The notes under the pieces were generated by a model. That model was not told the DNA's origin. It made no database searches and worked only from the letters and a program-made list of their open reading frames with translations. A DNA stretch of 36,174 nt from contig QLUB01000001.1 in NCBI GenBank assembly GCA_018725205.1, positions 1 through 36,174 on the forward strand, given 5' to 3'. This document shows positions 1 to 36,174 of the stretch, one piece after another (within the stretch, counting starts at the first letter, position 1; every line of letters begins with the position of its first letter). The stretch is from a candidate division NPL-UPA2 bacterium. GTDB taxonomy: Bacteria > Bacillota > UBA994. The position numbers and the translations under genes were made by a program.

Positions 1-360
1 CAAGCCTAACTACAGCGACCATTCCCGTGATAGCGGCGCAGCTGGCGGATGTGACCCGACCTACGACGATTTACCCTTTGCAGAGTGCAATGCCGGCGAG
101 CGCGCAGGGTCCGAGCACTGCAGCGGTCACAACGCTGCCAGATAGCGGCGCTCCGGCTGCGCATAGCGCTCGCGTCGCGGAAGTGAGGGGTGCGCCTACC
201 ACGGCGTCTCCAGAGCTCAGCGCACCAGCCCCCTCGCCAAGTCCAACCACAGCCCCAAGCCTAACTACAGCCCCAAGCCTAACTACAGCGACCATTCCCG
301 TGATAGCGGCGCAGCTGGCGGATGTGACCCGACCTACGACACCCCACCCTTTGCAGAGTG
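1..360 (+). repeat. in-frame dispersed direct repeat inside fliK (copy A 1-87, copy B 274-360, offset 273 nt = 91 codons)
   Basis: nt 1-67 are identical to 274-340 by direct reading. The next 20 nt differ at a few positions (gatttaccctttgcagagtg vs accccaccctttgcagagtg). Both copies encode SLTTATIPVIAAQLADVTRPTT(IY/PH)PLQS. Copy A touches the window edge, so the unit may extend upstream. Confidence 0.9.
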
Positions 361-839
361 TCAATGAGCGAACTGCTCAGCGCATGGTACAGTTGCACGG
401 CGGCCGCTTCGTGCGGGTCCTGAGCGCAGAGCCTGCAGCGGAAACTAACCTCCAACTTGGAACAAATGTTAGTCCTCGTCTTCCAATTTCAGGGCCTTCC
501 TTGGAGGGCCTGCGCATGGAAATAATCGCCTTTGTACAAAGCCCGAGTCGCCCGCAGGTGATGCTAGAGATTCACCCACCTGAGTATGGTCGCGTGTTGG
601 TGAGTGCTGAATCAGGGCCGGGGGGAGCAGTTGTCGTTCGCCTAGTGGTGGAAACCCCTGCGGTTAAAGAACACGTGCTACTACATCTACAGCGATTCCC
701 GGTTCCGGCCGAAGTAGAGGTAATGACTTTTGAAGAACACCGCGAGCAAGGGGAGTTAAACGGTCAACGCGGACGTGAGGAATCACGACGTCAGCCCCCT
801 CCCCGCAAGGACAAATCTACCACAGAATTTACGATCTAG
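1..839 (+). CDS. fliK: flagellar hook-length control protein FliK, 5' partial (frame open to the window edge)
   Basis: The frame of ORF 27..839 stays open back to nt 3 (SLTTATIPV...), so the listed start is not the real one. A Pro/Ala/Ser/Thr-rich low-complexity 'ruler' is followed by the C-terminal block EIHPPEYGRVLVSAESGPGGAVVVRLVVETPAVKEHVL, typical of the FliK C-terminal domain. It lies directly upstream of flgD-flgE. Confidence 0.7.
   Translation, partial: SLTTATIPVIAAQLADVTRPTTIYPLQSAMPASAQGPSTAAVTTLPDSGAPAAHSARVAEVRGAPTTASPELSAPAPSPSPTTAPSLTTAPSLTTATIPVIAAQLADVTRPTTPHPLQSVNERTAQRMVQLHGGRFVRVLSAEPAAETNLQLGTNVSPRLPISGPSLEGLRMEIIAFVQSPSRPQVMLEIHPPEYGRVLVSAESGPGGAVVVRLVVETPAVKEHVLLHLQRFPVPAEVEVMTFEEHREQGELNGQRGREESRRQPPPRKDKSTTEFTI
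251..286 (+). repeat. 2 x 18 bp perfect tandem repeat (agccccaagcctaactac) encoding APSLTT-APSLTT in fliK
   Basis: Read directly: units 251-268 and 269-286 are identical. Confidence 0.9.
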
Positions 840-850
840 GAGGTGAGTCA

Positions 851-1273
851 GTGAAAGTTCAAGCCACGCAACAAATGGCACACCCCCAGCCGGTGACGCA
901 AGCCTCTCCACCCGGAGGGGAGTTAGGTAAAGATGCCTTTCTCAAGATTCTCTTAGCTCAGATGCGCAATCAGGACCCGCTGAACCCTGCCGACGGTACC
1001 GCCATGATCGCCCAACTCGCACAATTCAGCAGTCTGGAACAAATGCAGAACTTAAACAACAAGATTGACCAACTGCTAGAGGTGCAGCTGCTTGGCGAGC
1101 TAAGCGGGCTCGTGGGGAAATCAGTGAGCTTTCGCGGGGAGAACGACGAAGTTTTGCAGGGCACCGTGCAGTCACTGGTTTGGGGTGGGAACAGGAGCCA
1201 GCTACGCATTAACGACATGTTAATACCACTAGGGCACGTTCTGGAAGTAAGGGGGGTACAAAGCGGTGCTTAG
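851..1273 (+). CDS. flgD: flagellar hook assembly/capping protein FlgD
   Basis: GKDAFLKILLAQMRNQDPLNPADGTAMIAQLAQFSSLEQMQNL is the FlgD N-terminal signature. SD AGGAGGTG at 838-845 with a GTG start. Position is between fliK and flgE. Confidence 0.9.
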   Translation: MKVQATQQMAHPQPVTQASPPGGELGKDAFLKILLAQMRNQDPLNPADGTAMIAQLAQFSSLEQMQNLNNKIDQLLEVQLLGELSGLVGKSVSFRGENDEVLQGTVQSLVWGGNRSQLRINDMLIPLGHVLEVRGVQSGA

Positions 1274-2501
1274 GTCTTTATTCTCGGCGATCTCGGGTAT
1301 GCGCAGCAAACAGGCAAAACTCGATGTTATCGCCAATAACATCTCTAACGTTAACACCACCGGGTTTAAGGGAAGTCGCGTAAAGTTCCATGACATGTTA
1401 AGTCAGACCATTAGGAGTGCGAGCGCGCCTGTCGGCGGGCGGGCGGGAACGAATCCCGCGCAAGTCGGGCTAGGAGTCGCGGTGGGTGGGATTGACACCA
1501 GTCATATACAAGGGGCTCTCCAGGCCACCGGCCGCATCTCCGACCTTGCGATTCAGGGCAGTGGTTTTTTTGTGATGGCCGACGGCCACCGCACTCTCTT
1601 TACCCGCGACGGAGCGTTCTCGCTGTCGCTCGCGCGTGAGCTGGTCAACTCTGCTACGGGCTTTAGGGTACAGGGGTGGATGGCCGATGCTGCCGGCAAC
1701 ATCTCGACGGCGACACCGCCAACCGCGATGCAGATTCCCCTCGGTGAGTCGGTAATCACACAACCCACTACGCGCGTCGAGTTTTCCGGCAACCTCACAA
1801 ACAGCGCTCCGCCGGTACCACCTCACGTCAACACGGTCACCGTTTTTGACTCGAAAGGGGAAGCGCATCAACTTAACGTCACGTTTACGCGCTCAGCCAT
1901 GAACACATGGTCGTATGCGGTTACTTCCACGGCGATCCCTCCCTTGTCGGTTACGCCTCCCGCCACCAGGACACTAAGCTTTGACACTAGTGGTGCAGTT
2001 ACACCCGCAACGGCGACAAGCGGCACGTTCACCGTTGCCGTTCCCGGCGCGGCTAACATTGCCGTCACGCTTCAATTAGGCTCGATGACTCAGGTTGCGG
2101 GCGGTAGTACCGCCGTTATGCGTTTTCAGGACGGATACGCTCCGGGCGAACTTCTCTCCTATATTATTGGACGGGGAGGAGTTATTACGGGGACGTACTC
2201 CAATGGCTTGGTGCGTGACATAGGCCAAATTACGCTAGCATATTTTGGAAATCCTGAGGCACTGCTTAAAGAGGGGGGAAACTTCTACTCTGTTTCGCCC
2301 AATTCCGGCGAGCCTCTAGTCGGCGTTGCAGGCTCGGGAGGTCGCGGCTCAATTGAAGTGGGGATGCTGGAAATGTCAAACGTGGATTTGGCAACGGAGT
2401 TTACAGAGATGATTTCTACTAATCGCGCTTTCCAGGCAAACGCGCGCACAGTGAGTACGTCTGACGAAATGTTGCAGGAGCTTATTCAGCTTAAGCGATA
2501 G
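1266..2501 (+). CDS. flgE: flagellar hook protein FlgE
   Basis: N-terminus MLRSLFSAISGMRSKQAKLDVIANNISNVNTTGFK is the rod/hook family signature. C-terminus is LEMSNVDLATEFTEMISTNRAFQANARTVSTSDEMLQELIQL. 411 aa. The GTG start overlaps the flgD stop. Confidence 0.92.
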   Translation: MLRSLFSAISGMRSKQAKLDVIANNISNVNTTGFKGSRVKFHDMLSQTIRSASAPVGGRAGTNPAQVGLGVAVGGIDTSHIQGALQATGRISDLAIQGSGFFVMADGHRTLFTRDGAFSLSLARELVNSATGFRVQGWMADAAGNISTATPPTAMQIPLGESVITQPTTRVEFSGNLTNSAPPVPPHVNTVTVFDSKGEAHQLNVTFTRSAMNTWSYAVTSTAIPPLSVTPPATRTLSFDTSGAVTPATATSGTFTVAVPGAANIAVTLQLGSMTQVAGGSTAVMRFQDGYAPGELLSYIIGRGGVITGTYSNGLVRDIGQITLAYFGNPEALLKEGGNFYSVSPNSGEPLVGVAGSGGRGSIEVGMLEMSNVDLATEFTEMISTNRAFQANARTVSTSDEMLQELIQLKR

Positions 2502-2512
2502 GGGGGAGTTCA

Positions 2513-3304
2513 ATGCGTAAATCAGGGCCCATCACACCGGCTATTATCTTTGGTGGGCTGGCGGCTATTGTCTGGGCGATGATGTCCGGCGGTGGCGCGG
2601 GCGTATTTGTCAACATCCCTTCTTTCCTGATCACCGTCATAGGCTCTTTTGCCGCTTTGATGGTTAACTACTCTTGGGAGGACGCGCGCGAGTCATATCA
2701 CGACGTGCGACGCTTGTTTAAGCAGATACCACCGGATCCGATGGAGACTATCAAGAAATTCGGCGAGCTTTCGACGCGCGCGCGACGCGAAGGGTTATTA
2801 GTGCTCGAAGACGAAGTGCCGCAGATGGAACCCTTCTTAGGGAAGGGGATGCAGATGGTCATTGACGGCATGGACCCTGCGGTAGTTACGAGGGTGCTCG
2901 AAACAGAGTTGGTACAGGAAGAAGGTCGCCACCAAGTGGCTGCAAATATGCTGGCCACGTGGGGTAACTTGGCGCCTGGGTTTGGGATGATTGGCACTCT
3001 GATTGGGCTTGTGCTGATGTTAAACACATTAGATGACCCTGCGGCGATTGGGCCCGCCATGGCGGTTGCCTTGGTCACCACGTTTTACGGGGCGATGATG
3101 GCTAATTTCCTGCTTACGCCGCTTGCCGGCAAAGTGATGCTCAAGAGTCGCCAAGTGCTTTTGTACCGCGAGATGGCAATTGAGGGGCTTACGGCGCTAC
3201 AGGCGGGCGTAAATCCGCGCGTTATCGAACAAAGGCTTAGGGCTTTCGTCCTACCCGCAAGAGTGAGTTCGAAGCCTGACAAGGCGGAGGCCGCCGATGA
3301 CTAG
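2513..3304 (+). CDS. motA: flagellar stator protein MotA
   Basis: Multi-TM protein with PGFGMIGTLIGLVLML and TTFYGAMMANFLLTPLAGK (MotA/ExbB channel motifs). It is followed by an overlapping motB. Confidence 0.9.
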   Translation: MRKSGPITPAIIFGGLAAIVWAMMSGGGAGVFVNIPSFLITVIGSFAALMVNYSWEDARESYHDVRRLFKQIPPDPMETIKKFGELSTRARREGLLVLEDEVPQMEPFLGKGMQMVIDGMDPAVVTRVLETELVQEEGRHQVAANMLATWGNLAPGFGMIGTLIGLVLMLNTLDDPAAIGPAMAVALVTTFYGAMMANFLLTPLAGKVMLKSRQVLLYREMAIEGLTALQAGVNPRVIEQRLRAFVLPARVSSKPDKAEAADD

Positions 3305-4004
3305 GCGCAGATCCTCCGGTGGAGTTGCTACCGCGAGCTGGCTTACCACATACTCCGACTTAGTGACGCTTCTCCTGTGTTTTTTTGTCCTGCTTTACTC
3401 TTTTTCCGCCATTGACGTGGTGAAATTTCGGCGGTTTCTTGCCTCTTTTCAGGGCGTCGGCGTACTTGACGGGGGTACGACACCGGATACAACCATCGTT
3501 ATGCCGGAGGAGAATCCAAACGAAGTAGCCACCGAGCAGCTTGGACCCTTCTGGGCGGATAGCGGCCGGATGATGACCCACGTACAGGAGTATCTCGAGT
3601 CGCAAGGGATAGAGGCCGAGGTGAGGGCGTTTCGTGAGGAGAGAGGGGTGCTGCTTGAGCTGCAGGATAGGGTGTTGTTTGACTCCGGGCAAGCTACTTT
3701 GCGTCAAGACGGACTCACACTCCTAGGTAAACTAGTTACTTTGTTTTCTGAGATGCCCAACGAAATCGCGGTGGAGGGGCATACCGACAATGTGCCTATT
3801 AACACCCCAGAGTACCCATCTAATTGGGAACTTTCCGCCGCACGTTCCGCACGAGTAGTGAGGTACTTTGTAGAAATTCGCGGGCTTACGCCGGAACGGT
3901 TTTCGGCCATTGGCTATGGGGAATTTAGGCCGGTAGATAGCAATGCCACCGCCGTAGGCCGCAGTCGGAATCGGCGGGTTGTATTTGTGATTCGGGGGAT
4001 ATAG
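3297..4004 (+). CDS. motB: flagellar stator protein MotB (OmpA-like peptidoglycan-binding C-terminus)
   Basis: Single N-terminal TM segment with the conserved Asp (TTYSDLVTLLLCFFVLL). C-terminus is GHTDNVPI...NWELSAARSARVVRYF...SRNRRVVFVI. The ATG overlaps the motA 3' end by 8 nt. Confidence 0.9.
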   Translation: MTRRRSSGGVATASWLTTYSDLVTLLLCFFVLLYSFSAIDVVKFRRFLASFQGVGVLDGGTTPDTTIVMPEENPNEVATEQLGPFWADSGRMMTHVQEYLESQGIEAEVRAFREERGVLLELQDRVLFDSGQATLRQDGLTLLGKLVTLFSEMPNEIAVEGHTDNVPINTPEYPSNWELSAARSARVVRYFVEIRGLTPERFSAIGYGEFRPVDSNATAVGRSRNRRVVFVIRGI

Positions 4005-4008
4005 CGGT

Positions 4009-4425
4009 ATGTTGAAAAAGATTATCTTAGCGGTGCTTGTTATAGCGGTTATTGTGCTAGGGGTGGTCTTCCGTGCACCCCTAGTCGCGATGGTGCGGGG
4101 GTTTGTTGCGCCTGCCCCGGGACTCGTTGTCTCTGCGGGGGGCGATTTTACGGTTAACTTGCTTGATCCCGGCATGCGGCGGTATCTCCGCGTGAACATT
4201 GCACTGCAGTATCTTGCTTCGCGGGCACTGGCAGAGGAACTAGTCGCACGCGAGCCGGAAATCCGGCATGCGGTGATTAAGGTGTTGCGCGCTAAGACCG
4301 TAGATGACCTGACTACGACGGAAAAGGTCGAAGGTCTGCGTCAGGAGTTACTCGCCGCGCTTAATGCGGTGCTCGAGCAGGGAGACATCACTAATATCTT
4401 CTTCGTGGACTTTGTGATCCAATAA
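4009..4425 (+). CDS. fliL: flagellar basal-body-associated protein FliL
   Basis: N-terminal TM segment, then FTVNLLDPGMRRYLRVNIALQY...EPEIRHAVIKVLRAKTVDDL...ITNIFFVDFVIQ, the usual FliL pattern. Position is after motAB. Confidence 0.78.
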   Translation: MLKKIILAVLVIAVIVLGVVFRAPLVAMVRGFVAPAPGLVVSAGGDFTVNLLDPGMRRYLRVNIALQYLASRALAEELVAREPEIRHAVIKVLRAKTVDDLTTTEKVEGLRQELLAALNAVLEQGDITNIFFVDFVIQ

Positions 4426-4772
4426 TGAATCCCATTACGTCTTTGATGCGCCTACTAGTGGCTCTTGTTGTTGTATTTGGCTTACTGCTTGGTCTGCGGT
4501 GGTACTTGTTGCGGCGAGTAACCTCCCTCTCTGCAACCCCTGTGGGTTTGCTGCGCGTGCGAGAGCGCGTGTGGCTTTCCGGCCGGATGCAAGCAGTAGT
4601 GCTCGAAGTAGGGGAAGAGTCCTTCTTGGTGTGTACGACAGACCACGCCGTGCAGGTGACACCTCTGGCCAAACTTCCGCCTCTATCACCTGTTGACCAC
4701 ACAGACCAACCGAATTTTGCCACCCATCTGGAGCATATGTTTACATTCTTACGACAGGGAGGCAAAAGGTAA
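4425..4772 (+). CDS. fliO: flagellar biosynthesis protein FliO/FliZ
   Basis: 115 aa with one N-terminal TM segment (LLVALVVVFGLLLGL), then LRVRERVWLSGRMQAVVLEVGEESFLVCTTDHAVQV. It sits immediately upstream of fliP with overlapping stop/start (TAATG). The call rests on context plus architecture. Confidence 0.6.
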   Translation: MNPITSLMRLLVALVVVFGLLLGLRWYLLRRVTSLSATPVGLLRVRERVWLSGRMQAVVLEVGEESFLVCTTDHAVQVTPLAKLPPLSPVDHTDQPNFATHLEHMFTFLRQGGKR

Positions 4773-5449
4773 TGTTCCCCATACCAGAGATTGGCCTACA
4801 AATCGGAGCTGCCACTTCTCCCGGTGAAGTAGTGGGGAGCGTCAGGCTCCTCATCTTGCTTACGGTCCTAAGTCTGGTCCCCGCTATTTTGGTGATGGTT
4901 ACTTCCTTTACGCGCATAGTCATTGTCTTGTCGTTCGTGCGAACTGCGGTCGCCGCACAGAATGTTCCCCCGAACCAGGTGCTAATTGGACTTGCGTTGT
5001 TTCTAACACTCTTTACTATGACCCCGACATTAACTCGCCTGCAGACTGAGGCGGTCACGCCGTATCTCGCGGGGGAGCTGTCGCAGGAGGCGGCCTTTGA
5101 GCGTGCGTCGGTCCCACTGCGGGAATTTATGCTCCCGCACACGCGCGAGGTGGACATCGCCTTGTTTCTAACTGCGACCGAAACGCCTGCTCCACCTGCG
5201 CCAGAGGACTTGTCACTGACAATACTTGTTCCTGCTTTTATGCTCAGTGAGTTGCGAACTGCGTTTGCCATGGGCGTAACGCTGTTTATTCCCTTTATGG
5301 TCATTGATATGGTAGTGGCGAGCACGCTTCTCTCGATGGGCATGTTTATGCTTCCACCTGTGACCATATCGCTGCCCTTTAAGCTGCTGCTTTTTGTTCT
5401 GGCCGATGGCTGGCATTTGGTTGCCAAGTCACTTCTTGAGAGCTTTTAG
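4772..5449 (+). CDS. fliP: flagellar type III export apparatus protein FliP
   Basis: LLTVLSLVPAILVMVTSFTRIVIVLSFVRTAVAAQNVPPNQVLIGLALFLTLFTMTP and AFMLSELRTAFAMGVTLFIPFMVIDMVVAS are FliP family signatures. Confidence 0.93.
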   Translation: MFPIPEIGLQIGAATSPGEVVGSVRLLILLTVLSLVPAILVMVTSFTRIVIVLSFVRTAVAAQNVPPNQVLIGLALFLTLFTMTPTLTRLQTEAVTPYLAGELSQEAAFERASVPLREFMLPHTREVDIALFLTATETPAPPAPEDLSLTILVPAFMLSELRTAFAMGVTLFIPFMVIDMVVASTLLSMGMFMLPPVTISLPFKLLLFVLADGWHLVAKSLLESF

Positions 5450-5458
5450 GAGGTCGGC

Positions 5459-5728
5459 ATGACTGAAGGGATGGTTCTCCACCTCGCACGGGAAGCAATT
5501 TCCCTGACCCTCTTGCTCGCCGGGCCCTTGCTCATCGCCAGTCTAGTTGTGGGGCTCTTAGTAAGCATATTTCAAGCCGCGACTCAAATACAGGAGCAAA
5601 CACTTACTTTTGTCCCCAAGCTTGTGGCAGTCCTCTTAACCATGCTGTTTTTGGGCGGTTGGATGATGAACACCATGGTTGCGTACACGACAGACCTCTT
5701 CGCAAATCTTGGCAGGATGATGCGATGA
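5459..5728 (+). CDS. fliQ: flagellar type III export apparatus protein FliQ
   Basis: 89 aa with two TM segments. SIFQAATQIQEQTLTFVPKLVAV is the FliQ motif. Confidence 0.9.
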   Translation: MTEGMVLHLAREAISLTLLLAGPLLIASLVVGLLVSIFQAATQIQEQTLTFVPKLVAVLLTMLFLGGWMMNTMVAYTTDLFANLGRMMR

Positions 5729-6492
5729 TAGTTCAGGGGCTCGCGCCTTGGCTGCAACTGCTATTAGTTCTAGCCAGAGTGCTATCATTTATTATTACCG
5801 CGCCGCTGTTGAACCGGCGGCAGATTCCGGCGTTGAGCAAAATTGGTCTCGCTATGATCCTTAGTCTCATCGTGGTCGCAGGCGGCGGCGTACCTGTGGA
5901 GCGGGAGATCGGAACATTTGTTAGCGCGGTGGTGCTAGAAGCAGCTACCGGTCTGGCCGCAGGCATGGTTGCGAGTTGGCTCTTCGCGAGTTTTCAAATG
6001 GGCGGTGCGCTGATGGACCAGCAGGCTGGTTTTGGGACTGCAGCCATCTTTGACCCCACCACCTTTGGACAGGTGTCGCTCCTTTCGAACCTCTTTCTCT
6101 CGCTTAGCCTGTTGTTGTTCCTAGAGCTTAATGGGCACCACTTGATGTTGCTCGCGCTTTTACGGAGTTTCACGCTTGTGCCGGCAGGGTCGGCCGTGCT
6201 TGGAGTGAGTTGGGCTCAGGTAGTGTTGGCAGTGGTGGCAGGTGCCATGAGTTTGGCTCTGCGGTTAGCGGCACCAGTGATGGCGGCGATAGTTATCACC
6301 GACATCACCTTAGGGATGCTCGGGCGAGCCGTACCGCAGCTTAATGTCTTGATGCTGGCTCTGCCGGTCAAGGCGGGCGTGGCGCTGTTGGTTCTGGGGG
6401 CTGCCGCTCCTCTGTTGTTGGGGGTGGGGGATGCTTTTATAGCGCGATTTGAAGTCTTGCTGGCGCAAGCCCTAGGAGCGATGTCCCCGTGA
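5725..6492 (+). CDS. fliR: flagellar type III export apparatus protein FliR
   Basis: Polytopic membrane protein with FQMGGALMDQQAGFGTAAIFDP (FliR motif). I place the start at ATG 5725 (MIVQGLAPW...), forming ATGA with the fliQ stop. The track start at 5659 lies inside fliQ. Confidence 0.88.
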   Translation: MIVQGLAPWLQLLLVLARVLSFIITAPLLNRRQIPALSKIGLAMILSLIVVAGGGVPVEREIGTFVSAVVLEAATGLAAGMVASWLFASFQMGGALMDQQAGFGTAAIFDPTTFGQVSLLSNLFLSLSLLLFLELNGHHLMLLALLRSFTLVPAGSAVLGVSWAQVVLAVVAGAMSLALRLAAPVMAAIVITDITLGMLGRAVPQLNVLMLALPVKAGVALLVLGAAAPLLLGVGDAFIARFEVLLAQALGAMSP

Positions 6493-7565
6493 CGCCCGAG
6501 CAACAGAGTCAAGCGGAACGCACGGAGCAAGCGACACCTAAACGGCTGAGCGAAGCACGCAAAAAGGGACAGGCTGTAAAAAGCATGGACTTAGTTGCGG
6601 CCGTAGGGTTTCTCGGCATGATCGCAGCGTTAGCTTTGACTGGCGAGCGGCTGATTAACGCCTCCCTTAATTACGTCGCTATGTCGCTTAGTAATCTGTC
6701 CGCAGCGACAGCACTAGATTACTCCTTTGCTCCGCTCCTAGTACATGCCGTAAGTATCTTTACCTCTATGGTTTGGCCTGTTTTGACTGCGGCGCTCGTC
6801 TTAGGCGTACTCGCTAACATTGTGCAAGTAGGGTTCTTGTGGAGCGGCGATCCGTTAAAACCAGAGTTTAGCCGTCTCGATCCTATAGAGGGACTAGGGC
6901 GAATGATGTCCACCCGAGCGCTGTTTGACTTAGTTAAGGCGCTGGCTAAACTGCTTGCGGTAGGATTCGCGGCCTATCTTGGGTTGCACGGCGAAATGGA
7001 GAGTCTGTTGCTTGCGGGTTACAGCGAGGGGGCTGGTTCCTTGGTGCTAGTCGGGCGGGTGCTCTACGGAGTAGCCATCCGGGTAGGGTTTACGTATTTG
7101 GTTATCGGTGTAGTCGACTTTCTCTACCAAAGGCATGAATTTCGGCAAAACATGATGATGACGCGGCAAGAAGTGAAGGAAGAACACAAGCAGATGGAAG
7201 GTGACCCGCAAGTTAAGGCGCGGCAGCGCGAACGGCAGCGCCTGCTGGCCACGGGCCGGATGTTTGCAGCTATCCCGACTGCGACGGTCGTGGTCACTAA
7301 CCCTACCCACTTTGCCGTTGCTTTGCGCTATGAGCGGGGTGCTGCGACAGGCGCCCCGCTGGTTGTAGCTAAAGGCTGCGATTACTTGGCGAAACGCATT
7401 AAGCTTCGTGCCACAGAGTGTGGCATCCCGTTAGTAGAGAACCCGGCTTTAGCCCGCTCCCTTTACCGGCAGTCAGAAGTGGGACAGGAGATTCCTGTCG
7501 CGCTCTACAAGGTCGTTGCCGAGATTTTGGCCGACATATTCTCGCGACAAAGGAGGCTAATTTGA
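6489..7565 (+). CDS. flhB: flagellar export switch protein FlhB
   Basis: N-terminus EQATPKRLSEARKKGQAVKS. The autocleavage site NPTH is in VVVTNPTHFAVALRY. C-terminus is PLVENPALARSLY. Confidence 0.93.
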   Translation: MTPEQQSQAERTEQATPKRLSEARKKGQAVKSMDLVAAVGFLGMIAALALTGERLINASLNYVAMSLSNLSAATALDYSFAPLLVHAVSIFTSMVWPVLTAALVLGVLANIVQVGFLWSGDPLKPEFSRLDPIEGLGRMMSTRALFDLVKALAKLLAVGFAAYLGLHGEMESLLLAGYSEGAGSLVLVGRVLYGVAIRVGFTYLVIGVVDFLYQRHEFRQNMMMTRQEVKEEHKQMEGDPQVKARQRERQRLLATGRMFAAIPTATVVVTNPTHFAVALRYERGAATGAPLVVAKGCDYLAKRIKLRATECGIPLVENPALARSLYRQSEVGQEIPVALYKVVAEILADIFSRQRRLI

Positions 7566-9599
7566 GTGCGTGCACTCCTGCGCTATACCGACGTGATCAT
7601 AGCCTCCCTAGTGGTTGGGATTATACTTATTATTATCATTCCGCTGCAGGCAGGCCTACTTGATTTCTTGCTCATTATTAACATTAGCATTAGTGTAATA
7701 ATCTTTCTCACCACCCTCTTTACCACAAATGTGCTTCAGCTCAGCGTTTTCCCCACGCTGCTCTTAATTACCACCCTCCTGCGACTGGCCCTAAATGTGG
7801 CCTCTACGCGCCTCATTCTCTCCGCCGGGGCGGCGGGGGCGGTGATCGCTGCCTTTGGCGACTTTGTGATAGGAGGAAACTACGTTGTCGGGATGGTTAT
7901 CTTCATCATTATCACCGTTATTCAATTCGTAGTTATTACTAATGGATCAGGCCGCGTGGCCGAGGTTGCCGCGCGCTTCACGCTTGACGCCATGCCCGGA
8001 AAGCAGATGGCGGTTGACGCTGACCTTAACTCGGGCCTGATTAACGAGGAGCAGGCACGCGAGCGGCGCAAAGGGCTGCAGCGCGAGGCAGACTTTTACG
8101 GGGCCATGGACGGCGCGAGTAAGTTTGTTAAGGGTGACGCCATCGCGGGCATTGTCATTACTTTGATTAACATTCTCGGCGGGCTAATCGTCGGCATGGT
8201 GCAGCTCGGCTGGCCATGGCAGCGCGCCGTTACCACTTATGTTTCGCTTACTGTAGGCGACGGACTGGTAAGCCAGCTTTCCGCGCTGCTTATCTCCACG
8301 GCTACAGGCATTCTGATTACGCGTGCGAACACCGACTATGGTTTTGGCACCGAGTTTTCCACTCAGCTCTTTGCGCGTTCCAAAGTAATTGGCCTGACTT
8401 CTGTGTTGCTGGCGGGTCTAGGCCTCGTACCCGCAATGCCGACTATTCCTTTCCTGGCAGTGGCAGGAGCTACTGGCTACTTAGCGTATGTCTTGCATGC
8501 GGAGGAGAGGGAAAAGGCAATACGCCCCGCACCCGCTGTACTTGCGCGACCTACTGAACCGGAGAACGTGTTGACACTACTCTCGCATGAGCAGTTAGAC
8601 ATGGAAATTGGCTTTGGGCTCGTTCGCCTCACCGACGGGAGCCACGGGGGTGACCTACTGGAACGCCTGGCAGCCGTACGGCGGCGCCTGATTACGGAGC
8701 GGGGCGTATTTATTCGACCTATTCGCATCCGAGATAACCTGCAGTTAAAACCCAACCAGTATGCCGTTAAAATCCGCGGCAATCAGGTAGCTGTGGGCGA
8801 ATTGCAACCAAACTCGCTATTGGCGATGGACTATGCGGGAGGTAAGATAGACGTACCCGGCATCGATACGAAAGAACCTACGTTTGGTCTCCCCGCCCGG
8901 TGGATTAGCGCGCAAGAACGCGAGAAGGCTGAGATTCTGGGTCTCACCGTGGTAGACTGCACGACTGTGCTCGTCACACATCTAAGTGAGGTCATTAAAC
9001 GGCACGCGCATGAGCTCTTGGGAAGGCAAGAGGTTAGAGAACTGCTGGACAAGGTAAAGGAGCTGAACCCCGCCGTGGTCGAGGAGTTAAGCACCGAGCA
9101 AGTGGCGTTAGGCGATGTGCAGAAGGTGCTGCAGGGCCTACTGCAGGAGGGGGTGGGCATTCGCGACATGGTGGGCATACTGGAGGCTATCGCGGACAAC
9201 GTGCGTACTTCCCGCGAGCCGGACTTTCTCTTAGAAAGCGTCCGGCACGCGTTAGCGCGCGCGATTAGTCATGCAGTCGCAGACAAAGGTGTTATCCACG
9301 TACTTACGCTCCATCCGCGCTTTGAACAGCATATGCTGGAGTCCGTGACAACGGCGGGCGGAGGACACGTAATTCTCGAGCCGAGCAAACTGCACCTCTT
9401 CTTTGAGCGCTTGGCCAAGCATCTAGAGCGGGTCAGCATTACAGACGGTCACCAGCCTGTTCTGCTTGTGCCGAGCAAGTTGAGGCTACCCCTGCGCAGG
9501 CTCACCCAGCGTCACTTCCCTACACTTACCATTTTATCTCCGAGCGAAATCAGCGCAGACGTAGAGGTTGAATCTTTGGGGGCGGTGGGGCTAGAGTGA
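7566..9599 (+). CDS. flhA: flagellar export gate protein FlhA
   Basis: 677 aa. Contains GRVAEVAARFTLDAMPGKQMAVDADLNSGLI and FYGAMDGASKFVKGDAIAGI (FHIPEP family signatures). Confidence 0.95.
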   Translation: MRALLRYTDVIIASLVVGIILIIIIPLQAGLLDFLLIINISISVIIFLTTLFTTNVLQLSVFPTLLLITTLLRLALNVASTRLILSAGAAGAVIAAFGDFVIGGNYVVGMVIFIIITVIQFVVITNGSGRVAEVAARFTLDAMPGKQMAVDADLNSGLINEEQARERRKGLQREADFYGAMDGASKFVKGDAIAGIVITLINILGGLIVGMVQLGWPWQRAVTTYVSLTVGDGLVSQLSALLISTATGILITRANTDYGFGTEFSTQLFARSKVIGLTSVLLAGLGLVPAMPTIPFLAVAGATGYLAYVLHAEEREKAIRPAPAVLARPTEPENVLTLLSHEQLDMEIGFGLVRLTDGSHGGDLLERLAAVRRRLITERGVFIRPIRIRDNLQLKPNQYAVKIRGNQVAVGELQPNSLLAMDYAGGKIDVPGIDTKEPTFGLPARWISAQEREKAEILGLTVVDCTTVLVTHLSEVIKRHAHELLGRQEVRELLDKVKELNPAVVEELSTEQVALGDVQKVLQGLLQEGVGIRDMVGILEAIADNVRTSREPDFLLESVRHALARAISHAVADKGVIHVLTLHPRFEQHMLESVTTAGGGHVILEPSKLHLFFERLAKHLERVSITDGHQPVLLVPSKLRLPLRRLTQRHFPTLTILSPSEISADVEVESLGAVGLE

Positions 9600-10636
9600 G
9601 GATCAAGAAGGTTGTCGCCAAAGACATGCAGGTTGCATTGCACATGCTACGCAAGGAGTTAGGCTCGGAAGCCGTGATTGTCAGTTCGCGCACAGTGAGG
9701 GAGCCCGGTATCCTAGGGTGGTTTCGGCCTGCCAAAGTGGAAGTGACTGCTGCTGTGGAGCGTGTAACGGAGGCCCGCCTAGAGCCGGATGATGCTCTGC
9801 GCAGTGAGCTCATGGAAATTAAAGCAATGCTTGGCACCATGGGCGCTGCTTCCATCAAGGCGTCCCCTAAGGGGGTGCCCCCCGCGCGGTGGGCGGAACG
9901 CTTCCGACTTGCTGACCTTAGTCCGGAGGTGATGGCTATACTTAGCGAGCAGCTCGGGACGGGAGATAAAACGGCAGATGAGGAAAAACGGGTGCTTGAA
10001 CGCCTCGCCAAGTGCTTTTCGCCGTATGAACGCCCCAAGGGTAAACGGAAACGTATTCAGGCTTTTGTAGGGCCGACAGGCGTAGGCAAGACGACGACTA
10101 TCGCCAAGCTTGCCGCACAGCAGGCGCTGCAGGAGCAGAAGAAAGTCGCCCTGATTACCATAGACACGTTTCGCATCGGAGCAGTAGAGCAATTGAGAAT
10201 TTACGGGGACATCATCGGCGTGCCGGTGGCGGTGGTCGGTGCTCCGTCTGAGCTTACTGACGCGCTAACGGAGTTTAAGAGCAAAGATGCGATCTTCATC
10301 GACACTACGGGCCGATCCGCGCGTAAGCCCCTGCATGTTTCCGAGATGCGCGCCTATTTCGACGGCCTTTCCGATTTAGAGAAGTACTTAGTGCTCAGTT
10401 CCACCACGAAGAGCCGAGATTTGCTGAGCATATATAAGGCTTACTGCGAACTAGGTCTGGCGGCTACCATCTTCACTAAGTGTGACGAGACAGAAAGTCT
10501 AGGCGGCATAGTGGATTTGTGTTATCGCACTTCGATTCCGGTTGCTTACCTCACTAACGGTCAAAATGTACCGGAGGACATTCGGGAAGCCCATCCACAA
10601 GAACTGGCGCGTTTAGTCTTGGGGGTGAACGTATGA
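9596..10636 (+). CDS. flhF: flagellar placement SRP-type GTPase FlhF
   Basis: G motifs FVGPTGVGKTTTIAKLA, DTTGRS and TKCDET. The GTG start overlaps the flhA stop. Confidence 0.9.
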   Translation: MRIKKVVAKDMQVALHMLRKELGSEAVIVSSRTVREPGILGWFRPAKVEVTAAVERVTEARLEPDDALRSELMEIKAMLGTMGAASIKASPKGVPPARWAERFRLADLSPEVMAILSEQLGTGDKTADEEKRVLERLAKCFSPYERPKGKRKRIQAFVGPTGVGKTTTIAKLAAQQALQEQKKVALITIDTFRIGAVEQLRIYGDIIGVPVAVVGAPSELTDALTEFKSKDAIFIDTTGRSARKPLHVSEMRAYFDGLSDLEKYLVLSSTTKSRDLLSIYKAYCELGLAATIFTKCDETESLGGIVDLCYRTSIPVAYLTNGQNVPEDIREAHPQELARLVLGVNV

Positions 10637-11493
10637 AGTGGGATCAAGCGCACTTGCTGCGCCAACTCGTCGGTAAGGCTGCCCCGCGCCAGCGAGCGAG
10701 GGTTATTACCATCGTCAGCGGTAAAGGTGGGGTTGGCAAAACTAATCTGGTAGTTAATCTGGGGATTGCGCTGTCCAGAAACGGCAAAACAACTACCATA
10801 GTCGATGCAGACCTAGGATTGGCCAACGTCGACGTGGTGCTTGGACAGTACTTTGAGCATGACCTCGAGCATGTCATCAAGGGGGAAAAACGCCTAGAGG
10901 AGATCATTGGTTTTGGTCCTTATGGGCTGCGCATCGTCCCGTCTGCTTCGGGCGTGCAGGAAATGGCAAACATGAGCCCGGAGGAACGAGAGCGGCTCAT
11001 TACGGAACTAGCGACGCTTGAGTACAACACGGATTTCCTTATCTTTGATACAGGAGCCGGTATCTCCCGCAATGTCCTCGCTTTCGCTAACCTTGCCGAT
11101 GAGGTTGTCGTGGTGGTAACACCCGAACCTACTTCTATTGCCGATGCGTATGCTTTGGTCAAGCTCCTAGTTACCACGCGCGCAGCAAGCAGTATTGCCT
11201 TAGTAGTAAACCGTTCGCTGAGTATCGAGGATGGCAGAACCACTGGGGAGCGCTTTATGACGCTGGCTGAGCGTTTTCTCCGTCACAAAGTGCGGCTGAT
11301 TGGAGTAGTTTCGGATGATGTCTTAGTTAGCCAAGCGGTACGCAGACAGCATCCATTTGTCTTGAGCCATCCTGAGAGCACACCTAGCAGGCAAATTGAG
11401 GCTATCGCCCGTACCCTAGCCGGAGAGACGGTTTCGCCGGTTGCGGAACGGGGTTTGTTGCTTGGACTGAAGCGGCTTTTTGGGGGGAGATGA
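10633..11493 (+). CDS. flhG: MinD/ParA-type ATPase FlhG (YlxH/FleN)
   Basis: Deviant Walker A IVSGKGGVGKTNLVVNLG. Lies downstream of flhF with a 4-nt overlap. Confidence 0.88.
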   Translation: MKWDQAHLLRQLVGKAAPRQRARVITIVSGKGGVGKTNLVVNLGIALSRNGKTTTIVDADLGLANVDVVLGQYFEHDLEHVIKGEKRLEEIIGFGPYGLRIVPSASGVQEMANMSPEERERLITELATLEYNTDFLIFDTGAGISRNVLAFANLADEVVVVVTPEPTSIADAYALVKLLVTTRAASSIALVVNRSLSIEDGRTTGERFMTLAERFLRHKVRLIGVVSDDVLVSQAVRRQHPFVLSHPESTPSRQIEAIARTLAGETVSPVAERGLLLGLKRLFGGR

Positions 11494-11494
11494 T

Positions 11495-12139
11495 ATGGCT
11501 GTACCTAGGCTCCGGATCGGTCTCAAGCTAGAGGTTTGGCGGGAAGACAGCACTGTTACGTGGATTACACGCATCGAGGAAGTTCATGCGGAGAGTTTCG
11601 CTGTCTCTTCGTTCTTTGCTGGGGCAGAAGTGCAGGTGCTGCGTCCGGACGATGAGGTGAAGTGCCTGCTAACCGACAAAGAGACACAAGCGCAATACGG
11701 CTTTACGGCCCAAGTTATCCGGCGAGAAGTGAAGAGCGTGCCGCTGTATTACCTCTCCCGTCCTAAGAGCTTCGTGAGGATTCAAAGGCGCGCCTTTGTG
11801 CGGTTGCCGGTCTTAGTTCCTCAGTTGTTTAGGGCCTCTGAAGAAAGTGCTTGGCACAAGGGCTATTTGCTTGACTTAAGCGGGGGAGGCGCAAGAATTT
11901 CACATAAGTCTCCGCTCAACGTGGGGGAGCAGCTTTACCTGCAATTTACACTGCGTAAAGAAGATGGCGTACTTTTAGTACCGGGGAAAGTAGTACGTGT
12001 ACAGCGGACATCTGAAGCTGACCCAACGACTTTTCACAGCGGCATTCGGTTTGGGGCACTGCCGGAAACGACGCAAGACCTAATTGTAGGGTACGTCTTT
12101 GAACGCATGTTGGCAGGGCGTCGAAAGCTAGAGGTATAG
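11495..12139 (+). CDS. PilZ-domain flagellar brake-type c-di-GMP receptor (YcgR/MotI-like)
   Basis: Intact PilZ motifs: RRAFVR (RxxxR) and DLSGGG (DxSxxG). I prefer ATG 11495 (SD GGGGGGA at 11482-11488) over the track's TTG 11480. Confidence 0.8.
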   Translation: MAVPRLRIGLKLEVWREDSTVTWITRIEEVHAESFAVSSFFAGAEVQVLRPDDEVKCLLTDKETQAQYGFTAQVIRREVKSVPLYYLSRPKSFVRIQRRAFVRLPVLVPQLFRASEESAWHKGYLLDLSGGGARISHKSPLNVGEQLYLQFTLRKEDGVLLVPGKVVRVQRTSEADPTTFHSGIRFGALPETTQDLIVGYVFERMLAGRRKLEV

Positions 12140-12140
12140 C

Positions 12141-12857
12141 ATGGACAGAGACGAGCTAGTTCTCTCCTACCTGCCTTTGGTGCGGCGGATTGCGGGGCGC
12201 ATCTATATTCCGTCGCCAGAGGTCTTAGACCGGGAAGACCTTGTCGCGCACGGTGTCATTGGGCTCTTAGAGGCTGCCGAGAAGTTTGACCCCGCCCGGG
12301 AAACAAGCTTTGCCAGTTTCGCCTATCGGCGCATTCGGGGTGCCATGCTCGACTCTATTCGTGGCCTCAGCTTCAGCCCGCGTATGGTGAACGATCGCAT
12401 CAGCCAGTACCGCGAGGCCGAAGAGAGGCTGCTTGCTCTGGGAGAGGACGTCACAACAGAGCGTATGGCAGCAGAACTCAGCCTGTCGGTCTCCCAGATA
12501 CACGCGCTCCTTGCACACATGGCCCTGCGCTGCGTAGTTTCATTGGACCGCGTACTGTTTTCGGCCGACGGGGAAGAGCTGCAGGTAGCGCAAGTGGTGG
12601 GTTCTGCCGGCAGTCCTGATCCGGCGCGAGTGGCTGAAGAGAGTGAGTTGATGCAAGCCCTGGCGACAGCGCTCTTGCATCTGCCCCCGCGCGACCGCGA
12701 AATGCTGGCGCTCTACTACGTAGAAGAACTGACATTGAAGGAAATTGCCTGTGTCTTTGGTGTAACCGAAGGAAGAGTATCACAATTGCATAGTCGAGCC
12801 ATCGAATCATTGCGCCAGAATCTACGCCCTATGCGTCACGAAGGGGTGAAGCTGTGA
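12141..12857 (+). CDS. fliA: flagellar sigma-28 factor FliA/SigD
   Basis: Region 2 is GVIGLLEAAEKFDPARETSFASFAYRRIRGAMLD. Region 4 HTH is LTLKEIACVFGVTEGRVSQLHSRAIESLR. 238 aa. Confidence 0.92.
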   Translation: MDRDELVLSYLPLVRRIAGRIYIPSPEVLDREDLVAHGVIGLLEAAEKFDPARETSFASFAYRRIRGAMLDSIRGLSFSPRMVNDRISQYREAEERLLALGEDVTTERMAAELSLSVSQIHALLAHMALRCVVSLDRVLFSADGEELQVAQVVGSAGSPDPARVAEESELMQALATALLHLPPRDREMLALYYVEELTLKEIACVFGVTEGRVSQLHSRAIESLRQNLRPMRHEGVKL

Positions 12858-13189
12858 ATCTAGTGTTTTTTCTTGTGGGTGTTGTAACCGGCGGGGTGGT
12901 CTGCTATCTTTACTTGCAGAGTAGCAGACCAGCTGGGGCGGATGAACCACTCGCATTTAGGGTTCAGGCGCTGGAAGAGCAGTTAGCTGCCTTAGCCGCA
13001 GAGAGGACGAACGCGGGCAGTGCGCCGATGCGCAGTCCCCGCGCACGAAAAGTAAGCACTCCCACCGGCAAACAGGAGCGGGTGCTAGCTCTCTATCGCG
13101 AGGGCCTAGAGTGCGCGCAAATCGCCCAAGCAACAGGGGTGCCGCTTGGACAAGTTGAACTGCTGACACGTCTACACGGAAAGGAGTGA
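12854..13189 (+). CDS. small membrane-anchored protein with C-terminal HTH-like segment, function unknown
   Basis: The GTG start overlaps the fliA stop (GTGA). N-terminal TM segment is LVFFLVGVVTGGVVCYLYL, followed by a short coiled stretch. The C-terminus ERVLALYREGLECAQIAQATGVPLGQVELLTRLHG looks like a helix-turn-helix. Confidence 0.5.
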   Translation: MNLVFFLVGVVTGGVVCYLYLQSSRPAGADEPLAFRVQALEEQLAALAAERTNAGSAPMRSPRARKVSTPTGKQERVLALYREGLECAQIAQATGVPLGQVELLTRLHGKE

Positions 13190-13195
13190 ACCAGT

Positions 13196-13936
13196 ATGCT
13201 ACGTGGGCTCTATCAGGCTACTTCCGCAATGGTTATCGCCAAGACACGGCAGGAAATGATCAGCGGTAATATCGCGAACGCGGAGACGCCTGGATTCAAG
13301 CGCGATGATGTCGCCGAGGAAGTGTTTTCGGAGGCCATGTGGGTGGCGGAACTAGCGGGGCGCACTAGGCGGCTCGGTACAACCCTGACGCGCACTGCTC
13401 TTAGCGCCTCGGTTACAGACCATCGTCAGGGCCAGCTAGTGGAGTCACACTCGCCATATCACCTAGCCTTAAGTGGACAAGGTTTCTTTGCTGTGCAGAC
13501 GCCTCTGGGTGTACGCTACACGCGTGCAGGTGACTTTCGACTAGATGCTCAGGGTCATGTTGTGGACGCGCGTGGCGGGCGGCTGCTACTTAGCGACAGA
13601 ACGCCCCTAGATGCTCGGGGTAGGCAACTTAAGATTCTGCCAAGTGGCGAAGTGTTGCTTGACGATACTCCCGCAGGGCAGCTCCTTCTCGTTGACTTTG
13701 CTGACTTAAGCGGCTTAACTCGAGATGCCAATGGGCAGTTTCAGGGCGACGGCCTGATTGCCGTTGTCAGCCAAAGCAGGGTGCACCAATTTATGCTGGA
13801 ACAGTCTAATGTTGACATTGGGGAGGAAATAGTGGACATGCTCCTCACGAACCGCATTTTTCAGAGCGCGCAAAGGATAGTCGCGACTTACGACCAACTG
13901 ATGGAGCGGGCAAAAGAAATCGGCAGCGTCCGGTAG
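13196..13936 (+). CDS. flagellar basal-body rod protein (FlgF/FlhO-like)
   Basis: N-terminus MLRGLYQATSAMVIAKTRQEMISGNIANAETPGFKRD. C-terminus is LEQSNVDIGEEIVDMLLTNRIFQSAQRIV. SD AAGGAG lies upstream. Confidence 0.8.
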   Translation: MLRGLYQATSAMVIAKTRQEMISGNIANAETPGFKRDDVAEEVFSEAMWVAELAGRTRRLGTTLTRTALSASVTDHRQGQLVESHSPYHLALSGQGFFAVQTPLGVRYTRAGDFRLDAQGHVVDARGGRLLLSDRTPLDARGRQLKILPSGEVLLDDTPAGQLLLVDFADLSGLTRDANGQFQGDGLIAVVSQSRVHQFMLEQSNVDIGEEIVDMLLTNRIFQSAQRIVATYDQLMERAKEIGSVR

Positions 13937-13947
13937 GGAGGTGAATT

Positions 13948-14691
13948 ATGCTGCAGAGCATAAGGCGTAGTGTCAGTGGTCTTGTAGCGCAAATGAACCG
14001 GCTGACCTCAATTAGCAGTAACATTGCCAATGCGAAAACCGCCGGACACAAACGTCAAAGCGGCACTTTCAGCGAATTGCTGGTGCAGGCGTTTGATGAA
14101 AGGAATGTCCCGCTTTTGAGTCCCCAAGGTAGGTTTGTGCACGGTGTAGAGTACAGGCCGGAGACTGTTTTTTCGCAGGGAGACCTAGTGCCGACAGGGC
14201 GGGCCTTAGATATTGCCTTGGATGGCAGTGGCTTTATGGAACTATCTGATGCGCGGGGGCAGCCTGTTTTTGTGCGCGGGGGCAGCTTCTCGCTTGACGC
14301 CGGAGGGCGGCTGGTGCATTCCTCAGGCGCTGCGGTGCCGGGGGTAACCATCCCAGTCGAAGCACAGGTGATTGACATAGATTCTCAGGGAGTAATAACG
14401 TATGCCGTGGATGGAGCGGTCAATGTGGGTGGAGAGCTCCGTGTTGTATCGTTTGTTAACCCCGCAGGACTAAATCACTTAGGTCAGCTTGTATTTGCGC
14501 GAGGAGCAAACTCAGGTGAGGCGACAGCCGACTCGTCTGTGGTGAAGCAGGGGTTCCTTGAGTCTAGTAACGTTTCGTTGCTGCATGAGATGACAGAGCT
14601 CGTGAGAGCACAGCGGATGTACCAAACAAATGCTGCCGCCGTGCGAACCCTTGACGAGATGTGGGAGAGAAGTACCGACTTGCGGAGATAG
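13948..14691 (+). CDS. flgG: flagellar basal-body rod protein (FlgG/FlhP-like)
   Basis: N-terminus has SGLVAQMNRLTSISSNIANAKTAGHKR. C-terminus is GFLESSNVSLLHEMTELVRAQRMYQTNAAAVRTLDEM. SD GGGAGGTG lies upstream. Confidence 0.8.
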   Translation: MLQSIRRSVSGLVAQMNRLTSISSNIANAKTAGHKRQSGTFSELLVQAFDERNVPLLSPQGRFVHGVEYRPETVFSQGDLVPTGRALDIALDGSGFMELSDARGQPVFVRGGSFSLDAGGRLVHSSGAAVPGVTIPVEAQVIDIDSQGVITYAVDGAVNVGGELRVVSFVNPAGLNHLGQLVFARGANSGEATADSSVVKQGFLESSNVSLLHEMTELVRAQRMYQTNAAAVRTLDEMWERSTDLRR

Positions 14692-14706
14692 CTGGGAGGA
14701 TCGTGG

Positions 14707-15180
14707 ATGGAGTGTCCCGTAGGGATAGGTGAGTTTAGGGTGGCGGCTGCCCCCGGAATTCTCGTCACGCGCGGCTTAGGCTCGTGCGTGGGCGTAATAC
14801 TGTATGATGCTGACGTACGACTAGGTGGGTTAGCCCACATCATGCTTCCAAACAGCCGAGACTTCCTTAGCTTCAATAACCCATATAAGTTTGCTGACCT
14901 AGCAATACCTGCTATAATTGCCGAAATGCGCACGCGGGGAGCTAGGATGCTCAAAGCTCGACTAGTTGGCGGAGCACGCATGTTTGCCAATGGCGTGACA
15001 CGCGCCGGATTTGACATCGGAGATCGCAACGCGGTGCAAGCAAAACTGATGCTTGGTGCGTTGGCTGTGCCTGTGGTGGGTGAAGACTTAGGTGGGAGTG
15101 TTGGGCGCACGGTGCTGCTGGACATTGCTCTAGGTAGGGTTACAGTTCGCACAGTCGGCCACGGGGCGAAAATACTATGA
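14707..15180 (+). CDS. cheD: chemoreceptor glutamine deamidase CheD
   Basis: LVTRGLGSCVGVILYD...GGLAHIMLP contains the catalytic Cys and His context of CheD. 157 aa. SD GGGAGGA at 14694-14700. Confidence 0.88.
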   Translation: MECPVGIGEFRVAAAPGILVTRGLGSCVGVILYDADVRLGGLAHIMLPNSRDFLSFNNPYKFADLAIPAIIAEMRTRGARMLKARLVGGARMFANGVTRAGFDIGDRNAVQAKLMLGALAVPVVGEDLGGSVGRTVLLDIALGRVTVRTVGHGAKIL

Positions 15181-15956
15181 CCGAACAAGGCTTTGCTCGC
15201 TTTGCACAACAACTGAAGCATGAACATGGCCTAGACCTCTCCTTATATAAAGAGGCACAGATAAAGCGCAGGTTGTTAAGTTACATGCAGCGCTACTCCG
15301 TTGCCGACTACGGCGGATTAACGCACTACATATCGTCTGCTGAGAAGCGGAGTCACCTCGTGGACTACCTCGACATTAATGTCTCAGAGTTCTTCCGCAA
15401 TCCTGAGCTCTTTGTATATTTAGAGCAGGAGGTGTTTCGTCGCCTAACGGCGAAACAAAAGAGCTTGAGAGTATGGAGCGCAGGCTGTTCCATTGGCGCA
15501 GAGCCGTATTCGCTGGCCATCGCCCTTGCGGAGGCGCGAATTGCGCTCTCACGCGGCATATGGGGCACTGACCTAGACGCGGGGGCCCTACACCAAGCCG
15601 CACACGGTCTGTATAACGTGGCTGATGTCCGAAATGTGGGGGACAGCCGGCGGGAGCGCTACTTTGACTTGGAAAACGGGAACTTCAGGGTTAAGCAACT
15701 CCTGAAGTCAATGATTGAATTCCAGCGCCATGACTTGCTCTGCGACCCGATACCACATCGTTTCGACTTAGTTGTTTGCCGCAACGTAGCCATATATTTT
15801 ACTGAAGAGGCCAAGTTAGCGATGTTAAAGCGTTTCTCCGATTGCTTGCTGCCCGGGGGAGTGCTGTTCACCGGAGCCACAGAGAGCTATCCTACACACC
15901 ATACCTTTGGGTTTAGGCGAATTCACAGCTGTTTTTATGAGAAAGTAGGTGATTAG
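15177..15956 (+). CDS. cheR: chemotaxis protein methyltransferase CheR
   Basis: Contains SEFFRNPELF, the SAM site LRVWSAGCSIGAEPYSLAI, and DLVVCRNVAIYF. The ATG overlaps the cheD stop (ATGA). Confidence 0.9.
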   Translation: MTEQGFARFAQQLKHEHGLDLSLYKEAQIKRRLLSYMQRYSVADYGGLTHYISSAEKRSHLVDYLDINVSEFFRNPELFVYLEQEVFRRLTAKQKSLRVWSAGCSIGAEPYSLAIALAEARIALSRGIWGTDLDAGALHQAAHGLYNVADVRNVGDSRRERYFDLENGNFRVKQLLKSMIEFQRHDLLCDPIPHRFDLVVCRNVAIYFTEEAKLAMLKRFSDCLLPGGVLFTGATESYPTHHTFGFRRIHSCFYEKVGD

Positions 15957-16572
15957 TGTGCAATTTATCCCAACACTGCAACTTGACGTGATGAATGAAA
16001 TCGGCAATATGGGGGCGGGCCATGCCGCCACTGCACTTTCCCTGCTCATGGGACGCAAGGTAGACATGGCGGTACCGGAAACTAAGTTTCTCAGCATTGA
16101 AGCTGGCTGCGCGGAACTTAGTCGAGAAGGCGAAGTAGGGGTTGGCGTCGAAGTGGGGCTCAGTGGGTCCATCGATGGCCTAACGCTGCTTACTGTAGAC
16201 GAGGACGGCGCACTGCATCTCCTGCTGGCTTTCGGCGATATGCTGGCGGGGCAGGGGCTGGATGACGCATTGGCGCAGTCGGCCTTAATGGAGATCGGGA
16301 ACATTGTTACAGGATCATTCCTGACCGCAATTACCGATTTTCTCGGTGAATCGTCTTACGCGTTGCCGCCCCGCTTCATCCACGACTATTTTGACGCCTT
16401 TGTGTGTAACGTGGTTGTCGCGGGCTGCCGCAATGTAGATGGGCTCCTAGTGTTTAAGACGGAGCTTAAAGTAGATGATCGATGCGTTTCAAGCGACTTG
16501 GCTTTTTTGCCGTCGCAGGAGGCGTTTGGGTTGATTATGAACAAGATCTTATCTGCAGGGGGAATGAGTTAG
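15949..16572 (+). CDS. cheC: CheY-P phosphatase CheC
   Basis: Two E-x2-N motifs, each followed by Pro after roughly 22 residues: NEIGNMGAGHAATALSLLMGRKVDMAVP and MEIGNIVTGSFLTAITDFLGESSYALPP. Confidence 0.85.
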   Translation: MISVQFIPTLQLDVMNEIGNMGAGHAATALSLLMGRKVDMAVPETKFLSIEAGCAELSREGEVGVGVEVGLSGSIDGLTLLTVDEDGALHLLLAFGDMLAGQGLDDALAQSALMEIGNIVTGSFLTAITDFLGESSYALPPRFIHDYFDAFVCNVVVAGCRNVDGLLVFKTELKVDDRCVSSDLAFLPSQEAFGLIMNKILSAGGMS

Positions 16573-16935
16573 ATGTCGAAGCGAATACTGGTGGTGGACG
16601 ATGCGGCCTTTATGCGCATGATGCTGTCCGACCAGCTGACCAAAGCAGGGTTTGAGGTCGTCGGCCACGCGGAAAACGGCCTAGTCGCCATCACCAAGTT
16701 TAAGGAGTTGCGCCCTGACCTAGTGACGATGGACATCACCATGCCGGAGATGGACGGTATACAGGCGGTAAAGGAAATTCGCCGCCTCGACCCTGCCGCG
16801 CGCATTGTTATGTGTAGCGCCATGGGGCAACAACACATGGTTATGGACGCGATACAAGCCGGAGCGCGGGACTTTATCGTGAAACCGTTTGACCCCGGTC
16901 GCGTTGTACAGGCCGTAACTAAAGCGTTGTCTTAG
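16573..16935 (+). CDS. cheY: chemotaxis response regulator CheY
   Basis: 120-aa stand-alone receiver domain: ILVVDDAAFMR, phospho-acceptor context LVTMDITMPEMDG, and conserved Lys in FIVKPF. Confidence 0.92.
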   Translation: MSKRILVVDDAAFMRMMLSDQLTKAGFEVVGHAENGLVAITKFKELRPDLVTMDITMPEMDGIQAVKEIRRLDPAARIVMCSAMGQQHMVMDAIQAGARDFIVKPFDPGRVVQAVTKALS

Positions 16936-16946
16936 GTTGAAAAAGC

Positions 16947-17927
16947 ATGCGCAATGTACTTAGTCAGGCGGAAATCGATAGCCTACTGCAAAGTCTAGAA
17001 CAGGGCGAAATCAGCACAGAAGATTTGACAAAAGAGAACGTGCGGGTGCGCAAGTACGATTTCCGACGCCCGAATCGTTTCTCGAAGAGCAACCTCAGTG
17101 TCTTGTCGCTGATCCACGACCACTTCGCGCGGCAATTGGCAAACTTCCTGACTGCGTATCTGCGCGTGCCCGTGACCGCAAAACTCGCCACCGTGGATCA
17201 AGTGGCCTTTGAAGACCTAGTGGTATCACTGCCGGCGCATACGGTAGCCGCTGTGTTTGCTTTGACTGGCTATGGCCTAGGTATTATTAACCTAGGTTAC
17301 GATTTGTCGATTCCCATTATCGACCTTGTATGCGGCGGGAGTGGCGATGTTCCCAAACGCGGGCGCCCGATTACCGAAATTGAGGTCAACATGTATCGAC
17401 GGTTGATCAAATATATACTCGAACGCTACGAAACTTCGTGGAAGGACACGATGCCGCTCAGTTGCGTACTGCAGTCGCTCGAGACTAATCCTCGTCTCAT
17501 CCAGTCAATTCCCCCGCAGGAAATGGTGGCTGTCGTCACGCTGTCGCTCACCATAAACAAGGTGCAGGGCATTATCTCTGTGTGTCTACCCTTCATGACG
17601 ATCAACAGTATCATCAACAAGCCGACAGCTGATGCCGTTGAGGCGGGCAAGATAGACTATCGAGAGCGGTGGCAAGACAGGCGTAAAACTCTAGGGCAGG
17701 CGATGTTGTCATTAACGGCGATACTCGGAGCGGGGGAGATTACCGTACAGGATTTCCTGCACTTAACGGTAGGAGATGTTGTCGCCGTGGATAAAAAGCC
17801 GGGTGACTTAGTGGATCTGCTAGTAGAAAACCGCCGAGCATTCTCTGTGCAGCCGGGCGTGATGGATTCACAACTGGCGGTACAGGTGGTCGCTTCACGA
17901 TTAGGGGGAGATGATGAGCTTGACTAG
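16947..17927 (+). CDS. fliM: flagellar motor switch protein FliM
   Basis: N-terminal CheY-P binding peptide LSQAEIDSLL, then VRKYDFRRPNRFSK. 326 aa. Confidence 0.92.
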   Translation: MRNVLSQAEIDSLLQSLEQGEISTEDLTKENVRVRKYDFRRPNRFSKSNLSVLSLIHDHFARQLANFLTAYLRVPVTAKLATVDQVAFEDLVVSLPAHTVAAVFALTGYGLGIINLGYDLSIPIIDLVCGGSGDVPKRGRPITEIEVNMYRRLIKYILERYETSWKDTMPLSCVLQSLETNPRLIQSIPPQEMVAVVTLSLTINKVQGIISVCLPFMTINSIINKPTADAVEAGKIDYRERWQDRRKTLGQAMLSLTAILGAGEITVQDFLHLTVGDVVAVDKKPGDLVDLLVENRRAFSVQPGVMDSQLAVQVVASRLGGDDELD

Positions 17928-18936
17928 CAAGTACTTATCGCAAGATGAGATTGACGCCATCCTAAAGTTTGGCGTTAGCCCTGCCGTAGATCTGTCACCC
18001 GCGGAACGCGACGCTTTAGGCGAAGTGGGTAACATTTCGATGGGCACGGCCGCCACCACGCTTTCACAGCTGCTTAATCGTCGGGTAACCATTACCACCC
18101 CGCGCGTAAAGGTGCTAGGGATGAAAGAACTCCTAGCACAGTTCACGGTGCCTTATCTATCTTTGCTCGTTAATTTTACGGTCGGTATGTCCGGGTTTAA
18201 CTTATTCGTTGTGCGCACATCCGACGCCGCGGTGATTGCGGATCTCATGCTCGGAGGCACTGGGCATGTTGAGTCAGCGGAACTTGACGAGATCAAAATT
18301 AGCGCTGTTTCCGAGGCCATGAATCAGATGATTAGCACCGCAGCAACTTCTCTGCACTCTCTTTTCGGGCGTAAGGTGAATATCTCCCCACCCGAAGTAC
18401 TCATGTTCGACGTGCCCCCAAAGGAGGGTGTACTTGCCCACCTTGAACGCGAATCGTTGGCCGTAGTGGCTTTTAAGATGGTCGTAGGCGATTTGATTGA
18501 CAGTGAGTTGCTGCAGGTGATGCCTATAGCTTCGGCTAAACAAATGGTGGAGCACTTGATGGGAGGGTTAGCCTCTAGCAAAGAGAGCCCTAACACCCCG
18601 CCGCAGTCTCCAGAGGTGGCAGTTCACCGCGCGCAGTTCTCGCCTTTGCAGGTGCCTCTCCAGACAGGCCCAGGTCAAAACATAGACCTAATTTTGGATG
18701 TACCCCTACAGGTTTCTGTCGTACTTGGCAAGAGCAGGCGAGCCATCAAGGATGTGCTGGCTATGGGCGCAGGTTCGGTGGTGGAGCTTGACCGCATGGT
18801 GGAAGACCAAGTTGACGTGCTGGTTAACGGCACGCTAATTGCGCGTGGAGAGATTGTGGTGGTCAATGAAAACTTTGGTGTGAGGATTACCAGCATCCTC
18901 AGTCCGGCTGAAAGACTGCGAGAGATTAACAGGTAA
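17911..18936 (+). CDS. fliY: flagellar motor switch protein FliY (CheC-like domain fused to FliN C-terminus)
   Basis: N-terminus LSQDEIDAIL. CheC-type motifs are GEVGNISMGTAATTLSQLLNRRVTITTP and SEAMNQMISTAATSLHSLFGRKVNISPP. C-terminal FliN/SpoA domain is LQVSVVLGKSRRAIKDVLAMGAGSVVELDRMVEDQVDVLVNGTLIARGEIVVVNENFGVRI. Confidence 0.9.
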   Translation: MMSLTSKYLSQDEIDAILKFGVSPAVDLSPAERDALGEVGNISMGTAATTLSQLLNRRVTITTPRVKVLGMKELLAQFTVPYLSLLVNFTVGMSGFNLFVVRTSDAAVIADLMLGGTGHVESAELDEIKISAVSEAMNQMISTAATSLHSLFGRKVNISPPEVLMFDVPPKEGVLAHLERESLAVVAFKMVVGDLIDSELLQVMPIASAKQMVEHLMGGLASSKESPNTPPQSPEVAVHRAQFSPLQVPLQTGPGQNIDLILDVPLQVSVVLGKSRRAIKDVLAMGAGSVVELDRMVEDQVDVLVNGTLIARGEIVVVNENFGVRITSILSPAERLREINR

Positions 18937-19013
18937 AATTTACAGGAATCAGGTTAACAGGTTATGCTATCTAGGCGGCGAAACCTTCTGTACACCACAG
19001 AAGGAGGTCAAAA

Positions 19014-19319
19014 ATGCGAAAACTACTTGCGGCTACCCTTGTGTTCACTCTGTTACTGCTGCCTATCTCCAGTTTGGCCGCTGAGCCAATCGGACAGCAG
19101 ATCGCTCGCCTAGCCCTAGAACAACGAGGGGTGCCTTTTCGATTTGGCGGTGAAAGCCCCGATGGTTTTGATGCCTCAGGGCTCTTGGTGTATGTGTTCG
19201 GGCAGTTTGGGGCAGGTTTGCCTAGGACAACTGCCGAGCAAGCGACTGTTACCGCGGTGCGAGGCGTCTGCCTGAGTCTGCCTTCACCTTGCCCCCTAGA
19301 CCTGATACAGCCACGCTAA
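19014..19319 (+). CDS. signal peptide plus degenerate N-terminal half of an NlpC/P60 domain; probably the 5' part of a frame-disrupted gene
   Basis: SD AAGGAGG at 19001-19007. Signal peptide is MRKLLAATLVFTLLLLPISSLAAEP. GVPFRFGGESPDGFDASGLLVYVFGQFGAGLPRTTAEQ matches the first half of a P60 domain, but Ala (GCC 19173-19175) stands where the catalytic Cys belongs. The ORF ends before any catalytic His. Confidence 0.6.
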   Translation: MRKLLAATLVFTLLLLPISSLAAEPIGQQIARLALEQRGVPFRFGGESPDGFDASGLLVYVFGQFGAGLPRTTAEQATVTAVRGVCLSLPSPCPLDLIQPR

Positions 19320-19675
19320 TCCTCGCTACCGCCGAGGAGCACTTAGGTACACCTTACGTGTTCGGTGCTGACGGCCCGGAGAGCTTCGATTGCTCCGGCT
19401 TTACGCGTTTCGTTTTCGCTCAGCACGACATTGCCATTCCACGTACTTCCATTAGCCAAGCGTCGGCTGGGGTTAGAGTGGCCATTGCCGGGAGGCGTAA
19501 GGGAGACATTTTAGTCTTTGTGGATACCTGGCGTCCGGGAATCTCGCATGTGGGTATCTACATGGGGGAAGGACAGTTTATCCATGCCACTACGCGTGAG
19601 GGTGTGAGTTACGCAAACCTAAGCAGCACCTACTGGGGGACAAGGCTGCACAGCGTGCGGCGCGTTATACCGTAG
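19289..19675 (+). CDS. NlpC/P60 family cell-wall peptidase domain (complete catalytic domain, no signal peptide or SD of its own)
   Basis: GTPYVFGADGPESFDCSGFTRFVFAQHDIAIPRTSISQ...GDILVF...ISHVGIYMGEGQFIHAT has the Cys and His residues in canonical spacing. This frame is open from 19226 and overlaps the upstream ORF in the -1 frame. Confidence 0.75.
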   Translation: MPPRPDTATLILATAEEHLGTPYVFGADGPESFDCSGFTRFVFAQHDIAIPRTSISQASAGVRVAIAGRRKGDILVFVDTWRPGISHVGIYMGEGQFIHATTREGVSYANLSSTYWGTRLHSVRRVIP

Positions 19676-19733
19676 AATTGGTCACCGGTCGTTAGTCGCA
19701 GGTCACTCTGTGGACGCTGGCTTTCAGCGCTGC

Positions 19734-19762
19734 AAAAACCGCGTGTTCACACGCGGTTTTTC
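19734..19762 (+). terminator. Rho-independent terminator after the P60 gene (A-tract/stem/T-tract, potentially bidirectional)
   Basis: aaaaa-CCGCGTG-ttca-CACGCGG-ttttt: 7-bp GC-rich stem 19739-19745 / 19750-19756, 4-nt loop, T5 at 19757-19761. Confidence 0.75.
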
Positions 19763-19772
19763 CTGTTATAAT
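19746..19772 (+). promoter_or_regulatory. candidate extended -10 promoter for dprA-topA
   Basis: TGtTATAAT at 19764-19772 is a perfect extended -10. TTCACA at 19746-19751 is a possible -35 with a short 15-nt spacer. It lies 34 nt upstream of the dprA ATG and overlaps the terminator hairpin. Confidence 0.4.
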
Positions 19773-19805
19773 TACGAAAGACAGTCGGAGGGAGACAAGC
19801 CCAGT

Positions 19806-20855
19806 ATGGAGAGACGACAGGCCCTAGCGATAATAGCCAAAGTGCGCAGTGTGAGATACACCCAAGTGTCTCACCTTGACTTCGCTCACTTCCCCCTTTA
19901 CTCAGCTGACAGCTGGCATGAAGCGGGTTTGTCTCGTTCTGCTGCCCTAGCCGTTGTGAAGGCGTTTCAGGAACAGGACCATGACCCTCTGTTACAGGCA
20001 AGGGCGAGAGCGATCGTCATTGGTGACCCAGATTATCCACCTACCCTAAACCACCTCTACTCTCCGCCATTGGTCCTCTACGTGCGCGGGCAGCTTGAGG
20101 CAGAACGAGGGGTGGCGGTGGTGGGCACGCGCAAGGCTACGCCATACGGCAGGCAGGCAGTGGAAATGGTGGTGCCTGTGCTTGTTGCCGCTCTACACAC
20201 GGTGGTGAGCGGCCTAGCGCGCGGCATTGACACGTTAGCACATGGCGTTGCGCTGCGCTGTGGCGGGAAAACCATAGCCGTCATGGGTCGCGGCCTAGAC
20301 GCTATTTATCCCCGCGAAAACTCGCTGCTCGCGGAGAAGATTGTGGAACAGGGAGGAGCCCTAGTGAGTGAGTACAGGGAGGGAACTCCGCCGCTTGCTG
20401 GCCATTTCCCCGCGCGGAACCGGATCATTAGCGGTCTGTCGCGCATCTGTCTAGTTATAGAGGGCGATATGGGCAGCGGGGCGCTGATTACCGCCGAACA
20501 CGCGCTGGAGCAGGGGAAAGAGGTTTTGGCGGTGCCGGGCAGCATTTTCAGCCCGCAGAGCAGAGGCACCAATTACCTTATCGCACAGGGAGCGACACCA
20601 CTCCTTGATCCAAATGTAATCTACGAAACGTTAGGTACCCCCGCCAAGCCGCTAGAAGCCCCGACTACGCTTGAGCTCAGGCCTGAGGAATCGCTTGTTC
20701 TTATGGCACTAAGCACGGAACCCCTGAGTGTAGACGAAGTTTGTATGCATACGGGGCTTCCCGTAGCCGTGGCTGCTGCTGCTTTGACTGCGCTAGAGGT
20801 AGCAGAAGCAATTGAACGCCTGCCGGGTGGTGCCTACTTGCGGCTACGCGGATAA
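19806..20855 (+). CDS. dprA: DNA processing protein DprA (Smf)
   Basis: Contains VAVVGTRKATPYGRQA, VSGLARGIDTLAHGVAL and GHFPARNRIISGLS. I place the start at ATG 19806 behind SD GGAGGGAG. The track start at 19710 would run through the terminator. Confidence 0.9.
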   Translation: MERRQALAIIAKVRSVRYTQVSHLDFAHFPLYSADSWHEAGLSRSAALAVVKAFQEQDHDPLLQARARAIVIGDPDYPPTLNHLYSPPLVLYVRGQLEAERGVAVVGTRKATPYGRQAVEMVVPVLVAALHTVVSGLARGIDTLAHGVALRCGGKTIAVMGRGLDAIYPRENSLLAEKIVEQGGALVSEYREGTPPLAGHFPARNRIISGLSRICLVIEGDMGSGALITAEHALEQGKEVLAVPGSIFSPQSRGTNYLIAQGATPLLDPNVIYETLGTPAKPLEAPTTLELRPEESLVLMALSTEPLSVDEVCMHTGLPVAVAAAALTALEVAEAIERLPGGAYLRLRG

Positions 20856-20891
20856 AGACAGGGCTAAAGAGGCAAAGTGAAGTGTAAGTGA

Positions 20892-22976
20892 TTGACTGAG
20901 GTGATTTATCTGCCGAAATATCTCGTGATTGTGGAGTCTCCCGCAAAAGCCAAAACCATCACCAAGTACCTTGGCACCAAGTACGCCGTTAAAGCGTCCT
21001 ATGGACATCTGCGTGACTTGCCTAAGAGTCAGCTAGGTGTGGACATTGACAACGGTTTTGCTCCTAAGTACATAACCATTAGGGGTAAGGGTGATACGGT
21101 GAAAGAACTACGCGAAGCGGCCAAGAAAGCGGACAGGGTGTTTCTGGCCACAGACCCTGACCGAGAGGGCGAGGCTATTTCGTGGCACTTGGCGCATACC
21201 TTAGACCTTAACTTAGAGGGCGCGCTGCGTGTTACTTTTAATGAGATTACCCCGTCAGCTGTACAAAACGCCTTCAAACAACCCCGGCGCATTGACAAGG
21301 ATCTAGTGGACTCCCAACAGGCGAGACGAATCCTTGACCGTATCGTGGGGTACAAGCTGTCCCCGCTGCTGTGGGCAAAGGTAAGAAAAGGTCTCAGCGC
21401 AGGTCGCGTGCAGTCTGTGGCAGTGCGTCTGATTGTCGACCGCGAAAGGGAGATTGGGGCCTTTCAATCTAAGGAATACTGGACATTGCAGGCGTCGCTT
21501 AGACCTAGCCTAGCCAAGCCCTTTCAGGCGAAGTTGATCGGTCGCGAGCTTAGTAGCGAGGCGGAGGTCGACCATCTGTCCTCAGTGCTGCAAAGTCTGC
21601 CATTTGTAGTGAGGGCAGTAAAACAGACTGAGAAGGAACGCAAACCATCCCCACCCTTTAACACGAGCACCCTCCAGCAGGAGGCGGCAAAGCGGCTGGG
21701 GTTTTCTGCTAAACGCACCATGCGCATCGCTCAAACTCTCTATGAAGGGGTTGAGTTGGGGAAAGAGGGCGCAGTGGGACTGATAACCTACATGCGCACG
21801 GACAGCACGCGCCTCGCGGAGGAAGCCTTGTCAGCTGCGGAGGCCTATGTTAGAACGCACTTTGGGCCGCCTTACCACTCTCTACGGCAGTATGCGTCTA
21901 AGCGCGGCCCTGGCGTAAATTCACAGGATGCGCATGAGGCTATCCGCCCGTCCTATGTGGACCGCAAACCAGACGATCTCAAAGCAGCCTTGTCAACAGA
22001 GCAATACAGGCTGTATAAGCTGATTCACGACCGTTTCTTGGCCTCACAGATGTCTAACGCGAGGTTTGACACCGTGCAGGTGGACATCCAAGCAGGTGAT
22101 CACGCGTTTCGCGCGGTTGGCTCGCGCCTAGTATTCCCGGGTTACTTGGCACTGTACGAAGAAGAGAGCGACGATGAAGAGGCCAAAGAAGCCGGTGAAC
22201 TCCCTGTTTTACAAGTTGATCAGGCGTTGTCCCTCGTCAAACTTATGCCTAAACAGCACTTTACCCAGCCCCCACCCCGTTATACAGAAGCCTCGCTAAT
22301 TAAAGCACTAGAAGAGGGGGGAATTGGGAGGCCCAGCACCTATGCGCCCATCCTCGACACCATTCAGGCGCGCGGCTACGTAGGCAAAGAGCAGAAGCGC
22401 TTTATAGCCACCGAACTGGGACAGGTAGTAGTGGACATTCTGACTGAGCACTTTCCGGAACTAGTAGAAGTTAAGTTTACCGCCGCAATGGAGAACAAGC
22501 TTGATGCCATAGAGCATGGGCAAACTACAGCCGTAGACGTCTTGCGCGAGTTCTATGCGGTCTTTGCTGAGCAGTTGGAGAAAGCCCTAGTGGGTGTCGA
22601 AAAAATAGAGGTCGCAGACGAAGTGACGGACGAGATCTGCTCCCTCTGCGGTCGCAACATGGTCATAAAGGATGGGCGTTTCGGGAAGTTTCTTGCCTGC
22701 CCCGGCTTTCCGGCGTGTCGCAATACTAAGCCTTTACTTAAACCCATCGGGGTATCGTGCCCGGTATGCGCGGGCAACATCGTCGAACGTCGCAGCAAGC
22801 GGGGACGTGTGTTTTTTGGCTGTTCAAACTATCCTAACTGCGGCTTTGTGGTGTGGCAAAAACCCAATGAAACGCCGTGTTCGCGTTGCGGGGCCTTTAC
22901 TGTCGAGAAGAAGCGCCGTTCTGGTGAGGTCTACAGTGTCTGTGGCAACCCTGCCTGTGGAGCTGTTAACAAATGA
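20892..22976 (+). CDS. topA: DNA topoisomerase I
   Basis: Toprim motif LVIVESPAKAKTI. Active-site Tyr context is GLITYMRTDSTRL. Three C-terminal Cys4 zinc ribbons (CSLCG...CPGFPAC, CPVCAG...CSNYPNC, CSRCG...CGNPAC). The exact start (TTG 20892) is uncertain. Confidence 0.93.
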   Translation: MTEVIYLPKYLVIVESPAKAKTITKYLGTKYAVKASYGHLRDLPKSQLGVDIDNGFAPKYITIRGKGDTVKELREAAKKADRVFLATDPDREGEAISWHLAHTLDLNLEGALRVTFNEITPSAVQNAFKQPRRIDKDLVDSQQARRILDRIVGYKLSPLLWAKVRKGLSAGRVQSVAVRLIVDREREIGAFQSKEYWTLQASLRPSLAKPFQAKLIGRELSSEAEVDHLSSVLQSLPFVVRAVKQTEKERKPSPPFNTSTLQQEAAKRLGFSAKRTMRIAQTLYEGVELGKEGAVGLITYMRTDSTRLAEEALSAAEAYVRTHFGPPYHSLRQYASKRGPGVNSQDAHEAIRPSYVDRKPDDLKAALSTEQYRLYKLIHDRFLASQMSNARFDTVQVDIQAGDHAFRAVGSRLVFPGYLALYEEESDDEEAKEAGELPVLQVDQALSLVKLMPKQHFTQPPPRYTEASLIKALEEGGIGRPSTYAPILDTIQARGYVGKEQKRFIATELGQVVVDILTEHFPELVEVKFTAAMENKLDAIEHGQTTAVDVLREFYAVFAEQLEKALVGVEKIEVADEVTDEICSLCGRNMVIKDGRFGKFLACPGFPACRNTKPLLKPIGVSCPVCAGNIVERRSKRGRVFFGCSNYPNCGFVVWQKPNETPCSRCGAFTVEKKRRSGEVYSVCGNPACGAVNK

Positions 22977-24304
22977 ACTCGAAATCGGTAACAGTGATTG
23001 GTGGAGGACTAGCCGGTGCCGAGGCCGCCTGGCAACTAGCGCGTCAGGGTGCCGCAGTCACGCTTTACGAGATGCGTCCTAAGCTGAGTACAGGCGCACA
23101 TCATACAGCGTTGCTTGCGGAACTTGTGTGCAGCAACTCCTTGCGTGCCGCCGATTTGGGCAATGCGGTTGGCCTTCTCAAGGAAGAGCTGCGGCAATTG
23201 GATTCCCTAATTATGCGTGCAGCCGCGGCAACGGAAGTGCCTGCGGGAGGAGCAACTGCGGTTGACCGCACCGAGTTTGCGCAGTTCGTGACGCGCGCAG
23301 TAGAGAGTCACCCGCTGATTACTGTGTGCCGCCAAGAGATAACGGAGCTCCCTAAGAGCGGTACAGTCATTGTAGCTTCCGGTCCACTGACCTCAAGCGC
23401 ATTGGCGGAGCATCTGCGCCAAGCCCTAGAAGCTCCCTACCTAGCCTTTTTCGACGCGGCGGCCCCGATTGTACTGGCGGACTCCATCGATATGAGTCAG
23501 GCATTTATGGCCTCTCGGTATGGGAAAGGGGAAGCCGCTTATATAAACTGCCCGCTTAACGAAGAAGAGTACGACCGCTTTTATCAGGCGCTGATTGCTG
23601 CTGAGCGCCAGCAGCTGAGTGATATAGACACCACAGCGTGCTTTGAAGGCTGTATGCCGATTGAGTCGATGGCCGATAGAGGGAGGGATACACCGTTGTT
23701 TGGCCCGCTGAAGCCGGTGGGACTTACTGATCCTAGGACCGGTAAGCGTCCGTTCGCGGTGTTGCAACTGCGGCAGGACAATCGTGGCGCGACCATGTAC
23801 AACCTTGTCGGCTTTCAGACTAGACTCACTTGGCGCGAACAGAAACGCGTATTTAGTCTGATACCCGCCCTGCGCCATGCCGAGTATGTGCGCTTCGGTG
23901 TAATGCATCGCAACACTTTCATCGATTCCCGTTCCGTACTCTGGCCGACTTTGCAGTGGCGCAAAGACGCGCGGGTTTTCTTTGCGGGCCAAGTAACAGG
24001 CGTAGAGGGTTATGTGGAGTCGGCTGCGACTGGCTTAGTGGCAGGCATTAATGCCTATCGGTTCGCTCAGGGTATGGAGCCGCTGGTCCTGCCCGTCGTA
24101 ACCGCGCACGGTGCTCTCATCAATTACATCACGGAACACTCCCCCTCGCCTCTGCAGCCGATGAATGTGACTTTTGGCCTTTTCCCACCCCTTGCTTCTC
24201 CTCCGCGCGAGCGCAGATTGCGTAACCTTGCCTACGCCGAGCGAGCTATGCGAGAATTAACAGAGTTTTTCTGCAAACACAGCCCCAACTGCTTGTGTGG
24301 TTAG
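22973..24304 (+). CDS. trmFO: methylenetetrahydrofolate--tRNA-(uracil-5-)-methyltransferase TrmFO (Gid)
   Basis: FAD motif VTVIGGGLAGAEAAWQLA. Contains LVCSNSLR and MYNLVGFQTRLTW. The ATG overlaps the topA stop (ATGA). Synteny dprA-topA-trmFO supports the call. Confidence 0.9.
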   Translation: MNSKSVTVIGGGLAGAEAAWQLARQGAAVTLYEMRPKLSTGAHHTALLAELVCSNSLRAADLGNAVGLLKEELRQLDSLIMRAAAATEVPAGGATAVDRTEFAQFVTRAVESHPLITVCRQEITELPKSGTVIVASGPLTSSALAEHLRQALEAPYLAFFDAAAPIVLADSIDMSQAFMASRYGKGEAAYINCPLNEEEYDRFYQALIAAERQQLSDIDTTACFEGCMPIESMADRGRDTPLFGPLKPVGLTDPRTGKRPFAVLQLRQDNRGATMYNLVGFQTRLTWREQKRVFSLIPALRHAEYVRFGVMHRNTFIDSRSVLWPTLQWRKDARVFFAGQVTGVEGYVESAATGLVAGINAYRFAQGMEPLVLPVVTAHGALINYITEHSPSPLQPMNVTFGLFPPLASPPRERRLRNLAYAERAMRELTEFFCKHSPNCLCG

Positions 24305-24325
24305 AGCAAGCATGATAAGATTTGG

Positions 24326-25207
24326 GTGGTGATGCGGATGGACAACCATATAGACCATTATTTGCTGAACCTGCGTGTTGCGAGAGGCTGCAGCGAGAAA
24401 ACTGTGAGCAGTTATGCCCTTGATTTACACCAGTTTAAGGAGTTTATCGGGGACAAGTCCATGCACGCTTTGGTGACCGCTGATGTGCGGAGATTTGTTG
24501 CGCAGCTAGCCAAGCGCGGCTATGCCAAGAGCTCTCTGGCTCGGAAGATTTCGTGCCTGCGTTCGTTCTTTGCCTTCCTAATGCTGACGGACGCAGCAAC
24601 TAGAAACCCTGCGGCAGCCGTAGATCTACCTAGGCACAGGCGAGCTCTGCCGACGGTGCTTTACGAGGGCGATGTAGATAGGCTTCTATCGTCAGTCGCG
24701 GGCGAGAAGCTCGTGGCAAGGGACCGCGCATTGCTCGAGCTCCTCTATGCTACGGGGTGTCGAGCCAGTGAGATTGCGGGCCTTAAGTTGGCTGATATTG
24801 ACTGGGAAGCCTGCACGCTCAGGGTCATGGGCAAGGGCGCAAAAGAGCGCATTGTCCCGTTTGGCAAGATAGCTGCACAGCATTTGCAGGCGTACATCGC
24901 AGGGTTGCGCACGCAGCTCGTGACCGACAAGGTCAATCACGTTTTTGTCAACTACCGGGGAAGCCCCTTAAGCAGGCGCAGCTTAGGCCGCATCGTGGAC
25001 AAGTACGTGCGCCAAGGGGACTTCACCGGAGTGACCCCGCACGCCTTGCGCCACAGCTTTGCTACGCATTTGCTCGACAATGGCGCAGACCTGCGTGTTG
25101 TACAGGAGCTCTTAGGACACACTTCGATCTCTACAACCCAGGTGTATACCCATGTGTCCGGCGAGAGAATTAAGGCTGCGTACAACAAAGCACATCCCCG
25201 GGCGTAA
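24326..25207 (+). CDS. xerC: tyrosine recombinase XerC/CodV type
   Basis: Catalytic set: ATGCRASE (Arg), HALRHSFATHLL (His-x-x-Arg...His), LGHTSISTTQVYTHV (His, Tyr). Position after trmFO matches codV in B. subtilis. Several in-frame starts are possible (24326/24332/24338). Confidence 0.88.
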   Translation: MVMRMDNHIDHYLLNLRVARGCSEKTVSSYALDLHQFKEFIGDKSMHALVTADVRRFVAQLAKRGYAKSSLARKISCLRSFFAFLMLTDAATRNPAAAVDLPRHRRALPTVLYEGDVDRLLSSVAGEKLVARDRALLELLYATGCRASEIAGLKLADIDWEACTLRVMGKGAKERIVPFGKIAAQHLQAYIAGLRTQLVTDKVNHVFVNYRGSPLSRRSLGRIVDKYVRQGDFTGVTPHALRHSFATHLLDNGADLRVVQELLGHTSISTTQVYTHVSGERIKAAYNKAHPRA

Positions 25208-25271
25208 GTCTATTGAGCTTTACGCAGTGTGGCATCAGTCTAACGAGTTAAGTAGTCTAGGAGGTAAGAGC

Positions 25272-26045
25272 ATGGGTCTATTAGAAAAAACACGCAAGCT
25301 GAACAAGGTTCTACAACAGGGAGCAGGGGACGCGGTACGATTCAGTGACTTAGCGCAGCTGTTTGGTCACGTCTTTCGCGCGAACACGTACATTCTCAAC
25401 ATCCGTGGCAAGCTTTTGGGGGTAGCGCTGATTGACGACTACGAGTGTGACTTGCTTAAGCGACATGTCCGCTCCGGCCGTTTCCCGGCGGACTACAACG
25501 ACAAAATACTCTCAATCACCGAGAGCAACATCAACTGTCGAGAAACCGAGAACTGCGTGTTTGACGCTTCGGAGTGCCAACATACCCGTAAGTTAACCAC
25601 CATAATTCCTGTCGTCGGCAGAGGTGAGAGGCTCGGCACAATGCTCATAGCCCGCTTTGATGAGCCTCTAAACGACGATGACGTGGCTTTGGCTGAATTT
25701 GGCGCAACCATTCTGGCTATGGAGATTCTCAGAGCGCGCCAAGAATTAGCCAGCCAAGAGTCAAGACAGCGCGCGGTAGTGGAGATGGCGGTGGATGCTC
25801 TGTCCTACTCCGAGCTAGAAGCCATTGAGCACATCATCCGTGAGCTGGGCACTGAGAGCGAGGGACTGCTGGTAGCCAGTAAAATTGCCGACCAGGCTGG
25901 CATCACCCGCTCAGTGATTGTGAACGCCCTGCGTAAGCTCGAAAGCGCCGGTGTCATTGAATCTCGCTCGCTGGGTATGAAGGGAACTTACATCAAAGTT
26001 CTCAACAACAAGCTCCTTGAAGAGATGGCCAAGCAGGGGCATTAG
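25272..26045 (+). CDS. codY: GTP/BCAA-sensing global regulator CodY
   Basis: N-terminus MGLLEKTRKLNKVLQ. C-terminal wHTH is ASKIADQAGITRSVIVNALRKLESAGVIESRSLGMKGTYIKVLN. ATG 25272 follows SD AGGAGG. The track start at 25152 lies inside xerC. Confidence 0.93.
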   Translation: MGLLEKTRKLNKVLQQGAGDAVRFSDLAQLFGHVFRANTYILNIRGKLLGVALIDDYECDLLKRHVRSGRFPADYNDKILSITESNINCRETENCVFDASECQHTRKLTTIIPVVGRGERLGTMLIARFDEPLNDDDVALAEFGATILAMEILRARQELASQESRQRAVVEMAVDALSYSELEAIEHIIRELGTESEGLLVASKIADQAGITRSVIVNALRKLESAGVIESRSLGMKGTYIKVLNNKLLEEMAKQGH

Positions 26046-26055
26046 GACAAGCTCC

Positions 26056-27027
26056 TTAAATTCGCAGTGAGCGCTGTAAGGCATTCTGCAGCAAATGGTT
26101 TATTAGTTGCTCATAGGATAGCCCTCCTGCAAGCGCAGCTTTGGGGTAGTCGCTATAGCCCGGCTCAATGCCGGGCAATGTGTTCACGTCAATAACATAG
26201 GGCACCCCACTGGCGTCAACACGTACATCAATGCGGGCGTAATCGCGGCAGCCGAGGGCGTTGAAGGCGTCAAGAACAACATCTCCTATCCTTTGTAGCA
26301 GTGCGGGGTGAATGTCCGCCGGGCACTTGGTTTCTACTGCATCGCGTGACTTTACTTGTTGGGTGTAGAAATCACCGCTGCCAGTAAACATAATTTCTAC
26401 AGGTGGGAGAATTCGCGCGATGGGTGCTTCAAGTACTCCTACGGTAAATTCGCGTCCGGCAACAAATTCCTCGACGAGAGCAGGCTGCCTAAACTGCTGA
26501 ATCACTTGCTCGGAGATAGTTCTTGCTTCACGGGGGGATAAAGCTACGCTCTTGGCTGAGATGCCAATGCTTGAGCCCTCGCGTTCCGGCTTGACAATAA
26601 CTGGGTAACTCAGTCCAATTGGCAAATCGTCGTCAAATTTATCTATTACCACAAAGGCAGGTGTGGGCACGCCATGAAAAGACAGCACCTTTTTAGCCAG
26701 TGGCTTGTATAGTGCTAGTGTGTGAGCTGTCTGACCGCTGCCCGTGAACGGGATTTTGGAGAGCTCTAAGAGGCCTGCAATTTGCGGCTGACTGGACTTA
26801 TCGTTGATCCCGGTGCAGTTGTTAAAGATCACGTCAGGGCGCAACTCGAACAGCTTGTTAAGTAAATTGAAGTCGCCAGGAATTAGATATGGGTAGTGCC
26901 CCAACGCTTCAATTGCCCGTTTAAGAGCGTCGTTGGTTTTGCCCAGTTGCTCGGCACCGTGGGGGTTAGCTATGCCGTGTGGGTGGTTTGCTTCTACTGT
27001 GTAGACGATTGCTATGCGGAGGCTCAT
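26056..27027 (-). CDS. D-alanine--D-alanine ligase family ATP-grasp enzyme (substrates unknown)
   Basis: C-terminal half is EEFVAGREFTVGVLE...CRDYARIDVRVDASGVPYVIDVNTLPGIEPGYSDYPKAALAGGLSYEQLINHLL, the Ddl-type ATP-grasp pattern. The N-terminus lacks the canonical Ddl GG-S-EHEVS motif. SD GGAAGGAG lies 8 nt upstream of the ATG on the minus strand. Confidence 0.8.
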   Translation of the reverse strand: MSLRIAIVYTVEANHPHGIANPHGAEQLGKTNDALKRAIEALGHYPYLIPGDFNLLNKLFELRPDVIFNNCTGINDKSSQPQIAGLLELSKIPFTGSGQTAHTLALYKPLAKKVLSFHGVPTPAFVVIDKFDDDLPIGLSYPVIVKPEREGSSIGISAKSVALSPREARTISEQVIQQFRQPALVEEFVAGREFTVGVLEAPIARILPPVEIMFTGSGDFYTQQVKSRDAVETKCPADIHPALLQRIGDVVLDAFNALGCRDYARIDVRVDASGVPYVIDVNTLPGIEPGYSDYPKAALAGGLSYEQLINHLLQNALQRSLRI

Positions 27028-27181
27028 TCTACCGGCTCCTTCCTAATCCTTGGTAAGTTAATTTCTAGTGCGGCCTAACATTGTCCTGCCTAGAGCTATA
27101 GAAACCTGTAAGGAGTGGATTAAGAATTTTCAGTGAGAGTCTGCCTTAGTCTGACTATAACTAAGAAGGAGGAGTAGTGTA

Positions 27182-28336
27182 GTGTTAGCTCCTATCCAAC
27201 CCTCGCGAAAGTCGAGATTTCGTCAAAAGACAGCTAAGCAGTTGTTGCCAAGAATAGCGGTACTTGGCGCAGGCCATGGCGGGCAGGGTATGGCTGGACA
27301 CTTGGGCCTTATGGGTTGTGAAGTATCGCTGTACAATCGCAGTGCTGACCGCATCGCGCCATTTGCCATGGCCAAGAGCATTGAACTCACTGGGCAAATA
27401 GAGGGCTTTGGTGCTCTAGAGCAAGTCACTACAGATATGGAATCGGCCATTAAAGACGCGGCGCTGATTATGGTTGTGGTGCCGGCAAACGGTCATGCGG
27501 CGATAGCTCGAGCTTGCGCCCCGTACCTACGCGACGGGCAGATTGTGGTGTTGCACCCCGGTCGTACCGGCGGTGCACTAGAGTTTTTTAATATTATTCG
27601 TGAGCACGGGTGTACCGCTAATGTAATTATCTCGGAAGCATCCACTCTGATCTATGCTTGCCGTATGTTAAATCCTGCGAAAGTACATGTTTTTGGCATT
27701 AAGAACGTTATCCCAGTAGCCGCTATCCCTAGCTACCGCACCCCAGAGGTGATTAACAAGTTAAACATCATCTACCCTCAGTTCGTGCCCGGGGATAACG
27801 TTTTGAAGACTAGTCTGGACAATATCGGCGCTATCTTTCACCCCGCACTCACGATTCTCAATGCAGGGCGCATCGAATCGACACACGGCGAGTTTGATTT
27901 CTATATGGACGGTGCTACGCCGGCGGTAGCGCGCGTTCTGGAGACAATGGACATGGAAAGAGTAGCTGTGGCGGCAGCTTTAGGAATTCGGGCAATGACG
28001 GCCCGGGAATGGCTCTATATCGCCTATGACGCCGCAGGCAGAACGCTCTACGAAGCTATGCAGGCCAATATAGGGTATAAGGGGATTACTGCTCCACCTA
28101 CGACCTTGATGCGGTATATCACCGAAGATGTCCCCATGAGTCTGGTGCCCATGTCCTCACTAGGGCATCACCTCAACGTGCCCACCCCCATGATTGACAA
28201 CATGATCCATCTCGCCTCGGTCATTCACGATACCGACTACTGGGCTGAAGGGAGAACGGTGGAGACTATGGGGCTAGCTGAGCTATCGGTAAAGCAAATT
28301 CGGAAACTAGTGCTGGAGGGTACGCTTGATGTCTAA
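27182..28336 (+). CDS. NAD(P)-dependent opine (octopine/nopaline) dehydrogenase family oxidoreductase
   Basis: Rossmann motif IAVLGAGHGGQGMAGHLGLMGCEVSLYNR. The C-terminal region IFHPALTILNAGRIESTHGEFDFYMDGATPAVARVLETMDMERVAVAAALGI...REWL fits the Octopine_DH domain pattern. Strong SD AAGGAGGAG at 27166-27174 with GTG start 27182. A 24-aa basic extension precedes the Rossmann fold. Confidence 0.8.
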   Translation: MLAPIQPSRKSRFRQKTAKQLLPRIAVLGAGHGGQGMAGHLGLMGCEVSLYNRSADRIAPFAMAKSIELTGQIEGFGALEQVTTDMESAIKDAALIMVVVPANGHAAIARACAPYLRDGQIVVLHPGRTGGALEFFNIIREHGCTANVIISEASTLIYACRMLNPAKVHVFGIKNVIPVAAIPSYRTPEVINKLNIIYPQFVPGDNVLKTSLDNIGAIFHPALTILNAGRIESTHGEFDFYMDGATPAVARVLETMDMERVAVAAALGIRAMTAREWLYIAYDAAGRTLYEAMQANIGYKGITAPPTTLMRYITEDVPMSLVPMSSLGHHLNVPTPMIDNMIHLASVIHDTDYWAEGRTVETMGLAELSVKQIRKLVLEGTLDV

Positions 28337-29960
28337 GCGAATCCTTGGTGCTGCTATTGGGAGCTGCGTACATGTCGCGGGCATAGTCTCTTTCCTGCAG
28401 ATAGCTGAGCAGCTGGGAAGACGCACCCATTTTCTTGGGCCTGCCACTCCAATCAATGCCTTGATTGCAGCGAGCCTAGAGTTGAAACCTGACTTAATTG
28501 CCGTGAGCTACCGCCTAAGCCCCGAGGCGGCAGGAGCCTTGCTAAACGAATTAAAGGCATCGCTTGCAGCGGCAGGCCTCGCCGGTACGGAGCTTGTGTT
28601 TGGCGGAACACTGCCCGTAGCGGCAGTCGCTCGTGAAGCCGATATGTTCTCGCGTATTTTTTCAGGTGAGGACGGACCAGTCGAAGTCTTAGCTTACTTG
28701 CGTGGCGAAAAAGTAGGGGATGCGGTGACGAGGCCGCCGCAGAGCCTCTTAGCAAGGATTAATGCCAAGTCCCCCTATCCGTTGATTCGGCATCACTTCG
28801 GCTTGTCTGACCTGCAGGCTACTATCGAAGGTGTAAAAGCAATTGCCGGAGCAAAAGTGCTCGACGTTCTATCGCTCGGTCCCGACCAGAACGCCCAATA
28901 TGCTTTTTTCCGGCCACAGGAAATGGACCCCCTTCAGCACGGAGCGGGGGGAGTGCCGGTGCGCACTAGTTCCGACCTAGAGAGTATCTATGCCGCGTCG
29001 CGTACAGGCAACTATCCCTTGCTGCGCTGCTATTCCGGCACGCGCGACCTCTTGAAATGGGCTGAAATGAGCCTAGAGACGATCAATAACGCTTGGGCAG
29101 CCGTCCCGTTGTGCTGGTACAACGTGTTGGACGGCAGATCCAACAGATCTCCCAGCGAAAGCATTACCGAGAACCAGAGGGTTATGGCCTGGCATGCCGA
29201 GCGCGGGATACCTGTTGAGGTGAACGAGGCGCATCACTGGAGCCTGCGGGACGCTCCGGATGTTGTGGCCGTGGCAGCGGCTTACTTAGCCGCCCTTAAT
29301 GCCAAGCGCATGGGAGTCGGAACTTACGTAGCGCAGTATATGTTTAACACCCCCGTGGGAACCTCGTATGTAGCCGACCTTGCCAAAATGTTGGCCAAAC
29401 AAATTTTGATCGAAGCCTTACACGATGACAGTTTTGCCTCTGTGCGCCAGGTGCGGACGGGGCTGATGAGCCTTTCCTCCAACATGGCAGTGGCTAAAGG
29501 GCAGTTAGCATCATCCATTGCGTTGGCACTTTCCCTTAGACCTCAAATCGTCCATGTCGTAGGGTACTCGGAAGCCAATTTCGCCGCCACGCCCGAGGTG
29601 GTTGCCGAAAGCTGCAATATCATCCACGGAGTGGTACGCAACTACCTCTTCGGTGCGCCGAATCCTAGTACGGACCCGAATGTGGCAGCTAGGCGCGACT
29701 TCCTAGTGGCTGAGGTTACGCTTTTGCTCGAGGCCATAGCTGAGCTTGGCAATGGTCCTGACTCTTTGACTGACCCGAGGACGATCGCCCGGGCGATTGA
29801 AGTCGGGTATCTAGATGCTCCTCACCTTAAAGGCAATCCCTACGCACTTGGCGTCGTGAAGACTAAGATGCTAGATGGGGCCTGTATGGCCATTGATGAG
29901 CAAAATCGCCCACTCGGTGAGGCCGAGCGTACGCAGCGGGTTTCATTTCGCTTGCCTTAA
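28329..29960 (+). CDS. fusion protein: N-terminal B12-binding-like (MutS-like) Rossmann domain plus C-terminal TIM barrel resembling glutamate mutase E subunit
   Basis: The N-terminus KRILGAAIGSCVHVAGIV...PDLIAVSYRL...ELVFGGTL aligns by eye with glutamate mutase S (TIVLGVIGSDCHAVGNKI...ADAILVSSLYG...LLYVGGNI). C-terminal segments PLLRCYSGTRDLLKWAE, LCWYNV and AAAYLAALNAKRMGVGTYVAQYMFN resemble GlmE segments recalled from memory. The ATG at 28329 overlaps the stop of the upstream dehydrogenase (TAA 28334-28336). SD GGAGGG at 28315-28320. Confidence 0.55.
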   Translation: MSKRILGAAIGSCVHVAGIVSFLQIAEQLGRRTHFLGPATPINALIAASLELKPDLIAVSYRLSPEAAGALLNELKASLAAAGLAGTELVFGGTLPVAAVAREADMFSRIFSGEDGPVEVLAYLRGEKVGDAVTRPPQSLLARINAKSPYPLIRHHFGLSDLQATIEGVKAIAGAKVLDVLSLGPDQNAQYAFFRPQEMDPLQHGAGGVPVRTSSDLESIYAASRTGNYPLLRCYSGTRDLLKWAEMSLETINNAWAAVPLCWYNVLDGRSNRSPSESITENQRVMAWHAERGIPVEVNEAHHWSLRDAPDVVAVAAAYLAALNAKRMGVGTYVAQYMFNTPVGTSYVADLAKMLAKQILIEALHDDSFASVRQVRTGLMSLSSNMAVAKGQLASSIALALSLRPQIVHVVGYSEANFAATPEVVAESCNIIHGVVRNYLFGAPNPSTDPNVAARRDFLVAEVTLLLEAIAELGNGPDSLTDPRTIARAIEVGYLDAPHLKGNPYALGVVKTKMLDGACMAIDEQNRPLGEAERTQRVSFRLP

Positions 29961-29980
29961 TGAGGCAGCTGTGCTATGCT
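29952..29980 (+). promoter_or_regulatory. candidate sigma-A type promoter for rpsB-tsf
   Basis: TTGCCT at 29952-29957, a 17-nt spacer, then TGcTATGCT (extended -10) at 29972-29980. It would give a leader of about 110 nt. Moderate matches only. Confidence 0.3.
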
Positions 29981-30096
29981 AAACGTCGGTGTTTTATCAC
30001 ACACGCTGCCGGATGTGCTAAGTGGTGCCGTGCCTCGAAGGCCACGGTCTTGGCGCAGTAGAAGGCGCGGAGGGAAAACCTAAGGAGGTGAGTCTC

Positions 30097-30795
30097 ATGG
30101 CAGTTATCAGCATGAAACAATTACTCGAAGCGGGCGTGCACTTTGGTCATCAAACGCGCCGCTGGAACCCCAAGATGGCTCCATTCATCTTTATGGAGCG
30201 TAACGGCATCTACATCATCGACCTGCAGAAGACCGTGCGCAAATTAGATGAGGCTTACGCGTTCGTGAAGAGCGTTGTAGCCAATGGAGAAAACATCATG
30301 TTTGTCGGGACAAAGAAGCAGGCGCAGGAGGCAGTCGCCGAAGAAGCTCGTCGCTGCAACATGTTCTTCGTGAACCAGCGCTGGCTGGGCGGCACGCTAA
30401 CTAATTTCCAAACAATTGAAAAGCGTATCAAGCGTTTGCATGAGCTTGAGCGCATGGAAGCCGATGGCACGTTTGACGTTCTTCCCAAAAAAGAGGTCAT
30501 CAACTTGCGCAAGGAAATGGACAGGTTAGAGAAGTTCCTTGGCGGTATCCGGAACATGCGCCAGCTTCCAGGGGCGCTATTTGTCATTGATCCCCGCAAG
30601 GAGCGAAATGCCATAGCCGAGGCGCGCAGGCTTCGTATTCCCATCGTGGCCATCGTTGACACTAACTGCGATCCTGACGAAATAGACTACATTATTCCGG
30701 GGAATGATGACGCCATCCGCGCGGTTAGGCTGTTAACTGCGACCATGGCCGATGCTGTCCTCGAAGCTAGGCAGGGCGAGCAGTTAGCGGAGTAG
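30097..30795 (+). CDS. rpsB: 30S ribosomal protein S2
   Basis: [32 protein letters not shown] is the canonical S2 N-terminus. SD AAGGAGGTG at 30082-30090. The track start at 30022 is an upstream in-frame extension. Confidence 0.95.
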
Positions 30796-30834
30796 CGGTA
30801 CGAGTAAGGATGCGAAACGAGGGAGGTATGCACT

Positions 30835-31458
30835 ATGGCCAAAATTGAAGCCAGTCTCGTAAAGGACCTGCGTGAACGCACAGGCGCCGGCATGATGGAC
30901 TGCAAGAAAGCGCTTAATGAAACTAATGGCGACATGGAAAAGGCAGTCGAGTTCCTGCGTGAGAAGGGACTAGCGGCCGCCAATAAAAAGGCCGGGCGTA
31001 TCACTAGCGAGGGTGTGGTTGAGTCCTACATCCACGGTAACGGCCGCATAGGTGTGCTCGTGGAAGTGAATTGTGAGACTGATTTTGTTGCTAAGACGAA
31101 CGAGTTTCGCGCTCTTTGCCGCGATATCGCCATGCAAATCGCTGCGGCTAACCCGCAGTATATTGTGCGCGAGGAGGTCCCCGCGCACATAATTCAACAC
31201 GAAAAAGACATATTGCGAGCGCAGGCCATCAACGAGGGCAAGCCGGAAAAGATTATCGACAAAATGGTAGAGGGTCGCCTAGAGAAATTCTTTGCTGATG
31301 TGTGTCTTATGGAGCAACCCTTCATTCGCGAGGGGGAAGTCACCGTTAAGGAGCATATCCAGTCGAGGGTTGCAACTACCGGAGAAAACATCACAGTGCG
31401 CCGGTTTGTCCGCTATCAAATGGGTGAAGGTCTGCCCAAACGCACCAGCGAGGAGTAA
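30835..31458 (+). CDS. tsf: translation elongation factor Ts
   Basis: [40 protein letters not shown] is the EF-Ts UBA-like N-terminus. Contains [12 protein letters not shown]. Short (207 aa) form. Confidence 0.95.
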
Positions 31459-31466
31459 CGCACAGA

Positions 31467-31493
31467 GGGGAACACGGGAGTGTTCCCCTTTTT
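31467..31493 (+). terminator. Rho-independent terminator after tsf
   Basis: GGGGAACAC-ggga-GTGTTCCCC: 9-bp stem 31467-31475 / 31480-31488, followed by TTTTT at 31489-31493. Confidence 0.85.
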
Positions 31494-31495
31494 GA

Positions 31496-32877
<1,382 letters not shown>

Positions 32878-32882
32878 CGCAC

Positions 32883-32901
32883 TCCCCCCAAAGTGGGGGG
32901 A
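32883..32901 (+). other. GC-only stem-loop between frr and uppS (no U-tract)
   Basis: TCCCCCC-aaagt-GGGGGGA: 7-bp stem 32883-32889 / 32895-32901. The following sequence, ttatgc, is not T-rich, so this is not a classical terminator. Confidence 0.35.
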
Positions 32902-32927
32902 TTATGCTACAGGAGGAAGGCATAAGA

Positions 32928-33647
32928 ATGTTCCGGCGTAAACTTTCACTTCCCGCATCAGACGCGAGTCCCTTGCCCTCACATATAGCAATCATCATGG
33001 ACGGCAACGGCCGGTGGGCCGAGCGACGCGGCTTGCCGCGCACGGCTGGCCATCGCGCAGGTCTAGAGAGCACTCGGCGTGTCATTAAGGAATCTGTGCG
33101 GCTTGGCATAAAGTATCTTACTCTATACACGTTTTCGACTGAAAACTGGAAACGTCCTTCCACGGAAGTGGAGTTCATCATGAGCTTGCCGGGGGAGTTC
33201 TGGCGCAGGGAACGCCCTGCACTGGAAGAGGCAAATGTGCGCCTAAAAGTTTTAGGTGACATCAATGGACTGCCGCCGGCTACACGTCACGTTGTTCTGG
33301 AAGCTGTAGCGGCAACGCAGAACGCCTCTGGACTTACCGTCAGCCTTGCTCTTAACTACGGCGGGCGGGCAGAGATTGTGAGAGCCGCGCGCCTGTTTAT
33401 GGAGCGCTATGGCATTGTAGGCAACGAGGCCGACTTTGCCACTGGCTTATACACTGCGGAACTGCCTGACCCGGAGCTGCTTATCCGCCCGGGCGGCGAA
33501 AGGCGCATCAGCAACTTCCTTCTTTGGCAGTTGGCATACACAGAACTATTCTTCGTAGATAAGCTTTGGCCAGACTTTGATGGCAACGACCTTGTTCGAG
33601 TCATTGAGGAATATCGCGGTCGCAGCGTCAGGCGAGGAGGATTATAG
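32928..33647 (+). CDS. uppS: undecaprenyl (isoprenyl) diphosphate synthase
   Basis: HIAIIMDGNGRWA and ERRISNFLLWQLAYTELFF. ATG 32928 follows SD AGGAGGA (32911-32917). Confidence 0.93.
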   Translation: MFRRKLSLPASDASPLPSHIAIIMDGNGRWAERRGLPRTAGHRAGLESTRRVIKESVRLGIKYLTLYTFSTENWKRPSTEVEFIMSLPGEFWRRERPALEEANVRLKVLGDINGLPPATRHVVLEAVAATQNASGLTVSLALNYGGRAEIVRAARLFMERYGIVGNEADFATGLYTAELPDPELLIRPGGERRISNFLLWQLAYTELFFVDKLWPDFDGNDLVRVIEEYRGRSVRRGGL

Positions 33648-33663
33648 CGTTAGGGGGCTGCCT

Positions 33664-34440
33664 GTGCTTACTAAAGTTCTTACTGTGCTAGTAGCGCTTC
33701 CCATTTTCCTCGTCGTAATCTATGAAGGGGCGCTGCCCATGACGCTCCTGACGATGGTGCTTGCGATCATTGCGGTAGCGGAAATGAAGAATCTCTTACG
33801 GTCTAAGAGCATAGCCACGAGTTCTTTAGTCTATTGGTTTCCCATACTCTATTTAGGGGCAGTCCATGTTGGAGCAGTCTGGTTCGGGCTGCAGCTGGTT
33901 GTGGCTTTGTGCGCCGCGCTATTGATTCGTCAGCTGATTACGTTCCCCTCGTTTAGTTTGGCCGAAGTAGGGGCTAATCTGCTGGCAGCTCTATATCCCT
34001 CCCTTCTCCTTGGGAATTTACTCCTTCTGCGCGCTGAGGCTGGCGTCATGTGGGCCTTGGCAGCTGTTATCGGGGTATGGGCTTATGATTCTTTTGCCTA
34101 CTTTATTGGAGTGCAGTTCGGCCGTTTGCGACCTTGGCGGGACATTTCGCCTAAGAAGAGCGTAGAAGGGGCACTCGGGGGGCTGCTAGGAAGCGTCCTG
34201 GTCTTCGCCGTAGTTCACGGCTATTTGCGTATAGGTCTGATAGGGGCCATAGTCCTAGGCATACTGGTCGGCGTGGTAGGGCAGTTGGGCGATCTTGCGG
34301 AATCGGCTCTGAAACGATATGTGGGCGTAAAGGACTCGGGTACTCTACTCCCGGGACATGGCGGCGTCCTCGACAGATTCGACTCGCTAATGTTCTCGGC
34401 CACCGCGGTGTATTGGGTATGGACGGCGATAACACTATGA
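33664..34440 (+). CDS. cdsA: phosphatidate cytidylyltransferase
   Basis: Polytopic membrane protein with SALKRYVGVKDSGTLLPGHGGVLDRFDS (CdsA signature). I prefer GTG 33664 after the uppS stop. The track start at 33577 lies inside uppS. Confidence 0.9.
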   Translation: MLTKVLTVLVALPIFLVVIYEGALPMTLLTMVLAIIAVAEMKNLLRSKSIATSSLVYWFPILYLGAVHVGAVWFGLQLVVALCAALLIRQLITFPSFSLAEVGANLLAALYPSLLLGNLLLLRAEAGVMWALAAVIGVWAYDSFAYFIGVQFGRLRPWRDISPKKSVEGALGGLLGSVLVFAVVHGYLRIGLIGAIVLGILVGVVGQLGDLAESALKRYVGVKDSGTLLPGHGGVLDRFDSLMFSATAVYWVWTAITL

Positions 34441-35591
34441 AGGACATCATAGTTCTAGGTTCCACGGGTTCCATAGGCGCAAACACTCTGGATGTCGTAC
34501 GGCGCAATCCCCATCGACTGCGGATAGTGGGACTTGGCGCTGGGCTCAACTTGGCATTACTGCGGGCGCAAGTGCGAGAGTTCACTCCCGCCTCTGTAGC
34601 CATACGCGACACAGCCAGTGAGTGGGCGCTTCGTCAGGAGTTTCCGAGTCTCACCGTGTTTTCAGGCGAATCTGGCGCTGTAGATTTGGTGAGAGAGTCC
34701 CAGGCAGAAGTCGTGGTAGCGGCGACGAGCGGCATGGCGGGCCTTCCGGCAGTGTTCGCTGCAGCAGAACAAGGTGTTCGTCTAGCACTTGCCAATAAAG
34801 AAGCGCTAGTGGCTGCAGGTCCTCTGCTCCTAGAAAAGGTCAGGCGACATGGAGGGGAACTTGTACCCGTAGATAGTGAGCACTCTGCCATTTGGCAGGC
34901 ACTGAGGGGGTGGCGCGCATCGGATGTAAAGAGGCTGATTCTTACAGCCTCCGGCGGCCCGTTTCTCGGCAAACCTCGCTCTCTGCTCGCGACGCAGACC
35001 TCAAATGATGCTTTGCGGCATCCCACTTGGCGCATGGGACGCAAGATAACCGTGGATTCGGCAACGTTGATGAATAAGGGCTTGGAGATCATTGAGGCCC
35101 ATCACCTATTTAACATCTCATACGAACACATTGAGGTCTTAGTGCATCCGGAGAGCATTGTGCACTCTATGGTTGAGTTCATAGACGGCTCCCAGCTAGC
35201 CCAGTGCAGCCGTCCGGATATGCGTATTCCCATCCAGCTGGCGCTGTCCTATCCCGAACGGTGGTCGGGGGATTATGTCCTAAACAACTGGCAAAACACA
35301 ACGTGGTCGTTTCATCTCCCAGATGTAGAGACTTTCCGCTGTCTTCCCCTAGCAATTGCTGCGGGGAGAGCTGGCGGCTCACATCCAATTGTGCTTAATG
35401 CCAGCAATGAACTTGCTGTGGATGCTTTCCTAGCTGGGAGGGTGCCTTTCCTCGCCATTGAGGCCATCGTGGAGGAGGCAATGTCTGCAAGCCTGCCCTC
35501 CCCTCCACAGGATGTTCTTGACGTTCTGGAGGTTGACACATGGGCGCGCAATCAGGCTCAAGCGATTATTAGACAGAAAGCGGTGTACTAG
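34437..35591 (+). CDS. dxr: 1-deoxy-D-xylulose 5-phosphate reductoisomerase
   Basis: MKDIIVLGSTGSIGANTLDV, LANKEALV, PVDSEHSAIWQ. ATG 34437 forms ATGA with the cdsA stop. Confidence 0.93.
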   Translation: MKDIIVLGSTGSIGANTLDVVRRNPHRLRIVGLGAGLNLALLRAQVREFTPASVAIRDTASEWALRQEFPSLTVFSGESGAVDLVRESQAEVVVAATSGMAGLPAVFAAAEQGVRLALANKEALVAAGPLLLEKVRRHGGELVPVDSEHSAIWQALRGWRASDVKRLILTASGGPFLGKPRSLLATQTSNDALRHPTWRMGRKITVDSATLMNKGLEIIEAHHLFNISYEHIEVLVHPESIVHSMVEFIDGSQLAQCSRPDMRIPIQLALSYPERWSGDYVLNNWQNTTWSFHLPDVETFRCLPLAIAAGRAGGSHPIVLNASNELAVDAFLAGRVPFLAIEAIVEEAMSASLPSPPQDVLDVLEVDTWARNQAQAIIRQKAVY

Positions 35592-36174
35592 TTGGTGATT
35601 CTACTTGCTGTCGTAATTATCGGGGTGCTGGTGTTCTTCCACGAGCTCGGGCACTTCTTGGCGGCAAAGGCCGCAAACATGTATGTGCAGGAGTTTGCCC
35701 TAGGCATGGGGCCTGCTCTAATTTCTGTTCAGCGGGGGGAAACCAAGTACTCACTGCGCCTGCTACCAGTGGGTGGTTTTCTGCGTGTAGCGGGTGAGGA
35801 AACGACCGCAGTTGGCGCAGCAATACCTGAAGCACGTCGCTACGACAAAAAGACTGTGCTGCAGCGCATGACTTTTGTTGCTGCCGGTTCAATCATGAAC
35901 TTCCTTTTGGCAGCGCTAATATTCTCGTTTATCTTTATGTCTGTGGGGGTGCCGTCGAGCCAGCCTATTCTGGGAACAGTAAACGACAGCTGGCCAGCGG
36001 CGCAGGCTGGGTTGCAGCCGCGGGACAGGATACTAACGATTGGTGACGAAGCCATTGCGACTTGGTCTGATCTTCAGCGAGCTATCGCCGACAGCGGCGG
36101 GCAACCCTTGGTGTTCGTCTTTCGCCGCGGCGGGCAGGAAATGACTGCAGTTGTCACCCCGCGGAGGGATGAGG
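35592..36174 (+). CDS. rseP: RIP site-2 zinc metalloprotease RseP/RasP, 3' partial (runs off the window)
   Basis: Not in the ORF track because no stop occurs in the window. My translation from TTG 35592 gives LVILLAVVIIGVLVFFHELGHFLAAKA (HExxH in TM1), then LRLLPVGGF, then a PDZ-like segment (ILGTVNDSWPAAQAGLQPRDRILTIGDEAI). Position after dxr matches B. subtilis rasP. Confidence 0.88.
   Translation, partial: MVILLAVVIIGVLVFFHELGHFLAAKAANMYVQEFALGMGPALISVQRGETKYSLRLLPVGGFLRVAGEETTAVGAAIPEARRYDKKTVLQRMTFVAAGSIMNFLLAALIFSFIFMSVGVPSSQPILGTVNDSWPAAQAGLQPRDRILTIGDEAIATWSDLQRAIADSGGQPLVFVFRRGGQEMTAVVTPRRDE

What the first reader, a model, noticed from the sequence alone, without database searches (positions are those of the whole stretch)
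26056..29960. Three-gene ligase / opine-dehydrogenase / mutase-like locus between codY and rpsB: candidate uncharacterised small-molecule pathway
Everything else in the window belongs to deeply conserved Firmicute blocks: fla/che, dprA-topA-trmFO-xerC-codY, and rpsB-tsf-pyrH-frr-uppS-cdsA-dxr-rseP. Exactly at the junction of two of these blocks sit three genes unrelated to either.
- A minus-strand Ddl-family ATP-grasp ligase.
- A plus-strand, translationally coupled pair: an opine-dehydrogenase-family oxidoreductase and a 543-aa fusion of a B12-binding-like domain with a glutamate-mutase-E-like barrel.

In B. subtilis the codY|rpsB slot holds the fla/che operon, so this is a known rearrangement point.

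A skeleton mutase, an ATP-grasp amino-acid ligase and an NAD(P) dehydrogenase together mirror the logic of pyrrolysine biosynthesis: PylB mutase, PylC Ddl-like ligase, PylD dehydrogenase. Here the mutase and dehydrogenase would be non-homologous to PylB and PylD. The dehydrogenase family also recalls opine-type metallophore synthesis (CntM-type enzymes).

No transporter, regulator or immunity gene is present. I know of no characterised pathway with this trio.
Basis: partly seen in the sequence, partly recalled or inferred. Interest (0 to 1): 0.75.

Follow-up and report, generated by a model that had tools for sequence, protein, structure and literature searches.

The report
Opine dehydrogenase–B12 mutase cassette with ligase
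The three genes are real, and two of them (an acidic-amino-acid opine dehydrogenase and a fused B12 glutamate-mutase-like enzyme) form a widespread, uncharacterised two-gene cassette that in many bacteria is switched by a c-di-AMP riboswitch, pointing to an unknown small-molecule pathway tied to osmotic or cell-envelope homeostasis.

Summary
The window holds a divergent Ddl-fold ATP-grasp gene (26056-27027, minus strand), an opine dehydrogenase (ODH, 27182-28336) and a 543-aa B12-domain/GlmE-like-barrel fusion (28329-29960) that overlaps the ODH stop codon by 8 nt.

The conserved unit is the ODH-fusion pair, not the trio. The pair is adjacent in about 74 of 80 fusion-anchored genomes and about 60 of 69 ODH-anchored metagenome contigs, across many phyla.

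The ODH belongs to the L-Asp/L-Glu + pyruvate 'mODH' subclass characterised in vitro in 2024. One characterised enzyme, mODH-48, is itself encoded in an asnB-ODH-fusion operon.

The fusion's best structural match is glutamate mutase E. MutL/GlmL reactivase-family genes (9 loci) and adenosyltransferase genes (2 loci) are sometimes adjacent. It fails the glutamate-mutase residue tests.

The third gene varies: an AsnB-family amidotransferase in about one third of loci, or the non-canonical Ddl-like ligase in about 10-15%, in at least six different arrangements. The two never occur together.

A c-di-AMP riboswitch directly precedes the cassette in 18 loci, though not in this window.

The best hypothesis is a c-di-AMP-controlled pathway making an opine-type derivative of an acidic amino acid. 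The product is unknown and no paper describes the pairing.

The parts
26056..27027 (-). Non-canonical Ddl-fold ATP-grasp ligase (323 aa), a facultative accessory gene of the cassette
   Evidence: Pfam Dala_Dala_lig_C E=3.6e-36. Best NCBIfam Ddl model scores 172.7 against a cut-off of 243. The ATP-grasp catalytic residues are kept, but DdlB Glu15 is Gln and Tyr216 is Ser. Homologues of at least 59% identity appear to share contigs with the closest fusion homologues, judged by matching contig lengths.
27028..27181 (.). 154-nt divergent intergenic region with ribosome-binding sites for both transcription units; no riboswitch
   Evidence: Sequence read. No Rfam hit at gathering score. No hit to the c-di-AMP covariance model R1. 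The promoter scan is uninformative.
27182..28336 (+). NADPH-type opine dehydrogenase of the acidic-amino-acid (mODH) subclass, 384 aa
   Evidence: Octopine_DH E=5.1e-50. Matches 1BG6 CENDH at E=2.5e-80. It is 48-54% identical to characterised mODH-43 to -48.
27563..27565 (+). ODH Arg128, equivalent to ArODH position 111, the acidic-substrate determinant
   Evidence: Alignment to 1BG6. Arg in 71 of 71 fusion-linked ODHs. Determinant defined by mutagenesis in PMC10787698.
27827..27841 (+). ODH Gly216 (equivalent to ArODH 198) through the catalytic His220 (equivalent to His202)
   Evidence: Gly in 70 of 71, His in 71 of 71. Role from PMC10787698.
28329..29960 (+). B12-binding domain fused to a GlmE-like TIM barrel (543 aa), a putative AdoCbl-dependent mutase; its start overlaps the ODH stop by 8 nt
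   Evidence: The family has at least 7,795 clusters at 90% identity and at least 588 matches among GTDB species genomes.
28329..28703 (+). N-terminal Rossmann-like B12-binding domain (about residues 1-125)
   Evidence: hhalign to E. coli GlmS E=9.6e-6, probability 83%. PDB profile hits are to corrinoid and B12 domains.
28365..28382 (+). CVHVAG, a variant of the DxHxxG base-off/His-on motif with Cys13 in place of Asp; His15 and Gly18 are invariant
   Evidence: Alignment. CxHxxG in 68 of 79 and 108 of 119 family members, DxHxxG in about 8%.
28746..29957 (+). GlmE-like (beta-alpha)8 barrel (about residues 140-543)
   Evidence: Foldseek best hit 1CB7_B, E=6e-17. Collinear hhalign to E. coli GlmE, fusion residues 206-524 against GlmE 121-431, E=0.0075.

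Best explanation
The locus is a small-molecule pathway cassette whose conserved core is a translationally coupled pair.

1. An NADPH-type opine dehydrogenase reductively condenses an acidic L-amino acid (L-Asp or L-Glu type) with pyruvate. The product is an N-(1-D-carboxyethyl) amino acid.
2. A single-chain adenosylcobalamin-dependent mutase is built like a GlmS-GlmE fusion. It rearranges the carbon skeleton of the same acidic scaffold. I think the more likely substrate is the N-substituted (opine) form of a glutamate or 3-methylaspartate-type skeleton. The alternative is that it acts on the free amino acid before the dehydrogenase.
3. A third, lineage-variable enzyme then uses ATP to turn one of the product's carboxylates into an amide. 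Here that enzyme is the divergent Ddl-fold ATP-grasp ligase; elsewhere it is an AsnB-family amidotransferase.

In many lineages the whole operon sits behind a c-di-AMP OFF-riboswitch. The product is therefore most likely made when c-di-AMP is low. That suggests an anionic or amidated opine-type solute, or K+ counter-ion, serving osmotic or turgor homeostasis.

What is shown and what is inferred:
- Shown: gene architecture, family assignments, co-localisation, riboswitch linkage.
- Shown by others in vitro: the Asp/Glu + pyruvate activity of this ODH subclass.
- Inferred: AdoCbl use, the mutase substrate, the order of steps, the role of the ligase, and the physiological role.
For: Pair conservation:
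- ODH is immediately upstream of the fusion in about 74 of 80 species-level genomes, typically overlapping by 1-4 nt.
- In the reverse test, 37 of 69 ODH-anchored contigs have the fusion directly downstream and about 13 have it directly upstream. About 11 have a 32-35% identical sister subfamily, and 1 has ODH-MutL-fusion.

ODH chemistry:
- E=2.5e-80 to CENDH.
- Arg111, Gly198, Arg35 and the catalytic His/Arg/Asp are present in 70-71 of 71 fusion-linked ODHs.
- These residues were shown by mutagenesis to confer L-Asp specificity and NADPH use (PMC10787698).
- The 99%-identical copy of characterised mODH-48 lies in an asnB-ODH-fusion operon.

Mutase:
- The best PDB fold match is GlmE, followed by other AdoCbl isomerases.
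- The B12 domain aligns to GlmS.
- MutL/GlmL-family genes (37% identical to E. coli GlmL) are adjacent in 9 loci. CobA-type adenosyltransferase genes are adjacent in 2.

Third enzyme:
- Asn_synthase is the top neighbour family.
- The Ddl-like gene recurs in at least six architectures.
- The two never share a locus.

Aspartate context: thrA-like, thrC, thrB and asnB lie beside the pair in Mesotoga.

Regulation:
- 18 of 20 c-di-AMP riboswitch hits in about 2.1 Mb sit directly upstream of the first cassette gene, whichever gene that is.
- The riboswitch is an OFF switch tied to osmotic-stress and cell-wall genes (PMC5575661).
Against: - No product, substrate or cofactor has been shown for the fusion.
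- Its Pfam scores are below threshold.
- The canonical Asp of DxHxxG is Cys in about 90% of members.
- This window has no riboswitch, and most loci lack one.
- The mODHs are slow in vitro (kcat/KM 0.04-1.5 per s per mM for L-Asp), so L-Asp may not be the native substrate.
- No opine-type osmolyte is known in bacteria, to my knowledge.
- Canonical murD, VanY and PBP5-type genes occur near some loci. Cell-wall metabolism is the other main theme of the c-di-AMP riboswitch regulon, so a cell-envelope role fits about as well on regulatory grounds.
- More than half of the loci show no third gene nearby.
Confidence: 0.42

Rival explanations
1. Cell-wall or D-amino-acid pathway. The opine dehydrogenase creates a D-configured centre from pyruvate. 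Together with the mutase and the Ddl-fold ligase, the cassette would supply or attach an unusual (D- or branched) acidic amino acid for peptidoglycan precursors or their remodelling.
For: - The ligase has the Ddl fold with an intact catalytic core.
- Canonical murD follows the cassette in L001, L011, L083 and L084.
- VanY and an Ala_racemase_N protein flank the trio in Clostridium sp. 'deep sea'.
- PBP5-type carboxypeptidase lies nearby in the Thermoanaerobacter lineage.
- Cell-wall genes are a main class of the c-di-AMP riboswitch regulon.
- AsnB-family enzymes amidate peptidoglycan in some Gram-positive bacteria (from my own knowledge).
Against: - The pair is equally conserved in Bacteroidota, Ignavibacteria, Thermotogota and archaeal MAGs, which have very different envelopes.
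- The Ddl residues that bind D-Ala1 are replaced.
- The murD, VanY and PBP5 neighbours are each confined to one lineage.
- Most loci have no cell-wall gene nearby.
Confidence: 0.15
2. Catabolic or fermentative role. The cassette would be a variant glutamate/aspartate fermentation route, or an opine-forming redox sink (pyruvate + amino acid + NAD(P)H), as in invertebrate anaerobiosis. The mutase would feed or drain the pool.
For: - The hosts are almost all strict anaerobes and amino-acid fermenters.
- GlmE-like mutases classically open glutamate fermentation (PMC4682846).
- ODH reactions are reversible.
Against: - No methylaspartase, mesaconase or citramalate lyase lies near any of about 165 loci.
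- The GlmE substrate residues are not conserved in the best alignment.
- The ODH carries the NADPH-type signature.
- The partners are biosynthetic-type ATP-dependent amide formers, and c-di-AMP control is not typical of fermentation genes.
Confidence: 0.13
3. Pyrrolysine-like or metallophore-like specialised metabolite. The mutase, ligase and dehydrogenase would build a non-canonical amino acid or an opine-type metal chelator.
For: - The three enzyme classes match the PylB/PylC/PylD logic.
- ODH-family enzymes finish staphylopine-type metallophores (from my own knowledge).
- The predicted products are polycarboxylates that could chelate metals.
Against: - No radical-SAM, PylD, CntL-like, tRNA or exporter genes recur nearby.
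- No tRNA or other RNA family was found in the window.
- The ligase is absent from about 85% of loci.
- The ODH is of the CENDH/mODH type, not the CntM type.
- The very broad, highly conserved distribution (66% mean column identity across phyla) looks like core physiology rather than a specialised metabolite.
Confidence: 0.07
4. Three unrelated housekeeping genes that happen to be neighbours at a rearrangement point between codY and rpsB.
For:
- The database names the ligase 'D-alanine--D-alanine ligase B'.
Against: - The pair is adjacent in about 90% of more than 140 informative loci from many phyla.
- The ligase is non-canonical. It recurs beside the pair in multiple orders and under the same riboswitch.
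- Relatives carry the trio in entirely different flanks.
Confidence: 0.02

Closest known systems
Metagenomic opine dehydrogenases mODH-45/47/48/49/55/582 (Telek et al. 2024, PMC10787698) and Arthrobacter CENDH/ArODH (PDB 1BG6)
   Same: - Same Pfam family and fold.
- 48-54% identical to the mODHs and E=2.5e-80 to 1BG6.
- Same catalytic His, Arg and Asp.
- Same Arg111/Gly198 pair that confers L-Asp/L-Glu preference, and the same Arg35 NADPH signature.
- mODH-48 itself lies in an asnB-ODH-fusion operon.
   Different: The paper treated the enzymes as biocatalysts. The sections I read say nothing about physiological role, genomic context or a B12 partner. ArODH prefers hydrophobic amino acids and NADH.
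Adenosylcobalamin-dependent glutamate mutase GlmS/GlmE with reactivase GlmL/MutL (Clostridium; E. coli O157 ECs_0762-0764)
   Same: - B12-binding Rossmann domain plus a TIM barrel whose best structural match is GlmE.
- Shared motifs GTxD, (S/W)YN and G(V/L)LDxP.
- MutL-family genes adjacent in 9 loci.
   Different: - A natural single-chain S-E fusion.
- CxHxxG instead of DxHxxG in about 90% of members.
- About 18-20% identity; below the Pfam and NCBIfam cut-offs.
- GlmE Arg149, Glu171 and Tyr181 align to Tyr, Ala and Asp (low confidence).
- Never found with methylaspartase; always with an ODH.
D-alanine-D-alanine ligase (DdlB) and other Ddl-fold ATP-grasp ligases such as PylC
   Same: ATP-grasp fold. 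Lys97, Lys144, Glu187, Lys215, Arg255, Asp257, Asn272 and Ser281 are invariant, and Glu270 is kept as Glu or Asp.
   Different: - Scores 145-208 bits against the Ddl cut-off of 243.
- Glu15 is Gln, Tyr216 is Ser/Glu/Thr and Leu282 is Asp.
- The N-terminal domain lacks the Ddl signature.
- It is encoded beside ODH-fusion cassettes, or beside a DctM dicarboxylate permease.
c-di-AMP (ydaO/kimA) riboswitch regulon
   Same: A canonical RF00379 aptamer (97-118 bits against a gathering score of 38) on the operon strand, directly upstream of the cassette in 18 loci.
   Different: ODH/B12-mutase genes are not, to my knowledge, a described member of this regulon. The window itself lacks the riboswitch.
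Osmolyte pathways built from a radical amino-acid mutase plus a capping enzyme (N-epsilon-acetyl-beta-lysine, AblA/AblB) or from ATP-grasp plus AsnB-like amidotransferase (NAGGN, Ngg/AsnO); recalled from memory
   Same: The logic is the same: isomerise or cap a common amino acid so that it becomes metabolically inert, then neutralise carboxylates by ATP-dependent amidation. The accessory enzyme families (AsnB-like, ATP-grasp, and GNAT in L165) match those of NAGGN synthesis.
   Different: - None of the proteins is an orthologue.
- The mutase is B12-dependent, not radical-SAM.
- The capping step would be reductive alkylation with pyruvate.
- The resemblance is analogy only and was not tested here.

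Membership tests
Opine dehydrogenase, acidic-amino-acid 'mODH' subclass (PF02317) | Rossmann GxGxxG/A motif plus the Octopine_DH helical domain above the Pfam threshold | tested here: met
   GAGHGG motif present. PF02317 scores 169.8 bits against a cut-off of 30.
Opine dehydrogenase, acidic-amino-acid 'mODH' subclass (PF02317) | Catalytic His-Asp dyad, conserved Arg and active-site Trp | tested here: met
   His220, Arg311, Asp316 and Trp277 are present, and each is conserved in 71 of 71 fusion-linked ODHs.
Opine dehydrogenase, acidic-amino-acid 'mODH' subclass (PF02317) | Arg at ArODH position 111 and Gly at 198 (L-Asp/L-Glu preference); Arg at 35 (NADPH) | tested here: met
   Arg128, Gly216 and Arg53. 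Determinants defined in PMC10787698.
Opine dehydrogenase, acidic-amino-acid 'mODH' subclass (PF02317) | Measured reductive condensation of L-Asp or L-Glu with pyruvate | not testable with these tools
   Shown only for homologues that are 48-54% identical.
AdoCbl-dependent glutamate mutase (GlmS + GlmE) | B12-binding domain with the DxHxxG...SxL...GG motifs | tested here: inconclusive
   His15, Gly18, the Ser60...Leu63 stretch and Gly92-Gly93 are present, but the Asp is Cys. Pfam scores 31.1 bits against 32.1.
AdoCbl-dependent glutamate mutase (GlmS + GlmE) | GlmE-type TIM-barrel fold | tested here: met
   Foldseek best hit 1CB7_B, E=6e-17, TMt 0.67.
AdoCbl-dependent glutamate mutase (GlmS + GlmE) | Family HMM thresholds (PF06368; NCBIfam MutS models) | tested here: not met
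   23.1 bits against 26.6 for PF06368. 15-16 bits against 110-136 for the MutS models.
AdoCbl-dependent glutamate mutase (GlmS + GlmE) | Glutamate-binding and catalytic residues Arg149, Glu171 and Tyr181 (roles and numbering recalled from memory) | tested here: not met
   They align to Tyr235, Ala257 and Asp268 in a collinear hhalign of low confidence (E=0.0075, probability 5%).
AdoCbl-dependent glutamate mutase (GlmS + GlmE) | Operon with methylaspartate ammonia-lyase and GlmL | tested here: not met
   No Mal, GlmE or GlmS homologue in about 165 loci. GlmL-like genes occur in 9 loci but not in the window.
D-alanine-D-alanine ligase | ATP-grasp catalytic core | tested here: met
   Lys97, Lys144, Glu187, Lys215, Arg255, Asp257, Asn272 and Ser281 are invariant, and Glu270 is kept as Glu or Asp.
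D-alanine-D-alanine ligase | NCBIfam Ddl score cut-offs, and the D-Ala-binding residues Glu15 and Tyr216 | tested here: not met
   172.7 bits against 243. Glu15 is Gln and Tyr216 is Ser.
Pyrrolysine biosynthesis (PylB/PylC/PylD) | Radical-SAM lysine mutase PylB, PylC ligase and PylD dehydrogenase homologues | tested here: not met
   No radical-SAM or PylD domain is present. No PylC model is among the 25 best NCBIfam matches of the ligase. The resemblance is one of logic only.
Cnt-type opine metallophore system | Nicotianamine-synthase-like CntL plus exporter and importer beside the ODH | tested here: not met
   None appears among the recurrent neighbour families. The ODH is of the CENDH/mODH type.
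c-di-AMP riboswitch regulon | RF00379 aptamer upstream of the operon | tested here: not met
   Absent from the window. Present upstream of homologous cassettes in 18 loci.

The most novel reading that the evidence does not exclude
The cassette makes a so-far unknown class of bacterial metabolite: an opine-type, N-(1-carboxyethyl) derivative of a rearranged acidic amino acid, optionally amidated. It would be produced under low c-di-AMP as a compatible solute or K+ counter-ion. The fusion protein would be the first adenosylcobalamin-dependent carbon-skeleton mutase that works on a secondary-amine (opine) substrate, using a Cys-x-His variant of the B12-binding motif.
Probability: 0.25. Interest if true: 0.9.

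Novelty: new variant of a known kind. Interest (0 to 1): 0.76.

Why it matters
- **A new B12 enzyme family.** It would add a large, phylogenetically broad family (at least 7,795 clusters at 90% identity; at least 588 matches among GTDB species genomes) to the short list of adenosylcobalamin-dependent isomerases. It has an unusual CxHxxG motif and an obligate opine-dehydrogenase partner.
- **A physiological setting for the mODHs.** These enzymes have so far been studied only as biocatalysts, with low activity on L-Asp. The native substrate may be the mutase's product or precursor.
- **A new biosynthetic member of the c-di-AMP riboswitch regulon.** This would link the second messenger to acidic-amino-acid and pyruvate metabolism in anaerobes.
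- **A new reason for cobamide dependence** in Thermotogota, Clostridia, Bacteroidota and candidate phyla.
- **Annotation repair.** Database names such as 'methionine synthase', 'D-alanine--D-alanine ligase B', 'glycerol-3-phosphate dehydrogenase' and 'NADP transhydrogenase subunit alpha' are misleading for these families.

Tried and rejected
- **Sequence searches of the fusion against the PDB** found only the B12 domain. The barrel's relationship needed the structure model.
- **Residue-level structural superposition on GlmE** was not possible because no coordinates were available. I used hhalign against E. coli GlmE instead, and its confidence is low.
- **B12 riboswitch.** None was found in the window or in the 15 relative loci scanned with Rfam.
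- **Promoter and terminator scans** of the locus were no better than shuffled sequence.
- **Bulk Pfam scan of upstream neighbours** showed no common partner. NadB/NadC, YheO regulators and methyltransferases are each lineage-specific.
- **TldD/PmbA as a partner.** I considered it (Aminicenantes loci, and beside the Anoxybacter ligase), but it looks like lineage synteny.
- **Canonical glutamate fermentation** was rejected because no methylaspartase, GlmS or GlmE is nearby.
- **The codY|rpsB location** was rejected as meaningful.
- **Balanced schemes.** I worked through Glu + pyruvate giving Asp + 2-oxobutyrate, and routes to beta-alanine, D-Ala or D-Glu via opines. I did not adopt them. They need non-1,2 shifts or an ODH regiochemistry that is not supported.
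- **Literature searches** for any ODH + cobalamin or mutase pairing found nothing relevant.

Full report
**1. Observation**

- The minus-strand gene (26056-27027, 323 aa) matches Dala_Dala_lig_C (E=3.6e-36).
- The first plus-strand gene (27182-28336, 384 aa) matches Octopine_DH (E=5.1e-50).
- The second plus-strand gene has weak, sub-threshold matches to B12-binding (31.1 bits against a cut-off of 32.1) and Met_asp_mut_E (23.1 against 26.6).

Reading the junctions gave these details:

- The ODH starts at GTG 27182, behind AAGGAGGAG.
- The fusion starts at ATG 28329, behind GGAGG. That gives 543 aa, identical to database protein P0001.
- The fusion's start overlaps the ODH stop codon (TAA 28334-28336) by 8 nt.
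- The ligase starts divergently at 27027, across a 154-nt spacer.

CodY ends at 26045 and rpsB starts near 30097. The contig comes from a 'candidate division NPL-UPA2 bacterium' MAG.

**2. The fusion protein**

It belongs to a very large, strongly conserved family.

- At least 7,795 clusters at 90% identity were found, from a capped list.
- Mean column identity is 66% across phyla.
- An exhaustive search of 50%-identity representatives found 1,070 hits at E<=0.001 and 264 at E<=1e-30.

Databases name it 'cobalamin B12-binding domain-containing protein', 'methylmalonyl-CoA mutase cobalamin-binding subunit' or 'methionine synthase'.

An AlphaFold model is confident (pLDDT 87, pTM 0.80). Its best PDB match is glutamate mutase epsilon, 1CB7_B (E=6e-17, TMt 0.67). 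Ornithine 4,5-aminomutase, lysine 5,6-aminomutase and the acyl-CoA mutases follow. All are adenosylcobalamin isomerases.

The N-terminal domain aligns to genuine E. coli GlmS (E=9.6e-6). It keeps the His and Gly of DxHxxG, plus the Ser...Leu and Gly-Gly elements. The Asp, however, is Cys in 86-91% of members and Asp in about 8%.

The barrel aligns collinearly with E. coli GlmE over about 300 residues, on shared motifs. The statistics are weak (E=0.0075). In that alignment GlmE Arg149, Glu171 and Tyr181 correspond to Tyr235, Ala257 and Asp268. The roles and numbering of those GlmE residues are recalled from memory.

I therefore file it as GlmE-like in fold and probably in radical chemistry. I do not file it as a glutamate mutase.

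Genomic context gives independent support for AdoCbl chemistry:

- A MutL/GlmL-family gene (PF13941, E=1e-148; 37% identical to E. coli GlmL) is adjacent in 9 loci.
- A CobA-type adenosyltransferase is adjacent in 2 loci, one of them archaeal.
- MutL is described as the reactivating chaperone of glutamate mutase in PMC4682846.

**3. The dehydrogenase**

It is a close relative of Arthrobacter N-(1-D-carboxyethyl)-L-norvaline dehydrogenase, 1BG6 (E=2.5e-80).

Telek et al. 2024 (PMC10787698) characterised six hot-spring metagenomic ODHs.

- Unlike ArODH, they prefer L-Asp and L-Glu (also cysteate and homocysteate), with pyruvate and mostly NADPH.
- They form N-(1-D-carboxyethyl)-L-Asp.
- Mutagenesis showed that Arg at ArODH position 111 together with Gly at 198 sets this preference. 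Arg at 35 marks NADPH use.

The window's ODH has Arg128, Gly216 and Arg53 at these positions, plus the catalytic His220, Arg311 and Asp316. Across 71 full-length ODHs encoded beside a fusion gene, these residues are present in 70-71.

The published mODH sequences are 48-54% identical to the window's ODH. Each is 49-61% identical to its best match among the other fusion-linked ODHs.

The 99%-identical copy of mODH-48, the kinetically best enzyme, lies on a contig that reads Asn_synthase, then mODH-48, then the B12/MutE fusion. The sections of the paper I read do not discuss genomic context or physiological role.

**4. Co-localisation**

*Anchoring on the fusion* (80 species-level genomes):

- The ODH is the gene immediately upstream, on the same strand, in about 74 of 80.
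- The exceptions are truncated contigs, one rearranged locus and one locus without an ODH.
- The median gap is about -1 nt.

*Anchoring on the ODH* (80 metagenome contigs, 69 with room downstream):

- 37 have the fusion directly downstream.
- About 13 have it directly upstream.
- About 11 have a sister subfamily of about 620 aa. It is 32% identical over its full length and also overlaps the ODH stop codon.
- 1 has ODH-MutL-fusion.
- About 7-8 have none.

Hosts include Bacillota, Bacteroidota, Ignavibacteria, Aminicenantes, Armatimonadota, Thermotogota and Dehalococcoidia, plus archaeal MAGs. Cultured hosts include Caldanaerobacter, Thermoanaerobacter, Fervidicola, Anoxybacter, Maledivibacter, Rosettibacter, Mesotoga and Pseudothermotoga.

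In Anoxybacter the pair stands alone.

**5. The third gene**

De novo clustering and bulk Pfam scans of the flanking ORFs show one widely recurring neighbour, an AsnB-family glutamine amidotransferase.

- It occurs in 29 of 80 genome loci and about 27 of 80 metagenome loci.
- It appears before, after or divergent from the pair.
- Some copies pass NCBIfam asparagine-synthase cut-offs; others are borderline or below.

The Ddl-like ligase is rarer: 10 of 80 genome loci and 4 of 80 metagenome loci. It appears in at least six arrangements:

- Divergent from the pair: the window, L001, and Clostridium sp. 'deep sea' L165.
- Ddl, ODH, fusion: L013, L073, L079.
- ODH, fusion, Ddl: L006, L009, L086, and an overlapping operon in Pseudothermotoga L171.
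- Fusion, Ddl, one other gene, ODH: L023.
- Fusion, ODH, Ddl: L150.
- ODH2, Ddl, 4HBT, MutL, ODH, fusion: L167.

All these ligases fall below the Ddl cut-offs (145-208 bits against 243). They keep the ATP-grasp catalytic core. They replace DdlB Glu15 and Tyr216, by Gln and Ser in the window protein.

The ligase is not obligatorily linked:

- In Anoxybacter its homologue lies 160 kb from the pair.
- In Tissierella it sits beside a DctM dicarboxylate permease.

AsnB-like and Ddl-like genes never share a locus. That suggests they are alternatives for one step, an ATP-dependent conversion of a carboxylate to an amide.

Within the window's own lineage the trio appears conserved. Ligase homologues of at least 59% identity sit on contigs whose lengths match those carrying the closest fusion homologues. 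The flanks differ, however, and no other locus has codY or rpsB.

**6. Regulation**

A canonical c-di-AMP riboswitch (RF00379, 97-118 bits against a gathering score of 38) lies directly upstream of the ODH in Caldanaerobacter, three other Thermoanaerobacter-lineage loci, Fervidicola and L078. It also lies upstream of the six-gene operon of L167.

I built a covariance model from these hits and searched all loci, about 2.1 Mb. It gave 20 hits. Eighteen are on the operon strand, immediately upstream of the first cassette gene. That first gene is:

- the ODH in most loci;
- the Ddl-like gene in L079;
- asnB in the Armatimonadota locus L004;
- ODH2 in L167;
- the ODH of sister-subfamily cassettes in L100 and L118.

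So the accessory genes are co-regulated with the pair.

The ydaO-class riboswitch is an OFF switch associated with osmotic-stress and cell-wall genes and with ion channels (PMC5575661). The window itself has no riboswitch.

**7. Interpretation**

*Shown here:*

- a conserved two-gene ODH/B12-mutase-like cassette;
- the ODH's membership of the acidic-amino-acid subclass;
- a facultative ATP-dependent amide-forming third gene;
- c-di-AMP riboswitch control in many lineages;
- aspartate-family neighbours in Mesotoga (aspartokinase/homoserine dehydrogenase, thrC, thrB and asnB).

*Inferred:*

- The ODH makes (or cleaves) an N-(1-carboxyethyl) derivative of an Asp/Glu-type amino acid.
- The fusion uses AdoCbl to rearrange the same scaffold.
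- The ligase or amidotransferase amidates a carboxylate.
- The product serves osmotic or turgor homeostasis, for example as a solute or K+ counter-ion made when c-di-AMP is low.

I lean towards the mutase acting on the N-substituted amino acid. In the best available alignment, the residue at the position of GlmE Glu171 is a small residue, and I recall Glu171 as interacting with the substrate's free amino group. This is weak evidence. The mODHs' preference for Asp over Glu fits the opposite order equally well: Glu to 3-methylaspartate first, then opine formation.

*Rivals:*

- A cell-wall or D-amino-acid role. Support comes from the Ddl fold, canonical murD in one lineage, VanY and PBP5 neighbours, and the cell-wall arm of the riboswitch regulon.
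- A fermentative or redox-sink role.
- Chance adjacency, which is effectively excluded.

**8. Novelty**

The full-text searches found no paper that links an opine dehydrogenase with adenosylcobalamin or a glutamate-mutase-like protein. The library does not cover all journals.

The enzyme superfamilies are known. What appears undescribed is the fused CxHxxG mutase family, its near-obligate pairing with an acidic-amino-acid ODH, and its place in the c-di-AMP riboswitch regulon.

Noticed in passing
L020:8666-8798; L015, L057 and L080:8671-8802; L037:7313-7487; L078:8100-8233; L079:7419-7551; L167:5588-5712; L004:250-382; L006 and L009:8760-8895; L022:8364-8499; L033:8499-8634; L086:5845-5980; L088:5762-5893; L100:1453-1590; L118:5740-5879; L135:1088-1254: c-di-AMP (ydaO-class) riboswitches sit directly upstream of homologous ODH-fusion cassettes in many lineages. 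ODH and B12-mutase genes are not, to my knowledge, a described member of this regulon. The window itself has none.
   Followed up: yes
L090:1166-3019; L108:5711-7600; L094:2045-3907; L109:7092-8945; also P0281-P0344-type proteins: There is a sister subfamily of the fusion, about 617-629 aa. It is 32% identical over its full length, has insertions and gives no Pfam hit. It also overlaps the stop codon of an mODH-type ODH and is often followed by asnB.
   Followed up: partly
P0270 (1266 aa), P0271 (1226 aa), P0276 (826 aa), P0255 (863 aa): Much longer proteins contain the fusion's barrel region in several matched stretches. They may be larger multidomain fusions. I did not examine them.
   Followed up: no
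L029, L051, L052, L066, L068, L074 (downstream of the fusion); L163:4034-6803: A TldD/PmbA metallopeptidase pair follows the cassette in Aminicenantes. In Anoxybacter it lies next to the unlinked Ddl-like homologue. This may be lineage synteny or a weak functional hint.
   Followed up: partly
L171:13332-15080: Trk-type K+ uptake genes (TrkA_N, TrkA, TrkH) and glutamine synthetase lie within about 1-5 kb downstream of the ODH-fusion-Ddl operon in Pseudothermotoga. This is compatible with a K+ or osmotic link but could be coincidence.
   Followed up: no
L078:20453-20586 and 20760-20896 (minus strand): Two further c-di-AMP riboswitches lie in tandem on the opposite strand of the same contig. Their target genes were not examined.
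   Followed up: no
L167:3660-3955 and 3979-5397: A group II intron (D1-D4 RNA domains plus an RVT_1/GIIM reverse transcriptase) is inserted just upstream of the riboswitch-controlled six-gene operon.
   Followed up: no
window 26001-28000: G+C dips to 0.505-0.514 over the ligase and ODH genes, against 0.513-0.587 in the rest of the window. Relatives carry the trio in unrelated flanks, so the cassette may have been acquired or relocated.
   Followed up: partly
window 26056-29960, and homologues: Database names are misleading. The fusion is called 'methionine synthase' or 'methylmalonyl-CoA mutase cobalamin-binding subunit'. The ligase is called 'D-alanine--D-alanine ligase B' or 'VanA'. The ODH is called 'glycerol-3-phosphate dehydrogenase' or 'NADP transhydrogenase subunit alpha'.
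   Followed up: yes
L170:1226-6718: In Mesotoga prima the pair sits next to an aspartokinase/homoserine-dehydrogenase fusion, threonine synthase, homoserine kinase and a divergent asnB. This is an aspartate-family context.
   Followed up: partly
L001:11681-13117; L011:8914-10311; L083:4588-5946; L084:10485-11852: A murD gene that passes the NCBIfam equivalog cut-off lies directly downstream of the cassette (after MutL in three of these loci), away from any visible dcw cluster. This occurs in the Bacillota lineage nearest the window. The window itself has rpsB there instead.
   Followed up: partly

Follow-up and report, generated by a model that had tools for sequence, protein, structure and literature searches.

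The stretch of DNA analysed in this study (the window) comprises 36,174 nucleotides of contig QLUB01000001.1 from a candidate division NPL-UPA2 bacterium. The locus examined carries the following genes.

26056-27027 (-): Ddl-like ATP-grasp ligase, divergently transcribed; it scores under the D-Ala-D-Ala ligase cut-offs
27182-28336 (+): opine dehydrogenase (Pfam Octopine_DH, PF02317, E 5e-50), the stop of which overlaps the start of the next gene
28329-29960 (+): single-chain protein of 543 aa with a B12-binding domain and a GlmE-like barrel (GenBank MBT9155070.1, annotated as "hypothetical protein")

The ORF of the fused B12 protein was confirmed as real at 28326/28329-29960 (+). The ATG at 28329, which overlaps the final 8 nt of the upstream opine dehydrogenase gene, agreed with the N-termini of the homologues (MSKRILGA.. 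versus the consensus MxxKILGA..), and GGAGGG was located about 10 nt 5' of it. Around the cassette, predicted promoters and terminators were no more numerous than in shuffled sequences.

The product of the upstream gene matched N-(1-D-carboxyethyl)-L-norvaline dehydrogenase (CENDH) of Arthrobacter sp. 1C (PDB 1BG6) over the full length with an E value of 2.5e-80, and the catalytic His202, Arg292, and Asp297 of CENDH were aligned to identical residues. To judge from this alignment, the partner gene is a genuine opine dehydrogenase gene. Of 82 non-redundant loci, which come from many phyla, 75 have such a gene as the immediate upstream neighbour on the same strand, and it also adjoined three distant paralogue clades of the fused mutase. 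Furthermore, the pairwise identities of the dehydrogenase and the mutase were correlated (r = 0.73, 74 pairs). We know of no link between CENDH and a B12 enzyme, and the near-constant adjacency to an opine dehydrogenase gene suggests that the fused protein may carry out an undescribed B12 radical reaction.

The structure of the 543-aa protein was predicted with AF2 (pLDDT 84.8, pTM 0.81). The following parts were distinguished.

28329-28703 (+): GlmS-like Rossmann cobalamin-binding domain, N-terminal, aa 1 to ~125 (Pfam, profile matches, Foldseek)
28365-28382 (+): C13-V-H15-V-A-G18 (tgc gta cat gtc gcg ggc), motif of the lower-ligand His with Cys at the Asp position
28506-28517 (+): S60-Y61-R62-L63, in place of the S-x-L element (alignments to 1y80 and 4jgi)
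28602-28610 (+): G92-G93-T94, GG element of the nucleotide-tail pocket (homologue alignments)
28704-28775 (+): interdomain linker of low confidence, aa ~126-149 (pLDDT lowered over residues 110-140 and under 50 at 130-132)
28776-29957 (+): (beta/alpha)8 barrel of the GlmE type, extended C-terminally by helical and beta elements, aa ~150-543 (Foldseek, hhalign, Pfam PF06368)

In the N-terminal part, the Pfam B12-binding model (PF02310) was matched at aa 4-102 with an E value of 2e-7, a score just under the gathering cut-off, and all 22 sequences of the family alignment matched the same model. The family profile matched the solved corrinoid domains 4jgi, 3kow, 2yxb, and 1y80 as well as GlmS (1be1). 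By Foldseek, the best PDB match of this part was GlmS 1i9c_A, and 4r3u_C was also matched. The C-x-H-x-x-G column of the profile falls on D-x-H-x-x-G of the solved domains. A first-pass annotation, made from the letters of the window, had already read Cys in place of the Asp, and both the codons and the homologue alignment agreed with this reading. Among 209 distinct full-length homologues, position 13 was Cys in 191, Asp in 17, and Pro in one, while H15 and G18 were each kept in 208. The Cys at the motif Asp position is a family trait, not a chance feature. The GG element was kept (LVFGGTL, aa 89-95) and the S-x-L element was altered, also as first noted: in VSYRL (aa 59-63), Arg62, which was present in all 209 homologues, aligns with the Leu of S-x-L. 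The motif spacing was almost equal to that of GlmS, with residues 13/15/18, 60, and 92-93 of the family set against what we take to be D14/H16/G19, S61, and G91-92 of GlmS. The His, Gly, GG, and Ser of the corrinoid motif were essentially invariant across the family, and Cys and Asp interchange at position 13 in members that are otherwise similar; this pattern favours a functional His-on site. A point to the contrary is that mutation of Asp14 severely impairs glutamate mutase.

PDB sequence searches with the whole protein and with the family profile matched the B12 domain and not the barrel; hence, structure prediction, Foldseek, and profile-profile alignment were needed to recognise the kinship of the barrel. 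The best Foldseek matches of the C-terminal part in the PDB were GlmE (6h9e_B/1cb7_B, E ~4e-17, TM 0.66-0.68), and the top structural neighbours were all adenosylcobalamin isomerases (GlmE, OraE, KamD, MCM, IcmF, and HCM). The alignment of the family with GlmE by hhalign was co-linear over 382 columns with a probability of 83.9% (E 7.8e-6), a value reached only with a more diverse profile to which divergent paralogues had been added; earlier alignments of a 22-sequence profile with one GlmE and with 14 GlmE sequences were co-linear, but with probabilities of 5-9%. The Pfam Met_asp_mut_E model (PF06368) was matched at aa 281-530 (E 3e-5, 23.1 bits against a cut-off of 26.6) and by 10 of the 22 sequences of the family alignment (best E 2.6e-8). 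In the model, a His-on-type B12 domain and a TIM barrel are present together in one chain, and the initial proposal of an N-terminal B12 domain followed by a MutE-like barrel was thus borne out by Pfam, Foldseek, and hhalign. A barrel unlike MutE and a generic Rossmann fold without a corrinoid pocket were both considered, and neither was found.

Clustered at 90% identity, the family forms more than 5,900 clusters; it occurs in at least 572 species genomes, in anaerobes of many phyla whose habitats are gut, sediment, digesters, hot springs, and serpentinite. The identity of the fused mutase across phyla was 55% on average (range 46-75%), and more than 60 barrel positions were invariant at a depth of 22 sequences. 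The fused mutase is under strong purifying selection.

Subsequently, the substrate-site residues were compared with those of GlmE. The two positions below were of particular relevance.

29106-29108 (+): Pro260, aligned with Glu171 of GlmE and not acidic (Pro in 208 of 209 homologues)
29571-29573 (+): Glu415, aligned with Glu330 of GlmE and conserved (Glu in 207 of 209 homologues)

Glu171 of GlmE is presumably the base for the substrate amino group. Depending on the alignment, its counterpart is A257 or P260, and no acidic residue occurs in the segment NAWAAVPLCWYNV, which agrees with the early remark of a non-conserved Glu upstream of the YNV segment. Assignment of E297 as the Glu171 equivalent, based on Pfam profile coordinates, was ruled out by explicit alignments. 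Arg66, Arg100, and Arg149 of GlmE, which we take to be the "arginine claw" of the substrate site, were replaced in the hhalign register by H156, Q190, and Y235, each near-invariant in the family. Instead, R154, R212, R233, R270, and D268 were present as family-specific invariant residues, and of these R154 (strand 1) and R233 (strand 3) precede the GlmE arginines by two residues. The loss of the arginine claw and the replacement of Glu171, as read in register, indicate that the fused protein is most likely not a glutamate mutase, and the earlier suspicion of a different substrate was strengthened accordingly. In GlmE, Glu330 and Lys326 presumably contact the adenosyl ribose; the Glu330 equivalent was kept, and Lys326 aligned with V411 and was not conserved.

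A gene for the accessory protein GlmL, which also accompanies glutamate mutase, was found directly downstream in 6 of the 82 relatives (498 bits against the NCBIfam equivalog cut-off of 475), and GlmL was fused to the mutase in P0150 and P0152; the window locus itself had no GlmL gene. The suggestion that GlmL is limited to Asp-type members was ruled out by the Cys-type relatives L007 and L008, which carry GlmL and share 64-65% identity with the window protein. Through its GlmL chaperone genes and fusions, the family is connected with the biology of adenosylcobalamin mutases. From Glu415 and the GlmL linkage, and from these two features only, we infer that adenosylcobalamin would be bound and its Co-C bond homolysed. 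These features also make the "even a non-mutase function" of the first-pass annotation less likely. A non-catalytic role, either as a cobalamin sensor or store or as a pseudoenzyme that no longer performs cofactor chemistry and modulates the neighbouring dehydrogenase, would be in keeping with the replaced Asp of the ligand dyad, with the complete loss of the His motif in a few members (P0142 and P0146), and with the window, in the 36 kb of which no genes for cobalamin synthesis, uptake, or transport were found and no Rfam match, hence no B12 riboswitch, was obtained at gathering thresholds. However, Asp- and Cys-type members are otherwise alike, the Glu330 equivalent is retained, GlmL is linked, and the invariant barrel positions together with the identity maintained across phyla indicate a precise active site. 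We therefore consider a non-catalytic role unlikely.

The closest known system is the glutamate mutase GlmS/GlmE of Clostridium cochlearium and C. tetanomorphum (PDB 1CCW, 1I9C, 6H9E), which shares with the family the barrel fold, the G-T-x-D strand motif, Y177/N178, and Glu330. It differs in having two subunits where the family has a single chain, and Asp and S-x-L where the family has Cys and S-Y-R-L. An ordinary glutamate (methylaspartate) mutase with fused S and E parts, serving glutamate fermentation or the supply of 3-methylaspartate, would explain why GlmE and GlmS are the best structural matches, why the Pfam MutE and NCBIfam MutS models respond, and why GlmL genes accompany some relatives. 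Nevertheless, the identity to GlmE was only about 18% in the Foldseek match, and the NCBIfam MutS models (NF002612 and TIGR01501) gave about 15 bits against cut-offs of 110-136. In contrast to the glm-mal operon of E. coli O157, the genes that recur near the 82 loci include no methylaspartate ammonia-lyase, and none was found in the window; the partner is an opine dehydrogenase instead. With the claw and Glu171 not conserved in register, this function is very unlikely.

An aminomutase dependent on both PLP and adenosylcobalamin, such as ornithine 4,5-aminomutase or lysine 5,6-aminomutase, is suggested by OraE (3kow) and KamD (1xrs, 8t0v) as the next-best structural matches (E 1e-11 to 1e-9) and by OraE as the best single-sequence PDB match for the B12 domain. 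We regard it as highly improbable, because the aminomutase barrels matched clearly less well than GlmE, neither an OraS-like nor a KamE-like partner was found, and the family is missing the "khgg" insertion of 3kow_A, which we assume carries the PLP lysine (Lys629 of OraE). Several database names imply a corrinoid methyl carrier or a protein akin to methionine synthase, and matches of the B12 profile to the methyltransferase corrinoid proteins 4jgi, 1y80, and 7xcn might suggest the same. This reading is extremely unlikely, since Pfam found no B12-binding_2 cap, pterin-binding, homocysteine-binding, or URO-D-type methyltransferase domain in 22 members, the C-terminal 400 aa form a GlmE-type barrel, GlmL is linked or fused, and methyltransferases were not among the neighbours of the family loci. 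Database entries for members read "B12-binding domain protein" or carry the erroneous names "methionine synthase" and "methionine synthase I cobalamin-binding subunit"; the "methionine synthase" names were most likely carried over from a match to the B12 domain alone. The present assignment would correct a widespread mis-annotation, which includes "methylmalonyl-CoA mutase cobalamin-binding subunit".

Two further kinds of mutase are relevant here. The 2-methyleneglutarate mutase (Mgm) from Eubacterium barkeri, a relative of GlmE, is a single-chain enzyme that rearranges a carbon skeleton with adenosylcobalamin, and its dicarboxylate substrate has no amino group. Mgm carries its B12 domain, which has a canonical Asp, at the C-terminus, and its gene lies in a nicotinate fermentation cluster beside methylitaconate isomerase, not beside an opine dehydrogenase. 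IcmF is naturally fused in the same order as the family, with the B12 domain ahead of the barrel, and it binds cobalamin base-off/His-on. However, IcmF and the other acyl-CoA mutases have an acyl-CoA-binding MCM-type barrel, with a G-protein insert in the IcmF type, and although they were among the Foldseek matches, these were much weaker (E 1e-8 to 1e-6, TM 0.2-0.45).

On balance, and with a probability somewhat above even, we favour the view that the fused protein is an adenosylcobalamin radical isomerase of the glutamate-mutase/2-methyleneglutarate-mutase class which acts on a substrate other than free L-glutamate and forms a unit with the opine dehydrogenase. The domain folds, the motif, the residue conservation, and the gene pairing are results of the analysis, from which the use of adenosylcobalamin, catalysis, and the class of substrate are inferred. 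In this isomerase, His15 of the GlmS-like domain would be the lower cobalt ligand of base-off/His-on cobalamin, and Cys13 would stand in for the Asp that normally hydrogen-bonds the ligand His. The linker, presumably flexible, would join the B12 domain to the barrel, which would close over the cofactor on its upper, adenosyl side. The mutase and the translationally coupled dehydrogenase may then act together on a substrate of an opine pathway. Substrates for the mutase are proposed here purely from chemical reasoning. In one scheme, the dehydrogenase would condense an amino acid with a 2-oxo acid to an N-(1-carboxyalkyl) amino acid (opine), the carbon skeleton of which would then be rearranged by the mutase; the small residues in place of Glu171 could make room for the N-substituent of the opine. 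In the other, the mutase would interconvert a 2-oxo or amino dicarboxylate, for example in a shift of the 2-oxoglutarate to 3-methyloxaloacetate type, and the dehydrogenase would trap the labile product by reductive condensation.

The product would probably be coupled as an amide by a third enzyme, namely the Ddl-like ATP-grasp ligase at this locus and a Cys-less, AsnB-like adenylating enzyme elsewhere. An ATP-grasp gene was located nearby in 13 of the 82 loci, and the closest relatives (L006 and L007) share the divergent arrangement of the window; in addition, P0135 is a mutase fused to an ATP-grasp domain of the glutathione-synthetase/RimK type. The ATP-grasp ligase is a facultative third partner. 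AsnB-like genes were found in 30 of the 82 loci, most of them without the N-terminal Cys nucleophile. The two kinds of ligase never occurred together in these 82 loci, and about half of the loci have one of them. It is conceivable, though still doubtful, that the dehydrogenase and the Cys-His mutase form an undescribed ancient module, widespread among anaerobic phyla, in which an opine, or a labile 2-oxo dicarboxylate trapped by the dehydrogenase, is rearranged by the adenosylcobalamin radical enzyme and a non-canonical amino acid is supplied to an amide-linked product such as a component of the cell envelope, a capsule, or a small peptide. A similar logic is seen in the pyrrolysine pathway (PylB/PylC/PylD), where a radical skeleton mutase forms a methyl-branched amino acid and a Ddl-like ATP-grasp enzyme and an NAD-dependent C-N dehydrogenase are also used. 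This is a functional analogy and no homology is claimed: PylB belongs to the radical SAM enzymes and not to the proteins of the B12/GlmE type, and PylD is not an opine dehydrogenase.

To our knowledge, families of adenosylcobalamin isomerases are few and new ones are rare finds. The acyl-CoA mutase variants IcmF, HCM, ECM, and PCM were each notable finds. If the above proposals are true, they would provide a new class of B12-mutase substrate, a natural Cys-His lower-ligand dyad, and, for bacterial opine dehydrogenases of the CENDH type, a first physiological role. No description of the family or of its pairing with opine dehydrogenase was found in the literature searched, which covered few subscription journals, so that absence is unproven. 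The family, with its thousands of members, combines a glutamate-mutase scaffold with a remodelled substrate pocket, a Cys that naturally takes the place of an "essential" Asp, and a near-obligate opine dehydrogenase partner. It thereby makes testable the effect of a Cys-His dyad on Co-N and Co-C chemistry, the purpose of bacterial opine dehydrogenases, and the metabolite by which the radical mutase is linked to the imine-forming dehydrogenase and the amide ligase. In the window, the 20 upstream genes are flagellar, chemotaxis, and housekeeping genes.

The ORF at 28326/28329-29960 (+) was intact, and its N-terminus read from the ATG at 28329, MSKRILGAAIGSCVHVAG.., agreed with those of homologues. 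Its product has the same sequence as MBT9155070.1, annotated 'hypothetical protein' in a MAG of candidate division NPL-UPA2, a lineage known from serpentinite-hosted systems. The first-pass annotation had placed C-V-H-V-A-G at nt 28365-28382, which was confirmed by translation. The motifs were located as follows.

nt 28365-28382, + strand: C13-V-H15-V-A-G18, from the translated ORF
aa 59-63 of the window protein: VSYRL
aa 89-95 of the window protein: LVFGGTL

Pfam B12-binding (PF02310) matched aa 4-102 (E = 2e-7) and Met_asp_mut_E (PF06368) matched aa 281-530 (E = 3e-5), both slightly below the gathering score, and NCBIfam gave only faint MutS matches, which scored about 15 bits where the cut-offs exceed 110. 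Among 22 family members, PF02310 was matched in all 22 and PF06368 in 10. A 22-sequence family profile matched the solved corrinoid domains 4jgi, OraE 3kow, 2yxb, 1y80, and GlmS 1be1. In the profile alignment, the D-x-H-x-x-G of these domains aligned with the C-x-H-x-x-G of the family, and Ser60 aligned with the Ser of S-x-L, the Leu position being taken by the invariant Arg62. The AlphaFold2 model of the window protein (pLDDT 84.8, pTM 0.81; weak linker at about residues 110-140) gave glutamate mutase epsilon 6h9e_B/1cb7_B as the best PDB structural matches (E about 4e-17, TM 0.66-0.68, 18% identity), followed by ornithine and lysine aminomutases and acyl-CoA mutases, and its N-terminal part matched GlmS 1i9c_A. 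A PLP aminomutase is unlikely, since the PLP-lysine insertion is absent. The GlmE reference was taken from the E. coli O157 glm operon and mapped to C. cochlearium numbering, and a GlmE alignment was then built. The first profile-profile runs against GlmE were co-linear yet weak; a more diverse profile of the barrel region only (63 sequences including paralogues) matched GlmE with 83.9% probability (E = 7.8e-6) over 382 columns. These profile, structure-search, and profile-profile matches uphold the earlier assignment of MutS-like and MutE-like domains to one ORF, in which a His-on type B12 domain is joined to a GlmE-type barrel in a single chain.

The residues of the GlmE pocket were mapped onto the window protein using the diverse-profile alignment.

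Table. GlmE residues (C. cochlearium numbering) and their counterparts in the window protein, all of the latter invariant or nearly so across the family.
R66: H156, with invariant R154 two residues earlier
D96: D186, conserved
R100: Q190, replaced
R149: Y235, with invariant R233 two residues earlier
H150: S236, replaced
G151/T152/D154: G237/T238/D240, conserved
E171: P260, replaced
Y177/N178: Y264/N265, conserved
H291: R376, replaced
K326: V411, replaced
E330: E415, conserved

In GlmE, as known from structures and mutant work, R66, R100, and R149 clamp both carboxylates of glutamate, E171 handles the amino group of the substrate, and E330 and K326 hold the adenosyl ribose. Replacement of R66, R100, R149, and E171 with retention of E330 indicates that the glutamate pocket is, as judged from the alignment, rebuilt with one adenosyl contact surviving. 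The first-pass annotation had doubted the conservation of the Glu before the YNV segment, and correctly so, because GlmE E171 aligns with P260. The window protein is thereby predicted not to be a glutamate mutase; an ordinary fused form of that enzyme, with which it shares the scaffold, is unlikely because neither the substrate residues nor the operon matches.

Position 13 was Cys in 191, Asp in 17, and Pro in one of 209 distinct full-length members; H15 and G18 were each kept in 208 and R62 in all 209. The Asp-type members had the further signature residues Y52, E266, and D406 in common, so that they look like a single clade. The distant paralogues (about 600-630 aa) mostly carried D-P-H-T-x-G or D-A-H-T-L-G; Cys was found in some of them (P0176, P0150, and P0152), so the D/C switch has occurred repeatedly, with the rest of the His-on scaffold left as it was. 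Such repetition argues for a site that still works, in which the Cys would stand in for Asp and hydrogen-bond to the His. The anaerobic lineages and habitats of the nameable carriers would fit tolerance of a thiol there. A few representatives (P0142 and P0146) had wholly lost the His motif (GDPKYTNE and GDGPRTGA) and kept much of the barrel; they may represent degenerate branches or ones that do without the cofactor.

More than 5,900 clusters at 90% identity matched the window protein, as did 1,052 representatives at 50% identity (263 with E below 1e-30), and relatives were encoded in at least 572 species genomes. The carriers included Thermoanaerobacter, Caldanaerobacter, Halothermothrix, Anoxybacter, Fervidicola, Armatimonadota, Bacteroidales/Rikenellaceae, Ignavibacteria/Melioribacter, Aminicenantes, Cloacimonadota, Dehalococcoidia, Desantisbacteria, and one Promethearchaeota MAG. 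Mean pairwise identity of the mutase across phyla was 55% (minimum 46%). The relatives are named in databases 'cobalamin B12-binding domain-containing protein', 'methionine synthase', or 'methylmalonyl-CoA mutase cobalamin-binding subunit'; a methyl-carrier or methionine-synthase-type protein is unlikely, as neither a cap nor a methyltransferase domain is present. On the contig assigned by binning to a Promethearchaeota (Asgard) archaeon (L020:2487-5446), the mutase of the dehydrogenase-mutase pair was 57% identical to the window protein, and its presence there could reflect horizontal transfer or a binning error. In a MAG labelled Bacteroidota (GCA_050260415.1; L005/L015), the pair had a Spore_YunB gene within a few kb of it, pointing to Bacillota as the true source of the contig or bin.

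The partner of the mutase is near-obligate. An Octopine_DH gene lay directly upstream on the same strand, often overlapping, in 75 of the 82 non-redundant loci and downstream in two (L029 and L062); the contig ended at the mutase gene in four, and no Octopine_DH gene was seen at the remaining locus, L044. Pairwise identities of mutase and dehydrogenase were correlated (r = 0.73). The window copy (27182-28336) is closely related to the Arthrobacter opine dehydrogenase CENDH (1bg6, E = 2.5e-80), with the catalytic His202, Arg292, and Asp297 of the latter conserved. The mutase ATG at 28329 overlaps the final 8 nt of this gene (stop TAA at 28334-28336) and has a GGAGGG about 10 nt before it, an arrangement that looks like translational coupling of the two genes. 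An Octopine_DH gene was also adjacent in the distant paralogue clades of L089-L092 and in the same cluster in L087/L088, so the pairing is older than the superfamily split.

The neighbouring genes link the mutase to GlmL and to amide ligases. A GlmL/MutL gene (PF13941, E = 1e-148) was found directly 3' of the mutase in six of the 82 loci, including those of L007 and L008, two close relatives of the Cys type, and the downstream GlmL passed the NCBIfam GlmL equivalog cut-off (498 vs 475 bits). These GlmL links and the residue conservation make a sensor or pseudoenzyme unlikely. An AsnB-like gene was present in 30 loci and a Ddl-like ATP-grasp gene in 13, the arrangement of the window copy being common to L006 and L007.

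26056-27027, - strand: Ddl-like ATP-grasp gene, window copy

The two ligase types never occurred together in any of the 82 loci, suggesting that they are alternatives for one step. The AsnB-like neighbours mostly began with MAGI.., MSGI.., or MGGI.. rather than MCGI.. (L034:8971-10320, L024, L037, L066, and about 20 other loci), the N-terminal Cys being kept in only three (L031, L065, and L067); from these starts, most are predicted to lack the glutaminase nucleophile, as do beta-lactam synthetase and lasso-peptide cyclases. Fusions support the GlmL and ligase links: P0150 and P0152 (L089:7001-10801) are mutase-GlmL/MutL fusions of 1,226-1,266 aa, and in P0135 the mutase is fused to a glutathione-synthetase/RimK-type ATP-grasp domain. 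The latter, like a fusion to a Peptidase_M15_3 domain (P0138), comes from a single short contig and is possibly an assembly or gene-calling artefact.

From these data we infer that the cofactor is adenosylcobalamin. His15 would ligate cobalt and be tuned by Cys13, and the barrel would generate a substrate radical and catalyse a 1,2 carbon-skeleton shift. Two substrates fit the data. The first would be the opine made by the partner dehydrogenase, in which case small residues at the Glu171 position could give room to the N-substituent and the extra invariant arginines R212, R270, and R273 could bind an additional carboxylate. The second would be a 2-oxo or amino dicarboxylate, with a shift analogous to that of 2-methyleneglutarate mutase and a labile product trapped by reductive condensation. 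With either substrate, the ligase would afterwards form an amide. Pyrrolysine synthesis follows a similar logic of radical mutase, Ddl-like ligase, and dehydrogenase, by analogy only. The GlmE-class B12 mutase scaffold is known, whereas the fusion order, the ligand dyad, the rebuilt pocket, and the obligate opine dehydrogenase partner are new in this family; no description of the family, the dehydrogenase pairing, or the C-x-H-x-x-G motif was found in the literature searched, most subscription journals being outside the search.

In Rikenellaceae (L087/L088:5800-13000), the 620-aa paralogue P0273, with a canonical D-x-H-x-x-G, lies inside a surface-polysaccharide gene cluster that also encodes two ATP-grasp ligases, a PGA_cap protein, an aldo-keto reductase, Octopine_DH, a DegT aminotransferase, and several glycosyltransferases. 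In this setting, a glycan may carry an opine-type substituent or an unusual amino acid.

In the window, the Ddl-like, opine dehydrogenase, and mutase genes form a cassette that separates codY from rpsB within the otherwise usual Bacillota order, flanked by dprA-topA-trmFO-xerC-codY (19710-26045) and rpsB-tsf (30022-35591; genes past tsf named from typical order). The hslVU pair was not seen between xerC and codY in the window, nor was any riboswitch or cobalamin gene found within it. As listed, the ORFs of xerC and codY share 56 nt, and the true start of one of them is therefore probably further downstream. A long flagellar/chemotaxis operon at 5659-18936 contains fliR, flhB, flhA, flhF, a MinD-like flhG, a PilZ/YcgR-like gene, a sigma factor gene, flgG-type rod genes, cheR, cheC/X, cheY, fliM, and fliN/Y, so motility is encoded in this NPL-UPA2 MAG.
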